Shown here: positions 1-64,000 of the stretch, in pieces
Position numbering within the stretch: the first letter of the stretch is position 1
How the letters are laid out: every line of letters begins with the position of its first letter
From: Trichoplax sp. H2
Taxonomy: Eukaryota
Assembly (NCBI GenBank): GCA_003344405.1
Contig: NOWV01000122.1
Span: forward strand, 1-64,000
Direction: 5' to 3'
DNA length: 64,000 nt
Made by a program: the position numbers and the translations under genes
Notes under the pieces: model-generated
What the model was told of the DNA's origin: nothing
Database searches by the model: none
What the model saw: only the letters and a program-made list of their open reading frames with translations

Positions 1-522
1 TAATAATCGAATTTGGAGCGATTTATCATGCATGGAAAGAGCCACATCGCACATGTTCTGACCACAGTAGATACGCCCAAGTTGATGATAACTATCAGCA
101 AGACGAACATCATTTTCGTCTAGGCATTTTAATTTCATTTCCAATGCTTTTGTGCAGTCTTCTAGTGCTCCATTGAAATTCCATAGCCTTATTTTAATCT
201 CGCTTTGTCTATATAAACATTCAGCTATTCTCACTTCATCTTGCAGTCCATTAGCCAGAGATAGTCCTTTTTTCTTCCATTCATTAGCTTTCTTCCATTT
301 ATATTGGAAAGTGTAAATGTCACATATATCGAGATAAATATCGCACCGAAGGCGATGAATGCCGATACTAGGATTTGGTAATGATTCAATTTCATCTATA
401 GCTTGTGTATAACAGGATAGTCCTTCCGCCAAATTGTAGGCAATCTTACATTTTTGACCCTTTTCATATAGAGACCGTACATGATGAAGAACCATAGAAT
501 GATCAGATTGATCATCAGTCAT
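1..522 (-). CDS. 5' part of a TPR-repeat gene, tandem paralog of the TPR-Roco-death domain gene; truncated by the window edge and missed by the ORF track
   Basis: Minus-strand ATG at 522 opens MTDDQSDHSMVLHHVRSLYEKGQKCKIAYNLAEGLSCYTQAIDEIE...RLRCDIYLDIC...DEVRIAECL...NFNGALEDCTKALEMK...LADSYHQLGRIY, collinear with the N-terminus of ORF 8128..9333 (MADDQSTHF...RLRCDIYLDIC...DEVRIAKCL...NFNGALEDCNKSLEMK...FADNYHQLGRIC). No stop before the window edge. Confidence 0.9.
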   Translation of the reverse strand, partial: MTDDQSDHSMVLHHVRSLYEKGQKCKIAYNLAEGLSCYTQAIDEIESLPNPSIGIHRLRCDIYLDICDIYTFQYKWKKANEWKKKGLSLANGLQDEVRIAECLYRQSEIKIRLWNFNGALEDCTKALEMKLKCLDENDVRLADSYHQLGRIYCGQNMCDVALSMHDKSLQIRLL

Positions 523-1545
523 ATTTTCCTTTTCAAAATTTAATAACAGTTAGTGAATGAAAGTGTGGCGCTGATTCGATAATATCAAAATATGGAAACG
601 ATGTTAGTCCTTGATACCAACGATAAGTTAAGACAAATAAAATTCAAATTTAAGGTTTCTTGCAATGATCGATTACTTATAAGCAAATTGATGTTATGTT
701 TATGCTGTTAGTCGTATGCTTTGTTGGTACAACTCTACTTGCATACGTGTCGTTTTCAAACACAGGAATAAAACGATTACTGAGAAAATTTAATAATAAA
801 TAAACCTTCTCCTAACATTTCATCTATGAATGCTAATAAAAATATTATTCTTCAATCTATAAACGATAGTAGATTCTAGCTTAAGATATGGCGCTAGCGA
901 AGAACCGTTTACATCAATTAATATCAAATTAGGCCAAAATAGATGACTAATTTTATTTTACAAATACACTCCGACTAACACAAATACTATACCAATAGCG
1001 ATGATAAGTATTAAACCTTTATAATTTATTTAACTAGATAACAGCAAGTTAATGCTAACGCCAATAATAATTAGCAAAAAAATTGTATGTATTGTAAGAA
1101 GGCTTTCGCTCACGTTATTTGGACTGATATCTTCAGTTGAAATGCAACTTATAATGTCCTAAACATCAAAGACAGATGGATCATTTACCAATTTATGGAT
1201 TAGTTATTGGCTAATAAGGAATCGATGGTTTGTCGAGATGTAGGTCTACTGCGATCGATTTGGCTTTACGCCATCAATTCCAAAGATGGGCAAAAATGAG
1301 CAAAAGAGAATTAGAAATGAATACACCTCTACCCGACTAACTTTATCTAGCTTTAAGTAGTACTTAGCAAGTAGTACTATAAAGTACGAAAGAGCCAACG
1401 AGTTAGTAGTGTGTTTTATTGATTTAAGCCTCAAATAAAAATAATATTGTGCATGAATGTAGGTTGCTCCATGTAGTATCATAGTATTGTTGCAGCAAAA
1501 GACGATCGAAGGAAAAACATGGTTACTATAGTAACTACACCAATA
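523..1545. repeat. Upstream non-coding region duplicated with ~9334..10355
   Basis: Collinear shared blocks, e.g. gctgattcgataatatcaaaa/gctgattcaacagtatcaagc, gatgttagtccttgataccaacgataagttaa/gatgttagtttttgacaccaaggacaagttaa, caagttaatgctaa in both, ccaaagatgggcaaa/ccaaagatgagcaaa, ttactatagtaacta/ttgctatagtaacta. Confidence 0.85.
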
Positions 1546-2835
1546 ATTTAGGGTTTGTAACATATGTTAATAGAAGTAGCTTTGAAGAGGCATTTCAGAA
1601 GGTTATGGATACTCGCTTACAGTTAAGGATGACCTCGCCCAAATTATACATACGTATGCCAGTATAAAGGAAATTAGATAACTGTTTGGATTATACTACA
1701 CGCAGTACTATTTTTGTAGGTTTTCTGTACTAGATTGCTGCATGCTGCTAGCTATCCTTATGATAAATATTGACAATATGGAAAGAAATCTCTATCAGAT
1801 CATGCAGACATACAAATATGAATGTAGTCTATTTTAATATCCATAATTGATAGTATCCGATCAATTTAATCTACTGTTGCTCAAAGAACTGTTTCATGAA
1901 TTAAGTAAAGATTTTGCTAGTAAGAAATATTTTCATTTTACACTAATTCAGCAAATGCAATGACATCAACATAACATAAATGCATCATAACGCGATATTG
2001 GCCCTCGGCTGACCAATGCTAATTGTATAAAATTACATGCACTTATCATCATATCCAATCACGAAGCAAAAAATGTTTACTAAAGGCATGATTTATCCAT
2101 AGATTATTTGAATTCCCGAGTATACGCATACAGTCCAAACGAGATGATGCTCTTACGGGCAAGTAGATCAATATTTAAAAGCTCTTGTATTATCACGACG
2201 TGATTTTTGACACAAGTGTGGTATGGGATCATGTAGAAACTATGCAGTAACTGCCATTTTATAGATGTAAAATGCTACTTTAGGAATATCATTTAAAATT
2301 AAAAATGGTTGATTTATCACAGCATACCCTTGCATTCCGGAGTAGTAATTATTAGTCAGTAGTGTTCGTCATTTCTTGATACAGAAAAGTTCTGGGACTA
2401 TTATAGTTGAATTACCGTAATAAATTAATATTATGAGTGTACATTTTAAAAGTCTATTTTTACCTTTTGGCCTACTTACAGAAGCGGAAAATTATCCCAT
2501 TAGTTGCTGAGTATCTTATAACGTTAAATGAAAAGCTCTTTATGTAAAGCCAATAATAATTAAGTTAATAGCTACATTTTATTTATAATACTGTTAGCGA
2601 TAACGATAGCGTCTGATTTTTGGTATGCTCTCAGTCAACTGAAGCGTGATCGGCAGCTAAGCTTCCACGTGAATATCTACCTTTATTCTGATTTCTTACC
2701 ACCTTATATACAATACAACCGATATGAATACAATACAAGAAATCATATAATTAGATACAGAGACGCTAGTAAATCCGTAATTAATACCGATAAAATTTTG
2801 CTTAATTTAATTTCAGTTGGCAAACACTGTTCCAC

Positions 2836-2988
2836 GCTATCGCAAATCTAAATTTGCCACAGTAAAAAGTAGAACGGAAAACCAAAATTACGATTCTACT
2901 GTCAGGTTTGTCCTCCCTGACAGTAAATTTGCAGTTTTGATTTTCTGTAATAGTTCTACCTTTTTCGTTACTAATTTAGATTCGTAGC
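2836..2988. repeat. Imperfect inverted repeat / long hairpin (~65-70-bp arms, ~9-nt loop)
   Basis: The left arm aatctaaattt...aaaaagtagaac...gaaaaccaaaattacgattctactgtcagg pairs with the right arm cctgacagtaaatttgcagttttgattttc...gttctacctttt...aatttagatt. Confidence 0.7.
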
Positions 2989-4367
2989 ACCTTTTTGTAG
3001 CGTGCAAATTTTTGACGATCAGTATAGTTTCAGATGCGCTTGATTTCTAGCAAATTAATATGTGAGTTGCCAATAAAGTTAAAAAAACTCACTAATTAAT
3101 AAATCACTATTGGTCAACTTGCATATTATAGTACAAATATCAGTGAAGAGATACTTCTATACTTCTGCGTGCATAAGATTGAAAGTCAAATCTTTGCTGT
3201 GGAAATAATGATAAGATCAAAATTACCTAAATGATACTAGAACAGTATCTAACGTGCAGTAAATGTACTGCCGTATTTGAACGATCTGCTGAAATATCGG
3301 TTTGGTAGATAATGTTTTCATCATTTTTAGCAAGATTGCAGGCTACTTGATACTCACATTGTCAAAGCATAATTTAAGATTTCAAATATTTAAGCTATTT
3401 TTCTTAGTGAATAATTTTCTAAAGTTTCATACTTTTAAATTCTATTTTGCGTGAAATAATGGCTGTTAAATGATGACTTAGTGATATAGGGGCAAAATAA
3501 ATTCGAATATGGTAGCAAGCTGACTGAGTAATTGCGATAGCTTCTGCCTCACGTGGTTATTGACAGGTATCCTAGGTTAGGTTGTTTGTGATAATTTATT
3601 AAAAAATATACCATTGCAATGGATCAACTCTATTAACAGCTATGATTTTGCTATAGCTACAACTAATTTTTGTTTATCTGCATATTGAATAATGATTTAA
3701 TCTTTTCTTTATTAAATTCATACATGGCTACACTACTATGTAGTTATAGAAAATCATAATTCTTAGTTTGTTGTTTTAAGTTTAATACATTACTCAACTT
3801 TTTTGCAATTAAAGTTACATTATCGGCAGCTATAGAGAGCGAATAATAAATTGTTGCTGTTCGTTATATTTATTATTGTATAGCAATTGATCCACTATAG
3901 AGCCTCTTACAACGTTAAATTACACAACGGAGGACTTAAGATGTAACAGAAAAAAACTACTTGAGTCAGCAGTAAAAGCTAGAGGGATAATCATTCACAA
4001 TGAAACGAAAATACCTACTACACTAAACTAGTGCAAAACTAGATTAAAGTAAAACGTTTTAAATAAAAAATATAAACATAAGTATTACTAGATTTTGAAT
4101 ATCTTGATAAAAGTTTATTTACTACTATCACGACCGAGGTTATGAAGCATAGAGATTATATAAAATTGGAATACTGTACGTTCGTTGATCCAGTATAACT
4201 ACCGTACCTCATAAATTAACATTAACTAGAATTGCTCTTGAAATATTAGCCACTATGCTGATATATATCTTAAGAATTACGATTTGTGTAGTTCAAATCT
4301 CAAAGAAGAAATTTATAAAATTAACCATAACATGACCACTAGCAGCTATGATATTTATCTCTCCTAT

Positions 4368-7300
4368 TCATTCGGTCAATTTTTGTTCGACTTCTTCAGC
4401 TAAAGCATTTATTTCCATCTTACGTAAAGCTTCAACCACTGCAGAGATTTTAGGACTCATCCCAGCTTTATCTTTCCACGATTTTAACACATTGTATACT
4501 TTATCGTAACGTCTTCCATTCTGACTTGATATAATTTCCTTAACCTTTATGTCCGTTAACTTTAATAACACTCCAAAACGAAGTAAACAGTCTCCATCAA
4601 GTTTTGCTGCAATTAAATCGAAGCATTCTCTCTCTATTTTTATGTAAAAGCAAAGGAAATATTCATGAAAAAATTGGCAATATTAGCCTCGTTTCAAGTC
4701 ATCAGTAATGTATCTGGTCTAGAGCACAGGTCTAAGAATGGTATTAAGCAATTTTCCTTCACAATAACTATAAATTTAATCGGATTATTTTAACACGCAA
4801 TCCACTGTTAATATTAAATGCTATTATTGATTCTCAGTCATCATATTTTACTGATTTTAATTTCATAATAGTTATGAATACTTATTAAAGCTTACTGGAC
4901 GAGCTCTTTTAAAATTAAATTAAATCGGAATAGTAATTCATCAATGACTGTTTACTATATTGAGTGATTTTGGTAGTTAATATACCATATTGTAATTACA
5001 ATCCCAAAATGTTCATTTTGCAATATCATAAGCTAGCAAAATTTTATGCGATCGCATAATCAGCGACAAAATCGACAAAACCATTATATCTATTTAAGGC
5101 AGGATCTGTTGTATTATTTGCTCTCATTCGTACTTATATCAATCTATAAATTAATTGCTATATGCATTTTTGAAATGACTGATAGATATCAATTCAGTGG
5201 AGGCTCACCTTTTTCTTCTCTATATATCTTTTTCTCTAAAGAAATGAGGTGAAAATAGGAATAATCAATTAGTAACCCTATCGTAATTATTTTAAAATAG
5301 ATGATAGATTTGCAGCCATGCAAGTGAAATATATGACATGTTTCTCTAAAGAGTTTACGAAGATAGTTTTCTCCCTTTATCCTTTTAGGTGTTTTTATAC
5401 GCAGGGAATGCTATCTATATTAATTTCTATACGCTGCATAAGACGATGAAACTAATTGGCTATTAAACAGTTCAATATTAATGACTTATCGTGTACTAAC
5501 GTTAAAAAGCAAAATACTATAGGAAGCAGCGATAAATAAAATCCAGCCGTTTCTATTTACTACACAAATGAAATGCAGTAGATGAAGTATTCATTTGAAA
5601 TATTGCAATCCATAATACATTTTCAGTAACAAAAATATACAAAATCAGAAAATATTATTGCAGCTAATTAATTGTTGAATATTATGCCAAGGTAGAGTAA
5701 TATGCAAATTTACCTAAAAGATAGCATGCATTCTCGTCTCGTTAACTGTTTTAGCAAATCATTCTGCTTTATTATATCAATGCTTTTACTATACGGTATT
5801 CTAAGATGAGATTTAGATAATGGTTGAATAGAATAGAAACTCCAATCATAATTATTGAAAATTTAGCTTAAAGAATACTAATGCAGAAATTTTGTCAAAA
5901 CACACTATTTTGACAGAAATAATGATTGCAACAACAATCAAGCCAAGAATTGCTTTCACATCCTTACCGTTCCATAGCTCTTCCTTATAAATTATCCAAT
6001 CGTTCAGAGATTGACTAGAAAGTACGTTTTTACAATGTTGGCATCGAATCAAATTTTCATCTTCTTTTTTGTATTCTTTGACTATGGGTATCTGTTCACT
6101 ACATTTACTACATTTGACGTAAAATCGACAATGCTCTTCCTGAAACTTCATCATCCTCATTTTCATAATGGCAATTAGTTTATTCTTTACAATATTATGC
6201 GTCCGTTCCACAAATATAGAATTTTTGACTTTGTCGATAACAGAATTATAAATCGCAGGCGGATCGCTTTTCTGATAGCAATACTGCAAACCAATGTGAG
6301 ATTTCTCTTTCTTAACTATAAGATAATAATTATCATTTACTAGATAATACTTGGCACATTGATAATATACTTCTACGTCCGTATTATTCCATTCCCTTAA
6401 ACAAGATGATAACAGACAATAATATATTCCATCTGGAAGATAAGGAATATCTTCCTGCTTGTAGCCAATATAAAGCCAATCTGATACATGATATGTCGAT
6501 AAATCAAATGGCGCAACATCTTGTTGCAATAGATATGGAACAAAATATTGAGATCCTGTTCCATTCTCATCCAGTTCACTTCTGATTGTGCATAGAATAT
6601 CATAAGCTTCCATTAGTTCCAATATAGTTCTCGTATTATTTTCATCTAAATCAAATTTAAGAATAGCTTCATCGATGTATCTTCTTGACAGCCTTCCTGT
6701 TAGACAGGCTATATCGTATTCCTGTTTCATTGGTATGTCTTCCTGCGTAAAATTATTCACTTGTATTGGAATGATTGAACGAAATATATTTAATAACCAA
6801 TCGACGTTTGTTATAATAATTGCTTCGCTGCGCACATTATCACAGTATATTACTTCTCCTAAATCATGTAGATACTTAAGCATTGCTATCATTTTTTCAC
6901 GGCTTTCAAATAATCCGTACTCCTGAGCTAAGGTTTCCATTTGCTTCATTGTCATAATATTACGCACCTGAGAATTTCTAATTTCATTATTATCAGAAGA
7001 TGTGGCTTCATTATGAATAGATTTTTTTAATAGTGCAGCCATAATATACCATCGAATAGGAATAGGATTAGACATAAACGGCAATTGTCGTATAAACGTC
7101 TTAATAATAGAAAGTAAACGATGACAACATTGTTGACGCTGAACTTTTGTAGATTCACTAGTATGATCAGGATTACAATTGAAAATAATGCCAGAAGAAT
7201 AGATATTTCTGGCATAAGCGGGCATAGATGACATCAATCCAGATACAAATTTATTAAATCGAGAAGTTTGCTTTTTGTTATCTGTAATACAATCGCCATG

Positions 7301-9333
7301 AGAAGCTACCATAATAATAATAGGCAATTGATATGATTTATCTTTATCATTGATCTTTACAGTAATTGTACTTTGGCTTCTGTAGCAACCTATGATTGAT
7401 TTAAGCCATTCTTGCATAGCCTGTAAATAAGTCATATTGCCAGTGGATAATTCACCCTTTCTTATCTTTACTTTGTTATTAAGTTCTTGAGTGATATCAA
7501 ATACAAGAATATAAATGCTATTAGCTGAGATGAATGGATAATGAGTAACATGATAGATCGGATGACCACCGAAATCCCATAGCTTGACAAATTGATTATT
7601 ATGACGTTCATCAGCCATTTGGTCGAAATTGGACGACAAGTAATATTTACGTAAGCTAAGCTTAGATTCCGATTCGATTTCAGTTTCTTTTGATGGAATC
7701 TCTACTTCTTGCAAATTACTTCTGACTAGAACAAATGGTGTATTGCCTCCTGGTGGATTTGTCTCTGATAAATTATCTGTGGTAGCGAATTGACCTATTT
7801 GCTGATTGAATTTATCTTGATTATCCATGCTTGTTTCGGCTAATTGTTTTATGGCTGCCTTCACTTTATCATCTAATATCTTAGTCCAATCACGATTCTC
7901 TAAATAATTAAGACGATAATCTTCAGTATTTACCAAAATACCAGTATTCTCAACCACCTGCGTAGGAGATGCATTTCCGATCAAATTTTGTTGAGAAAAA
8001 ACTTTCCTAATAGATGATTTACCAACACCGCGAGGGCCAATAAATATACCGCGTATCAAATTATTATGTCCATCACATAGATTTAATACTTTGATATATG
8101 CATTGTAATATTTCATTTCTTGTGAATCTATATGATACAAAATGGAAAATATTTGTCATGATGTAAGCAGTATTTATCAGGGTCTTGTATATTACCGTTT
8201 TGAAATTTAATTGTAGATTTACCTTTGACTTGATAGCTAATATCACAACTAGGATCACTGATTGCATTATCACTGTTTGCTGGCTTTGAATCGTTGCTGG
8301 TTTGATCTCGTTTAAATAGCTTAACTACGCCATGAAAAATGCTTTTTACCGCTGACGTAGGTAACGAAAACATCGTAGCTCTTCTTATATTATTTCTCGT
8401 CAATCTAACTTCTGGATGACCTTCGCCGTAGATTGGTAGTGCAATATTGAGTGACTTATCGAACATCTCCAGAGCCTTGTTATATTCGCCTTGTTGATGA
8501 TAGGTAAATCCAATATTGTTGTACAACTGGGCAACGTCGGGATGATTGTCACCAAGAACTGACAGTCGAATTTTCAGGGATTTATCATACGCAGAATGAG
8601 CCTCGTCATATTTGCCTTGATAACAATATATAAGACCAATGCTGTTATATGTGTTAGCAATATCGGGATGATTTCCATTAAGAACTGACAATTGAATTTT
8701 CAGTGACTTGTCAAACATAGAAAGAGCATCATCATTTTTAAGCTGATAGGAGTAGACAACGGCTATGCTGTAATATATGCGTGCGACATCAGAGTGATTC
8801 GGACCAAGGACTAACAATCGAATTTCAAGTGATTTGTCTAACATTTCAAGAGCCTTTTTATAATTTTGCTGGTCAATACAGATGCGCCCAAGTTGATGAT
8901 AATTATCAGCAAAACATACATCGCCTTCTTTTAAGTATTTTGTTTTCATTTCCAACGATTTGTTACAGTCTTCTAGTGCTCCATTGAAATTTAGTTGCAT
9001 TCTTTTAATCTCACACTGCATGTCTAAACATTTAGCTATTCTCACTTCGTCTTGAAGCTTATCAGCCAGATGTTGCCCCTTTTCTTTCCATTTATTAGCT
9101 TCCGTCCATTCATATCGTAAGGTATGAATGAGACAAATATCAAGATAAATGTCGCATCGAAGTCGTTTAATAACGATATGAGGGTTAGATAGCATTTGAA
9201 TCTCTTCTAGAGCTTGTGTATAGCAAGACAATTCCTCCACAAAATTGCAAGCAGTCTTGCATTCCTTGCCCTTTTTGTACAACGTTTGTATATTAGGAGG
9301 TATCACAAAATGAGTAGACTGATCATCAGCCAT
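4368..9333 (-). CDS. TPR-Roc(GTPase)-COR-CxxC/CxxC-death domain protein (kinase-less Roco), ~1187 aa; inferred exons 8223..9333, 5968..8127, 5209..5235, 4368..4633
   Basis: Three ORF-track ORFs join in frame through phase-1 GT-AG introns: AAAG|gtaaat...catatag|ATTCAC (95 nt, 8128..8222), AACG|gtaagg, a 27-nt micro-exon (ctttag|AGAAAAAG...AAAAAG|gtgagc) and aaatag|AGAGAGAATGC. The total is 3564 nt. Motifs: 42-aa TPRs (DKSLKIRLSVLGDNHPDVA); Roc G1 GPRGVGKSS, G3 LWDFGGH, G4-like ASHGD; COR motifs LKYLHDLGEVIY, IITNVDWL and YFVPYLL; CSKC...CQHC; last exon ECFDLIAAKLDGDCLLRFGVLLKLTDIKVKEI...VYNVLKSWKDKAG...ISAVVEALRKMEINALAEEV fits a death domain pattern. Confidence 0.85.
8390..8900 (-). repeat. 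126-bp (42-codon) coding tandem repeat of TPR units, ~4 copies
   Basis: The DKSL motif recurs at ~8453, 8579, 8705 and 8831 (126-nt spacing), with visible nucleotide similarity (e.g. ccaagaactgacagtcgaattttcagg / ttaagaactgacaattgaattttcagt). Confidence 0.85.
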
Positions 9334-11149
9334 CTTTCCTTTACCAATTTCGATTAATGGAAATGTTATGCTGATTCAACAGTATCAAGCATCAAAATGA
9401 TGTTAGTTTTTGACACCAAGGACAAGTTAAAATAAACAAAAAAATTTCAAGCTAAGTTATGTGATAGCGATCGATTGCTTATTCGCGGATTGATATTAAG
9501 TCTTTACGCGATGATTCAATTATGCCGGTATAATTCTTTCTACTAATTACTTTCAAATATAGAAGTTAAAAAATTTTTAATTATCAGAAATTATCAGCAA
9601 CGTACATTCCTTATTGCATCACCTAAGAATCTAATTGAAAGAATACTCTACAACCAAGTAGTGATCGTAGATGATAGCTTAAGAATACAACACTATTGGA
9701 GAATTATTTTAACCAAAATTCATCCACTTAGTAGATAAAATTAATTTAACAAAACACGATTTAAACGAGCAGCATGCCCATAGTAAGAATCAAATTATAA
9801 TTTTTCTATTCTGATAGACAACCACAAGTTAATGCTAATTACATAGACGATTGTTCATGATGAGACAGTAGGTAGCGTTAGTTGGCTTTGGTTCACATCG
9901 TTTGGATGTCTATAAAGGACGTTTTCAAATATAAATGCTAATATAATATGATAGATGTCGAAATAGACGGGCTATTTATCGATTCTTGTTTAAAATCGGC
10001 TACTGGTCACTCAACTTGTTAAGATATAGGTTTAATTCTATCAATTTGACTTCACGCCACTTATTCCAAAGATGAGCAAAGTAATCAAATAAATTGAAGA
10101 TGTCACAAACCTCTATTCGACAAATCCTTTCTACCTGTAGAAAACTGTATAGTGTATAGCCGCTGATCACTGATCTGCGCCTTCAAATACTATTATTTTA
10201 CTGATGCATATCAGCGAGTACAAACTGCTAACTCACTAGCTGTGTTGTACTTACTGTTAGTGCTACTTGCAAAGTACTGCATGAGGAAGAACATTCTTTC
10301 GGTACAGCAGCAAGGAGTGGCCTACCGCCTACGGGGAAAATGTTGCTATAGTAACTAAAATGATTGTTAAAGCGTCAGCATATATACTTGCTAATTTGAA
10401 AATGGCAATCTTTAATTTTGCTACTAGCCACATCGGATATTCCTTAATTGCTGATTTGGAAAATGTAACATCTGAACAGCTATCTGAAATGCGATATCTG
10501 CGGGTAGCAAGGAGTTAGCTCCAGCTATAGTTTGCTTAATTTTACAGTACGAACATAATATTTAATTAAGTAGCTTAGAATGTTGAAGATAAAAGATAAA
10601 AATGACTTAAGTTTAAACATCGCGGCTAACGAAAGCAAAATATGAAACGAATAAATAAACCTATTCAGCATACCTTATACTTAGAAGATAATTGTAATTA
10701 ATGATATATTTTATAAATAAACTATGATAGTTATAAACTTTGAAGTTTTCCTTCCGTATTATTCCAAAATACTGGCAATCTTTCTTGTTAGGAGATTTTG
10801 ATTTTAGCAGTTCTACTCTAATTAAACCATGAAACTACTTTACCTGCTTGATTATTAAGTTCCATTATTTAAATAGTACTACATAGACTTGTAGCTATCA
10901 ATACAAGTATCTTTAGCGAAACCTCTAAAAATATAAGCAATCTGAGTAAATCAAACCAGAGTTAAGGCACTAAAATTGCTAACAAAGTTCTTTAGTGCTT
11001 GCACTATAGGTCCCTATACTAAGATATGATTTCCTAACTCTTCTATATATTACGAACTACTAAATTACACAGATCTAAATTCAATACTTTTACATCATTT
11101 TAAAATATTTTTTATCGAATTTCAAGATATCTGATGTATTTCTTCTTAG

Positions 11150-14100
11150 GTCAATGCACAATGCACAAATGACAAAAATGACACTTTTGCAAACTTGAGA
11201 AAACTTGTCTTTTTGTCCGTTAACTACCGAAGTCTTTTCTAATTTATATCACCTTAACATTCTTACTAAGTATTATTTCAAAAGTATAGTTAAACTAAAT
11301 TTTTCTGATTAACAGAGATTTAAATCAAAACAAAATCCGATATATCTATGCCGAAACATTCTACGGTCTAACAGAGCTAAAAATATCGTAAGTTTTGTAA
11401 TTATTAATTTTATCATATACTCATAGTTATGGTTCACCATGTTTAGGTATATAAATATCGTTTAAAGAATGTCAGTTTTTTACATCAATATCTCGAAAAA
11501 TTATTTGTCTCATAATAAAATTATATACTTGGTAGAAAATTATGGGGAAATCCAATTCAAGAAATACCTACCGATATTCTAAAATTTTTTCCAAAATTTC
11601 TTTCCTGTAAAATTTATTTCACTGTGATATATCTAGAAACAGAAAGTTTTTGCAAGCAATTACTTTATTAATCATGAACCATGGCTATATTAATAGCATG
11701 ATATTTTTGTATAATATTAGATATCCTTCGGAAAACAGCATTAGAAGATTCTCAATCAATACTTTTCGACGACTGAACCTACTGAATCAATTGTATAAGA
11801 ATATAAATACATCATATCATCTTGTAATAGCTTATAATTATTATCCAGAAGGTACAATAACATTGCTAATCGAGGTTTTCAATGTAGGTTTTCCAAGTAA
11901 TTTTGTGTTTACGAACTAATAATAGCAATGTTATTTGCCAGGGATCGTAATTTTACTTATTAGCTTAAATTGATATTGCATCTTTATTCCAGAGAAGTTG
12001 CAAAGACATTTATCAGCCATATTGACAGTGAAGTATTCTCTTTATTGCCAGCCATTTCAATCCTGTAAGAATATTCCAACATATTTACTGTCAAAGAGAG
12101 CTTAAGCGTAATTTTAAATCAAATTTTAAATTCCTTATATTTAAATTAAAAATATTACGTTATGAGAAATGCAGCTACTACTATATGTAAATTTCCGTAG
12201 CCTATATTGATATTCAGAAATCATAATTGCAGCTCAAATGGTATGTATCACTGTTGACAATTTCAGTTCGGATGCTTTCCAAGCTTTGATCTAGCTGCGA
12301 CAATATATCTCGCATTATAGAACGTATCTAATAAAGAAACTTTGCTTATGGATGCATACTGGGAGCTGATATTGGCTCAATCTAAAACGGAAATTAGTAT
12401 TTGTATATCGTCAGGGCTGTACTGAAAACTGAAAATATATAGCTGTACTTTAGAAGGTGTGCGATTAAGCTTGAGGCTAATTTACTGAGTAATTTTTCTT
12501 TGAGACTTAATGTGATTTGTTATGTTCCAATTTCACTGTATCGATTAGGACTTTTCTATTCATGTTGAGAAAATTCTGAAATCTAAATTTTATAGATATA
12601 TGAACGAAAATCGAATTAAAGCCATTTGTGACGGTGCATTTAAGAACCTTAAAAATTTAGAACAATTATAAGACATCATTATATATTATTTTAAAAATTA
12701 TCTCCATTACAGTAGATGGATATGTTATTTAGATCAGTCTTTCAATTCACATTTATTTGGCTCATCTTATTTTGAGTAAAATGATACACACTACAAAATT
12801 TCCTGTTTAGCATATTCCAATGCGTGCTATTAGCTTAGCTTACAGAGTCAGCTGTAAATTCGTAATTTAAACTTTCAATATTTAATTTCTAACGTTAGAA
12901 AAATGTAACCATCGCAAATAGTAACACTATAACCTACTATTGAATTTATCTTTCCAGCGTTTACCTACAATATGATTCTAAGTGCAGACGATCTCCTATC
13001 CACACGACGGATAGTAACAGCTCTAATCTTACTTAGACAAAAATCGACTCAAACTTTATTAATAATTAGTCAATCTATACTACAATTGCAATAACATTAG
13101 TTACCAGTGTTTAGATAATGTTATACAAGTATACAGTTATCGATTAACATGTAATATGTCATAGAAAAATTAATTTAAACACATTCCTAGATAAATTATT
13201 TCATAGAAATTAAGTTACCATATCCATGTAAAAGTTACTTCGTAGCAACCGTATGACATCGATGGAAAGAATTGGATAGATATTTGGGATATATAATCGG
13301 CATTTCAATGCCTCTTACGATGGTGAAATATATCATAAATGGGTTTTTTTAATTCTATAGATTGACAATCTATAAATTTAGATTTGAGTTAGTAAAATAG
13401 AACCAAACCACAATGTTACACCAAACGTTCAAGCTCGCTTTTAACCTTACGTGCTATGTTTTTTCACTATTAGTTTATTAATCGGAGAAAATTCATTTTT
13501 CTCTGTCCTAGCATAATGGCGATTGAAAGCAGCTAAAATTAAAAGGAAATTAGACTACAAACTCTAGAATAAATCCATCTTAGTCATGCAAAATCGAATA
13601 CTTCATTATAATATTCTTCTTTAAAGCTAAATATCGTATTTATGTACTGTATATCTTAAAAACAGAATTTTATTTGGCTATCAGCTTCGGCCTTACGTTT
13701 GTTTAAATATGAGCGCACTGTTTCATCGTTTCATCTTTCAGTGTTTAGTATATATATATATGTATCAGTTTCAATAAATTTATTAAGTATAATCAAGCAT
13801 TTTAGGAAACTTGTGAGCTTTATTTCATCTTACGATTATAATCTCAAATAGATTACTACTGTCATTGCAAACTACTATGTACTGTAAGCAAGTGGCAGAA
13901 ATAAACGTATTGCATATACATTTAAATTGAGCCATCGCTAATACTTTAAAGATGCTCATATTCTCTCTTGTGTTTGCATATGTCAGTAGATCTCTCTAGT
14001 AAAGATTGCGATAAACAACATATCATTAATATATTTCTCAAATTATTGAGTAAAGTCATAATTTTTTCTAACATTTATTGTCTCTAATTTTAGATACTTA

Positions 14101-14165
14101 TCATCAAATGACATTGCAATCATAAATAATAAGACCTTCCTTGGGTTACGTAAATTAAAGTGCTT
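11150..14165 (+). pseudogene. Decayed extracellular-type LRR gene: array of 72-nt single-LRR exons
   Basis: AG-preceded 72-nt phase-2 exons at 11316..11387 (DLNQNKIRYIYAETFYGLTELKI), 11721..11792 (YPSENSIRRFSINTFRRLNLLNQL), 11993..12064 (EVAKTFISHIDSEVFSLLPAISIL), 12596..12667 (YMNENRIKAICDGAFKNLKNLEQL; donor mutated to AT) and 14094..14165 (YLSSNDIAIINNKTFLGLRKLKCL). 11150..11214 is 7 nt short (frameshift), and the unit near 12262..12303 has an in-frame TAG (FSSDAFQALI*LRQ). Confidence 0.8.
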
Positions 14166-15974
14166 GTAAGTGAATAGCATAGCACTTTCTTTCAGGAACG
14201 TCTAGATTATTCCTTGAATATATTTTTGAGCATCATCATGGTAAAATACAAGCGGTAGCCTCGGTATTTATCCAAATTGCTACCGCAATACTTCATAATA
14301 TGAGAAACATGGTTTTTAATACGATACAATTTAGGGCAATATTTTAGATTTATTCATGAATTTATTTCGAATCAAATATTTATACAATCTGGAAAAACGG
14401 ATGTAATTCGGTAATTAGCCTCAAACAGTTCTTGACGTAGATTTCAAATCAATAGCAGTAGCTAACATACTCACGATAATAAATCGATTGCTTTATAAAA
14501 GAGTTTATAGATGTGAATGAATATCCGCATGGTACATTTCGGCGATAAACTATTACAAATGGCATAGTATACTATATTGCACTGTACATATGTTACTGTG
14601 AGGTTGATCGATGAAGAATCTTCCAAACTTTGGAAAATTAAGATTTATTGAACAAATCCTCGTTGACGAAGGTACAACGTAATCGATTCGCTGAGGACCT
14701 CGAACGAGAAAGAACTCTCTGACTATACTAAACTACTCGCTTCTATACTTTTCGGCATTTACAGTCTTAGCACCTTACTTACTTACTACACACTTCAGTA
14801 TTAGCATCTTCAATGCAGGATAGTTTCCATCTTTCATGTGGAGCTCTAGTGTGAGCACTGTAGCACTCCTCTTCAAAAAGATTCCAATTACTAAGCTAGC
14901 TCTATTGAATACTTAAGCCTCGAACGAGAATATCGATCCCATGTTGAGCACAACACCTACGGTAGACATTACTAACTATATCATCCACTTAGAATACTTT
15001 ATTACACTGTCTTCCATTTGCCCACCTCGAATTTGGTGGTACTAAAGAAGTATAAAATTCTACCAATGCAGGCGATATTACAATAATTTCAGCACATAGG
15101 CCTGATCAAGTATAAATCAATGTAGTAGGGAAAAGGATCAAACTGTACAGTATGCTAAAATGCATCCGTTCAAACGCTACCAATTACTATCTGGATATTG
15201 CAATTTTGGCTTCAATTTGTACAAAATGGTTCGCAAATGCATGGTTTTAAGATGGACAGTGTAGATCGATATCTGTATAGGAAGGTTCATCACGATGGGT
15301 CTTTTTTAAGCGTGCTTCTTGTCCTTTTTACTATTCAAATAGATCCTAGAAAGCAAATCTCATGGTAGTGTACAACTATAAATTGCAAGTTGTAGTATTG
15401 TCCATTTCAATAGTTGTACTGCCGTCCATTGCAATAGTTTATTGACTCAAGTACTCGATTGCCTAAAAAGTTGGTACCCATTCCTGTGTACAGGACAGTA
15501 CTGTACTGTATACAGCAAGTTGAAAGGCGAATAGCAGGAGTCTTCCAAGTCCCTGGCTGCAACATATCGATGCGAGAGAGTTGAATATCGCCATCCAAGA
15601 TCTGCCACATTGCAACTTGCGCTCTGTTGATTAGATGATTTGCTAGTAGAAATAGAAATAGTCCGTATCCAACCGTTTGAAATCAGTAATGTCTACCAGG
15701 ACATCCATGGACTACCGGAATTGATCCATAGAGTCATTGTAGTGGCTTTTTTTTTCTCACTTTCATCACGTTTTCAACTTGGTTGCAATTCAAGGACAGC
15801 CAAATCGACGTCTATCATCAAGTCATTTGGTCATTTATGAGGAAACGTTTAGACATCCATTATCAATCCATTTTTATTGACTTGTTTGCCACCACAGTGC
15901 AGTAGATTGTATCATCGCCTTGACCAAGTGATTTTATACGTGATATTATTCCTTGCCATCACATACAATTAGCC

Positions 15975-18439
15975 ATGATTTCAACATCGACTATTCGTCG
16001 AAGATTATTTTTATTCATTTGCGCGATAGCAGTCATCAATTACTTTTTCATCAGGAGGCATATCAAAAATGAGGATTTGAAGAGACTGCCTGAGCAAGAA
16101 GAATTAATGAAGCATAGGAGAAGTGTGGTAAGCTGTAATAAGTAGAGTAGCAAACAGACGAGTCAATCACTCTTCATCGTAAACGAGTGGCTATTTCAAA
16201 CATGATTGTAGCTGCTCGATCCACTCTTTACTTTTCAAATAACATCATCAAAATCGACTGTAAAACGATCTAGCCGATCATAATCATTCCATAGTCATAC
16301 AAGTACTGATAAATGCACAATATCTTGTTCTATTTCATGCAAGATGGAATAGCAATACATGAAAGTTTAGTCTGTCTACTACGCCAGTGTCAACGTTGTT
16401 GCTAGTCATTGGAAGCAATACTACTCTTGATATTGAATACTGGATGGGTTAGAATACAGCAATTCAATCCATTTAAGTTCAACTAAACGTATTCTACATT
16501 ACTACAGTCAAGTGCAACAGTCCGTAACATTCTTCACTAGTTACATCAAGTAGATGAACACTTTTCTGCTAGTCTTTTGTCAAATTCTTACTCAAAACTT
16601 TTCTAAATATTCCCTTCACATGTTGAACGACTGGATTATAGCATCTGGAAATGTTGTATCTCAGCCTCCCCGATGATCAATCAAACAGCTATAAAATTCA
16701 CCAAGAGTTCAGGATTGCTTCTGAAGTAGTACCTGGTGAAACTACGAAAGATGTTACCCTGGTGGCACATTGTACTGTCAATAAGTTACACCTTCTGCTG
16801 CCTCTTGCCGAAAGATGGAACGGACCAATGTCTATCGGTAAAAATGGATAGTATATGCTGCACTAGCTGCTGTAGTAAATTAGCACTAGTTAATACCTTT
16901 TTCTTTTTGCAGTGAAACACAATCTACTATAACTTATACAAGGTCGTCTTGACTTCAACAGCAGCTGTACTAATAGACCTAATTGAAGAGCTAGAGCCCA
17001 CTAATATTTTCCATCCTATTCTACTGTAGTTGTTTTTGCTCCTGGAAATGACGCTAGGATGACCAGATTCGCTATTGATGGCTTACGTCAATGCAGCACA
17101 TATATTCGTGACTATGCAACATTTCATCTTGTGTACCCAACAGCTCTATTACCACCTTTTGACGGAGGGACTGGCGAACTATTCACCGAGAGAGAAATGG
17201 AATATGCAAACTTTTGCCCCGAAGTTATACCGAATCGAATTAAAGCGTTATCGTCCCATAGTAGTTATGACGATGGCTATGTAAGAGCTACAAGATATGT
17301 GCAAAAAATTCACAAAACTTTCAATAGATGACTACGTCGCTATAAGTTCTACTTTATCGTTCTTGATTCTTAGATTCCCTATCCAAGCAATTTATTGCGA
17401 AATATTGGCAGAGATTTTGCCAAATCTACCTACGTATTTGTTATTGATATTGACATGGTTCCTAACAAAGGACTATATCATGAGCTCATCAACTTTTTGG
17501 AAGAAAAGAAGTTATTTGATAGCATTGGTAAGTACAGTACATTAATTAGTTATACTGGATTGTACTTAATGAATTACAATTACTAATATGCAAATCAATC
17601 AACATACTACCTGGAGTACAATTCTACAGCATCTTTTGAGTTTCAGGTTACTCATCAACATTTTAATTGTCTAATCCCAATTACTAATACAATATAACGT
17701 ACATCGATAGAAAAGAACGCTTATGTCGTTCCCGCATTTGAAATAAACGAAAAGCGCGATATACCTAAAAACAAAGCAGCTTTACGAGAAGCTGCAGCTA
17801 GACCGTTTTATCACGAAGTGTGCGAGAAATGTCAAAGACCATTGAATTATGATCGATGGTGGAAGTAAGTAATGTGCGTTGTCTGCTAATCGTGATTACA
17901 AATACATTAGTTCACCGAGCGATTAACGTGTCAGTTACTCTTATGTACCTTAAATTATTTAGCCAGCCATAATCAAGATATTTTATATGTCTTCTATTTT
18001 TAAGAGCGAATAGTAACAAGGGTGTCCTTGGTCCTGCATATACCTTAAACTGGAAAGATCCATGGGAGCCGTTTTACATTATTGATTCGAAATCCCCTTC
18101 TTTTGATGAACGCTTCAAGCAGGTCATTCTAAAAGTGATTTCATGTGTCATAGCGATGTCATGTATAATTTTGCTGCAAAATTTAACATCTTGCAATTTT
18201 AATACATCTTTCCTGAATTATAGTACGGATTTAACAGAATCAGCCAGGCTTGCGAACTGCACCTTGCTGGTTACAATTATGTAATATTGAATAATGCGTT
18301 TGTTGTCCATCAAGGACTGAAAACACCACATAGTTTTCATAGCAACAAAGATTCACAAAATGCCCGCAATCGAGATTTATTCCGGAAATTTAAGAAAGAA
18401 TTAAAAGAAAAATATCCCACCACGGATAGACACTGCTGA
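15975..18439 (+). CDS. B4GAT1: Beta-1,4-glucuronyltransferase 1 (GT49; type II Golgi membrane protein); exons 15975..16127, 16642..16837, 17030..17280, 17374..17527, 17711..17864, 18005..18122, 18224..18439
   Basis: N-terminal RRR plus hydrophobic anchor; YPSNLLRN; DID (DxD); [49 protein letters not shown]; C-terminus FKKELKEKYPTTDRHC. These match B4GAT1/B3GNT1 motifs, and all junctions are GT-AG and in frame. Confidence 0.93.
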
Positions 18440-18870
18440 ATATCTTGATTGATTCCCTTTAAAAGCCAACCTAGAATTATTCTAACTTTAATGGCACTAA
18501 TTTAATACGCAATTACGTTATTGATAGTCAAACATAACAATGAATGAGGAGTAGTTACCGCAATGGCCATCACTCCATATTCTATACATAGATTTGAGAA
18601 AATTATATGATCCAAGGTTCTATTTTCATAATTCATTCATTAATATGTATCTAGTTTCGACTTAATTTTACTGTACATAGATATTTTCTTATTCTGTGTT
18701 GATGTTACATTAATTTAAATCTTTTCTTAAAGCCGGATATCGTTTACAACAACTGACGGTATACTTCAACAATATGTTATATAAATTACATGAGGTCATT
18801 TGTAATATATCCAACAATTTGATCATATTCATGATAGCGATAAAAAAGTTTTGTTACTTTAATAAATATT

Positions 18871-21800
18871 TTATCTAAAGAGAACAATATCACCATCCAA
18901 GTCATTTGAAGCTGATTTATGCTTTGTACCTTGTTTACCAAACAAGCTAGCGCACAGATTATTCCTGCGTAAATGAACAGTAACATTACTTACTCAATTA
19001 GTATACAATCATAGAAGTAGTTTGTACGTTATGTTTTCCATTTAGCATACTACATAACATGATGCAAAATGTGTAGAAACGATCAAATTACCTAGCTGTG
19101 TCTGTCCACGTTCCTTGCCTCATTGGCGCCGCGAAACTTATCAACTTATCGTGAACATCATATCTAAATGAACATATGCCAATCGTAATATGAACAAAAC
19201 AAAAATTAACAATTTAATCATGTCCACATCAATATATCAAGCAGCCAAGTCTTATTTAACCTTAATTTTCTGCCTTTGCTAGCTTTGGTATCCACTTTAC
19301 GCTTTACTTTACTTCTTAGCTGTTGAAATTGTAACCATTGCCTAAAGTCCAACAGAGGAATTCATTTACGCAAATTTAAAAATAAACATGTAGCAACATA
19401 TATCATTCGACTTAAGAAGTTGATTTATTAATAAAAAATTCCGGTGTGGATTGTAGTTTAAAATTACCTTCCCATTGCTAGTGGATCCGAATCTTTATTA
19501 AATGTGGACTTGTATTCAATAAGTTCTCGTAAAAGCTGCGAAAGAGCATACTAACAATTACCTGAGAAATTGATCGATTAAGTTATGATTTCAAGAATTA
19601 AGTACTATCTACATTCTTACTTGATGGTAAAAATCACTATCATCAAATATTTCTGGATCGTAATCTTTTAAATGGGAATCACGAGCATCTTTATCCTGTA
19701 ATTTTGTATCACATATTAAAATAGCTGACAGGAAAAGAAACCAAAATAATTTTAAAACTTTTTCAATACCCGGGAATCATTGTTCTCAAGATTTCCTAAA
19801 GCTCGAATTGGTATGCGCCTTAACTGAGTCCGTTTAATAAGTCTTTCTTTATCAGACAATATCTACGTATACAACATGAATAATTTTATTGTTAATTATT
19901 TGCTTAAATAACATTTAAGTTTGAGCGACGTTTAAAGTCTTGTGACTCAGGTACTACACAAAGAATCCTAGTAATAACCCTTATTCCAACCTTTTGAATT
20001 TGCTGCGGAACTGACTGATCAAGATCACTAAACTTCTATACAATAAATGAAGAGTAACATATTAAGGTTATTATCATTATCACAAGATTTAGCTCATTAC
20101 AATTACATTAGATTGTCACACCTTGCTATTCAATTTCCCAAAAGCGATTTGAGTTCTATCGCTCCATTTTTTAATAGCAGTACCTCTAAATTTATTTAAT
20201 ATCGAAGCTCTTTTATCTATTACTTCATCGTAATTTCCCTATAATAAAATTATCGCATGAATACCCACAAAAAATTGAGTTAGACGAATCAATACATTGT
20301 CAGAAGCAACCGAGTATAAATTAAAGTTAGGGTAACCAAGAGGACCTGACCCCACCAAAGGTATCAAGGTTACCTTAAAAGATTCAATACCTGAAATCTC
20401 CTCTTTCTGGATTTTCGTTTATCTTCTTTTATCGAGTTGTCACTATCGGATTCTTCTTCCTTCATTTCACTCGAAGAACATTCTTCAGAATTTTTAGCAA
20501 CGCTTTTAATCCCATGAACGGTTTCATCATCACTAGGAATTTCATCGTCATCATCACTATCTTTAACGTCTCCCGACTCAGCAAGCGCCTAAACAGCGTT
20601 AAAAAATTGTAACAACTCTTCAATGAGCTACATGCAAATGGAGCAATACTTGATATGATCTAGGAAAACTCTAAAACTTGACAGTGTCATTTCGTAACAC
20701 TGTTTTCATACCTTGTTAGAAGAGTTTAATAGCAGCTGTCGGGTTTCTGGATACTGCTGCATTAACTGTTCTTGTAGCACCAACAACTCGCTTAGTAGGC
20801 TTGCAACTGACGACTTGCATTTATGCAATGCTGTTTGGAATGTTTTACCACCACACTCAATAAAATTGGAATGTATATGAAATTGTGGTAACTGATTGGC
20901 TACCTGTACTACTGATTGCATCTGAATTCGCCAATCCATGAAACAATCCCATAATTCTATCGATGAAAATTTGATAATAGCATAAGGAAAAATTATTTCA
21001 GTACACCACTTTCAATTAGCACTGGAAGCATCGCAAATGCAACTACATTAGTATTCTTACGTAGCTGAGCCTTGGTCGCTTCCCCCTTTTCGATCTCTCC
21101 ATCAGCATCTCCCTGAGTAAAATTTTGTATCTCATCGTCATCTTCTTCTGACGTATCTACTGCCTCCTCATCACCCCTTTCGCTTACATTTTCATCTTCT
21201 TCACTAGCACCCTGTGCAGAGTCTTCATCTTGATCATCGTTCGCAGTTTGTAAATCCATCAGCTCATTACTTTCATCATCTGAATTAATTATCATATTGA
21301 TATGGTTAGTATGGCGCATCCATTTGCAGTCATTCCATACAGTATAAGAGGAGGTAATTGTAAGGCTTTAAATTCATACATCAACTTGATTCAAGCATAC
21401 TAACTGATAAAAGTAGAATTATGGAGTATACTCATTATTTAATTAACAGTCTATGTGTATGAGGGATTGTAAAACACGTTCAGCTCTGTAAATTGCTGAC
21501 ATTTTAAAGATTAGTAGTTTATGTTGCAAACTGGAGTCATTACTATTCATGTTCCACGTACGACATAGGTAAAATAAGCATATACGTAAGATCGCATGAT
21601 TACCAATTAAGTGTAATACTACTATGTTCTTACTATTAACGTCAAGTTTACAACTACACACTAGTACACAGTCGATATTTGAATTACCACTTTGACTCAA
21701 GTCTTGATCGCTATCGCCATCCAGGCTGGACTGTAATTCAGAATCTTGCTCACTCTCACTTAGCGATTCCTCATCTTCGTCTGTATACTCTTCCCTTTGT

Positions 21801-22060
21801 CGATGAATATCATTCCTACTGACAGTACTTCCTTGATACTTTTTATCGATCTGGTCAAGAAAAGCAACATTGCCCGGTCCTTTTTTCGATTTGATCAATC
21901 TGCTAGCTGCTAATCCTTCATCGCCGTTGCCATCGTGATCACCACTGGGATCACTTGCATGGCACAACTTGGCTGCTGAACTCTCGTTCCAGTAGTCTTC
22001 TTCAGGATCAAACAGAGGTGCTGGATTTTGCAGCTTTTCAATTTGTTCTTTCAGGCTCAT
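18871..22060 (-). CDS. AATF: AATF/Che-1/Traube (yeast Bfr2) nucleolar protein, multi-exon
   Basis: N-terminus MSLKEQIEKLQNPAPLFDPEED; KKYQGSTVSR; acidic tract; [72 protein letters not shown]; last exon NNLCASLFG...IVLFR* (stop 18871..18873). Confidence 0.93.
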
Positions 22061-22854
22061 GCTTATTCACCAATCGTCATGAATTATACAAGATCAATCT
22101 TGCAATCAACAGGATATTCGTATGATGCTTTCCTAATGGAGGGGCAAGCTATCATCAATGTCAGTATGGAAGAGAATGGATTTGGAGGACTCGCTTTCTG
22201 GCATGCGCAGTGTATTCCACGAAGGTGGTGGTGAGCAGCCGGTAAATGGTACAACTACTCGAACACCCGCTACTATTAAGTGAATTAGACCAAGTTTACC
22301 ACAGCAGTTTGAAACATTTGAAAGGATCGGCAGCATCAAACTTTTACAGGCATCCAGTACTGAGACAGCAACAAATCGATAGACAGCAAAAAATTCAATT
22401 TGTAATATTGCAATTTGTATGAAATCGGAGTTCGGTTTGTGACCCTTTCCTAATGCAGACTGGAGGTCACTGTCCTAACCGGAATCAGACAGAAATCTGG
22501 ACAGAATCGTCGGTAGAACAGCAAAGTAAAACTAAATCCAGTGCGCATGGTCGGGTCTCGCTCAGGATTCAGCGAATTAATCCGAAATGTATGCCATAAA
22601 ATGAGTCAAAAAATCCTTGGAAGCGATTTGAATCATCCCCTTGTTGATGTTCTAAACTTCTCTTATTGGAAATGAGTAATAGCTTGACTGCAGCTGCTAT
22701 ATTAAGGCTCATCGACTGAAGTTGGTGTTTGACCGATCTTACTGATTCCACCCATAAGACTAATTGCAAAATAGTTCTTGTACAGTGCTACTTGGACTTT
22801 ACGATCAATCCTATGCTGGGATTTCAGGAGCTATCACTATCTTAAAAAGTCCTT

Positions 22855-23576
22855 TAGGCCTATTTTATGTGACTATGGTGGGCTACAATGTTGTAGAGCT
22901 CTGCAATTTGCCAGGATATGCTGAGTGTTTCTAGTAGAGAGTAAATATTTGAAGGATAAGTCAGACCTTAGCTAAGGATGTTGTAAAATGAAAAATGTTT
23001 TAGGCCCATTAAATGTGACCATGGTGAGCTACGATGTTGTAGAGCTCTGCAATTTGTCAGGATATACTGAGTGTTTCTAGTATGGAGTAAGTATTTGAAG
23101 GATAAGTTAGACCTAAGCTAAGGATATTATAAAATGAAAAGTATTTTAGGCCTATTAAATGCGATTATGGTGGGCTACGATGTTGTAGAGCTCTGCAATT
23201 TGTCAGGATATGCTGAGTGTTTCTAGTGGGGAGTAAGTATTTGAAGGATAAGTTAGACCTAAGTCAAGGATTTTATAAAATGAAAAGTGTTTTAGGACTA
23301 TTAAATGTGACCATGGTGAGCTACGATGTTGTAGAGCTCTGCAATTTGTCAGGATATGCTGAGTGTTTCCAGCGGGGAGTAAGTATTTGAAGGATAAGTT
23401 AGACCTAAGCTAAGGATGTTATAAAATGAAAAGTATTTTAGGCCTATTAAATGCGATTATGGTGGGCTACGATGTTGTAGAGCTCTGCAATTTGTCAGGA
23501 TATGCTGAGTGCTTCTAGTGGGGAGTAAGTATTTGAAGGATAAGTTAGACCTAAGCTAAGGATATTATAAAATGAC
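22855..23576. repeat. Tandem repeat, 146-bp unit, ~5 copies
   Basis: Units start at 22855, 23001, 23147, 23293 and 23439 (tagg(c/a)c...gttgtagagctctgcaatttgtcaggata...tatttgaaggataagttagacc...aaaatga) and are highly similar to each other. Confidence 0.97.
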
Positions 23577-26500
23577 ATCCGATAGACTTATACCGTATTA
23601 TGATCATTATGGACTTAGCCCCATTTGGAAAGTAAACTTACATGCATACAGCTTATAACGACGTAACGTAATTATTCAGTTAATACGTAATCTAGCAAGA
23701 AACTAGAAATTATTTTAAACGTAAGCTGAAAAGAACATTATAAATAAAGCAGCTTGAGTAAGCAAATATCAATTTCTATTAAGACAAATTACTCAAAAAA
23801 TAGACGGGGCATTATTCAGCTAGTAGTTAATAACACGAACTAATATCGTCCACCGTTTCTTCCTTCCAGTACCGAATATTAAGGTAAAGCATTCTAACTC
23901 TACTCGAGGTAATCTCGATATACGTAGAATATAAACATCATGGAGCTTATCCGTATCAGGATTAAATTGACCTATAATAAAAAAATTAACATGCTCATCG
24001 CTATGTTCTCTCGTGCGACACTAGGTCAATCACGCAATAATCTCTAAACATTACCAGTCTATCATACATAACACTCATAGCATTGGTATTTATCGACTAT
24101 ACATCATCCAATAACCAATTTACCAGTTTCCATTCAATGCGAGTGTTGAAAGAGTCTAAATAGATTGATTATGACCCAAATTAGGGGTACATAGAAGCAT
24201 TCGAACAATAGTTTACTAGATTTTGTTTGAAATAATGACAGCCTATTTCGCGCTAAATATCATACAATATTAATGCCAATGCCCGTAGCGGTTACTATTG
24301 TGAATTGTCTACCAAGACATTGTACTTATAGATTAATTTAATTAAAATATTGATCCATTCTACTGATATGTATGCATATCTGCATAATTAAATCAATCAT
24401 TTTTTTGTTACCTTAAATTATACATATTATTTATTGTAGACCAACTAGATACTGATCCATTGACTATACTTCCATTGCACTAAAACGCACTAAAATAGCT
24501 GCAATGCTACTTATACTACAAGTCTAGTAAACTGGTCGAATTATGCGTCAATTTCAGGTCGTAAATAACAAGTAATTCTTGCTGGGACGAAATCTGCTTT
24601 ATCAGTAAATAAATTCTATCGGCAACATTCGAACCACTCATGTATATAATGTACTGTATCAGTAGATAGGATGGAAGCATCTAAGTGTTTCTAATCATTC
24701 CTTAAAATTTATAAAGTTAAAATTTGAGAAGTATTTATGCCGGTATGCGGAGTAACTGAGCTAATTTTTATAACTAAATTGGCCAATGTAACTAGTATTG
24801 TCAAGGATATTCAATGATTGATCTACAAACTTACTTTTAATAAACTTTAAATTATGCAGAATTAATCAAAAAATAATTCGTATAAAAAAATTTAGTCGTT
24901 ATAGAGCTAATCTTAATATTATGCTATCAGAATTTAATTAGAAATAATAAAGTAATAGATAACCCATAACTAATAATGTGATATATTATACTATAAATAC
25001 TTATAATTTGTTTAATTCTTAATATGGAGCGTATAACTCAGCTTAACATTGACCCATGCAGACATTTACTCGTGCTAAGTTACTCACTGATACCATTTGA
25101 TATTAGCAATAGCCAAATATTCTGTGAATGATAATCAAACTAGAGTATATTTTGCGATAGTAAAGGTATAACGATTTGTATTCAATATTTCACTATTTGC
25201 AATACCAGAAAACTGCAATATGGGTGCAAAACAAATCAATATAACGGCTGGTATAAAATAAAATTAAACATCTTGACCTACTGCTATTTTAAACAATTAT
25301 AATATTCTTGTCAAATTAATAGCCATGGTATTTACGCTTTATTCCCCAGCGTTTAGTTCAATTACTGAGATTCAGACAATTACTAAGTATGAAATATTAC
25401 TTTATTCTATATACAGTTATTAATTCTGTAAAATAGTGAATAAATGATAAATACAAGAGCAGGGCTATAAAAATCGACCAAACATACATGAATCTATCTA
25501 CAATCTAAAGTGTAATATTGTATATATATGAAGCATTTTTTTCATCTACTGTTTGTTATTTGAATAATTCCGATACTTCCTAGAATAATAAAAATCAACG
25601 CAATGAAAATTTACTGACAAACAAATTACTATGTTTAAAGGATATCCATCATTCTCAGATCGGTGCTAATCTATCCAACAGATACTGAAAGAGAACAATT
25701 TGAATACTGCCTCAAAAAATTCTCAATTTTTTTCTAGTTAAATCATTAATACTTTTATATAATTTTCAGTTGTAGCGACACGAAATAGTAAATTTTAACC
25801 TAACTTAGACTTTAAAATTTTCTTTTTATGTAATTTAATTTACAAATATTAACTGACAGAACATTAATATGAAATAAATATTTTGAAAGTGTGTCGACAC
25901 AATGATGGAAAATGTATCCGAGTTCTTTCTTAGATGTAAGTCTTGATACATGTTACAATACGATGATGAGTAAAGTTATTATTACTCAGTAGGTAATCAT
26001 TGAAAGCAATAATAATAATTTGATTTCGTAGTTGCGACAATTCAATCCTTATGGTACTGCCAGCATGCGGCTGAACGGTGAATACTATCCCAGCTATCAA
26101 TAATAACAACTTACTATTTACGGTAACCCAAGCGACGTTCAATAGCTCGGCAGACATTACGTTATATTTACCGTTGCTCTGTCTATCGGTATCAGATGTC
26201 ATTATATCTAATTGATTGATTGATTGATGATCGTAGCGAAAACTTATTGTATCGCTAATTCTGTAGACTATCATAACGAAGTTACTATTGATGGGAAGTC
26301 TAGGTAATTCAATATAGAAAAGGCAGTTACAATTTTACAAGCACTGCCAACCCCTACGAAGAGTAGATAGATGATATACGGAAAGTAATCAATCCATTTT
26401 CGGATTGGTCTGAAAAGCCGTATCATATTACTACATATTAATCATTGGATGCTTTAAATAACTCAGTAAAGATGATTTTTATTGCTATCGAGTAATATAT

Positions 26501-29500
26501 GGAAAGAAAAACAATTAGTTACTGTATCAACAATATCCAAGGAGAGGCATGATAATAGATCTTAATGATCATCAGACAAAAATTATTTCGTCGCTACTGC
26601 TAATGATTCACTTGTTGCTGTGACAGCCAAGAGAGTTGATTTTAGCAGGTATCGATCAAGATTGGTTGCCCAACGATCGAATATTTTCTCCCCGAATAAT
26701 TTCTATCATCCCATTTGACAAATTAAATTACTTATTATCTTAACTGATATTTTGCATCACTACTCTAAACTAAATGGATATATACTATGCAATACTTTCC
26801 TAGTTAATCACAGGGGCAGTCGTAAGAAATCTAATGTTATCCTAAATAACGGTTAATAAAGATTGACATAAATGTATTTTCCTATATTCTAACTCGAAAA
26901 ATTTGCAGTCTACTGTTACAATAACCTAAACGGCATAAGGTCAATTTAAATAAATAAATCTCTCTTTATCTAACGAGATTATCAACAGTATAAACTAGAT
27001 GGGCAATTTAACAAAAGTTAATAAAGATTGGCATAAGTGTATTTTTTCTCTATCTCACGAGGTTGATTCACCGTATAACTCTGTTAGTAACCTTAATAAC
27101 AGTTAATAAAGATTGACATCAATCGATTTCGTAGCTAGACTAAGCTAGAAAACCATTGGTGTGATCATCTCTTAGCCAAATGGCATAGCTAAAAATACTC
27201 ATTATCTTACTTATTCACCTAATGTAAACCCTTCAGGCGTTTTCTCGCATCTTTGACCCGTTTATGATGATATGAGACTTAAAATTGATTCAACATTACC
27301 GTTATACTTTACGAAATTCCAATCTCTAATTGTTACCCTTAATTAATCTATAGTAGTTTATAAGCTAAGCATCGCTTCAAGGCAATCAATAGAACATAGT
27401 AGGTGCTCTTTCTGATATTATAATTTGATTTAACAGATCCATTCCACTCTTGGAATGATGACGAATATTGATAACTTGAAGGGTTCTTTCCATATCCCCT
27501 CTATACTCCCTATGCCTTTGTATTTTATAATACTGAAAGCAAGAGCTTTGATGAAAGTCGGCGATATTGATTTCCGTGAATAACTATCCAACTATTCATA
27601 GTTCACGCAATTAAAATTATGCTGGCATCGATTGGTCCAATTATGACCAGCCCTACAGGATTGCGTTTTATTCTCTTCTTTCCTCTATTTTAGCTATTCA
27701 ACAGCTACGATTAAGAGCTATTATTGATCTTGTGACATCATAAACAACTTGTATATCAATAAATTTCCATTCTTTTATTGGAAACCAAGTAATTATTCAG
27801 TCAATAGACCAACTACAAGCTATTTTTCTACAGTCGCTATTCCTCTTTCACCACTATTGTCTGTCCATTGCTATCCAACTAACATTGCCCATTTCAACAA
27901 TAAAACTGTTATGCATAATATTATCCGATCATTGTTTACTTCGTTGCCGCCCAAAGATTGTTTCAGAATAAATGGTTGCTTTTCATGGGCCAGAAGTTAT
28001 TTATATGCATATCAGCCATCATACTGTGAATTACATATGAGTAAAGGGCGTAGAACGATCGGCCTTTGTCAATAACAGGGTTTAATTAACATTAACTTTA
28101 TTGCCACACTAAATTCCAAACCAGTCTATAGCCTTAACTTAAACCAACCGTCATCATTTTTGGGTGGAAAGATTAGATCTAACTTTGACGTTTATCCTTA
28201 TTTTCTCTTCCGTATTTTATCCAAGATTGTCATCACTAGTGAAGTAAGTTGAATTTGAACAATCTTTTTTCTTACCAGACATTTTTTCAATCTATCTGTA
28301 TGATTGTATGTATAGACTATCTCACATTCTTGTAAAAATAGTTTAGGTTAAATTGAGTAAGGTATGATTTTGTTAAATTGTGTCCTATTTCGATCATATT
28401 GTTCTCTATGATCATGATGTTGGTTCGAGTGCTTGGTTTGAGGCACTATAGTGATATTTTAACTCTGAAGAGAAGGAGTAAATTCAATTGAACTCCAGTA
28501 GCAACTGAAAGGGGCGACAGGTTTTTTCCTCCTCGATACTCCACTCGATCTTTGTTAACTTGAGTAAGAATATGGATGAAAATGACCGTCTACTTTTTCG
28601 TATAATGATGAATCATTTCAATTTTTTTCTTTATGAGTCATAAACAGGAGATTATACTGTCTATGGCCGATCTAATGGCCATAAATATAAAATAACTATA
28701 ATTTTAGTACAAGCTCAATAAGAGTCTTTTCTCTCGAGCTACGCGAGGATAAGCGCACTATCACTTTACGACGTTAAAATAGCCTCCTTGTTATAAGATA
28801 GAAGAGGTGCTCATTATCGGAAAGGATTCCATTCTATTTCCATCCCATTAGCTTAATGTCGCCTTCACGGCTACAATTTTATATATTATCGGCCTTTTAA
28901 CCGCCGATCATTAAATAAAAAAGGTCAATCTACGTATTGACGTGGATATTTTTTCTAAATTAGTTAAACTACCGTTATAATTGATTGTTTTTTTCTGTTT
29001 AGCGATCAATTGACCAAACTAAAAGTAGTCCGCAGATCAACGATAGACTCATACATATTTTAATATTATAGGAGGGATTGCGTACATTTATCACATCTTC
29101 TTTTAATTCTACTACTATGATAATGGGTAACGATGAAAGCTTGAATTGGATTAGGATCAGTTGAAAAGGATATTATACACATTGCTTTATTCTTATCCTT
29201 CAGGTTGTAGTAGCAGCCTAGCGAAAGTAACTAATGCACGCTCTTCAAACCCCTGATCTATTCTACATTGTAGGCTAATATTAGTTCTATCATTGTATTT
29301 TCTTAATTTAATCCGAATTTTTCATTTTCATCCCTATCATTACCACTGTAAATATAATTTTTACTAGGATTTAAAAAGTCCACGTTTCAATATAAGTTAG
29401 CGGAAGTTCTGGGCAAGAACAAGTGACCATTGGATAAGATTCATGTCATTGCATAATAACTAGAGATAATTTCGATTAAACTTGAACCTTTTCTATAAAT

Positions 29501-32500
29501 GGAGTGAAAACTTAGTACCGTATATAATATTTACGGTTTGTGAAGGAAGTCAATTTTAGTTTCAAATTGTATAAGTTGTAGCATCTTTTTTCTCCTTTTC
29601 TGGCTATCTCATCGCTATCCATCGTTTACTGATGGAGAGGAAAGTACTTTGATTGTACATTCTTCTATTCGTCTTATACAAACTGATTTAAATCCTTAAA
29701 ACTACGCCTGCTGACAGATTGAGAAGTAACTGTTGACGATAATTTCTTAAGACAGATTTGCTATGGCTACCTTAAATCCTTGAAGTCCACTATGTATCAC
29801 TTTAACGCTAAAGGATTTCGTGTCTTACCTATCTAATGTTAGCCGTTCAAGTCAATTTTATAATCTAGTAAATGAGTCACTTCGTCCAAGTATTTCTGTA
29901 ACTAATGAGCAATAACTGAAATTTGAAGGCTACAATTAAAGTAGAAAAGAATTAATAGACTATGTAGATACATGAGACAGTTGGTAACGAAACTGATCAT
30001 TCTATAGCCGCATTAAAATTCAATCTAGATGAAACTGATCAGCAACATGAACAGATTTTCTCTCTGATAATCTACCATAAAATTATCTTAAACTTTTAAA
30101 AGTATACTACATCAATCGGTACAATTTATAACTAAAATAATAGTATCCCATACCCAATATAAATTTCTTTCTATGCTTATACTTTATAGATTTCGAATTT
30201 TAGCATTAGGACCAAATCTATTACGATAATTTTGGAAGCTTTCTTAAGAAGCTCCAAAATTGTCTTTAACTTAAATTCTATTGAAATAACGCGAAACTCT
30301 CTTTACATTTTCCAATAATTTCTCGTAAATTCTTTTCTCCGACTAAAATTAATCTTAATTGAATATTTGTTTCTTGATCATGGTTTGCTATTCAATCTTC
30401 TTTTTTAAATTATAGCCTTCAATATTCAAACGAGTATCCAGTTAAAATCGAATATTTACTCAATTACTTGAGGATTAGTTGATAGGTTATCGGCAGCAAA
30501 TTGATATTTCATCTTATAGTTTAACTGCTTCAGCGAGAATTAAAATGACGCTTCTTCTCTTCCAGTAATAAGTTATACGGTATATCTGATCTTACAAAAA
30601 ATTAATCTCTCAGTAATTCTATATATTCTCATCTATCTCATATGTTCTTAGTTTATATCTCTTATTCATAGAAATACGATTATCTTTCGGCTATTTAATT
30701 CGTGTTCACAACACTATATCTTAGATTACAAATTTGGATTAACTGTAAACGGTAGCAAGAAGTTAGTGCTTTTCAATAAGTTAGCAATCATTTAATCCTT
30801 CAAGATTCGATGAATAGTACCACGAACGGATTCCAAAAGGCTGCTTTATAGCCTTTATAAATTAAAATAAAGGATCTATAACATTTGCCTTTCAATTATT
30901 AACACCGTTAGTATATAGTAAGTAGAAATGATATTTAATATGGCAAGAGATTTATTTCTTTAATTTTAACCCAACTATCTAATACTTTACTCTATAATCT
31001 TAAACAAGTTTGGAGACTAATAACTGCAGCAATTAAACCAATACTTATTAGGTCGAACTGCTTTACTTAATGCTCCAAGAATGGATTTCATGATTGGATA
31101 GACAGAAGACTATATCGTATAATTTATATATTGATAGAGTATATGGGCATTAATGATATTAGTGGAGATAATAGTCTACTATGTACTGACAGAATATTTA
31201 AAGCGAACATTGCGAAATTTGAAGCCCATTTTCAATTAAAGTGTATATGTTATATATTAAACATATATGAAGGACTTTAATTTGTAAAAGACAATATTTA
31301 AAGTAAATAGTATGTTCTATAAACTCTGACAGAACCTCAGTGCTAACGGAATATCATTAACATACTTCACGAACATTTTTTAGCCTCTTCCAATAGCATC
31401 ATCAGGATTTAAGTTTAGATAGGTGGTTATTTTAATACTGACTAATACCGGTATGAAGTTAATTTACAGTAAAAGGCCACACTGAAATGCTTTGAATTAT
31501 TCTACTAGTATTCCCATCTAGTCCAGCACCAGAGCTGAAAGTTCTCTGGTCTGCAAGACTGTTTTCAAATAAAATTTTAACTAAATACAGTCTAATGAAT
31601 CGTTATGAAATATTAAATTCACAACTTTGAAATTGGGGATTAATATTATCCTTTATTTACCCACTTATTCCATTTAATCAGATAGTTGACAGTTTCTAAG
31701 AATGAAATCTTCATACTGACAAATAAAAACAGGATTATATAGCTTTCAATTAAGTATTCAACGAATATAACGTCAAGTCTAAAGCTTTCTTGTTTCGAAT
31801 CATATTTTTTAAGACTCAGAAATCTATACTTTATATTTCAAGACAAGTATTATAACATGGCGCAGGATTTACGACTGAATTTAGTTTCATACCGAATTAC
31901 AATCAACAGCAAATTCATTTCAAATCTGAAGTTTATCATTCAGTAGATAAGGATTTTTCTTTGACACATCATCAAATAGTTGCCTTGTTTACTCGTATAG
32001 TCTTATTTTTCCTGAAGATAGTTATTGCATTATGACACTCTGACGGCTTCCCTTTTCCAACTATTTTACCGGTATAAATGTAATTCATTGACTACAACTC
32101 GCTAATGTTAATATTATATCCAATATAATGAGTTGATTTTCCATTTTAGCGCTATAAATAGAGTCAGTATAAAAATATCTACGAAAACAGGTTAGAAGAA
32201 TGAAAATTTTATCGTTGCTATCAATAACTCTCGCCGAATTTTACCCTTAGTTAAAACAACATTAATGACGTCCATGACTTACAAAATAGAAAATTCTGTA
32301 ACTCAATCAATTCTTTCTTTAGACTAAACTATTATTAAAGGATTACATACTACGAAAATATAAATTCTTGGCAACAATGTGCCATAGATTGAGGTACAAT
32401 TAAGGCTCTATGCTACAAAGGAAAGCTAATTTGAGAAGTTTAAAGATTATTTTTAGAATCGATCTACTGATCATATAGAGAAAATGAGACAGTTTTTATT

Positions 32501-34489
32501 AAAAAAAAAATAGTTATATCCATCTATCTTCTATTTTACTACTGCACAACTCGTAGTCATTAATTAATTAAAAGTAGATCTATTGCTAACTAGACTGGAT
32601 AGGAAATGGATTCTAAATAAACTATTTATTATATATGGTATTTTGATGATTAAATAATGAGACAAGCGATAATTCTGCAAACTGATGATAAAATAATGGG
32701 TTTACAGTTGCTTTAATTGTAATAGTAAAAGTAAATAGATGGAGAATCCTGTCCAGTATTATTCATTGAACTTGAAGATTCTGAAATTGAAACTAGTTTA
32801 TTATTAAAGTAAAGGAATAAAAATTTAATCCTACTTGAACCTATCCAAGTATCTATCCCATGACTTGCTATGGCTACTGGTTAAAAATAACTAGCCAAGA
32901 ATCACAGCCCTTCATTGATAGTTGATTACAGATTTTAGGGCAAAATTTATAATTCACAGCTAAGCCGATTGTTGAATTAAGAGAATAATGAGCTCCTTAA
33001 TCATTGTATACTATTGTCTTGTTGGCTGTAAACGTAAACTAAAAATTCATCACTTTATTTATTCTCAAACTTACTCTCACTGGTGCATCGCCGAAACTTG
33101 GAATAATTACTAATAGATTTGTCAACTGTCGTAAAATTATTGCCATGTAATTATAAATTAAATTAAAATTGCATTAGGTATAAAATTGAGAACTTCTTAC
33201 CAACTAAAAAGCAGTGCAGAAGTCGATAATAGCTTCCATGGATATCAGATCTGGGATTTTCAGTGTCCTGTAGATGTCATTCCTTTCATCATCGGTTGTA
33301 TAATTTAGAAATTATCATTGAGTCACTATAAACTACCGTAATTTTACTATCAGTTTATTGCCAATAGTTTCTTTTTTCATGGCTTCTACTTTATTACAGT
33401 GGCATAATTATATGGCAGCCCTATTTTAGCATTACTTAATCTTTAATTTACAGAATTAGTCAGGTAAATAAAGATTTTAATAATACGATATGATCGAAAG
33501 GGCTGATTCAATAACTCTGAAGAAGAACAAATAAAGCAACATTTTTCTTTAATGAAGACGTATCTTTTACATAATATTATAAAGCTTCTCAAACTGATTT
33601 CCACGAAGTCTGCAAGTGTTTAATATCAGAAGCAATTTAAAACAAAGACTTGCTCAATAACGTTACTCATTACTGATTAATTTATATTTAAAAAAGTAGA
33701 GATCAATTAAGTGATGTACTACATTTACTCAATCTTAATTTCGATCTCTATGCGTAAACTTATTTATATTAATCCAGTAAGATATTAGATTCTTCATCGA
33801 CATCATAGAATTGATTGATTAATTAATTTCTATTATCGTATGCTACCTTTGACAAGAATCTTTATTCTGCATTAACGTCAATCTTAATTAATAAGCCCTC
33901 AGTGTCTACGTATAGATAGTCATTTCTAGTGGATTATTGTGCTACAGTTTATTCTATAGGTAGTAAAGTGACAAAATTTATTTATCATTTAGAAAAGATA
34001 CGTAGAATATAGCAGTGTTATAACCAGAAACAAGCACTTGTAGATGATAACCTTCTACGTATTTTCTTTTCTAAACCTAATCTACCGTACTTTTTATAGT
34101 CTTCAGTATTTTAGTAACTCCTATCGAATACATGACGAAAATATTATTCTTGATACTTGTAAACCAAGACTAATATCAAGTGAGAATTTAAACTAAATCA
34201 CTTGGCATTGCAAAAATAGAGAAACAGAATGCAAAATTAAATTTATGCTTAGAATATTCGTACTCGTGAAATCTTTAAAAATGTTGACAATTGAGAGCTA
34301 ATGTTCGCTTCCTGTACAGTGTACCCGCTTATAGACAATAATGTCTGCTACTGCTATTTTAACACAACGATTGCGTGATAATCCTGTTTTATCTTTTTTA
34401 TTCTCTTTAGATTCTATCAGTAGATATATTTAAAGCAGGGTCAGACTAATTTTTGGACTTCATCAGCAAGATACACAAGACTCTTCATC

Positions 34490-37400
34490 ATGGGTGATCA
34501 GCAAAGCAAAGGGTAAATATAACGTTAAAGATGATCTCATTTCTACCAACTTAACCATTCATTATTTTCCGTGAACATTCTTCTTCATATTTCAATTTGG
34601 ACTGATTTAATTCGATAAATTAATTGCATGCCCCTTTCTGCTAGCGACAATAGTTTCTTCCATAATGACGTTATTAGAGATTCCCTGCCGAGCCACAGAA
34701 AGATAGATAGTTCAGTAGAATAACTGTTACTATAGTGACCATAATGCATATAGACGACCCTTTTAGTGCTTTATAAACTTTTATTAACTCTATACCAATC
34801 GTTGCAGTATTTAAAATTTGTTCTAAAATTTACCTAATCGCCAAGCTCTGATTAAACACCTTTCAACGTTTAGTCTCTTTATCTAGATAAAAATTATATT
34901 TATTTACTCGTAAATGAAATTCAGCTAGGGTTAGTTAGTTTTAAGTGGCCCAGATTATACGCGCCATGAGTTCAATCGTTTTAAGATATGATTTTCGTTG
35001 AATTAGTCCAATTCTCTAATTAGAGCTGAAACCCTGCCAATTTAAAACGTTTATATCGAATCAATTCGACGTTTTAACGTTTAAAATACCGTACTCAGTG
35101 TTTTGTTAAATTAGCCCAATTCTCAAGTTTGGCCAAAAGTCTTTCATATCTCTATGTCTGCTTAGCCATTATGTTGATGGGGAATAAAGTTCTTCAATTC
35201 CGGTTGATATAATCTATTTTATTGAAGCATAGATAGTGCTAAAAACATTCTCAGCAACTATAGAAGCCGTAAATGGATATACTGTATGCTAGTCTATCAT
35301 CGTAAATAGAATAAGAGTTAAGGTATCCTATTTTGCCCTGAATAACGAGAATGTTGCCAAGCGTTCTATTTTAATATTATGAAAGCGTAAATTGTTACTA
35401 TGGCATTGTAACCTAGACTTGACAGAAAAGTTTCCTAAACTTCTTTCCTCATAGTGGATAGTTAAGACTGCTATATGGACTTAGCTAAAATTATTCAATT
35501 TTACATGCATGTATGCACAGCTCTAGCTGTAACACTGTCTGCCTTTGCTCTTCCTTCTTAATAAATTCTGAATTACGATAATCTATAACCAAAGTGATAT
35601 TACCCAATTGCAGCAATTTTGTTTGAGTGGCCATGATATTGCAGATACATCTCCTTTGAATGCTAAAACTAAAGTAATTTATCGATATTTTACATAGCCG
35701 GCGATCAGATCAATCCAATGGGTTAAGTAAATCGACTACCAATGAATCCAATGGCTCGGCAACATTGAGTCAGCCAATTAATGGGAGCCTTGATGGATCA
35801 TTGCATCGTGGTGAAACCCTAAAAGCTAGAAAAATTGCAGAGCAATCTTACGGTGCTGCAAAATTTACTGAGTAAGTATTAGTAAAGTGCTTAAGTACAG
35901 GTTAAAATCTTATCAAATACCAATATAGCCATCAGTAGCTTAATTAGTAGCTTAATTGTATAAACAAATTAACATCAAAAGATGCTAAAGCTAAGATCTT
36001 ATCTTACCGTCAGATAGCAGAGTAATTATATATACATAAAGCATTATTGGCTTGGCTTACACCTTATTAGTAGCAACAGTCTCCGAAAGAGTTGTATCAT
36101 ATATTATACTACAGAAATAGGCTGGATATTATAACGTTTTACAACAATATCTGTCCTTTGCATTAATATCCTCTATTTACCATTTTAAATCAAACTAGCA
36201 ATAACTCGAATCCGATTGACTTTAATAAACAAGCTAAAATGTTAAAGGATGCGATTCGCGGTGGCCAAAAGAAAAAGGTAAATTTAATTAGAAAGATATT
36301 CTAGGAGATTATATATTTTCAATATTTTAAAATTCGACTTTAGGTAGAATTGCATAAGAAAGTCATTATAGAGTTTTAAAATTATCCATAGTATTATGCC
36401 ATGAATTCTATTAATTAATAAAGATAATTTTTTCTACATTTTATTCACTATTAGCTGAATCCTGTGTCTGGAAATCCGATCGAAATTAATTTTACTTTAG
36501 TTGTAAGTAACTTAGCGCTAATAGCTAATATTATCAATAAGAGGAATTGAACAGCCATAAGATCGCTAAGATTAGACTTTTATTGCAAGCAAAATTCATG
36601 TCTAAGATGGACCGGTAGCAACTAATTTAAATTTATAATCTTCTCCCCACAAAATTTTAGCATCTAACCACAGCTAAAATTGATCCAAAAACATATACTT
36701 TGAGCGCTTCCGTTATTATTGACGATTTAAAGGTAACGAAATACTTTCTATATTATCGAATTTATTTCTTCTCTTAACATAAGAATTCCTATTCGAGATA
36801 TTATTCGCTAAATAAGCCACCTAAGTATTTTATCAACCTGATTTTTACATTGTGTAATGATATAAAAAATATATTAACTAGAAAAGATGATATTCACTAT
36901 CAGAAATGTTGTATTTAGATATTTTAACTTGTAGACTTACCAGATAGAAGTTTTAGCTAACGTGGCTTATTTCAATCATTCTTCATCAAATAGGGCATGA
37001 AAGAATCAGGAGACTTATACTTTGCCACAATCTTGATGAAATTAGATGCAGCTGGAATCAGCGTCATTGAAATCAATACTCAAGTAAGAAATTTGCTTTT
37101 TAAGTTTAAAAGAATTGAGAAATTTCAAACTCTTCGCGGATTATTTACGAATCGTAGCATTCAAACTAATTTGAATATTTCTAATATATAAAATATTAGA
37201 GTCTTGTAGAACAATTGCCATTTACGGCCGTTGAACGATGTGAATTTATGGAAAATGTACCGGAATTTGATCAACTTTTATTATTATTTACCAACAATAA
37301 TGATGGTACTCATAATTTTCATATCTTCCGAACACTCGATGCTAAAGTAAGTCTACCAATTCAGTTTTAATTACAAAAAATGAGTTACTGCTTATAGCCC

Positions 37401-40400
37401 ATACAGTTTATAGCTGCGCATTCTTATACCTTCGAATTATGAAGAGTAACTGTCTTCTAATTTTGTAGGCATCAACAGTATGCAACGAAATTAAAGGATT
37501 TCCCACTAAAATAGCCAAGGAAGAGGTAAGATGCAATGCATAGTGCTTAAAGCCCTGCCTAAAGGCGTAAATAATTGAGTACTCATATTCTGTTTTTTTT
37601 TTCTACACAGAAATTAAATGGTAGACGGCTTAGCAATGGTAGTGTTAAGTCAGATCAATCTAATCACTCCAGTCAATCAAATCAGCAAGATCGTAGTTTG
37701 CACCCTTCATCAAGCAATGGGTAAATATTTCGATATTAAAATTAGCGAAAGAATTTTACTATTGATATTTGTACTATGTAGAAATAAATCTATTTGGGAT
37801 ACTCTTGATCTAGCAGTGTATCCAATGGTCTACCCATCATTCCACCACCACCTCCAGAATCTGCATTACCTCAACCTCCATCCAATGGTCGAGTAAACGG
37901 TTCAGTGCCAGTTCTTAGGATAACTAACAAGAACGAATCTGAAAATAAACGAATATCAAGCAGGTAGATATCTGGCATAGTATTCTATTTAAGTCCAACA
38001 AATGCTTAGCTTATACAAGCCTAAAAAGTGTGTGATAAGTTTAGTAGAAACTTAGTGATTTATCAGGGTAAGCTATGGACTTTGCTTAACAACTTCTAAT
38101 TATCACAGTCAGTGATTTTAACGTTAAAAGTACTGAAATCTGAAATTTGTATTTGAATTTATTTTACTTATAACACTCAAAGAGCCTCTGTAAGTTATTC
38201 AACGTAGAAATTCGGATTTTATGTTCTGCAGAGTAGAAGTGTTACTTTGTGTTGCAAGACGATCATTGATAGCGAATAAATAAAGTGAAAGGAAAATGAA
38301 ATTTAAGATCTAAATAGTGCACTAGGAATTCAATATTACCATTAAAATCAGTAAAATAACTAGGTTACTCACCACTGAAATAGGACTATAAATTAAAGAG
38401 CGTTTTACTCCATTTGAACTAATTATAATAATTATTTATTAATCATTATATTAGCTCCGATGATCAATCGGATTCAAAGGCTGCCGTTAGTCCAAGAGGT
38501 GGATTGCAACTTGGTAATGAAGCTGTTAATGCCAGAGTAGAAAATAATATTGTAAGTGCACCTACCTATATTAATCCAATCATATCAAGAATCAAAGTAC
38601 TAAGTCTGGAATATCTCATTTTCCATGATACTCAGAAAATTTTGAATCATTGCATTGACGACGTCGAAAGTTTCGTCAAGAAGTTATCCAGCATTCATCA
38701 AGCAAGAAGTGATGTCTTAGATCGCAGATCCAAGAAGAAGACTAAAAAGGATAAAATTAAAGGTAATACAAAATAGAATATTGTTGAATAATTTGGTTAC
38801 ACTATCAATGCTTAAGATTGAATATTTTTAAACTAGATGCTGATAAACTTAGCGAAAATGTCTATCCAGACGATGAAAAATTTAAAGACTGCTTCCAAAA
38901 GATGAAGATGGGCTTAAATTATGCAGTAAGTCTATCTAGGGAAATACCACTAATGCCTTTTGAAAATGTTTCATCACCCTTATGCTATGACGTAAAATGA
39001 TCGCTAGAATCAGAAAATTTAATATTATGGTAATTGTATAAACTAACCTTTGGATCTTCATTAGGTATTGTTAAAAAGAAATTTACAGAAACCAACACCC
39101 ATTGAAATTATCCAATATTTAGTGGATTTATTACTTTACATTTTGAAAGTGCCCAAAGCGTAAGTGGAATTGATATTCTATTGCTAACACACTGTAGGCT
39201 TTTAGATTTAAAGTTAAATTGCAAATTAGTAGTTGTAGCTTACATCTTCTTGCGATTGCTCGAATAGACTTGATATTGCTGCCAATGTTGTCTCTCCACT
39301 CTTCACCGTACAAACTTTGCAAACAGTTAAAGCTAGTATTACTCCAAAGCAAGAGCAAGCCATTCAAAGTTTAGGATCAGCTTGGAATTTATCAAGGTAT
39401 GAGCTCATATCATGAAAGATACAGAATAGTCGTTATATCTATTCCAAATTTTTGTTTAGCTCACTCTTAACATTTCAGTAGAATCCTGACTTGTCATCTT
39501 TGATTATTTTAGAGATCAATATCCCGATGCTAACTTAGTACCCGTATACTATCCCGTCTTTAGTGACGGTTGGGTACCTAAAGATGTTAAAAATCCTCAT
39601 TGGGCTAAATTATCCAAAGATATTAAGCGTTTGGTTAATATCGCTGCTAAAACCCCTAAACCTCAACAAACGGTAAGTGAATAACACTATTATTTCATCG
39701 TTATGATCCGATTAATGTAAAATAAGATTGGCATGTAAATGGTTATTCTGTTACCATAGGCATCATCAGCTTCTCCTACACCAGTAAATACCAATAATAT
39801 TGCTGCTGCTGCTGCTGCTGCTGCAGGCGCCACTGCAGTAGCTACAGCAGCTACTACCAATAATAATAGAACAGAATCAGTTACATCAAAAGTTCCTGGT
39901 GGAGTTCCATTAGCAATTGAAATAGCTGGCAGGTATATCCAGATCTTAAATTTTAACTTCAACATTTAATATAATAATAAATAATTACTTATCTATCATA
40001 TCGGTTAATAATCTAGAACAAACAGTGCAGCTCAAATAAAAGGAGCAAGTCAAATTGCCACTGTCAAGGCTGATTATAACCCGACTACACCAGGATTTTT
40101 AGCTGTTAAAACTGGTGAAAAGTGTGAGGTAAGGCCAAAGCTATTTACCACCTTAAATTCATAGATGTTTTATTTACCTGATTACCGATACTAATGCAAT
40201 AATTACAGGTAATAGAGAAAACTAAAGATGGATGGTTGGTCCATAATATCAACTCTGGCAAGCAAGGACTTGTGCCATCTAAGAATTTGGAGGTAGCCGC
40301 AGATACTGTCTTGTTGGATGGAGGCGGTGGACTGCCCGTGAATGCACCACCACCTCCAAATATTCCACCACCACCTGTTCCAGCAACAAATAGCAAGAAA

Positions 40401-42780
40401 GATAATACCAATGATCCTATTTTATTTACTGCTCCGCCACCACCACCGATATCACCGCCTGCAGCACCACTAACAGCACAATCGCCAGCACCTCCACCTG
40501 CGCCAGCAGCTCCACTAGCACCACCAGCGCCATCTGCAGCTATAAATGGAGCTCTACCACCACCGCCACCACCGCCACCACCTGCTCCAGTTTTCAGCAA
40601 AACGGATAGCAAACTAGGTCAATTATTTACTAGATACTCTTACAGTATAAAAAAAAAAATTAAGTTCATTGATTCGATGTACATTTAATTATAGGATATG
40701 AAAATAAGTGATATGAATCTAAAATTATGAGTTTTCGAAATAACATGCAAAATATAGCCTTGGTAAATGCAGCGATATTAATATAAATTTACTGACTTTG
40801 ATATAACATGCAAATTATAGCGCTTGTAAACGCATTGAAAAACCCACAATTAAAGAAAACAACTACGGTGAAATATAAAGGTAAGTAAAGACTTATTTTT
40901 GAGGATATATTTTCACCTAGAACATAGATCAAAATTAGATACTAATAATCATGTACTGTTTATCGCTATATAGAGAATAATCTAATAATCAAATTTTATA
41001 TCTATAGTTTCTTTAAAATTGAAATTAATATTATTAATTTCTATTAATTTCTTATTCATTAACACAAATAGCTTCTGACAGCGATCTATTGCAAGATGAA
41101 TTAAAAGCACGAATGAAAATGCGCCGTATCCAGTCGAGGAACCGAAACGAAGGTAAATAGGAGCGCTCATTTCTAGCCGATATTTTCCTTACAGCCCTAC
41201 CATATGATCTGTTTTATCGTTTAATGACTAAAATCAATTGATTTATACTTGCATTCGTTTAGTTGGATCTATAAATCCAAACTCAAGTAAAGAGGAAATT
41301 AGGCAATACCTGACTGAAAGAAATTTCTCCGCAAAAACTACTGATTTATTGGGCGATTATGGAGGATTCGAATTACTCTCTTTGACGAAAGAAGAACTAG
41401 CCCAAATTGCCCCTGGCGAAGAAAATCGTCTTCATAGCTTACTAACAACACAACGTTCACAACTACCGGTAACATTAAAATTTCTCAATTTATATCATAA
41501 TTACTACGGTTTGCATCAAATTTAAGACTAAAAATGGTGTTACTTATTAGGATGAGCAGCAAAAAAGCCTCCAAGATGCCGCTGGAGATAAACTAGAAAG
41601 TGATCCGCTTGCTGTTCAATCTTCTGAGAAAATAACCACCACTCCAACTCCTACATCTAATAAAGCTGAACCAGAATGGAAGCGAATGATAATGGAAAGG
41701 AAAAAGAAACGTATGCAACAAGCTGGCATTGATGGTGAAAATGTACCTCCTAATAAATCGCCTAAAGATATTAAAATTAACGGTTCTAAGGAAAATACAA
41801 ATAGTACTCCAGTAACTAACAATAATGTAAATATAGTTTCACAATCACTGCCAACATCCAATAGTGATACTGTGGATTCAGCCAAGATATTAAATTCAAC
41901 ACCATCAACTGAAAATTCGTCATCACAGGCGGAAGCACAACTACGGCAGTTGCAACAACCACAACAGCTACAACAACTACAACAGCAGCAACTACAACAA
42001 CAATTAGGACTACAAGGTCAAAACTTGCAATTGCAGCCTAATTTAATACAACAGCAAGGATTGCAGCAACAATCATTAGGATTACAGCAATCTTTGAATT
42101 TGCAACAACCACAACAACTAGGACTGCAGCAGCAGTTGGCGTTACAGCAGAATCTTCAACAAAACCAATCTTTAGCACTATTGCAGCAACAGTTATTACA
42201 ACAAAATCAGCTGCAACAACTCCAGGGTAATCAACTTCTTACCGACAATGCTCAATTACAAAGTATCTTGTCCTCCTTAACGCCACAACAACTCCAACAA
42301 GCTATTGCTCTAGGTTTAATCACACCATCAGTAGTAAACCAGCAACAAGTAAACAATACGGGTTTATTAGCTCAAGGAACGTTAGGTAATCAATTAAACC
42401 TGACTTCGGATGCCTTGGCGGCGAATAATATATTGCAATTACAGCAAGCAAACGCAAATAATCAAGCTCTACGACAATTGGCAGCTGCCAATACTCAAAG
42501 AAATCTTGGATTAACCGGTACTCGATCACCTGGTGATCCATTTACAGCTTTACTAGCTGCACAACAGTTGAGTACAGTTCAACGAAATCGACGATTAGCT
42601 GGTTTAAATACAGGTGTAGGATTGGCTAATCCTAGCCTAAATGTAAGCAATCTTAGCACAGGTTCTATAGGCAGAAGTAATGGTAATATTGGAGGTGTCA
42701 ACCAGCTGCTTCAAAATCAAGTACCTAATCAAGCTACTCTTCGACTTGGTTTGCAACAAAATCAAGGGCTTCAATTTTAA
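34490..42780 (+). CDS. EPS8: EPS8-family actin regulator (PTB - central helical region - SH3 - polyPro - WH2-like - SAM/PNT effector region - Q/N-rich tail), many short exons
   Basis: Probable start MGDQQSKG at 34490, splicing in frame to exons at 35698, 36199, 36455 and 36661 (HLTTA, PTB). EPS8 motifs KILNHCIDDVESFVKKL, PDDEKFKDCFQKMK and YYPVFSDGWVP. SH3 ADYNPTTPGFLAVKTGEKCEVIEKTKDGWLVHN...GLVPSKNLEV. LLQDELKARM helix. SAM-like SSKEEIRQYLTERNFS...ELLSLTKEELAQIAPGEENRLHSLL. Terminal exon 41551..42780 is in frame. The start codon is less certain than the family call. Confidence 0.88.
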
Positions 42781-44497
42781 TTCTTAAATAAATGAATAGT
42801 AAAAGCTAGTAAACAATAACTTTGTTACATTACTTTGGTTAAGAATCTAAGATTTCAAATGTAATCCTATCCTAATTGTATCTTAATCCAAAAGTTGTAT
42901 ATGTAATCATTTTTTATAGCTCAACAATAGTACCAGCTATTTATGGTGATAAATGGGTTCAGTTTTTTCATACAATTCAGAAAATGTACACATTGTACAG
43001 GGAAATCATGTATAGTCCTGTACAGTACTGTACAGTAAGAATACTTGATGATTTAACTGTCGCTTTGGTATCCATTTTAGAAGTTGCATCTTGACCAGCA
43101 AAATTTTTTCGTTTATAAGATTATGTCTGGATATAGTGATGTTGACATCTCGGCTATTCTATCAGTCATTTGAATTAATACAGTCGATACTGTAACTTCA
43201 ACTTACTTATAAATTGTTAAATTACTTTATATAATATAAAGTGGATAATAAGATTGAAGGGGAATATTATCAGTTGCTAACTGCGTTAAATTTTTAATAC
43301 TCTTAAATTTCATAATACTTTTAGTATTTGTATCAGTTTATACTATTGCATACTGTTTCTTTACTGTTTTGTTTTATCAATTGTAAAAGCTGCAAAATGA
43401 ATATATATATATATATATCTCTATTTTAGAACCATATTTTCTTCGTTTACTGTATAAGCTCTATTTTTGATAATTATTATTCAATTTCTATCTAATTAAC
43501 AATTAAGTAAGGATGTCGTTGAAAATTGCGAACAATGCCGTCTGTACTCGTACTTGAAGTATTTCATGCTTAGATGGTTGATTTTTTTTTCTTTTCTTTC
43601 TACTATCGATGCTCACTTTGAATATGAAGGTAATAATTTGTACGTGGAAATAAGGATTATTATTTGTAACATTACGTATGGAGCGACTGATTATAATTCT
43701 TTTAATTATGTGATAATTTGATTACTTCGTTTAATTGAATAAAGTATGCTACTAGATGTAAAAATGTTTCATTATGATATGGGTATTTCTAGTTGGCATA
43801 TACTTTGTAAGCTGTGTGAATAAGGCATACGAATATACGAATATATGCGCAGACTGCTTCGATGCAACACATCTACATTATGTTGAAATGAGGGGAATGT
43901 TGATGATCAAGGCAGCACAATACAAATTTGTATAGTCTATCGTGAAAATTAGCTAATACATAGATAAGTTGCTTTATAGATGTAGATTAACTTTAACATT
44001 TTGCTAGGAAATTATGCTATAATAATAGGTGCTGAATGATATAGCAATAGCGAGAATATACTATAGTGTCCTATCTCTATATTCGTACCGCTCATTTATT
44101 AGAACAGCCTCTTTGACTATCTATTAATGAAGAGCCCATACTGCACTGCATCAATTGATGCAAAATATTATAGGCATTGATTATATTATTGACAATAAAG
44201 TTAGATTTGATCATCTCATGTTAGGCCAGGCTAAACAACAAATCAGTAAGCGATAACCTAGCATCGATTATGTAATTATAATACGTATACCATTACCAGT
44301 CGATCATTTTTGAAACAAAAATGGACGTATCTACCTAAGCAGCAATCCGTTTCCATTAAGTTTTATAGTAGAGGTTTATATCTTCAATTTATAGTCATGC
44401 CTTTCAATTTCTGAGATGTGCTTGCTGAAGAAGATTGGAAGACGTGCCGGCGACGTCTTAAACTGTAAGCTCGTATCCAAGGCAACCAAGACTATGC

Positions 44498-44681
44498 AGT
44501 AGCCCTAACCATTTTGCATAACCTACTTTGTACCCTTCGTTGAAGCTGTCCTACTGCACATTAGACATGTATTGACATATCTAAAAGAAAATAAAAAATC
44601 AATAAATACATGTCTAATGTATCAGTAGGGCAGCTTAAACGAAATGTACAAATTAATTTATGCAAAATAGTTAGGCCTACT
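44498..44681. mobile_element. MITE-like element / long imperfect inverted repeat (~77-bp arms, ~30-bp A-rich spacer)
   Basis: The left arm agtagccctaaccattttgcataa...ttcgttgaagctgtcctactgcacattagacatgtatt matches the reverse complement of the right arm aatacatgtctaatgtatcagtagggcagcttaaacgaa...ttatgcaaaatagttaggcctact. No coding capacity. Confidence 0.6.
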
Positions 44682-45611
44682 ATCCAGGTGTTGATGATTC
44701 AATCATACAGCATGCACAAGAAGTTATACCTATGGCGTAGTTCATAGCTGTAACAGGAATTTAGGTGGTAGCACTGTAGCTATAATAGTTGGGTATAATC
44801 TTACACGAAGTATTAAGGCTATATCTCAAGTAGTAAAAAGTTCTAGTGAACTTTTCAGCAGTCTATTTTGCTCCTCGTGATGAGCTGCCATATTGGATGT
44901 GGTAACCTCATTTACGCCCATAAGTATAGGTACCCAAACATGACTATTGAATATCATAATATGACCGCAGAAAAATACACCTACTGCAAGTAGAAAGCGA
45001 ATTACTTTCAACTGGACTCAAAATACTTTCTCCATCTTTTTACCAATGCAATCAAACGTTTATTGATGCTACTAGACAGAAAGTATTAAACATTGATGGT
45101 TCTAAACTGAAATAAACGGCTAAAACTACGGAATATTAGCATAAATTGAATTCTAGATCGAAGTTGATACTCGTATAGGCTCTAGACTAGGCTTGGAAAA
45201 GTCTGCCCCATACGGTACTGCGCTTTATAGCATTTTGTATAAGTATTTGCTGCGCCTTTTTTACACTATCATTCTACAGAACTCTACGTTGGGCGCTGCC
45301 TTGTGTCCTAGACGGACGGACAGAAAGCATTGGAAAATTTCAACTTCTTTCATTCTACAATCACTCAGTTGGTTTACCTTTGCCTTTCCATATAAATACT
45401 GTACCAATATAGCATGGTACGCGTCTGTACCCTACGCCTTGACTGCTTAGGTCATTCATCTTCGCCCGATTTTTTAGATGGCTACTACGATCTTCCTATC
45501 ATAATACGCTGATAGAATTAACTTAATCCATTTCTGTATAGTATCGTCTTCATTTCATCCTTTCAAGAATCCATTTAGCTATTAACTAGCTAAGCAACTT
45601 AATAGCAGGAT

Positions 45612-47739
45612 ATGAAACGATCAGGTAACGAATAGGATTTTGACTTGAATTATTGGGCTACGCCTGAATGTAGAAAATGATGATCATAATAACATGAAGG
45701 ATAATTTAGGACGATTAGAAATGAATAGTTAAGGACTTTAGTTTACTCTAGCTTAAAAATGAAAATAATGTTAAGTATTTATTGGGCCTCTAAATCTCTG
45801 TTTAAAGTGGCTCATTACGATTTCTGACGACAAATAAGTTCAGACGTCGTGTTATTATCAATAAAAAAAATACTGTAGAAGGCCTTCCTACAATGGAGGT
45901 AAAACGATGATCCGATTCGATTGGTAGGGTGATTTCAAGAATTGTTAGCCAGCTATTGATGACGCTGTCCTATGCACTCTTGCAGCATTATGGATACGAC
46001 ATAAGCTACAACTAATTCAGAAAATCTTGGTTATTTCTTGCCAAGTATATGGAATGGAAAGTTAATTATTTCTTCCTTCTTCACGTCGTTTTAAATACGT
46101 ATGAATATAACCTCTACTTCTGTTTACGTTGGAAGTTGATATTTATACCCTGGTGTTTCTTGCCCAAAATTAGCGATTGATAACCGGAAGTCGAAACGAT
46201 TTCATGTGACAATGATACAAGTACAGACTGCATCCTCTATAGCCGCCAATATTTGTACGATAATCTAGAAAGCACGACCCAAACTTGGCTTATTGCATCC
46301 CTTAACGTAACGTTCAATCAGTAATGGTGGTTACGCATCAACACTGATCGAGCTGTCATCAATACCGAAGTCGAAAATCAGTCATTTAGTAGATTAAAAT
46401 ACTCAACAAATTTCTTTCCTTCCTTACTACTGATATATTGGGTAATATTATCCATAAATACAACCAATTGATAGAGAAATTAATCCTAAATCAGTACTTT
46501 CTATAATTAATATAAATAATTGAAGTTCCGTAAATCAAATGATCAAAAAAATCATTAGAGCTCTGGACTTGAGAGGTTTTCAGTATTATACAGTACAGTT
46601 ATGTAAAGCCTTAACCAATCCTATCTCGTAGAAGTAAGCAATTTCTCCTTGGTAAAAAATTTAAAAAATAGCTATCTTCCGGCCCCCAAATGCCGCAGCA
46701 TACTTTCGACCTCATACCAATTTCATATCACGCTTGTAGTTAACGTGTATCCTTAATACAGGCAAAACCAAATTCAACTTTTGTAGTTGAAAATTTTTAT
46801 ATCTTATTTATAATGTTACTTGCAGCGTAGAAATACCACGCTAATAACATGATTGGATATCGTGGTCACATTTAGGATACCCAGGAGCTGATGGAAGCAA
46901 TAAACAATTTCTCGAAGAAGAAAATGATCGAATGACTGATGAAATGTCTCATAAAGTTTCAGCGCTAAAAACGGTAAATTATAGGAACTTTTTTTACGTA
47001 TTCTGTCATCAAGCAGCAAACATTGAAGAGTTTTGGTAAATGACCGAGTTATTTACTAAGAATGAGTAAATCTTAACTACTAGGACAAGTGTTAAGATAT
47101 TCTATAAATACATTTACCTTGTTTGAAATGTAGTTTTATAACGTGAATCTTAATTGAATGAGTTAATACTTGTTATAATCAATACCACTACGCCTCTACT
47201 ACCGACTTGATTTCGTATGCTAAAATTTGCGACTTTTGTCTCATGATAGATATCTATCCAAATGGGAGATGAAATACGTGGCCAGACAAAGTGGTTAAAA
47301 GATATGGTATCGGATATTAATTATAATCGCTAAATTTTAAATTTGGGTATACACATCATAGTATATCTTATTTTAGATATTGCATGACAAACAGAGATAT
47401 CAATATAACATAGTAATAGCTATAAAATTTTGGAACGTATATTTATCTCAAATTGTACTAAATTATGTGAGATTATTATGCACTTGCAAAAATTTAGTAT
47501 CTTTGAGATCCATTTAGGATTGTAAGAAATTAGCTTTCTAATTTTAACTTTATACTAAGAACGATTTGCTGCTATTGCTATAGGATACAGACTTTGATAA
47601 AACTGGAGGATTTCTACAAGGTGCGATGGGAAAATTGACCTCCTTAAGTAGAGCTGGCCATGGTTGGATTTGGTGTTATATGCTGCTGTTTGTTTTATTC
47701 GTGTTCTTCGTAATTTATATTGTATTAAAATGGAAATAA
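45612..47739 (+). CDS. BET1: BET1 ER-Golgi Qc-SNARE; exons 45612..45624, 46876..46973, 47250..47306, 47584..47739 (absent from the ORF track)
   Basis: Spliced product MKRSGYPGADGSNKQFLEEENDRMTDEMSHKVSALKTISIQMGDEIRGQTKWLKDMDTDFDKTGGFLQGAMGKLTSLSRAGHGWIWCYMLLFVLFVFFVIYIVLKWK*: a SNARE coil with central Q plus a C-terminal TM, closely resembling animal BET1. The first micro-exon is less certain. Confidence 0.9.
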
Positions 47740-49103
47740 ATCTTATGATTGATATGATGTGTAAAAGTAATGGAATGTAACAACCATGTTGCTATTTGAT
47801 GCATAGCTAAGAAAAATTCGTTGTGTTATAATACAAACTTTGCAATAATAGTGATTTAATCTTTAATTATTATGATATACCTTGATGTACTATACTATAT
47901 CATAAATTTTGTATCAATTAATATTTAGTAAAGTCACTTTTCGAATTCAAAATGGATATAACAAAAAGTTTTACTGGCCATATCGGTGCAACTAAATCTA
48001 TAACTATTCTACAGGATAAGGATTTAACCTTTCTGAGAGCATTTTAAACAATGACACATATATCTATACCAGATTCAAATACCGTTTCTCAATCAAATTT
48101 TGCGCGTGTACTGTATTACACACCTTGATCATTAATTAGAAATGCATGCTACGATTCTCTGTGTCATTTTATTACATCAGAACAGAAACTGATTCATATA
48201 TTATGGCTTTGCTACTCGAACATGGCAAAGACGTATGATATAAAGCAAAATGTAGATTCTACAGTAGACATTTATTCAGACATTAATAAGTTCGCTCAGT
48301 CTTAAAACTTATATATCGAGGACAACTTGCACCATACAGTAAAATCTAATCAAATCAAGTTGTACATATTTTATAGTAAATACATAATTTTTATTTAAGC
48401 AATGAATTGCTCCAGATTGCCAAATAATAACACAAATAATTTATATGCCCCTGCATTTATACTTATGTATACATAATTGATATACAACATATATGACATA
48501 TGTGTACGTAGCACGATTCTGTTGAAATAAAGCACATTAATAGTATTTCATTGTATGATTCATTATCAGCCTCAAATGCATCATAAGGCACTATAATATA
48601 TATTTACTGCACAAGTTATTACTTTTCGTCAATAGCTTTCTTAAATATAAAATACAATACTGGTATGTAACACACACCATGGATAAAAATTGTATATCAT
48701 TAAACAGATTTGTAGACCAAAATATCATCAAGTTATAATCGCTCGGCCTATAAAAATTTGCGATATGAAAATTTGCTACAGTAAAACAACGATAAAAGAA
48801 TCAATTATAAAAAGTTTAATAATAATCTTTTTCAATAATAATTAATTATAATCTCGAATCGTAACAAATTTTTTATGAACAAATCAGCATAAAACAGATA
48901 GATAAATTAGAAATAATTCTCATGAGTAAATAATCAAAAGTTGCAGTAAAATATAGTAGTATTTAATTTACGATCATTATTAAATATTCCATAAAGTATT
49001 CTTAATATATCCAATACTGCAATAACGACTAAAATTATCATTTAGCTTGCAAGTTTATTACGATGTAATGCGATCAAATTTCGGTAGTAAGCGTAAGTTA
49101 GAT

Positions 49104-52100
49104 TTAATCTTCGAAAAAAACATCATCATCTTCTTCATTTGCTAGTTGTCTTCTTACTGTATATACATCGTTATTCCATAAACTGGTTTTTCTACCTCTT
49201 ACGGGTTGATTCATAGAATAGCCTTTCCTGTATAGCATAAGGAGAAATAAATTAATTTGAGCAACTAGCATTTTACTGCAATAGCGGAAAAAGTTGATAA
49301 AAAATTGTAATACTATATTGAATCACTATCAGTACACTATATCACACACTATACTATACCGTCAATTTAAGATAACATTACCTCAGCCATCTAATAAAGA
49401 ATAGATAACCACCAAGCAGGCAAACAGCCAATGCTCCACCAATAATACCATCTCGAATCACTATAAATTAGAAATAAACCACGTTATAGATAACATAACC
49501 TAGACGACAGCTAAAAAATTTATCAACATATTCAAAATACAGATTGTTAAATTGATGATACGAACTTCGATCTTGTTTACGCCTTATGAGCGTTTCATTC
49601 TTTGGCACTGGTAGACAAAGATTATCGTTGGACGGAAATGTCATTCTATAAAATCCATCTCTACATAAACATTGTCGATTCGCTCCGCAAAAACTGTTAT
49701 TATAAGCACAATGCTTGTCTTCAGTGCAACCGGATATTGGCATACAACCGTTATTAATGCGCTGAAATCCAACCTGTTGACAATGTATAAATTTTAGTAT
49801 AAAATAATCCATAAATAAGAGATTACAGTGAAACATAGCTTCCAATTAACTAACAGAAAATGAGAATATATTGACGTTTAATTTGGTATAGAGTACACAC
49901 GATGATCAATAACATCATGTTAGTCTACTTACAATACAAACACAACGTCCATCCCGACATTCCTGGTTTGCGTTAGAGCATTCCGGCTGACATTGAATAT
50001 TATCGGGTGGCATAATTAATTTATTGCAGCCAGTCACATTCTTTCCGGTGCTACTATCAACACACCAAATTTCCCTGTTGCCGGATTGTATCGACCACTT
50101 ACCAGTACGCCAGATAAATTGAGCACATGTAGCCTCAGATGGTAAACATCTTGTAACTTCAACCAAATTATTAGGGCAAGGTAAACCACCAGCATTAGCT
50201 TGATGTATAATTTGACGAGCTCTTACACGATAACCATTACCATTTTTCTGGTTGCAATCATAATGACATGGGCTATAATTACTCCAAGTTGTTAAGACGC
50301 AATCGCCTTTACAAGAGATATAACAGTCTTCCTTAGTGCTTATATCTAGTGTCGACTCTTTTACGTTAAATCCAATCTTATTTTCATTAGCCTTGATTAA
50401 GGTAGCAATACATTTTGAAGTATCAACTTCTAAACCATCATTTCGAATACAACGAATAGTACGATATCGTTTACCATGGCCGCATTCACTACCAACAGTG
50501 GTACAACGAGACCAATGACCTCTTGTAATACGATAATTGAAACATGGTTTTACATTACAAGGAAGTGATTGAAGCAAATGTTGGTGTTGTGGACAAGGTC
50601 TACCATTTCCAGTGGCATTATATAATATATAGCGCTGCCGCGTAATTGTTCCATTCAATCCACAGCTAGCAGAACAAGATGACCATGATGACCATTCTGA
50701 TAAAATACAATCAGTATTACACGGAACGTTACAATCACGCATTGTCGGTAAATTATTATTTGAGCAAAGTGATGAACCAACAACGACACCGTCACTTCGT
50801 TGGCAGTTAATAGCACGAAATTGTACTCCTTGACCGCATATTGGAGAAGATGGTACACAACGTGTCCACGGTGACACTGTCCAATAGTACTTATGGCAAG
50901 AATTAACGATACATGCTTCAGCTTGGACGGTATCAGTACAATCTAAACCAGATATATCGCGCAATAAGTATCGCGTTCTACGACGACTACCACGACTACA
51001 AGTTTGACTGCATGATGACCATTCAGACCACATACTATAGCCACATTGATTGGAACAGCTAATTTGACATGGTTCAACGTTAACAGGTTGCATAATTAAA
51101 GCTTCACATAGACGCTTTGGTATAGGCGATTGGTTAGAATCGATACAATATACTTTGCGTGTTCGTCCGCCATGACCGCAAGAGCTTCCATTATTTAGAA
51201 TACATTGACTCCAAGCGCCGGTAAACCATGAGATACCATGACAAGACCTTTGCTGGCATACTTCTGTCTCTTGTAGATTACCGCATCGTTTCACGTTACC
51301 CGATGCGTAATGGATAATTTGACGTTTCCTTCTTTTGATACCATAGCCGCATTCTTGATCACAATCACTCCAATGTGACCATTGTGTCATTTGGCAATGG
51401 AGTCCACAGTCAATTGTACATGTTTTCAAAGTAGCTGGTATACTATCCACATATTTGATACATACATCATTGTCAACAATTGTATTATCACTTCGTTCAC
51501 ATAACAAGCTACGCTTTTGTATACCTTTGCCACAGTTAGCATTGTCCAGTGTTAATACACAGCTATGCCACTGTCCAATGAGCCATTTATACGTGAAACA
51601 TTGATCATTGATGCAGTTAGTAACTTGCTTCAGATCTGCTTCAACAGTATGTTTACAAACTTGGAGGCCAGTTGACATATTGTAGTTATAAAAATGACGA
51701 ACTCGATACTTACGATCAGCATTATGATTACAGTTACTAGAACACTTTGACCAAGCAGACCATTCACTTAAAGAGCAGTCATTACTGCATGGTATTGAGC
51801 ATGAACGAACATGATCAGGTGCATTCAGTAAACTATTATTGATACAGACTTCATGATCGTCCATGGTATATCCATTATATACACAATCCACTTGCCTTGA
51901 TTGAATTCCACCACCACAAGCCATTGTTGAATTTTCTTGAAGTAATTTACACGATGACCAAGGGTGAGTAACCCATTGATACTGTGTTCTATTCTGACAC
52001 GGTGGTAAATCGCATAAACGTTTTTGAAGTACAATTCCATCTATCGTTCCATTATTAGGGCATGGCTTGCCACCATGGAGTGGATACTGCATAATAAATT

Positions 52101-53910
52101 TGGAACGTGTTGAATAACCTTCACCACAAGATTGAGAACAGATCGACCATGTTGTCCATTGACTTGATAATTTGCAATCAATAGGACAAGGAATATCGCA
52201 ATCGCGATTATTAGCTGGGATAGAATGATTACCTAACAGTGATGAACAATTGACCAAGCGCATCTGTTGACCTGTACCAATTCCACAAGTACTATTTGGT
52301 TTTGGTATACATGCATTCCATTGGCTAACAGTACAAATATCTTTTAAGCAATCAGTACAAGAACGCGTTTCTTCTAAATGATTGACAGATTCGCAATTCC
52401 TTCCAGTGCCTAATAAGTAACGCTGACGTTTACTCACCTTAGAGCAATTACCATGACAATCTGACCAACTTGTCCACTCAGAAAGTATGCAATCATCAAG
52501 GCAAGGTATTAAACAAGATCTATCTCGTGATGGTCGAGGCAAATGACTACAATTTTGATCGCTTAAAGTGCTACCATCATGCGATACGCAATAAACACTC
52601 CTTAAGGAAGTGCCTCGACCACATTGTGAATTCAATTGATCAGGTAAGCATCTACTCCATGCATCTGTGCGCCAATGAGAACAATTATTTTGACTACATC
52701 GTTGAGATTGGTTGAGAATGCCACAATCTTTGCCTGCATTCATAGGTGGGATAATGATTTTACGATGGCGTGAAGTAATACCAATACCACAGCTATTGGA
52801 ACATTTTGACCAATCTGACCATTGGCCTGTTAAACAATCTTGGCTACAATGAATAGAACAGCCACGAGCAAGGCTAACACGATCAATCTCTGTCTTATTC
52901 TTTTGGCAAAATTGATTTTCGACAATGGTGTTGCTATCACTATTGACGCAAATTATAGATCTTCGTTGTATGCCATTTTGGCAAGTAGAATTTTTATTCT
53001 GTACCGATGGATCGATGCTACATGCTCCCCAATCGGTGATAATCTGACGATAGTTGTTGGTACTCTTACTACTACAAATGGGTAATATGCAAAGTTGCTC
53101 TTGAGATAAAAGGGGGCAAGCTTGACCACCATTGATAGGATAGCGTAAAATTCGACGATATCTTTTTTGTATAAAGCTTGAAGGTGATGAAGTATTAGCA
53201 CACCCTTGACATGCTGGACTCCAATTCTTCCAATCCGATACTAAACAATCGACTTTTGGATAGCATAGTTCATCAAAAGTGGTACGAATATTGAGGTTCC
53301 TTGGACAGTAATGGTCGGCAATATAATTGCCATTGCGATCGATACAAACTAAGTTGCCTTTTCGTACTTGAATGTCGGCGTCATCTACTATGTAATCTTC
53401 ACATTGACCAAGATGCGATTTCCACACAGTGGATGATACAAGTTGGATGGATTGATTGCACGGCAATGAGTTATAACATGCTTGTTGTTGATACGTCGTT
53501 GGGCAATGGTAGATTTGTTGCTGATTGGGAACAGCTAAAACTTGACGATGACGAGATTGTATCCCTTGACCACAAGTTGTTGAGCAAGGACTCCAACTGG
53601 ACCATAGACTGAGTATGCAAGCATTGGATTGAGAACATGATGAACACGGTTGAAGATTGGGTGGTCTTGATAAATGACGACAATAATAATTGGGTACAAG
53701 CTGTTGATCTCGTTGACGTCGACATGTTACCTGGCGTGGTTGACCACAATTTAAGCGGCAACAAGGTGAAATCGGATGACGACTATATTGCCAAGTATCA
53801 ATGAATTGGCAGTCTTGCCAAGGGGTCGTCTTCCATACAAATTGACCACTGGTACATGCTACCAATAGAGTCATGACGATCACTAAAAGTAAATTGATTA
53901 ATTTGACCAT
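49104..53910 (-). CDS. THSD7-like type I membrane protein, copy 1 (signal peptide, ~20 alternating TSP1 repeats, EGF-like modules, TM, acidic tail); exons 49933..53910, ~49581..49773, 49382..49460, 49104..49227
   Basis: Signal peptide MVKLINLLLVIVMTLLVACTSG at 53910; the upstream part of the ORF runs into an intron acceptor near 53999. Alternating WxxxxWxxC...C-G-G-Q-R-V-C (ADAMTS-type) and DCxLSxWSxWSxCS...RxR (spondin-type) TSRs, as in THSD7A/B. TM IIGGALAVCLLGGYLFFI. Tail ends EEDDDVFFED*. The donor of exon 2 is uncertain. Confidence 0.88.
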
Positions 53911-54699
53911 CGTTATTGAAGTGATTTTTGCAATGTTGGAAAATATCCTTTCGAAACTGTTTCTGTCTTGAAGAGAAGCAGACGATGAATTGCAATGCCT
54001 AAAAAAGAAGAAGAAGAGAGTCAAAATGTCACGGCGCTAATTTATTGGTCCTTTTAACACTGAATGACGTCAATGGAGTATTTTACCACCATGGGTACCG
54101 ACAGTACTGTATGATAACTACATTGAAATGGGCAATGGATAAAAGCGATGACTAGTGTATGATAATTAATGAAGCAGCGTTATTTATAATGATGAAATTG
54201 CTTTGAATAAGATTGGATTTGCAGTTCAATCGTTTGAAAAGAGAGAAAGAAACCAAAATTGATTTCTTAAAAAGGCAAAAGAAAAAATAACAAGGAAAAA
54301 GAATGCCGGTACACATAGGGGAAAAAAATGGATTGAAAATGATGCAAGAACCATGATCATTCCATTCAGTCATTTTTTTCCTTTCTTTTACCTCTCTTTC
54401 AAAACGACATCCAGACGATAGAGAATACTCAGTCTATGCTACCGGCTATAAACGAAGAATTTGTCAAGAGAGCGGCTACTAGGGTAGAAAAATCATCCAT
54501 TGCATTTCATTTGGATAACCTTGAAGAAAGTGCGGTCCTATCCTACTTGGCCATGGGATGCAACTATCAAGAATTGACCTCCCCCCCCCCTCAAATCAGC
54601 AAGGAATGATGCGACCGAAGCGTCCATGATTGAAGTGAAAGACACAACGATACCAGAAATGGAGCGTAAGACAAAAGACTGAAGCGTTAAGTCGACGTC

Positions 54700-55000
54700 G
54701 AGTGAATGACGCCGTTGGATTCAATCAATCTTGACTTACCTAGATTAAGAGTTTAGCGTTATGGCTTGTTAATCGTTGGCACGATTAAGCAAGGAATAAG
54801 TCAATGGGAGACGATCGTATCCTATCCAATGGAGGAGAAAAGCAACTCTTTTACATAGGATTGGATAGATAGTTATAGAAAAAGAGAAAAACTTGTACAG
54901 ACATGATTGGACTTACGTTGGTGTCGTCAATGGAGATAAGAAAGCTGAAAGCGTTCGACTTATCAGCGATCAACGTTGCACTGGACAGCCACAGCGTCAA
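54700..55000 (-). other. Probable non-coding 5' UTR exon(s) of THSD7-like copy 1
   Basis: Strong minus-strand donors (ctag|gtaagtc near 54739, caac|gtaagtc near 54916) lie upstream of the polypyrimidine acceptor ttcttcttcttttttag at ~53999. Confidence 0.4.
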
Positions 55001-57125
55001 CAGGCATCCAATTCTGAAAATGGTTCAACAGCAACAAAAGTATACTGTGACGAACGGATTTCAAGCTGAGAATTGACAGAGCACCATTAAAATAATAATC
55101 ATACCTTACAGCAAGAAGAATCGATGTCTATCGCAAGTTCACCGGGAAAATATTTTCTGAACTGAGCCCAAAAATAGGTCCAAAATAAAATCAATTTGTA
55201 CAATGACCAATTAGAATAATAATAATACAGTACAGTAATGCACGATGAAAGCACAATCAATTGGACTGTAGCACTACAGTGTAAAGTATGGTGGATGATA
55301 AAACCGGTTTTCAGTTACGGACTTACGGCACGCAAGACGATCGGCATGGCTGATTCGACCTGAGATCGGTTCAATACCTTTATGGTCTATATCAGGCTGA
55401 TTACTATTTCATGTTAAGGGTACCTTGTATAATTTGCATTCTAGTCAGGTGCTTTAGGACAGTATTGTAGTGGATTTATCGTTGGATGCAATAGAAATCA
55501 TGGGATAATAAGTGAACTGCTTGTTCTTTGACTTTGGAGTTACGGCAACTGCAATGGTTGGGTAGTTTGCCAATCGATTTCATCTCTGGAGCCCAAAAGT
55601 GGGACAAATTAGGCCATGATGGATTATGGGATTTCTATCCAGGTCATCATGTTACCAACCCAGTAGTCCTCTACAGTCTACGCTCATACTCGTATACTGT
55701 ACCTGTATTGTCAGTAGAATCATGCAATGATGGATTATGGGATTTCCGTACTGGTCATTGCTGACGGCTAGTCAAGAAATCATTTTTCTTCCACTAGGGT
55801 GGTTGAAGAAAAAGAAAGAAAATAGAATCAAGTGATCATTGGGACTGGACAGTCGTTGATGAAGAAAGTAGTCGCTACTTTCTTCCTCAAGTCATCATGC
55901 TTGCTCATTTTCATGCCCGTGATAGAAAACTAGATAAAGTACAGTACTGTAGAACGTAGAGTGCAACTCTATCCATACGAGACTTGCAAACTCATGAGGA
56001 CTAGCAATTAAAAACAAGAATATATCCAAGTTATACCATAGGCAAAAAGACAACAGCCCTAGGACATTTTGCCTTTCAGCTAGCTGAGAGCTTTCTTTCT
56101 TTCCCTTACAGTGTATTTGCGGACTGTAGTCTTGTACTGTACACTGGAGGATACAAAGCCAATTGTATCACTTTTAGCAATTCCTCTTGTCGTACTGTAC
56201 TGTAGAAGCAATCGTGGATAGCCATGGCCGTTGTTTACTCTATTAGACTAATAGCTTGCAATTCAATGTTATTTATTTACCTTCTTTATTTTGCAACAAT
56301 TTGTAGAACAAGTTGTAATCAGATTCACTGATTACAGCACAATCATGATCATAATCCATGAGGATGACTACAACAGGTACCTTGTCAATAGGCGTTTTTT
56401 TTCCTCTGCAAACCCACTACTCACGATTGATAGGAAGTCCGAGACAAATCCCCTTAATGGAATCCAACTGCAATAAGTATTGCAAAGGGTTGAATGCAAT
56501 CTCTACAAACTCATCGACATACAAATATAATGTCAATCAAAGTGTCTAATTACCCAATCAATCCGTACAATACTCTACTCTGATCAATATTTTACACCCT
56601 CACTTAAAGGCTACATCTAGCAAGTAGCTTTAAACACTGTAGTCTCTCGTCACAAAGCTGTCAAACATTCTAACATCATCATCAGTAAAGGCTATTTGAC
56701 CTTCAATGACGGTGATTGCTGTCAGCTAGTGCCAGAAAAAATAAACTTGATACAATCATGACGATGTAAAACATGATTGACTGTGCTCGTAAGACGTAGT
56801 TACGGGGTACTACTGCATTGGCACAGTCATTAATAGTCAATAGCTTCCATGGCCCGATCTTTGGCCAAGCATAAATGTCCTACAGGTCAGCTGTAGGCTA
56901 CATCTAATCATTGGTAGTCCAGCGAAACGCAAGCTTGTTTTACGGTAGTTGCCGAGAATGGCTCAACCGTGTCAGGGACAACTCTACCATTTTAACCTCT
57001 AAAAAAGAAGAGTCTCTTCTTACAGGGGAAAAATCGTGGAGTAGCCCCTGATCGTGTGAACAAGTCCAAATTTCTTGGCGATACCAGTAATCAAGTCATG
57101 ATTAGCACAACAAGGAAGCTGACGG

Positions 57126-57830
57126 AAGCTTATTGAATCAGGGTAGCAATCAGTCAGTTATTGGAATAAGCGAGCTTGATACAGCCATGAAGAAGCAACA
57201 TTTCCTGACTATATCAGGAAGGAAGTCACTATATTATGAACACAATAAGAAAGCTTATAGAACCAGGATAGCAATCAGCTAGTTGCCGGAAAGAAGCGAA
57301 CTTGATGCAATCATGAACAGCTCAAAATTGTTTTGCTGTATTCGTAATTGTTTGCACACTGTAATAAAACAAACTATCCCACCAAATCATTGTCTTACAC
57401 AATATAAAATTTACAAAGAGGCTTTTATTACGGACTTTCAGAATAATTAATCATAGAGCAATAATTAATTGGAAAATTTATTCACTCTATTACAAATAAA
57501 TGATCAACACAGTTAAAGAAGCTGCTGAAATACGATAGCGTATGTAACTTGTTAAGGAATTAACTTCTTCCTTGTACTAGTAATGAATTATTATCACAAT
57601 CATGGCTCTTTAGGTAAGCCTACTTGCGATAATGGCAACTGCTATTACCGAAAATAAACTCTATTGGATTGAGATACCAAGAAGGAAACTTTTTCACAGT
57701 ATTTGTAAAAAAATGATCATAATCAAGAGGCATTAGGAAAGCCTATTTACAATGATAGCAATCTCCTACAGTCCGATCTAAAATCGATTGGATTGAAATA
57801 CCAAGAAGTAAACTTCTTCACGATACTGCC
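57126..57830. repeat. Two pairs of diverged direct repeats (~125-bp spacing)
   Basis: aagcttattgaatcagggtagcaatcag...aagcgagcttgata (57127) vs aagcttatagaaccaggatagcaatcag...aagcgaacttgatg (57251); and ttaggtaagcctacttgc...attggattgagataccaagaaggaaact (57610) vs ttaggaaagcctatttac...attggattgaaataccaagaagtaaact (57733). Confidence 0.75.
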
Positions 57831-59702
57831 AAATCATTGATTTAAGGAATCAATTTAGAAATTAAGCTACACATTGCCACAAATAAATTTACAAAATAGC
57901 GGAGTAATTTCTCATTATTCCTCTTTGAAGGATTCCTAACGCATCGCTCGGAGCTTTCATTAATACTAATAATTGGTAGAATTGGTAAAATTTAAAAATG
58001 CCAATTCAGCTTATTTGACTGGGAAAATTAACAGTACTTTCTAATCGTCTAATCGATCCGTTTACCTCCTCAAGGTTTATTTCTAGTATTAGTTGCACTC
58101 GAATATTTTATGAAAATCGGCGTAATAAAAATTGATACAGACTATTACTAAACGAAATACAATTACCCATTAAGCTTGATACTCAACTCATCGGTAAATA
58201 GTATTTATTTACTCCATATGAGGGTTTAACTATTACCGTTCAATCTATCATAAGTAAGCTATTGCCGGAATACTACTGATAAGTCTTCTGATCATCTAAT
58301 TTTATACCTTTCATGTACCACCGTTAAGAACTAGTGCAGGGATTGCAGCCAAAGGCACCTATTGACCAGTAGTTTCGACAATAACAACGACAGACTGAAT
58401 TCCGGTCAGTATCCATCGCATATTAGCTTTTTGCCATTTTATATTTTATATTTAAGCTCTGATCCATGTTTTCTGTCAGCCTTTGCATTCTTTAATACCT
58501 ATTTAAGTAAACATCCATACATCCACATAATGTAAATATTCAATGTTAACGTATAATTTACCGCGGAAACTTTCTGAACTTAATTGAACTGAATTTCATT
58601 TAGACCGATAGGATTATTATCATATCCTTACGTGGTAAAATTGATATTATTTTTAAATAGTGATATATCACTATTCATAGCAATTTTCTGAATGTCGATA
58701 TATTAAGGTGAAAAGTTAATTTATAATGATGCAAAATGGAGATTTTTCATCTTCAAGTATTAGTATGCAATACAATCTTTCTGAACTCGATTCAATTGAG
58801 ATGGATTTATAACGATAGATAGATTCTCATATCCCTATACATTATAGAGTAAAGTAAATGATCAAGTTTAATATTATATTCGTTTACAACAGCAAATTTT
58901 TGAAGCTCTTCTTTTTATACGTCGTATCTTGTATGAGTAATTTAGTGAACTATTATTGCCATTTAATCTTGTTCATGATACCAAATAACTACCGTTAAGG
59001 TTGTTGAAACCGATAGTTATAACTTACTACTTAAACAAAGCTATCGTCCGTGCTAAACCTTCATTTTATCCTTCTACCACCCTGTGAGGCTCGAAAGCTT
59101 GAACTAATTATCGTCCGTATACGAAAACTTAGCTGGGGAGAAGAAAGAAAACCAACCGTTCATTTATCATTCCGATGTAATATAAACTCAATCTGTAAGA
59201 CTCTTATTGCTAATAACAAATGTGAACTGATTTCTTCCTTATTACTACATTCATTTCTTCCGTACCCTTATTGACTAGCGAATCACTTAATCAATGCATA
59301 CTTGTTAATCACCTGTAACAAATCATCAAATCGAATTTCATTGCCAAGTGTCGTCGTCGCATACTATTTTTAACACGATGTTTATTTATCTACCTAATCA
59401 ATCCTTTCTACCGACCCATTTATTTTTATTTTTTAACTTGATTTTATTATTTTCCACCAATAAACGCCTGTAAATCCTTCGGTTAGTAGCTATAATGCCT
59501 ACAAGTTCAAACCTGACTACCCTAGCAGGTGGTCAGACATCAATTATTCCTTAAATTGTCGTCATCACTGGCTAATTTTATCCCAAAATTGATCTCTATA
59601 TCAGTTAGAACGTACGACCAAGTTATAAAAAAAATACTACCGTCATTTGCAAGCCATACAGCTAAATTGACGTGAAGAAGAAGAAGAAAAAAATAATAAC
59701 AC

Positions 59703-62700
59703 ATGTCTAAGTGCAATTCATATTGGATATGTTTTGCAATTTTATTGCATTTAGTCATCATTAGCAATGCTAACAATCAATCCAGTGTTTTTAGATGGGA
59801 TTGTTTAGTCTCCTTCACATCTGCAGACAGTCAGCCATGGAAAAGCTATGGAAGATTTTATTGCATTTATAAGCCGACGCATAAAATCTCACCTTATTAC
59901 TACTGTCGTGATATACCTAAACCGAAGGATATCAATAGTCCTTGCTCCAATTCAACTTTATCTCATATTTTAACATCTTGGAATTCATGGCAATCTAATT
60001 CATCGCTAAATTTGCGCTATCGAACACGAACTATTCTTTATAGTAAAGTTAGTAACTTCAAGTCAAAGCCTAAATTGATGGAAATGAGCATTCTTGATCA
60101 ACAGCATGAAGAAAATGCCAAGTTTACAAGATGGATAGTAGGACCGTGGTCTTCTTGTAAGCAACAATCTATTTTAAATAGTAATACGGCTACGAGTATG
60201 GCAAGATCAAGCCAGCATATGCTACCTACAACAATATCTAAAAGGTATAGAACAGTTCAATGTGTAAGCTATGATGGCCACTTTAGCCATGGTTGCTCAA
60301 TTCAAGCCAGACCCCATGCAGAAGAAATTTGTGCCATTGGTAGTCAATGCCAAGTCTCTTCTTGGTCATCGTGGTCAGATTGTCAATTTAGCCATAATCC
60401 ATCCAAATCGCCTCAAATAGGAATTCAATCCAGAAAACGCCATATTAATTATCTCAATCCTGATAATGGAATTTATTCGTGTCCTCCGTTGCTAGATCAA
60501 CGAACTTGCAAGCTCATTCATAAGCCAAAACCGCAATGGAAAACAGGCGAATGGACTTTATGCCAGATTCGTTGGCCTTCCTTATTAGCTGGGCAACAGC
60601 AATGTGGCAATGTCGGATGGCAATCGCGAGCAGTATGGTGCGTCAATGATCGAGGTAATATGGTTAATGAAAAATATTGCCAACATGATGGAGGACAAGA
60701 AAATAAACCAGTTTTCAATCGCTTATGTATAATCGATTGCAAGAGAGATTGCTTAGTTGGGCCTTGGTCAGAATGGTCATCATGTTGTTCACCTTATCGT
60801 TCATTTTCAAGACGCCATCGGCAAGTATTAATACCACCAAAACAAAATGGACAAGCCTGTCCACCCCTGACAGAAAGTAGAAATTGCTCAATGCGATCAT
60901 GCTATCAATGGTTTGCCGATAAATGGTCAACCTGTTTACTATCCAATGCTAATAGTCGTCCATATTGTCAAACTGGTCGTAAATTTCGTAGTGTTTATTG
61001 TATCGATCAAAATCATCGTATGGTCATGGATAGATATTGTCAATTATGGAAGCGGCCAGCTTTCAGTAAATCATGTACACTGCCATGCTTAAATGATTGC
61101 ATCCTTAGTCGTTGGAGCGATTGGCAAACTGAAACATTGCAACTAATACCGACAAGATTGAATTCAACCATGATGATGCTACAAGAAAATCGCCAAGTTC
61201 GTATACGTTATATCCTAGCGGATCCAGGTGTTGGTGGCAAACCGTGTCCATATTCATCCCAGCTTATCGAAAGTATGACTGTTAGGCATTATTTGCCTAT
61301 ATGGATCACTCAGTCTTGGTCAAATTGTACTTGTTTTGCCGATGGATGTTACCAATATCGGACCGTAAATTGCTTTGATGTCTTCGAGAAGAGAATTTTA
61401 CCCATGTCATTATGCCAATATCGAATGCAACCTCCATTAGAGCGAAAATGTCATGATCAACAACAAGAGCGCCCATTGCATTGCCAATTATCACCATGGA
61501 GCGATTGGTCTTCACCCCCTCCATCCTCATCAATGATCTTTTGCAAACCAAAAGCGCAAAATAAACGATTACGGGTAGTCCTACAATATCATTCTGTTGG
61601 TGGCCATCCTTGTCCAAGTAATATGACTCGTAATGGTCTTATCGTGGAATATACAAAATTGACCAATCTATCTTGTATTTCGTCTGCTTCTTCATCATCA
61701 TCCATGCCGTACTCATCTTCATCCAAGCTATCATCTACAAATTTTTATACTTGGCGTACAGGATCTTGGCAAGCATGCCTATTATTAAATTTTGACCGAA
61801 GAAACCCGTTGTGTGGTGTTGGCATGCAATCTAGAATGGCCCAATGTATTCACCTAGAGAATAATAATATTGTTGCGCTTAACTATTGCTTAAAGAATCG
61901 ATCATTAAAAATGCCAGAAATATTTCGAAAATGTTTCGTTCCATGCCAAGGTGATTGTAGTTTAACTCCATGGTCCGCTTGGTCGAATTGTTCACAATCT
62001 TGTTCTAATCACTGGATCAATCCAAATCGAAAGCGATATCGCACTTTTACAAATTATAATCGAGAAGAAGGTTTAAGAGTTTGCCGATATATCGATCCAA
62101 GCCACCTCGAACAGCAATCTAAATGCACCAATCGACATTGCTTTGAATACGCATGGTTACCCAGTCCCTGGTCCAGTTGTTTGCTCAAAGCTTCCAATTG
62201 CGGCCAAGGTTTACAACATCGCCATTTAACATGCCAAAGAAACGATTCAATCATTGTCGATCATCGTTGGTGCCAGCAATATGCTAAGAATAAACTCGCT
62301 ATTAATCGTCGATGCTTCAAAAATTGCTCGATCGACTGCATTGTTAGTACATGGTCAGTTTGGAATCCTTGCCAACATGATTGCGGTGACAGCTTAAGAA
62401 ATCGTACAAGAACTGTATTACGAGCTCCGCAATATGGTGGTCGTCCATGCCCAAGTTTATTCCAGTTAGAAATATGCCAAGAGAGACTATGCCATGATAT
62501 TCGTTGGCATTATACAACTTGGAGCCAATGTCTATTTCGTAATCTATCGAATCATTGTGGTCAAGGCTTTCAAAGCCGTAAAGTTTACTGTAGTGATCGA
62601 CATGGCCATGTCTTAGATGATCAACGATGCTTATTAATAGCTGATAAACCAAATTCAGTAGAATCATGCCATATTGCATGTCCTGGTAAATGCGTTTATA

Positions 62701-63842
62701 GTTTATGGACTCCTTGGCAGCCTGGAAATTGCATCTTAAACTTACGACCCATTAATAATCGTACCAGTGGTAAACCACAATGTCGTACTCGAAGAATCTT
62801 AAGGCAAACCAGGAAACGCTACGAATGTTTACAACCTAATTTATTATTTCAACAGCGCTATATCGATGAAGATCAATTCTCATGGGATGCTGGCTCATGG
62901 GCTACTTGTCGAACTTATCCGCGATCTCGTTGCGGTGATGGCTTACAATATCGTCCTATTTATTGCAAGAATCAAAATCAACAAATTGTTGCAACATCGT
63001 TATGCAAAACTAGACCACCTGAAGGAGTACGCGGTTGTCGAGAAGATTGCGATGTTGATTGTGCACTCTCACCATGGTCAGATTGGTCTTCTTGTTCAAA
63101 ATCATGCGGATTAAAAGGCATTTCAACACGCCATCGTAGCATTCTTTTCAATGCTACAGGTATTGGAAAAGCATGCCCATCCAGTCAGCAATTACAACAA
63201 CAGAAGTCTTGCAACATTCGCCCATGTGTAAATTATATCATAACTCGAAGTTCTTGGTCTGCATGTAAAACATCGCAACGTCAATGTGGTTATGGAAGAA
63301 AATCTAGGAGTATTACTTGCACACGTTATGACGGGAAGTATTTTGATCTCACCTATTGCCTTAATCAAAAGCTAACGCAATCTATGCAGGAGGTAAAGAA
63401 TTTTACCAAATTAAATGAACTCATTCAGTTTATGGACATTGACGTTGAAAGAAATTGCTATATTCCATGTAAGGATGATTGTGTTATGACCAGTTGGAGC
63501 TCATTTAGTCCTTGCTATCGTAATTGTAATAGAAATGATAGTCAACCACATCGTATAAGGGTTCGCCATGTCTTAAGGCCTAGCAGATATAATGGTCAGA
63601 AATGTCCTACAAACAATATCCAGATCATAAATTGCACTCAATCACAAGCACAATGTGCACAAGTTGAGTGGCAAACTAGTCCTTGGCAGAATGGAACAAG
63701 ACAAGTTTGGTGCCTAGATGTAAATACTGGATATAATGTCACAGGTTGTGATGAATTAACTAAACCTTCCACCAAAAAATCCTGTGACAGTAAATGTAAT
63801 GAACCTTATAAGGAATGCCAAGAAGGTCAATGTATATGTAAG
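59703..63842 (+). CDS. THSD7-like protein, copy 2: giant first coding exon; the gene continues beyond the window
   Basis: Signal peptide MSKCNSYWICFAILLHLVIISNA and TSP1 repeats collinear with copy 1 (DCSLTPWSAWSNCS vs DCSLSEWSAWSKCS; CGLKGISTRHRSILFNATGIGKACP vs CGLNGTITRQRYILYNATGNGRPCP). Donor TGTAAG|gtaaga after 63842, at the position homologous to the copy 1 intron. Confidence 0.9.
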
Positions 63843-64000
63843 GTAAGAAAGAATAATCATCTACTTGAGTTTTTTTTTCTACATTCTCACATTGAAGAGT
63901 TTAACCTTCATTAGTCATTTCACTTGCAAAGTTTAGCTGGCGATGCTCAATAGATCTGTAGAAGTGATTAATCTAGCATAAAGGAGTTACTTCCAATGCT

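What the first reader, a model, noticed from the sequence alone, without database searches (positions are those of the whole stretch)
4368..9333. TPR-Roc-COR-death domain protein: candidate GTPase-switched innate-immune / cell-death receptor
Seen: three apparently separate ORFs splice in frame into one protein with N-terminal TPR repeats, a Roc GTPase plus COR, and a C-terminal death domain, with no kinase. Established: Roc-COR is a nucleotide-dependent dimerisation switch (LRRK2, DAPK1, MFHAS1); death domains nucleate signalling filaments; repeat sensor + NTPase switch + death-fold effector is the NLR/Apaf-1 logic. Inference: this is an NLR analogue that uses a Roco GTPase instead of a STAND ATPase, with reversed domain order. 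From memory, expanded Roco families have been noted in placozoans, so the architecture may already be catalogued, but I know of no established function.
Basis: partly seen in the sequence, partly recalled or inferred. Interest (0 to 1): 0.85.

Follow-up and report, generated by a model that had tools for sequence, protein, structure and literature searches.

The report
Placozoan TPR-Roco GTPase with death domain
This is a real, transcribed Trichoplax gene for a kinase-less LRRK2-type GTPase flanked by TPR repeats and a death domain, one of a family of such genes already catalogued in placozoans, whose function has not been tested.

Summary
The window is Trichoplax sp. H2 DNA. The minus-strand gene at 9333..4368 exists and is already in GenBank as a 1201-aa "Kinesin light chain", a misleading name.

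Domains confirmed:
- TPR, Roc and COR-A by Pfam.
- An LRRK/Roco-like fold for exon 2 and a six-helix FADD-like death domain for the last exon.

RNA contigs from three studies confirm the 95-nt first intron and the donor at 5968. That donor joins a 27-nt mini exon (5235..5209), not the death exon. The contigs then continue into sequence absent from the window. The death-domain junction therefore rests on homology and reading frame alone.

The gene belongs to a placozoan-specific expansion. Kinase-less Roc-COR-Death proteins also occur in echinoderms, amphioxus, an annelid, a scallop and a hemichordate. Some relatives are fused to caspase, TIR, DED, FIIND or NB-ARC domains.

The architecture was catalogued in 2014 (PMC4104024), and the GTPase-as-NLR-switch idea is in print (PMC8195603). 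An immune or cell-death role is plausible but untested.

The parts
8223..9333 (-). Exon 1 (1111 nt): start codon at 9333..9331, N-terminal helical region, then KLC/NPHP3-type TPR repeats (about 8961..8314).
   Evidence: Pfam TPR_12 E 1.5e-63 and TPR_10 2.7e-37. 100% match to P0001 residues 1-370. RNA contigs of X5, X7 and X11 cover it and are spliced at 8223.
8128..8222 (-). Intron 1: 95 nt, GT..AG, phase 1.
   Evidence: Joint 8127|8223 in contigs of 3 of the 4 runs laid. Splice-site letters read.
5968..8127 (-). Exon 2 (2160 nt): Roc GTPase with a ~100-aa insert, COR-A, COR-B, a helical hairpin and a four-cysteine zinc ribbon.
   Evidence: Pfam Roc and COR-A. AF2 model pLDDT 81, pTM 0.84. Foldseek top hits LRRK1, LRRK2, C. 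tepidum Roco and M. barkeri Roco2, E 1e-14 to 3e-9. phmmer against PDB finds C. tepidum and M. barkeri Roco and LRRK2 Roc.
8015..8038 (-). P-loop (G1), GPRGVGKS.
   Evidence: Read. GPxxVGK[ST] is conserved in paralogs.
7562..7579 (-). Switch II (G3), WDFGGH. It lies 145 residues after the P-loop, where classical Roc has about 40-60.
   Evidence: Aligned to WDFGGQ of C. tepidum Roco. The model shows a helix plus a disordered stretch (exon-2 residues 80-163; pLDDT about 31 over 105-148) in between.
7292..7306 (-). ASHGD, at the place of the guanine-specificity (G4) motif. The assignment is inferred.
   Evidence: Conserved as [AG][ST]H[GAS]D in paralogs; coordinates. That Roc proteins use T/N-K/H-x-D here is recalled, not tested.
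6527..6988 (-). COR-A.
   Evidence: Pfam PF16095, 42.6 bits against a cut-off of 35.3, residues 390-543 of the 767-aa ORF.
6032..6112 (-). Zinc ribbon, CxxC-x19-CxxC, after COR-B.
   Evidence: The four Cys are conserved in at least 90% of 51 aligned family rows. The model has four short strands here. The CxxC...CxxC pattern occurs in 35 of the 60 closest proteins against 3 of the 100 more distant ones. A weak Pfam Zn_ribbon_CSL hit falls below its cut-off.
5236..5967 (-). Intron 2: 732 nt, GT..AG, phase 1.
   Evidence: Joint 5235|5968 in contigs of X5, X7 and X11. Splice-site letters read.
5209..5235 (-). 27-nt mini exon (9 aa, EKKIYREEK).
   Evidence: RNA joint. An equivalent 9-aa segment sits between the zinc ribbon and the death domain in paralog models P0016, P0002, P0003 and P0181.
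4634..5208 (-). Predicted intron 3: 575 nt, GT..AG, phase 1. Not confirmed by RNA.
   Evidence: Frame and splice-site letters. No contig shows this joint.
4368..4633 (-). Predicted last exon: death domain (87 aa) plus TGA at 4370..4368.
   Evidence: Pfam Death 26.7 bits. AF2 pLDDT 91 with six helices. Foldseek top hits are FADD, TNFR1, DR3 and RIPK1 death domains, TM 0.7-0.82. 79-80% identical to the death domain of paralog P0016.
1..549 (-). First exon (cut by the window edge) of a tandem paralog: Met at 522, TPR.
   Evidence: tblastn of P0001 residues 1-174 onto 522..1, 61% identity. Pfam TPR_12.

Best explanation
The locus is an intact, transcribed Trichoplax sp. H2 gene for a kinase-less Roco protein of about 1187 aa.

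Domain order: N-terminal KLC/NPHP3-type TPR solenoid; Roc GTPase carrying a ~100-residue insert between switch I and switch II; COR-A and COR-B; a four-cysteine zinc ribbon; a 9-aa linker exon; a C-terminal death domain. It belongs to a placozoan-specific expansion. That expansion lies inside a wider invertebrate group of Roc-COR proteins whose ends carry death-fold and other cell-death or immune modules.

Most likely mechanism (inferred):
- The TPR solenoid binds a partner or ligand and holds the protein closed.
- The Roc-COR unit acts as a guanine-nucleotide-dependent conformational and oligomeric switch, as shown for C. tepidum Roco and LRRK2.
- Switching frees or clusters the C-terminal death domain.
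- The death domain then recruits other death-domain proteins into a helical assembly that feeds caspase or NF-kB-type outputs.

What is shown: the exons, the domains, the folds, transcription of exons 1-2 and the mini exon, and family membership. What is inferred: inclusion of the death exon in the mRNA, GTP dependence, oligomerisation, and any immune or death output.
For: Identity and gene model:
- 100% match to GenBank P0001.
- Three GT..AG phase-1 introns give one open frame of 1187 codons.
- Intron 1 and the 5968->5235 joint are in RNA contigs of three studies.

Domains and folds:
- Pfam hits.
- AF2 with Foldseek: exon 2 matches LRRK1, LRRK2 and C. tepidum Roco at E down to 1e-14, and the last exon matches the FADD death domain at TM 0.79-0.82.
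- The P-loop and DxxG motifs are intact and conserved.

Death exon belongs here:
- It has no in-frame ATG of its own.
- Its acceptor is in the right phase.
- Paralog models share the 9-aa mini exon followed by a death fold.

Family:
- 50 representatives at E<=1e-30.
- All 10 of the 10 long top relatives looked up are Trichoplax.
- All 23 named Trichoplax rows, and none of the 27 named non-placozoan rows, fall in one 47-row group with SH-like support 99.
- At least 8 H2 models combine TPR, Roc/COR and Death.
- A tandem paralog lies at 1..549.

Functional association by fusion:
- Of the 50 closest representatives, 8 have Death and 2 have CARD.
- Of 57 more distant ones, 13 have Death, 4 caspase, 2 DED, 2 TIR, 2 Macro, 1 Bcl-2 and 1 GT4-conflict.
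- An amphioxus member reads Roc-COR-FIIND-UPA-Death.
- Trichoplax P0034 and P0163 read NB-ARC-APAF1_C-Roc-COR.
- The death-fold end is swapped between close paralogs: the death domain is 80% identical to P0016 but 23% to P0003, while COR-B is 73% and 68%.
Against: - No RNA contig joins the mini exon to the death exon. In 3 of 3 RNA runs the contig continues after 5209 into 27-123 letters that are absent from the window.
- The only well-covered RNA contig on the death exon (X5, 4200..4486) carries the residues of paralog P0016 at all four coding differences. It probably comes from another copy or allele (read).
- Switch II has His where Ras-like GTPases have the catalytic Gln, so hydrolysis may be slow or absent.
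- Death domains also occur in non-death scaffolds: ankyrin and UNC5 are among the fold hits.
- The published placozoan innate-immunity survey does not mention Roc or GTPases (0 occurrences). The only published guess on placozoan ROCOs is chemotaxis or phagocytosis.
- No expression-after-challenge data were seen.
Confidence: 0.5

Rival explanations
1. The main mRNA of this gene does not use the death exon at 4633..4371. After the mini exon it splices to another terminal exon (called X here) that lies outside the window or is missing from this assembly. X could be a different effector module, given how death-fold ends are swapped between paralogs. The death exon would then be an alternative or recently copied, little-used exon.
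For: - Contigs of X5, X7 (organism A) and X11 (organism B) all continue from 5209 into the same unknown sequence. It is open in phase for its first 9 codons.
- That sequence is not in the window within 3 mismatches. The longest shared exact word is 10 nt.
- The death exon is much closer to P0016 (80%) than the rest of the protein is (53-73%).
- Contigs on its 3' half carry P0016-type residues.
- Close paralogs end in type-A DD, type-B DD or CARD-like modules.
Against: - Paralog models put the death-fold exon directly after the 9-aa mini exon.
- The death exon is an intact 87-codon frame with a correct phase-1 acceptor and a confident death fold.
- Logan contigs drop rare isoforms and break at branch points, so a missing joint proves nothing (caveats).
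- Exon X could not be located anywhere.
- No stored family protein holds any of five 5-residue words taken from exon X's in-phase translation.
Confidence: 0.3
2. The protein is a GTP-regulated scaffold for vesicle, cytoskeleton or chemotaxis functions, as proposed for LRRK proteins and Dictyostelium Roco proteins. In this reading the KLC-type TPRs bind cargo or adaptors, and the death domain is only a generic interaction module, as in ankyrins and UNC5. It is not a danger sensor.
For: - The TPRs are of the kinesin-light-chain/nephrocystin-3 type, hence the GenBank names.
- Civiero et al. 2014 speculate on chemotaxis or phagocytosis for the placozoan expansion (passages).
- Ankyrin and UNC5 death domains are among the fold matches.
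Against: - The wider family is fused again and again to dedicated death or immune modules (caspase, DED, CARD, TIR, FIIND-UPA, NB-ARC, Bcl-2), not to trafficking modules.
- The best fold matches of the death domain are FADD, TNFR1, DR3 and RIPK1.
- Lineage-specific expansion, tandem copies and module swapping are what is usually seen in immune-type families. That last generalisation is established knowledge, not tested here.
Confidence: 0.2
3. The locus is a decaying or non-functional duplicate in a large family, transcribed but without a role.
For: - No T. adhaerens ortholog above 60% identity was found among annotated proteins.
- All four coding differences between the window's death exon and the laid contigs are non-synonymous (my reading).
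- Switch II has His in place of Gln.
Against: - The 1187-codon frame has no stop, with canonical splice sites.
- The nucleotide-binding motifs and all four zinc-ribbon cysteines are intact.
- AF2 confidence is high.
- Spliced RNA was found in three studies, including a second organism label at about 98% identity.
- His in switch II is the majority state among the closest paralogs.
Confidence: 0.05

Closest known systems
Trichoplax adhaerens ROCO gene set (Civiero et al. 2014, Chem Biol, PMC4104024; passages and figure legends read, figure not seen)
   Same: [quoted passage not shown] The present gene is an H2 member of that expansion. Several of my relatives are TRIADDRAFT models.
   Different: This particular H2 gene has no close T. 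adhaerens model in my searches; the best is 53% identity. In the passages I read, the paper mentions neither the Roc insert, the zinc ribbon, the mini exon nor module swapping, and it proposes chemotaxis or phagocytosis rather than an NLR-like role.
DAPK1 (death-associated protein kinase 1)
   Same: Repeats, then Roc, COR and a death domain, in that order. It is a Roco protein with a death-fold C-terminus tied to cell death (domain order recalled; DAPK as an AP-GTPase protein is stated in PMC8195603). A hemichordate relative, P0062, reads Ank-Roc-COR-Death without a kinase.
   Different: This protein has no kinase and no calmodulin-binding segment (that DAPK1 has one is recalled), and it has TPR where DAPK1 has ankyrin repeats. 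It has an extra zinc ribbon and a Roc insert.
Kinase-less Roc-COR-Death proteins of echinoderms, amphioxus, annelid, scallop and hemichordate (uncharacterised RefSeq models)
   Same: Same Roc subtype with the long P-loop-to-DxxG spacing: 57 of 63 scored rows fall at 90-270 residues. COR is followed by a C-terminal Pfam Death domain in 9 of the 10 examined.
   Different: They sit on the other side of the tree from the placozoan group. They mostly lack the TPR N-terminus, and the CxxC...CxxC ribbon occurs in only 3 of 100. Some carry FIIND-UPA, caspase, DED or TIR instead.
Prokaryotic and algal repeat-Roc-COR-effector proteins ('AP-GTPase' conflict systems, Kaur et al. 2021, PMC8195603; brown-algal LRR-ROCOs, PMC11378527; passages read)
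   Same: Same logic and same order: N-terminal variable repeats, a Roc-COR switch, and a variable C-terminal effector or adaptor. These papers propose them as immune receptors, with Roc standing in for STAND NTPases.
   Different: Those use LRRs and enzymatic effectors or none. Here the repeats are TPR and the end is a metazoan death domain. None has been tested in placozoans.
NLR / Apaf-1 (STAND) receptors, including the placozoan NB-ARC-TPR/WD40 set (Kamm et al. 2019, PMC6321704; passages read)
   Same: Three-part design of repeat sensor, NTP switch and death-fold adaptor. The same TPR class is used by placozoan NB-ARC proteins according to the paper. One Trichoplax family member even fuses NB-ARC-APAF1_C to Roc-COR.
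   Different: This protein has no NACHT or NB-ARC domain. The switch is a Ras-like GTPase that in known Roco proteins toggles between monomer and dimer rather than building a ring (recalled). The domain order is the opposite.
C. tepidum Roco and human LRRK1/LRRK2 Roc-COR structures
   Same: Best sequence and fold matches for exon 2.
   Different: Identity is only 10-15% over the fold alignment, with TM (query) 0.43-0.49 at rmsd 7-10 A over about 720 columns, so domain orientation is not the same. The insert in Roc and the zinc ribbon have no counterpart in those hits as far as these alignments show.

Membership tests
Roco (Roc-COR) GTPases | Ras-like Roc domain with P-loop and DxxG | tested here: met
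   Pfam Roc 40.9 bits against a cut-off of 27. GPRGVGKS and WDFGG are present and conserved. Aligned to C. tepidum Roco and LRRK2 Roc.
Roco (Roc-COR) GTPases | COR domain directly C-terminal of Roc | tested here: met
   Pfam COR-A 42.6 bits against 35.3. The exon-2 model aligns over about 720 columns to the Roc-COR of LRRK1, LRRK2 and C. tepidum Roco, E 1e-14 to 1e-12. Pfam COR-B gave no hit for this protein.
Roco (Roc-COR) GTPases | Guanine-nucleotide binding or hydrolysis and nucleotide-dependent dimerisation | not testable with these tools
   Motifs only. The switch II residue is His, not Gln.
Death domain (DD subfamily of the death fold) | Six-helix death-fold bundle with a DD-type sequence profile | tested here: met
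   Pfam Death 26.7 bits against 22.6 for the exon, though 22.3 in the full GenBank protein. AF2 pLDDT 91 with six helices. Top 10 Foldseek hits are all DDs (FADD, TNFR1, DR3), TM 0.69-0.82, with Foldseek E only 1e-3 to 4e-2.
Death domain (DD subfamily of the death fold) | Homotypic DD-DD assembly | not tested
   No partner was examined.
NLR / STAND receptors | NACHT or NB-ARC STAND NTPase core | tested here: not met
   No NACHT or NB-ARC hit in any of the three exon translations at E<=0.01. The protein is therefore an analogue at most, not a member.
DAPK1 orthologs | N-terminal Ser/Thr kinase plus ankyrin repeats before Roc-COR-DD | tested here: not met
   No Pkinase or Ank hit. Only the Roc-COR-DD order is shared.
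Kinesin light chain / Nephrocystin-3 (names given in GenBank) | Full KLC or NPHP3 architecture, not just TPR_12-type repeats | tested here: not met
   TPR_NPHP3 scored 83.4 bits against a cut-off of 100. The rest of the protein is Roc-COR-DD. The names reflect the TPR similarity only.
Placozoan Roco expansion | Groups with Trichoplax Roc-COR proteins to the exclusion of other animals' proteins | tested here: met
   FastTree of 117 rows. The window sequence sits with P0002 and P0003 (support 99) inside a 47-row group (support 99) that holds all 23 named Trichoplax rows and none of the 27 named non-placozoan rows. The other 24 rows in the group are unnamed.

The most novel reading that the evidence does not exclude
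Placozoan TPR-Roc-COR-death/CARD proteins, together with the kinase-less Roc-COR-Death/caspase/TIR proteins of echinoderms, amphioxus and lophotrochozoans, would form a third, GTPase-switched class of animal intracellular danger receptors beside NACHT and NB-ARC receptors. Their death-fold output exons would be exchangeable, possibly including alternative 3' exons at this very locus, as the unexplained exon X hints. In one Trichoplax lineage they would be physically fused to an Apaf-1-type ATPase.
Probability: 0.25. Interest if true: 0.75.

Novelty: new member of a known kind. Interest (0 to 1): 0.4.

Why it matters
If the death domain is really coupled to the Roc-COR switch, this family is a simple, kinase-free setting for asking what a Roco GTPase cycle does to an output domain. 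That question is still debated for LRRK2 and DAPK1.

It would also show that early animals built sensor-switch-death-fold receptors on a Ras-like GTPase as well as on STAND ATPases.

In practical terms, the GenBank names ("Kinesin light chain", "Nephrocystin-3") hide the family from immune-gene surveys. The placozoan innate-immunity survey I read does not mention it. As it stands, though, the gene is one more member of an expansion already listed in 2014, with no functional data.

Tried and rejected
- **Whole-genome paralog count.** No genome is held for this window, so counts come from protein databases only.
- **Locating the unknown exon X that follows the mini exon.** There were 0 hits in the window at up to 3 mismatches. 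The longest shared exact word is 10 nt, at unrelated places. There were 0 hits in JGI metagenome contigs. None of five 5-residue words from its in-phase translation occurs in a stored family protein.
- **Looking for a T. adhaerens ortholog model that might show the true 3' end.** The death exon searched against longer proteins found only P0001 and P0016. Exon 2 against longer proteins found 9 paralogs at 58% identity or less.
- **RNA cover of the death exon.** X7 and X11 have little or no cover on 4371..4633. X5 covers only the 3' half, with a P0016-like contig. By the tool's own caveat, a part without cover proves nothing.
- **Complex prediction on two copies of COR-B plus the zinc ribbon** (exon-2 residues 525-719). 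The result was 'no answer' with score 0.00, and the fold itself was uncertain. This is evidence neither for nor against dimerisation.
- **Pfam scan of all 93 more distant relatives.** Before that I had left out 7 short fragments from P0061-P0160.
- **Earlier notes of this scan.** There are none for this genome. A word search returned only notes on other genomes: two bacterial Roco findings and one unrelated Naegleria kinase note.
- **Readings rejected.** That the gene is a true kinesin light chain or nephrocystin-3 (see the membership test). That the three ORFs are separate genes: exons 1 and 2 are joined in RNA, and the death ORF has no start codon of its own.

Full report
**What is there.** The window is AT-rich eukaryotic DNA, with 28-40% GC per 2-kb step. 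On the minus strand there are three open frames: 8128..9375, 5852..8155 and 4368..4682. Exon 2 is 100% identical to a GenBank protein of Trichoplax sp. H2, P0001 (1201 aa), named "Kinesin light chain". The organism and the existence of an annotated gene model are therefore settled. No whole genome is held for the window.

**Domains.** Pfam gives the following:
- First ORF: TPR_12 (E 1.5e-63) and related TPR families.
- Second ORF: Roc (40.9 bits, cut-off 27) and COR-A (42.6 bits, cut-off 35.3).
- Third ORF: Death (26.7 bits, cut-off 22.6).
- No kinase family is hit.

The Roc match is split. A weak Ras hit covers the P-loop region, and the Roc hit starts about 100 residues later. In the spliced protein, 145 residues separate the P-loop (GPRGVGKS) from WDFGGH.

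An AlphaFold2 model of exon 2, built on 51 family sequences, has pLDDT 81 and pTM 0.84. It contains a helix plus a disordered stretch in the insert. Its best Foldseek matches in the PDB are LRRK1, LRRK2, C. tepidum Roco and M. barkeri Roco2, at E 1e-14 to 3e-9. Sequence search of the PDB finds the same proteins.

After COR-B the model has a helical hairpin and four short strands carrying CxxC-x19-CxxC. These four cysteines are conserved in at least 90% of the 51 aligned rows.

The last exon, modelled with 22 rows, has pLDDT 91 and six helices. Its top matches are the death domains of FADD, TNFR1, DR3 and RIPK1, at TM 0.7-0.82. Foldseek E-values are modest, from 1e-3 upward, as expected for an 87-residue query. 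phmmer aligns it over the whole FADD death domain at E 0.018.

**Gene model and RNA.**
- Exon 1 (9333..8223) and exon 2 (8127..5968) are joined across a 95-nt GT..AG phase-1 intron. That joint is present in contigs of 3 of the 4 runs laid (X5, X7, X11; three different studies).
- The fourth run, X1, covers exons and introns evenly with no joint, so it behaves as DNA.
- The donor at 5968 is used in the same three runs, but it joins acceptor 5235. A 27-nt mini exon (5235..5209, EKKIYREEK) follows.
- The GenBank model uses an acceptor 42 nt further upstream and so carries 14 extra residues that the RNA does not support.
- With the mini exon and the death exon (4633..4371), the frame is open for 1187 codons, and all three introns are GT..AG.

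**The weak point.** None of the RNA contigs goes from the mini exon to the death exon. After 5209 they continue for 27 letters (X5, X7) or 123 letters (X11) with the same sequence. That sequence is absent from the 64-kb window and from JGI metagenome contigs.

The one well-covered RNA contig on the death exon (X5, 4200..4486) differs from the window at 12 places. The four that fall in the coding part change the residues to exactly those of paralog P0016 (my reading). That cover therefore probably belongs to another copy or allele.

Three observations favour the death exon belonging to the gene:
- It has no start codon of its own.
- Its acceptor is in the right phase.
- Paralog models P0016, P0002, P0003 and P0181 all show an equivalent 9-aa segment followed directly by a death fold.

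I put the chance that at least some transcripts carry this death exon at roughly two in three. I keep the alternative, another terminal exon, as the main rival.

**Family.**
- A scan of 1.84 billion representative proteins gives 934 hits at E<=1e-3, 185 at <=1e-10 and 50 at <=1e-30.
- All 10 of the 10 long top hits I looked up are Trichoplax H1 or H2 proteins. Their names are Nephrocystin-3, Kinesin light chain, Death domain-containing, "Apaf-1, partial" or CHAT.
- In the 50 closest representatives, Pfam finds COR-A in 41, Roc in 27, TPR_12 in 17, Death in 8 and CARD in 2.
- At least 8 H2 models combine TPR, Roc/COR and Death.
- A further paralog begins at 522 and runs off the window's low end, in tandem.
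- A FastTree of 117 Roc-COR stretches was built from 116 of 176 matched proteins, keeping those that cover query positions 190-560, plus the window. It puts all 23 named Trichoplax rows, 24 unnamed rows and none of the 27 named non-placozoan rows in one group with support 99. The nearest rows are P0002 and P0003. This is a lineage-specific expansion.

**Beyond Placozoa.** My own death-domain HMM, built from seven family members, found death domains in 32 of the 165 proteins stored at that point, including distant Roco hits.
- Ten of those distant hits were looked up. They come from brittle star, sea urchin, sea star, crinoid, amphioxus, the annelid Owenia and a scallop.
- Nine of the ten have Pfam Death together with Roc or COR and no kinase. 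One amphioxus protein reads Roc-COR-FIIND-UPA-Death.
- Among 57 of the 93 more distant relatives (the rest were left out for a size limit), Pfam finds Death in 13, caspase in 4, DED, TIR_2 and Macro in 2 each, and Bcl-2, GT4-conflict, kinase and ankyrin in 1 each.
- The ankyrin case is a hemichordate Ank-Roc-COR-Death protein.
- The long P-loop-to-DxxG spacing is shared: 25 of 25 scored close rows and 57 of 63 scored distant rows fall at 90-270 residues. The zinc-ribbon pattern is nearly confined to the close set, at 35 of 60 against 3 of 100.
- Within Trichoplax, P0034 and P0163 read NB-ARC-APAF1_C-Roc-COR.
- Close paralogs carry different death-fold ends. The death domain here is 80% identical to that of P0016 but 23% to that of P0003, while COR-B is 73% and 68% identical.

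**Mechanism.** The parts and their order are shown. By analogy with solved Roco proteins (recalled knowledge on C. tepidum Roco and LRRK2), I infer the following:
- The Roc-COR unit is a nucleotide-dependent conformational and oligomeric switch.
- The N-terminal TPR solenoid is a partner-binding, possibly auto-inhibitory arm.
- The C-terminal death domain is the output, recruiting other death-fold proteins.

Repeated fusion of this Roc subtype to caspase, DED, CARD, TIR, FIIND and NB-ARC modules is the only evidence here that the output concerns cell death or immunity. Switch II has His instead of Gln, so hydrolysis may be slow.

**Comparison with what is known.**
- Civiero et al. 2014 (PMC4104024; passages and legends read) list at least 17 ROCO genes in T. 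adhaerens with TPR, LRR, CARD, death and AAA domains, and speculate on chemotaxis or phagocytosis.
- A 2024 brown-alga paper repeats this and treats ROCOs as candidate immune receptors (PMC11378527, passages).
- Kaur et al. 2021 (PMC8195603, passages) describe Roc ("AP-GTPase")-COR proteins with N-terminal repeats and variable C-terminal effectors as conflict systems in which the GTPase can replace a STAND NTPase.
- An Aplysia survey notes ROCO modules in TIR and death proteins (PMC9334734, passages).
- The placozoan innate-immunity paper (PMC6321704, passages) has no occurrence of Roc or GTPase.
- Only 7 papers in the library hold both "ROCO" and "Trichoplax", and from their titles and abstracts none is a functional study of these proteins.

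The architecture and the idea are therefore both in print. The function is untested.

**Verdict.** The gene and its domains are real. The splice model needs correction: four exons, and a GenBank acceptor that RNA does not support. The death-exon junction is unproven and carries an unexplained RNA observation. The protein is a Roco family member, not an NLR. The NLR-like reading is reasonable, already proposed for this protein class, and untested. Interest is moderate.

Noticed in passing
window 5209..4200 and the contigs laid: RNA contigs of three runs leave the 27-nt mini exon for an exon that is not in the window. DNA-like run X1 has lower contig depth (37-65 against about 77) on 4612..5472, and 3-5% differences on 4822..5053 and 4200..4487, where exons 1-2 differ by 0.1-0.4%. 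This may be a heterozygous or structurally variable 3' end, or gene conversion with the P0016 locus.
   Followed up: partly
window 1..549 (-): A tandem paralog starts at 522 (61% identical to the N-terminus of this protein, TPR) and runs off the window. None of the stored proteins appeared among the 40 best tblastn matches on this stretch.
   Followed up: partly
proteins P0034 (TRIADDRAFT_62071) and P0163 (H2, named 'Apaf-1, partial'): Gene models in both Trichoplax annotations read NB-ARC - APAF1 helical domain - Roc - COR-A, with death-domain matches at the ends by my own HMM. That puts a STAND ATPase and a Roco GTPase in one polypeptide. Whether the models are correctly joined was not checked.
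   Followed up: no
protein P0130 (amphioxus) and relatives in alignment A6: Roc-COR-FIIND-UPA-Death in amphioxus. Other members of the same Roc subtype carry caspase, DED, TIR_2, Macro, Bcl-2 or GT4-conflict domains.
   Followed up: partly
paralogs P0002, P0003, P0016, P0181, P0024, P0185: Close paralogs share the 9-aa mini exon but end in two different death-domain types, or in CARD-like modules. The CARD-like call for P0024 and P0185 is by eye; Pfam finds CARD in 2 of the 50 closest representatives. This suggests exon-level swapping of the output module.
   Followed up: partly
window 9334..9500 and beyond: The spliced RNA contigs run past the start codon to the end of the laid stretch. From their lengths (for example 3197 letters, of which 2567 lie on the stretch) they reach about 600 nt further. 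This could be a long 5' UTR, an upstream exon or read-through.
   Followed up: no
window 49915..54036 (-) and 59700..63914 (+): Two very long single ORFs (1373 and 1404 aa) packed with thrombospondin type-1 repeats (TSP1_spondin E 3.9e-94 and 8.1e-54). They are unrelated to the finding.
   Followed up: no
window 5236..5277: The GenBank model P0001 starts the mini exon 42 nt too early, adding 14 residues, compared with the acceptor used in the RNA contigs of three runs.
   Followed up: yes
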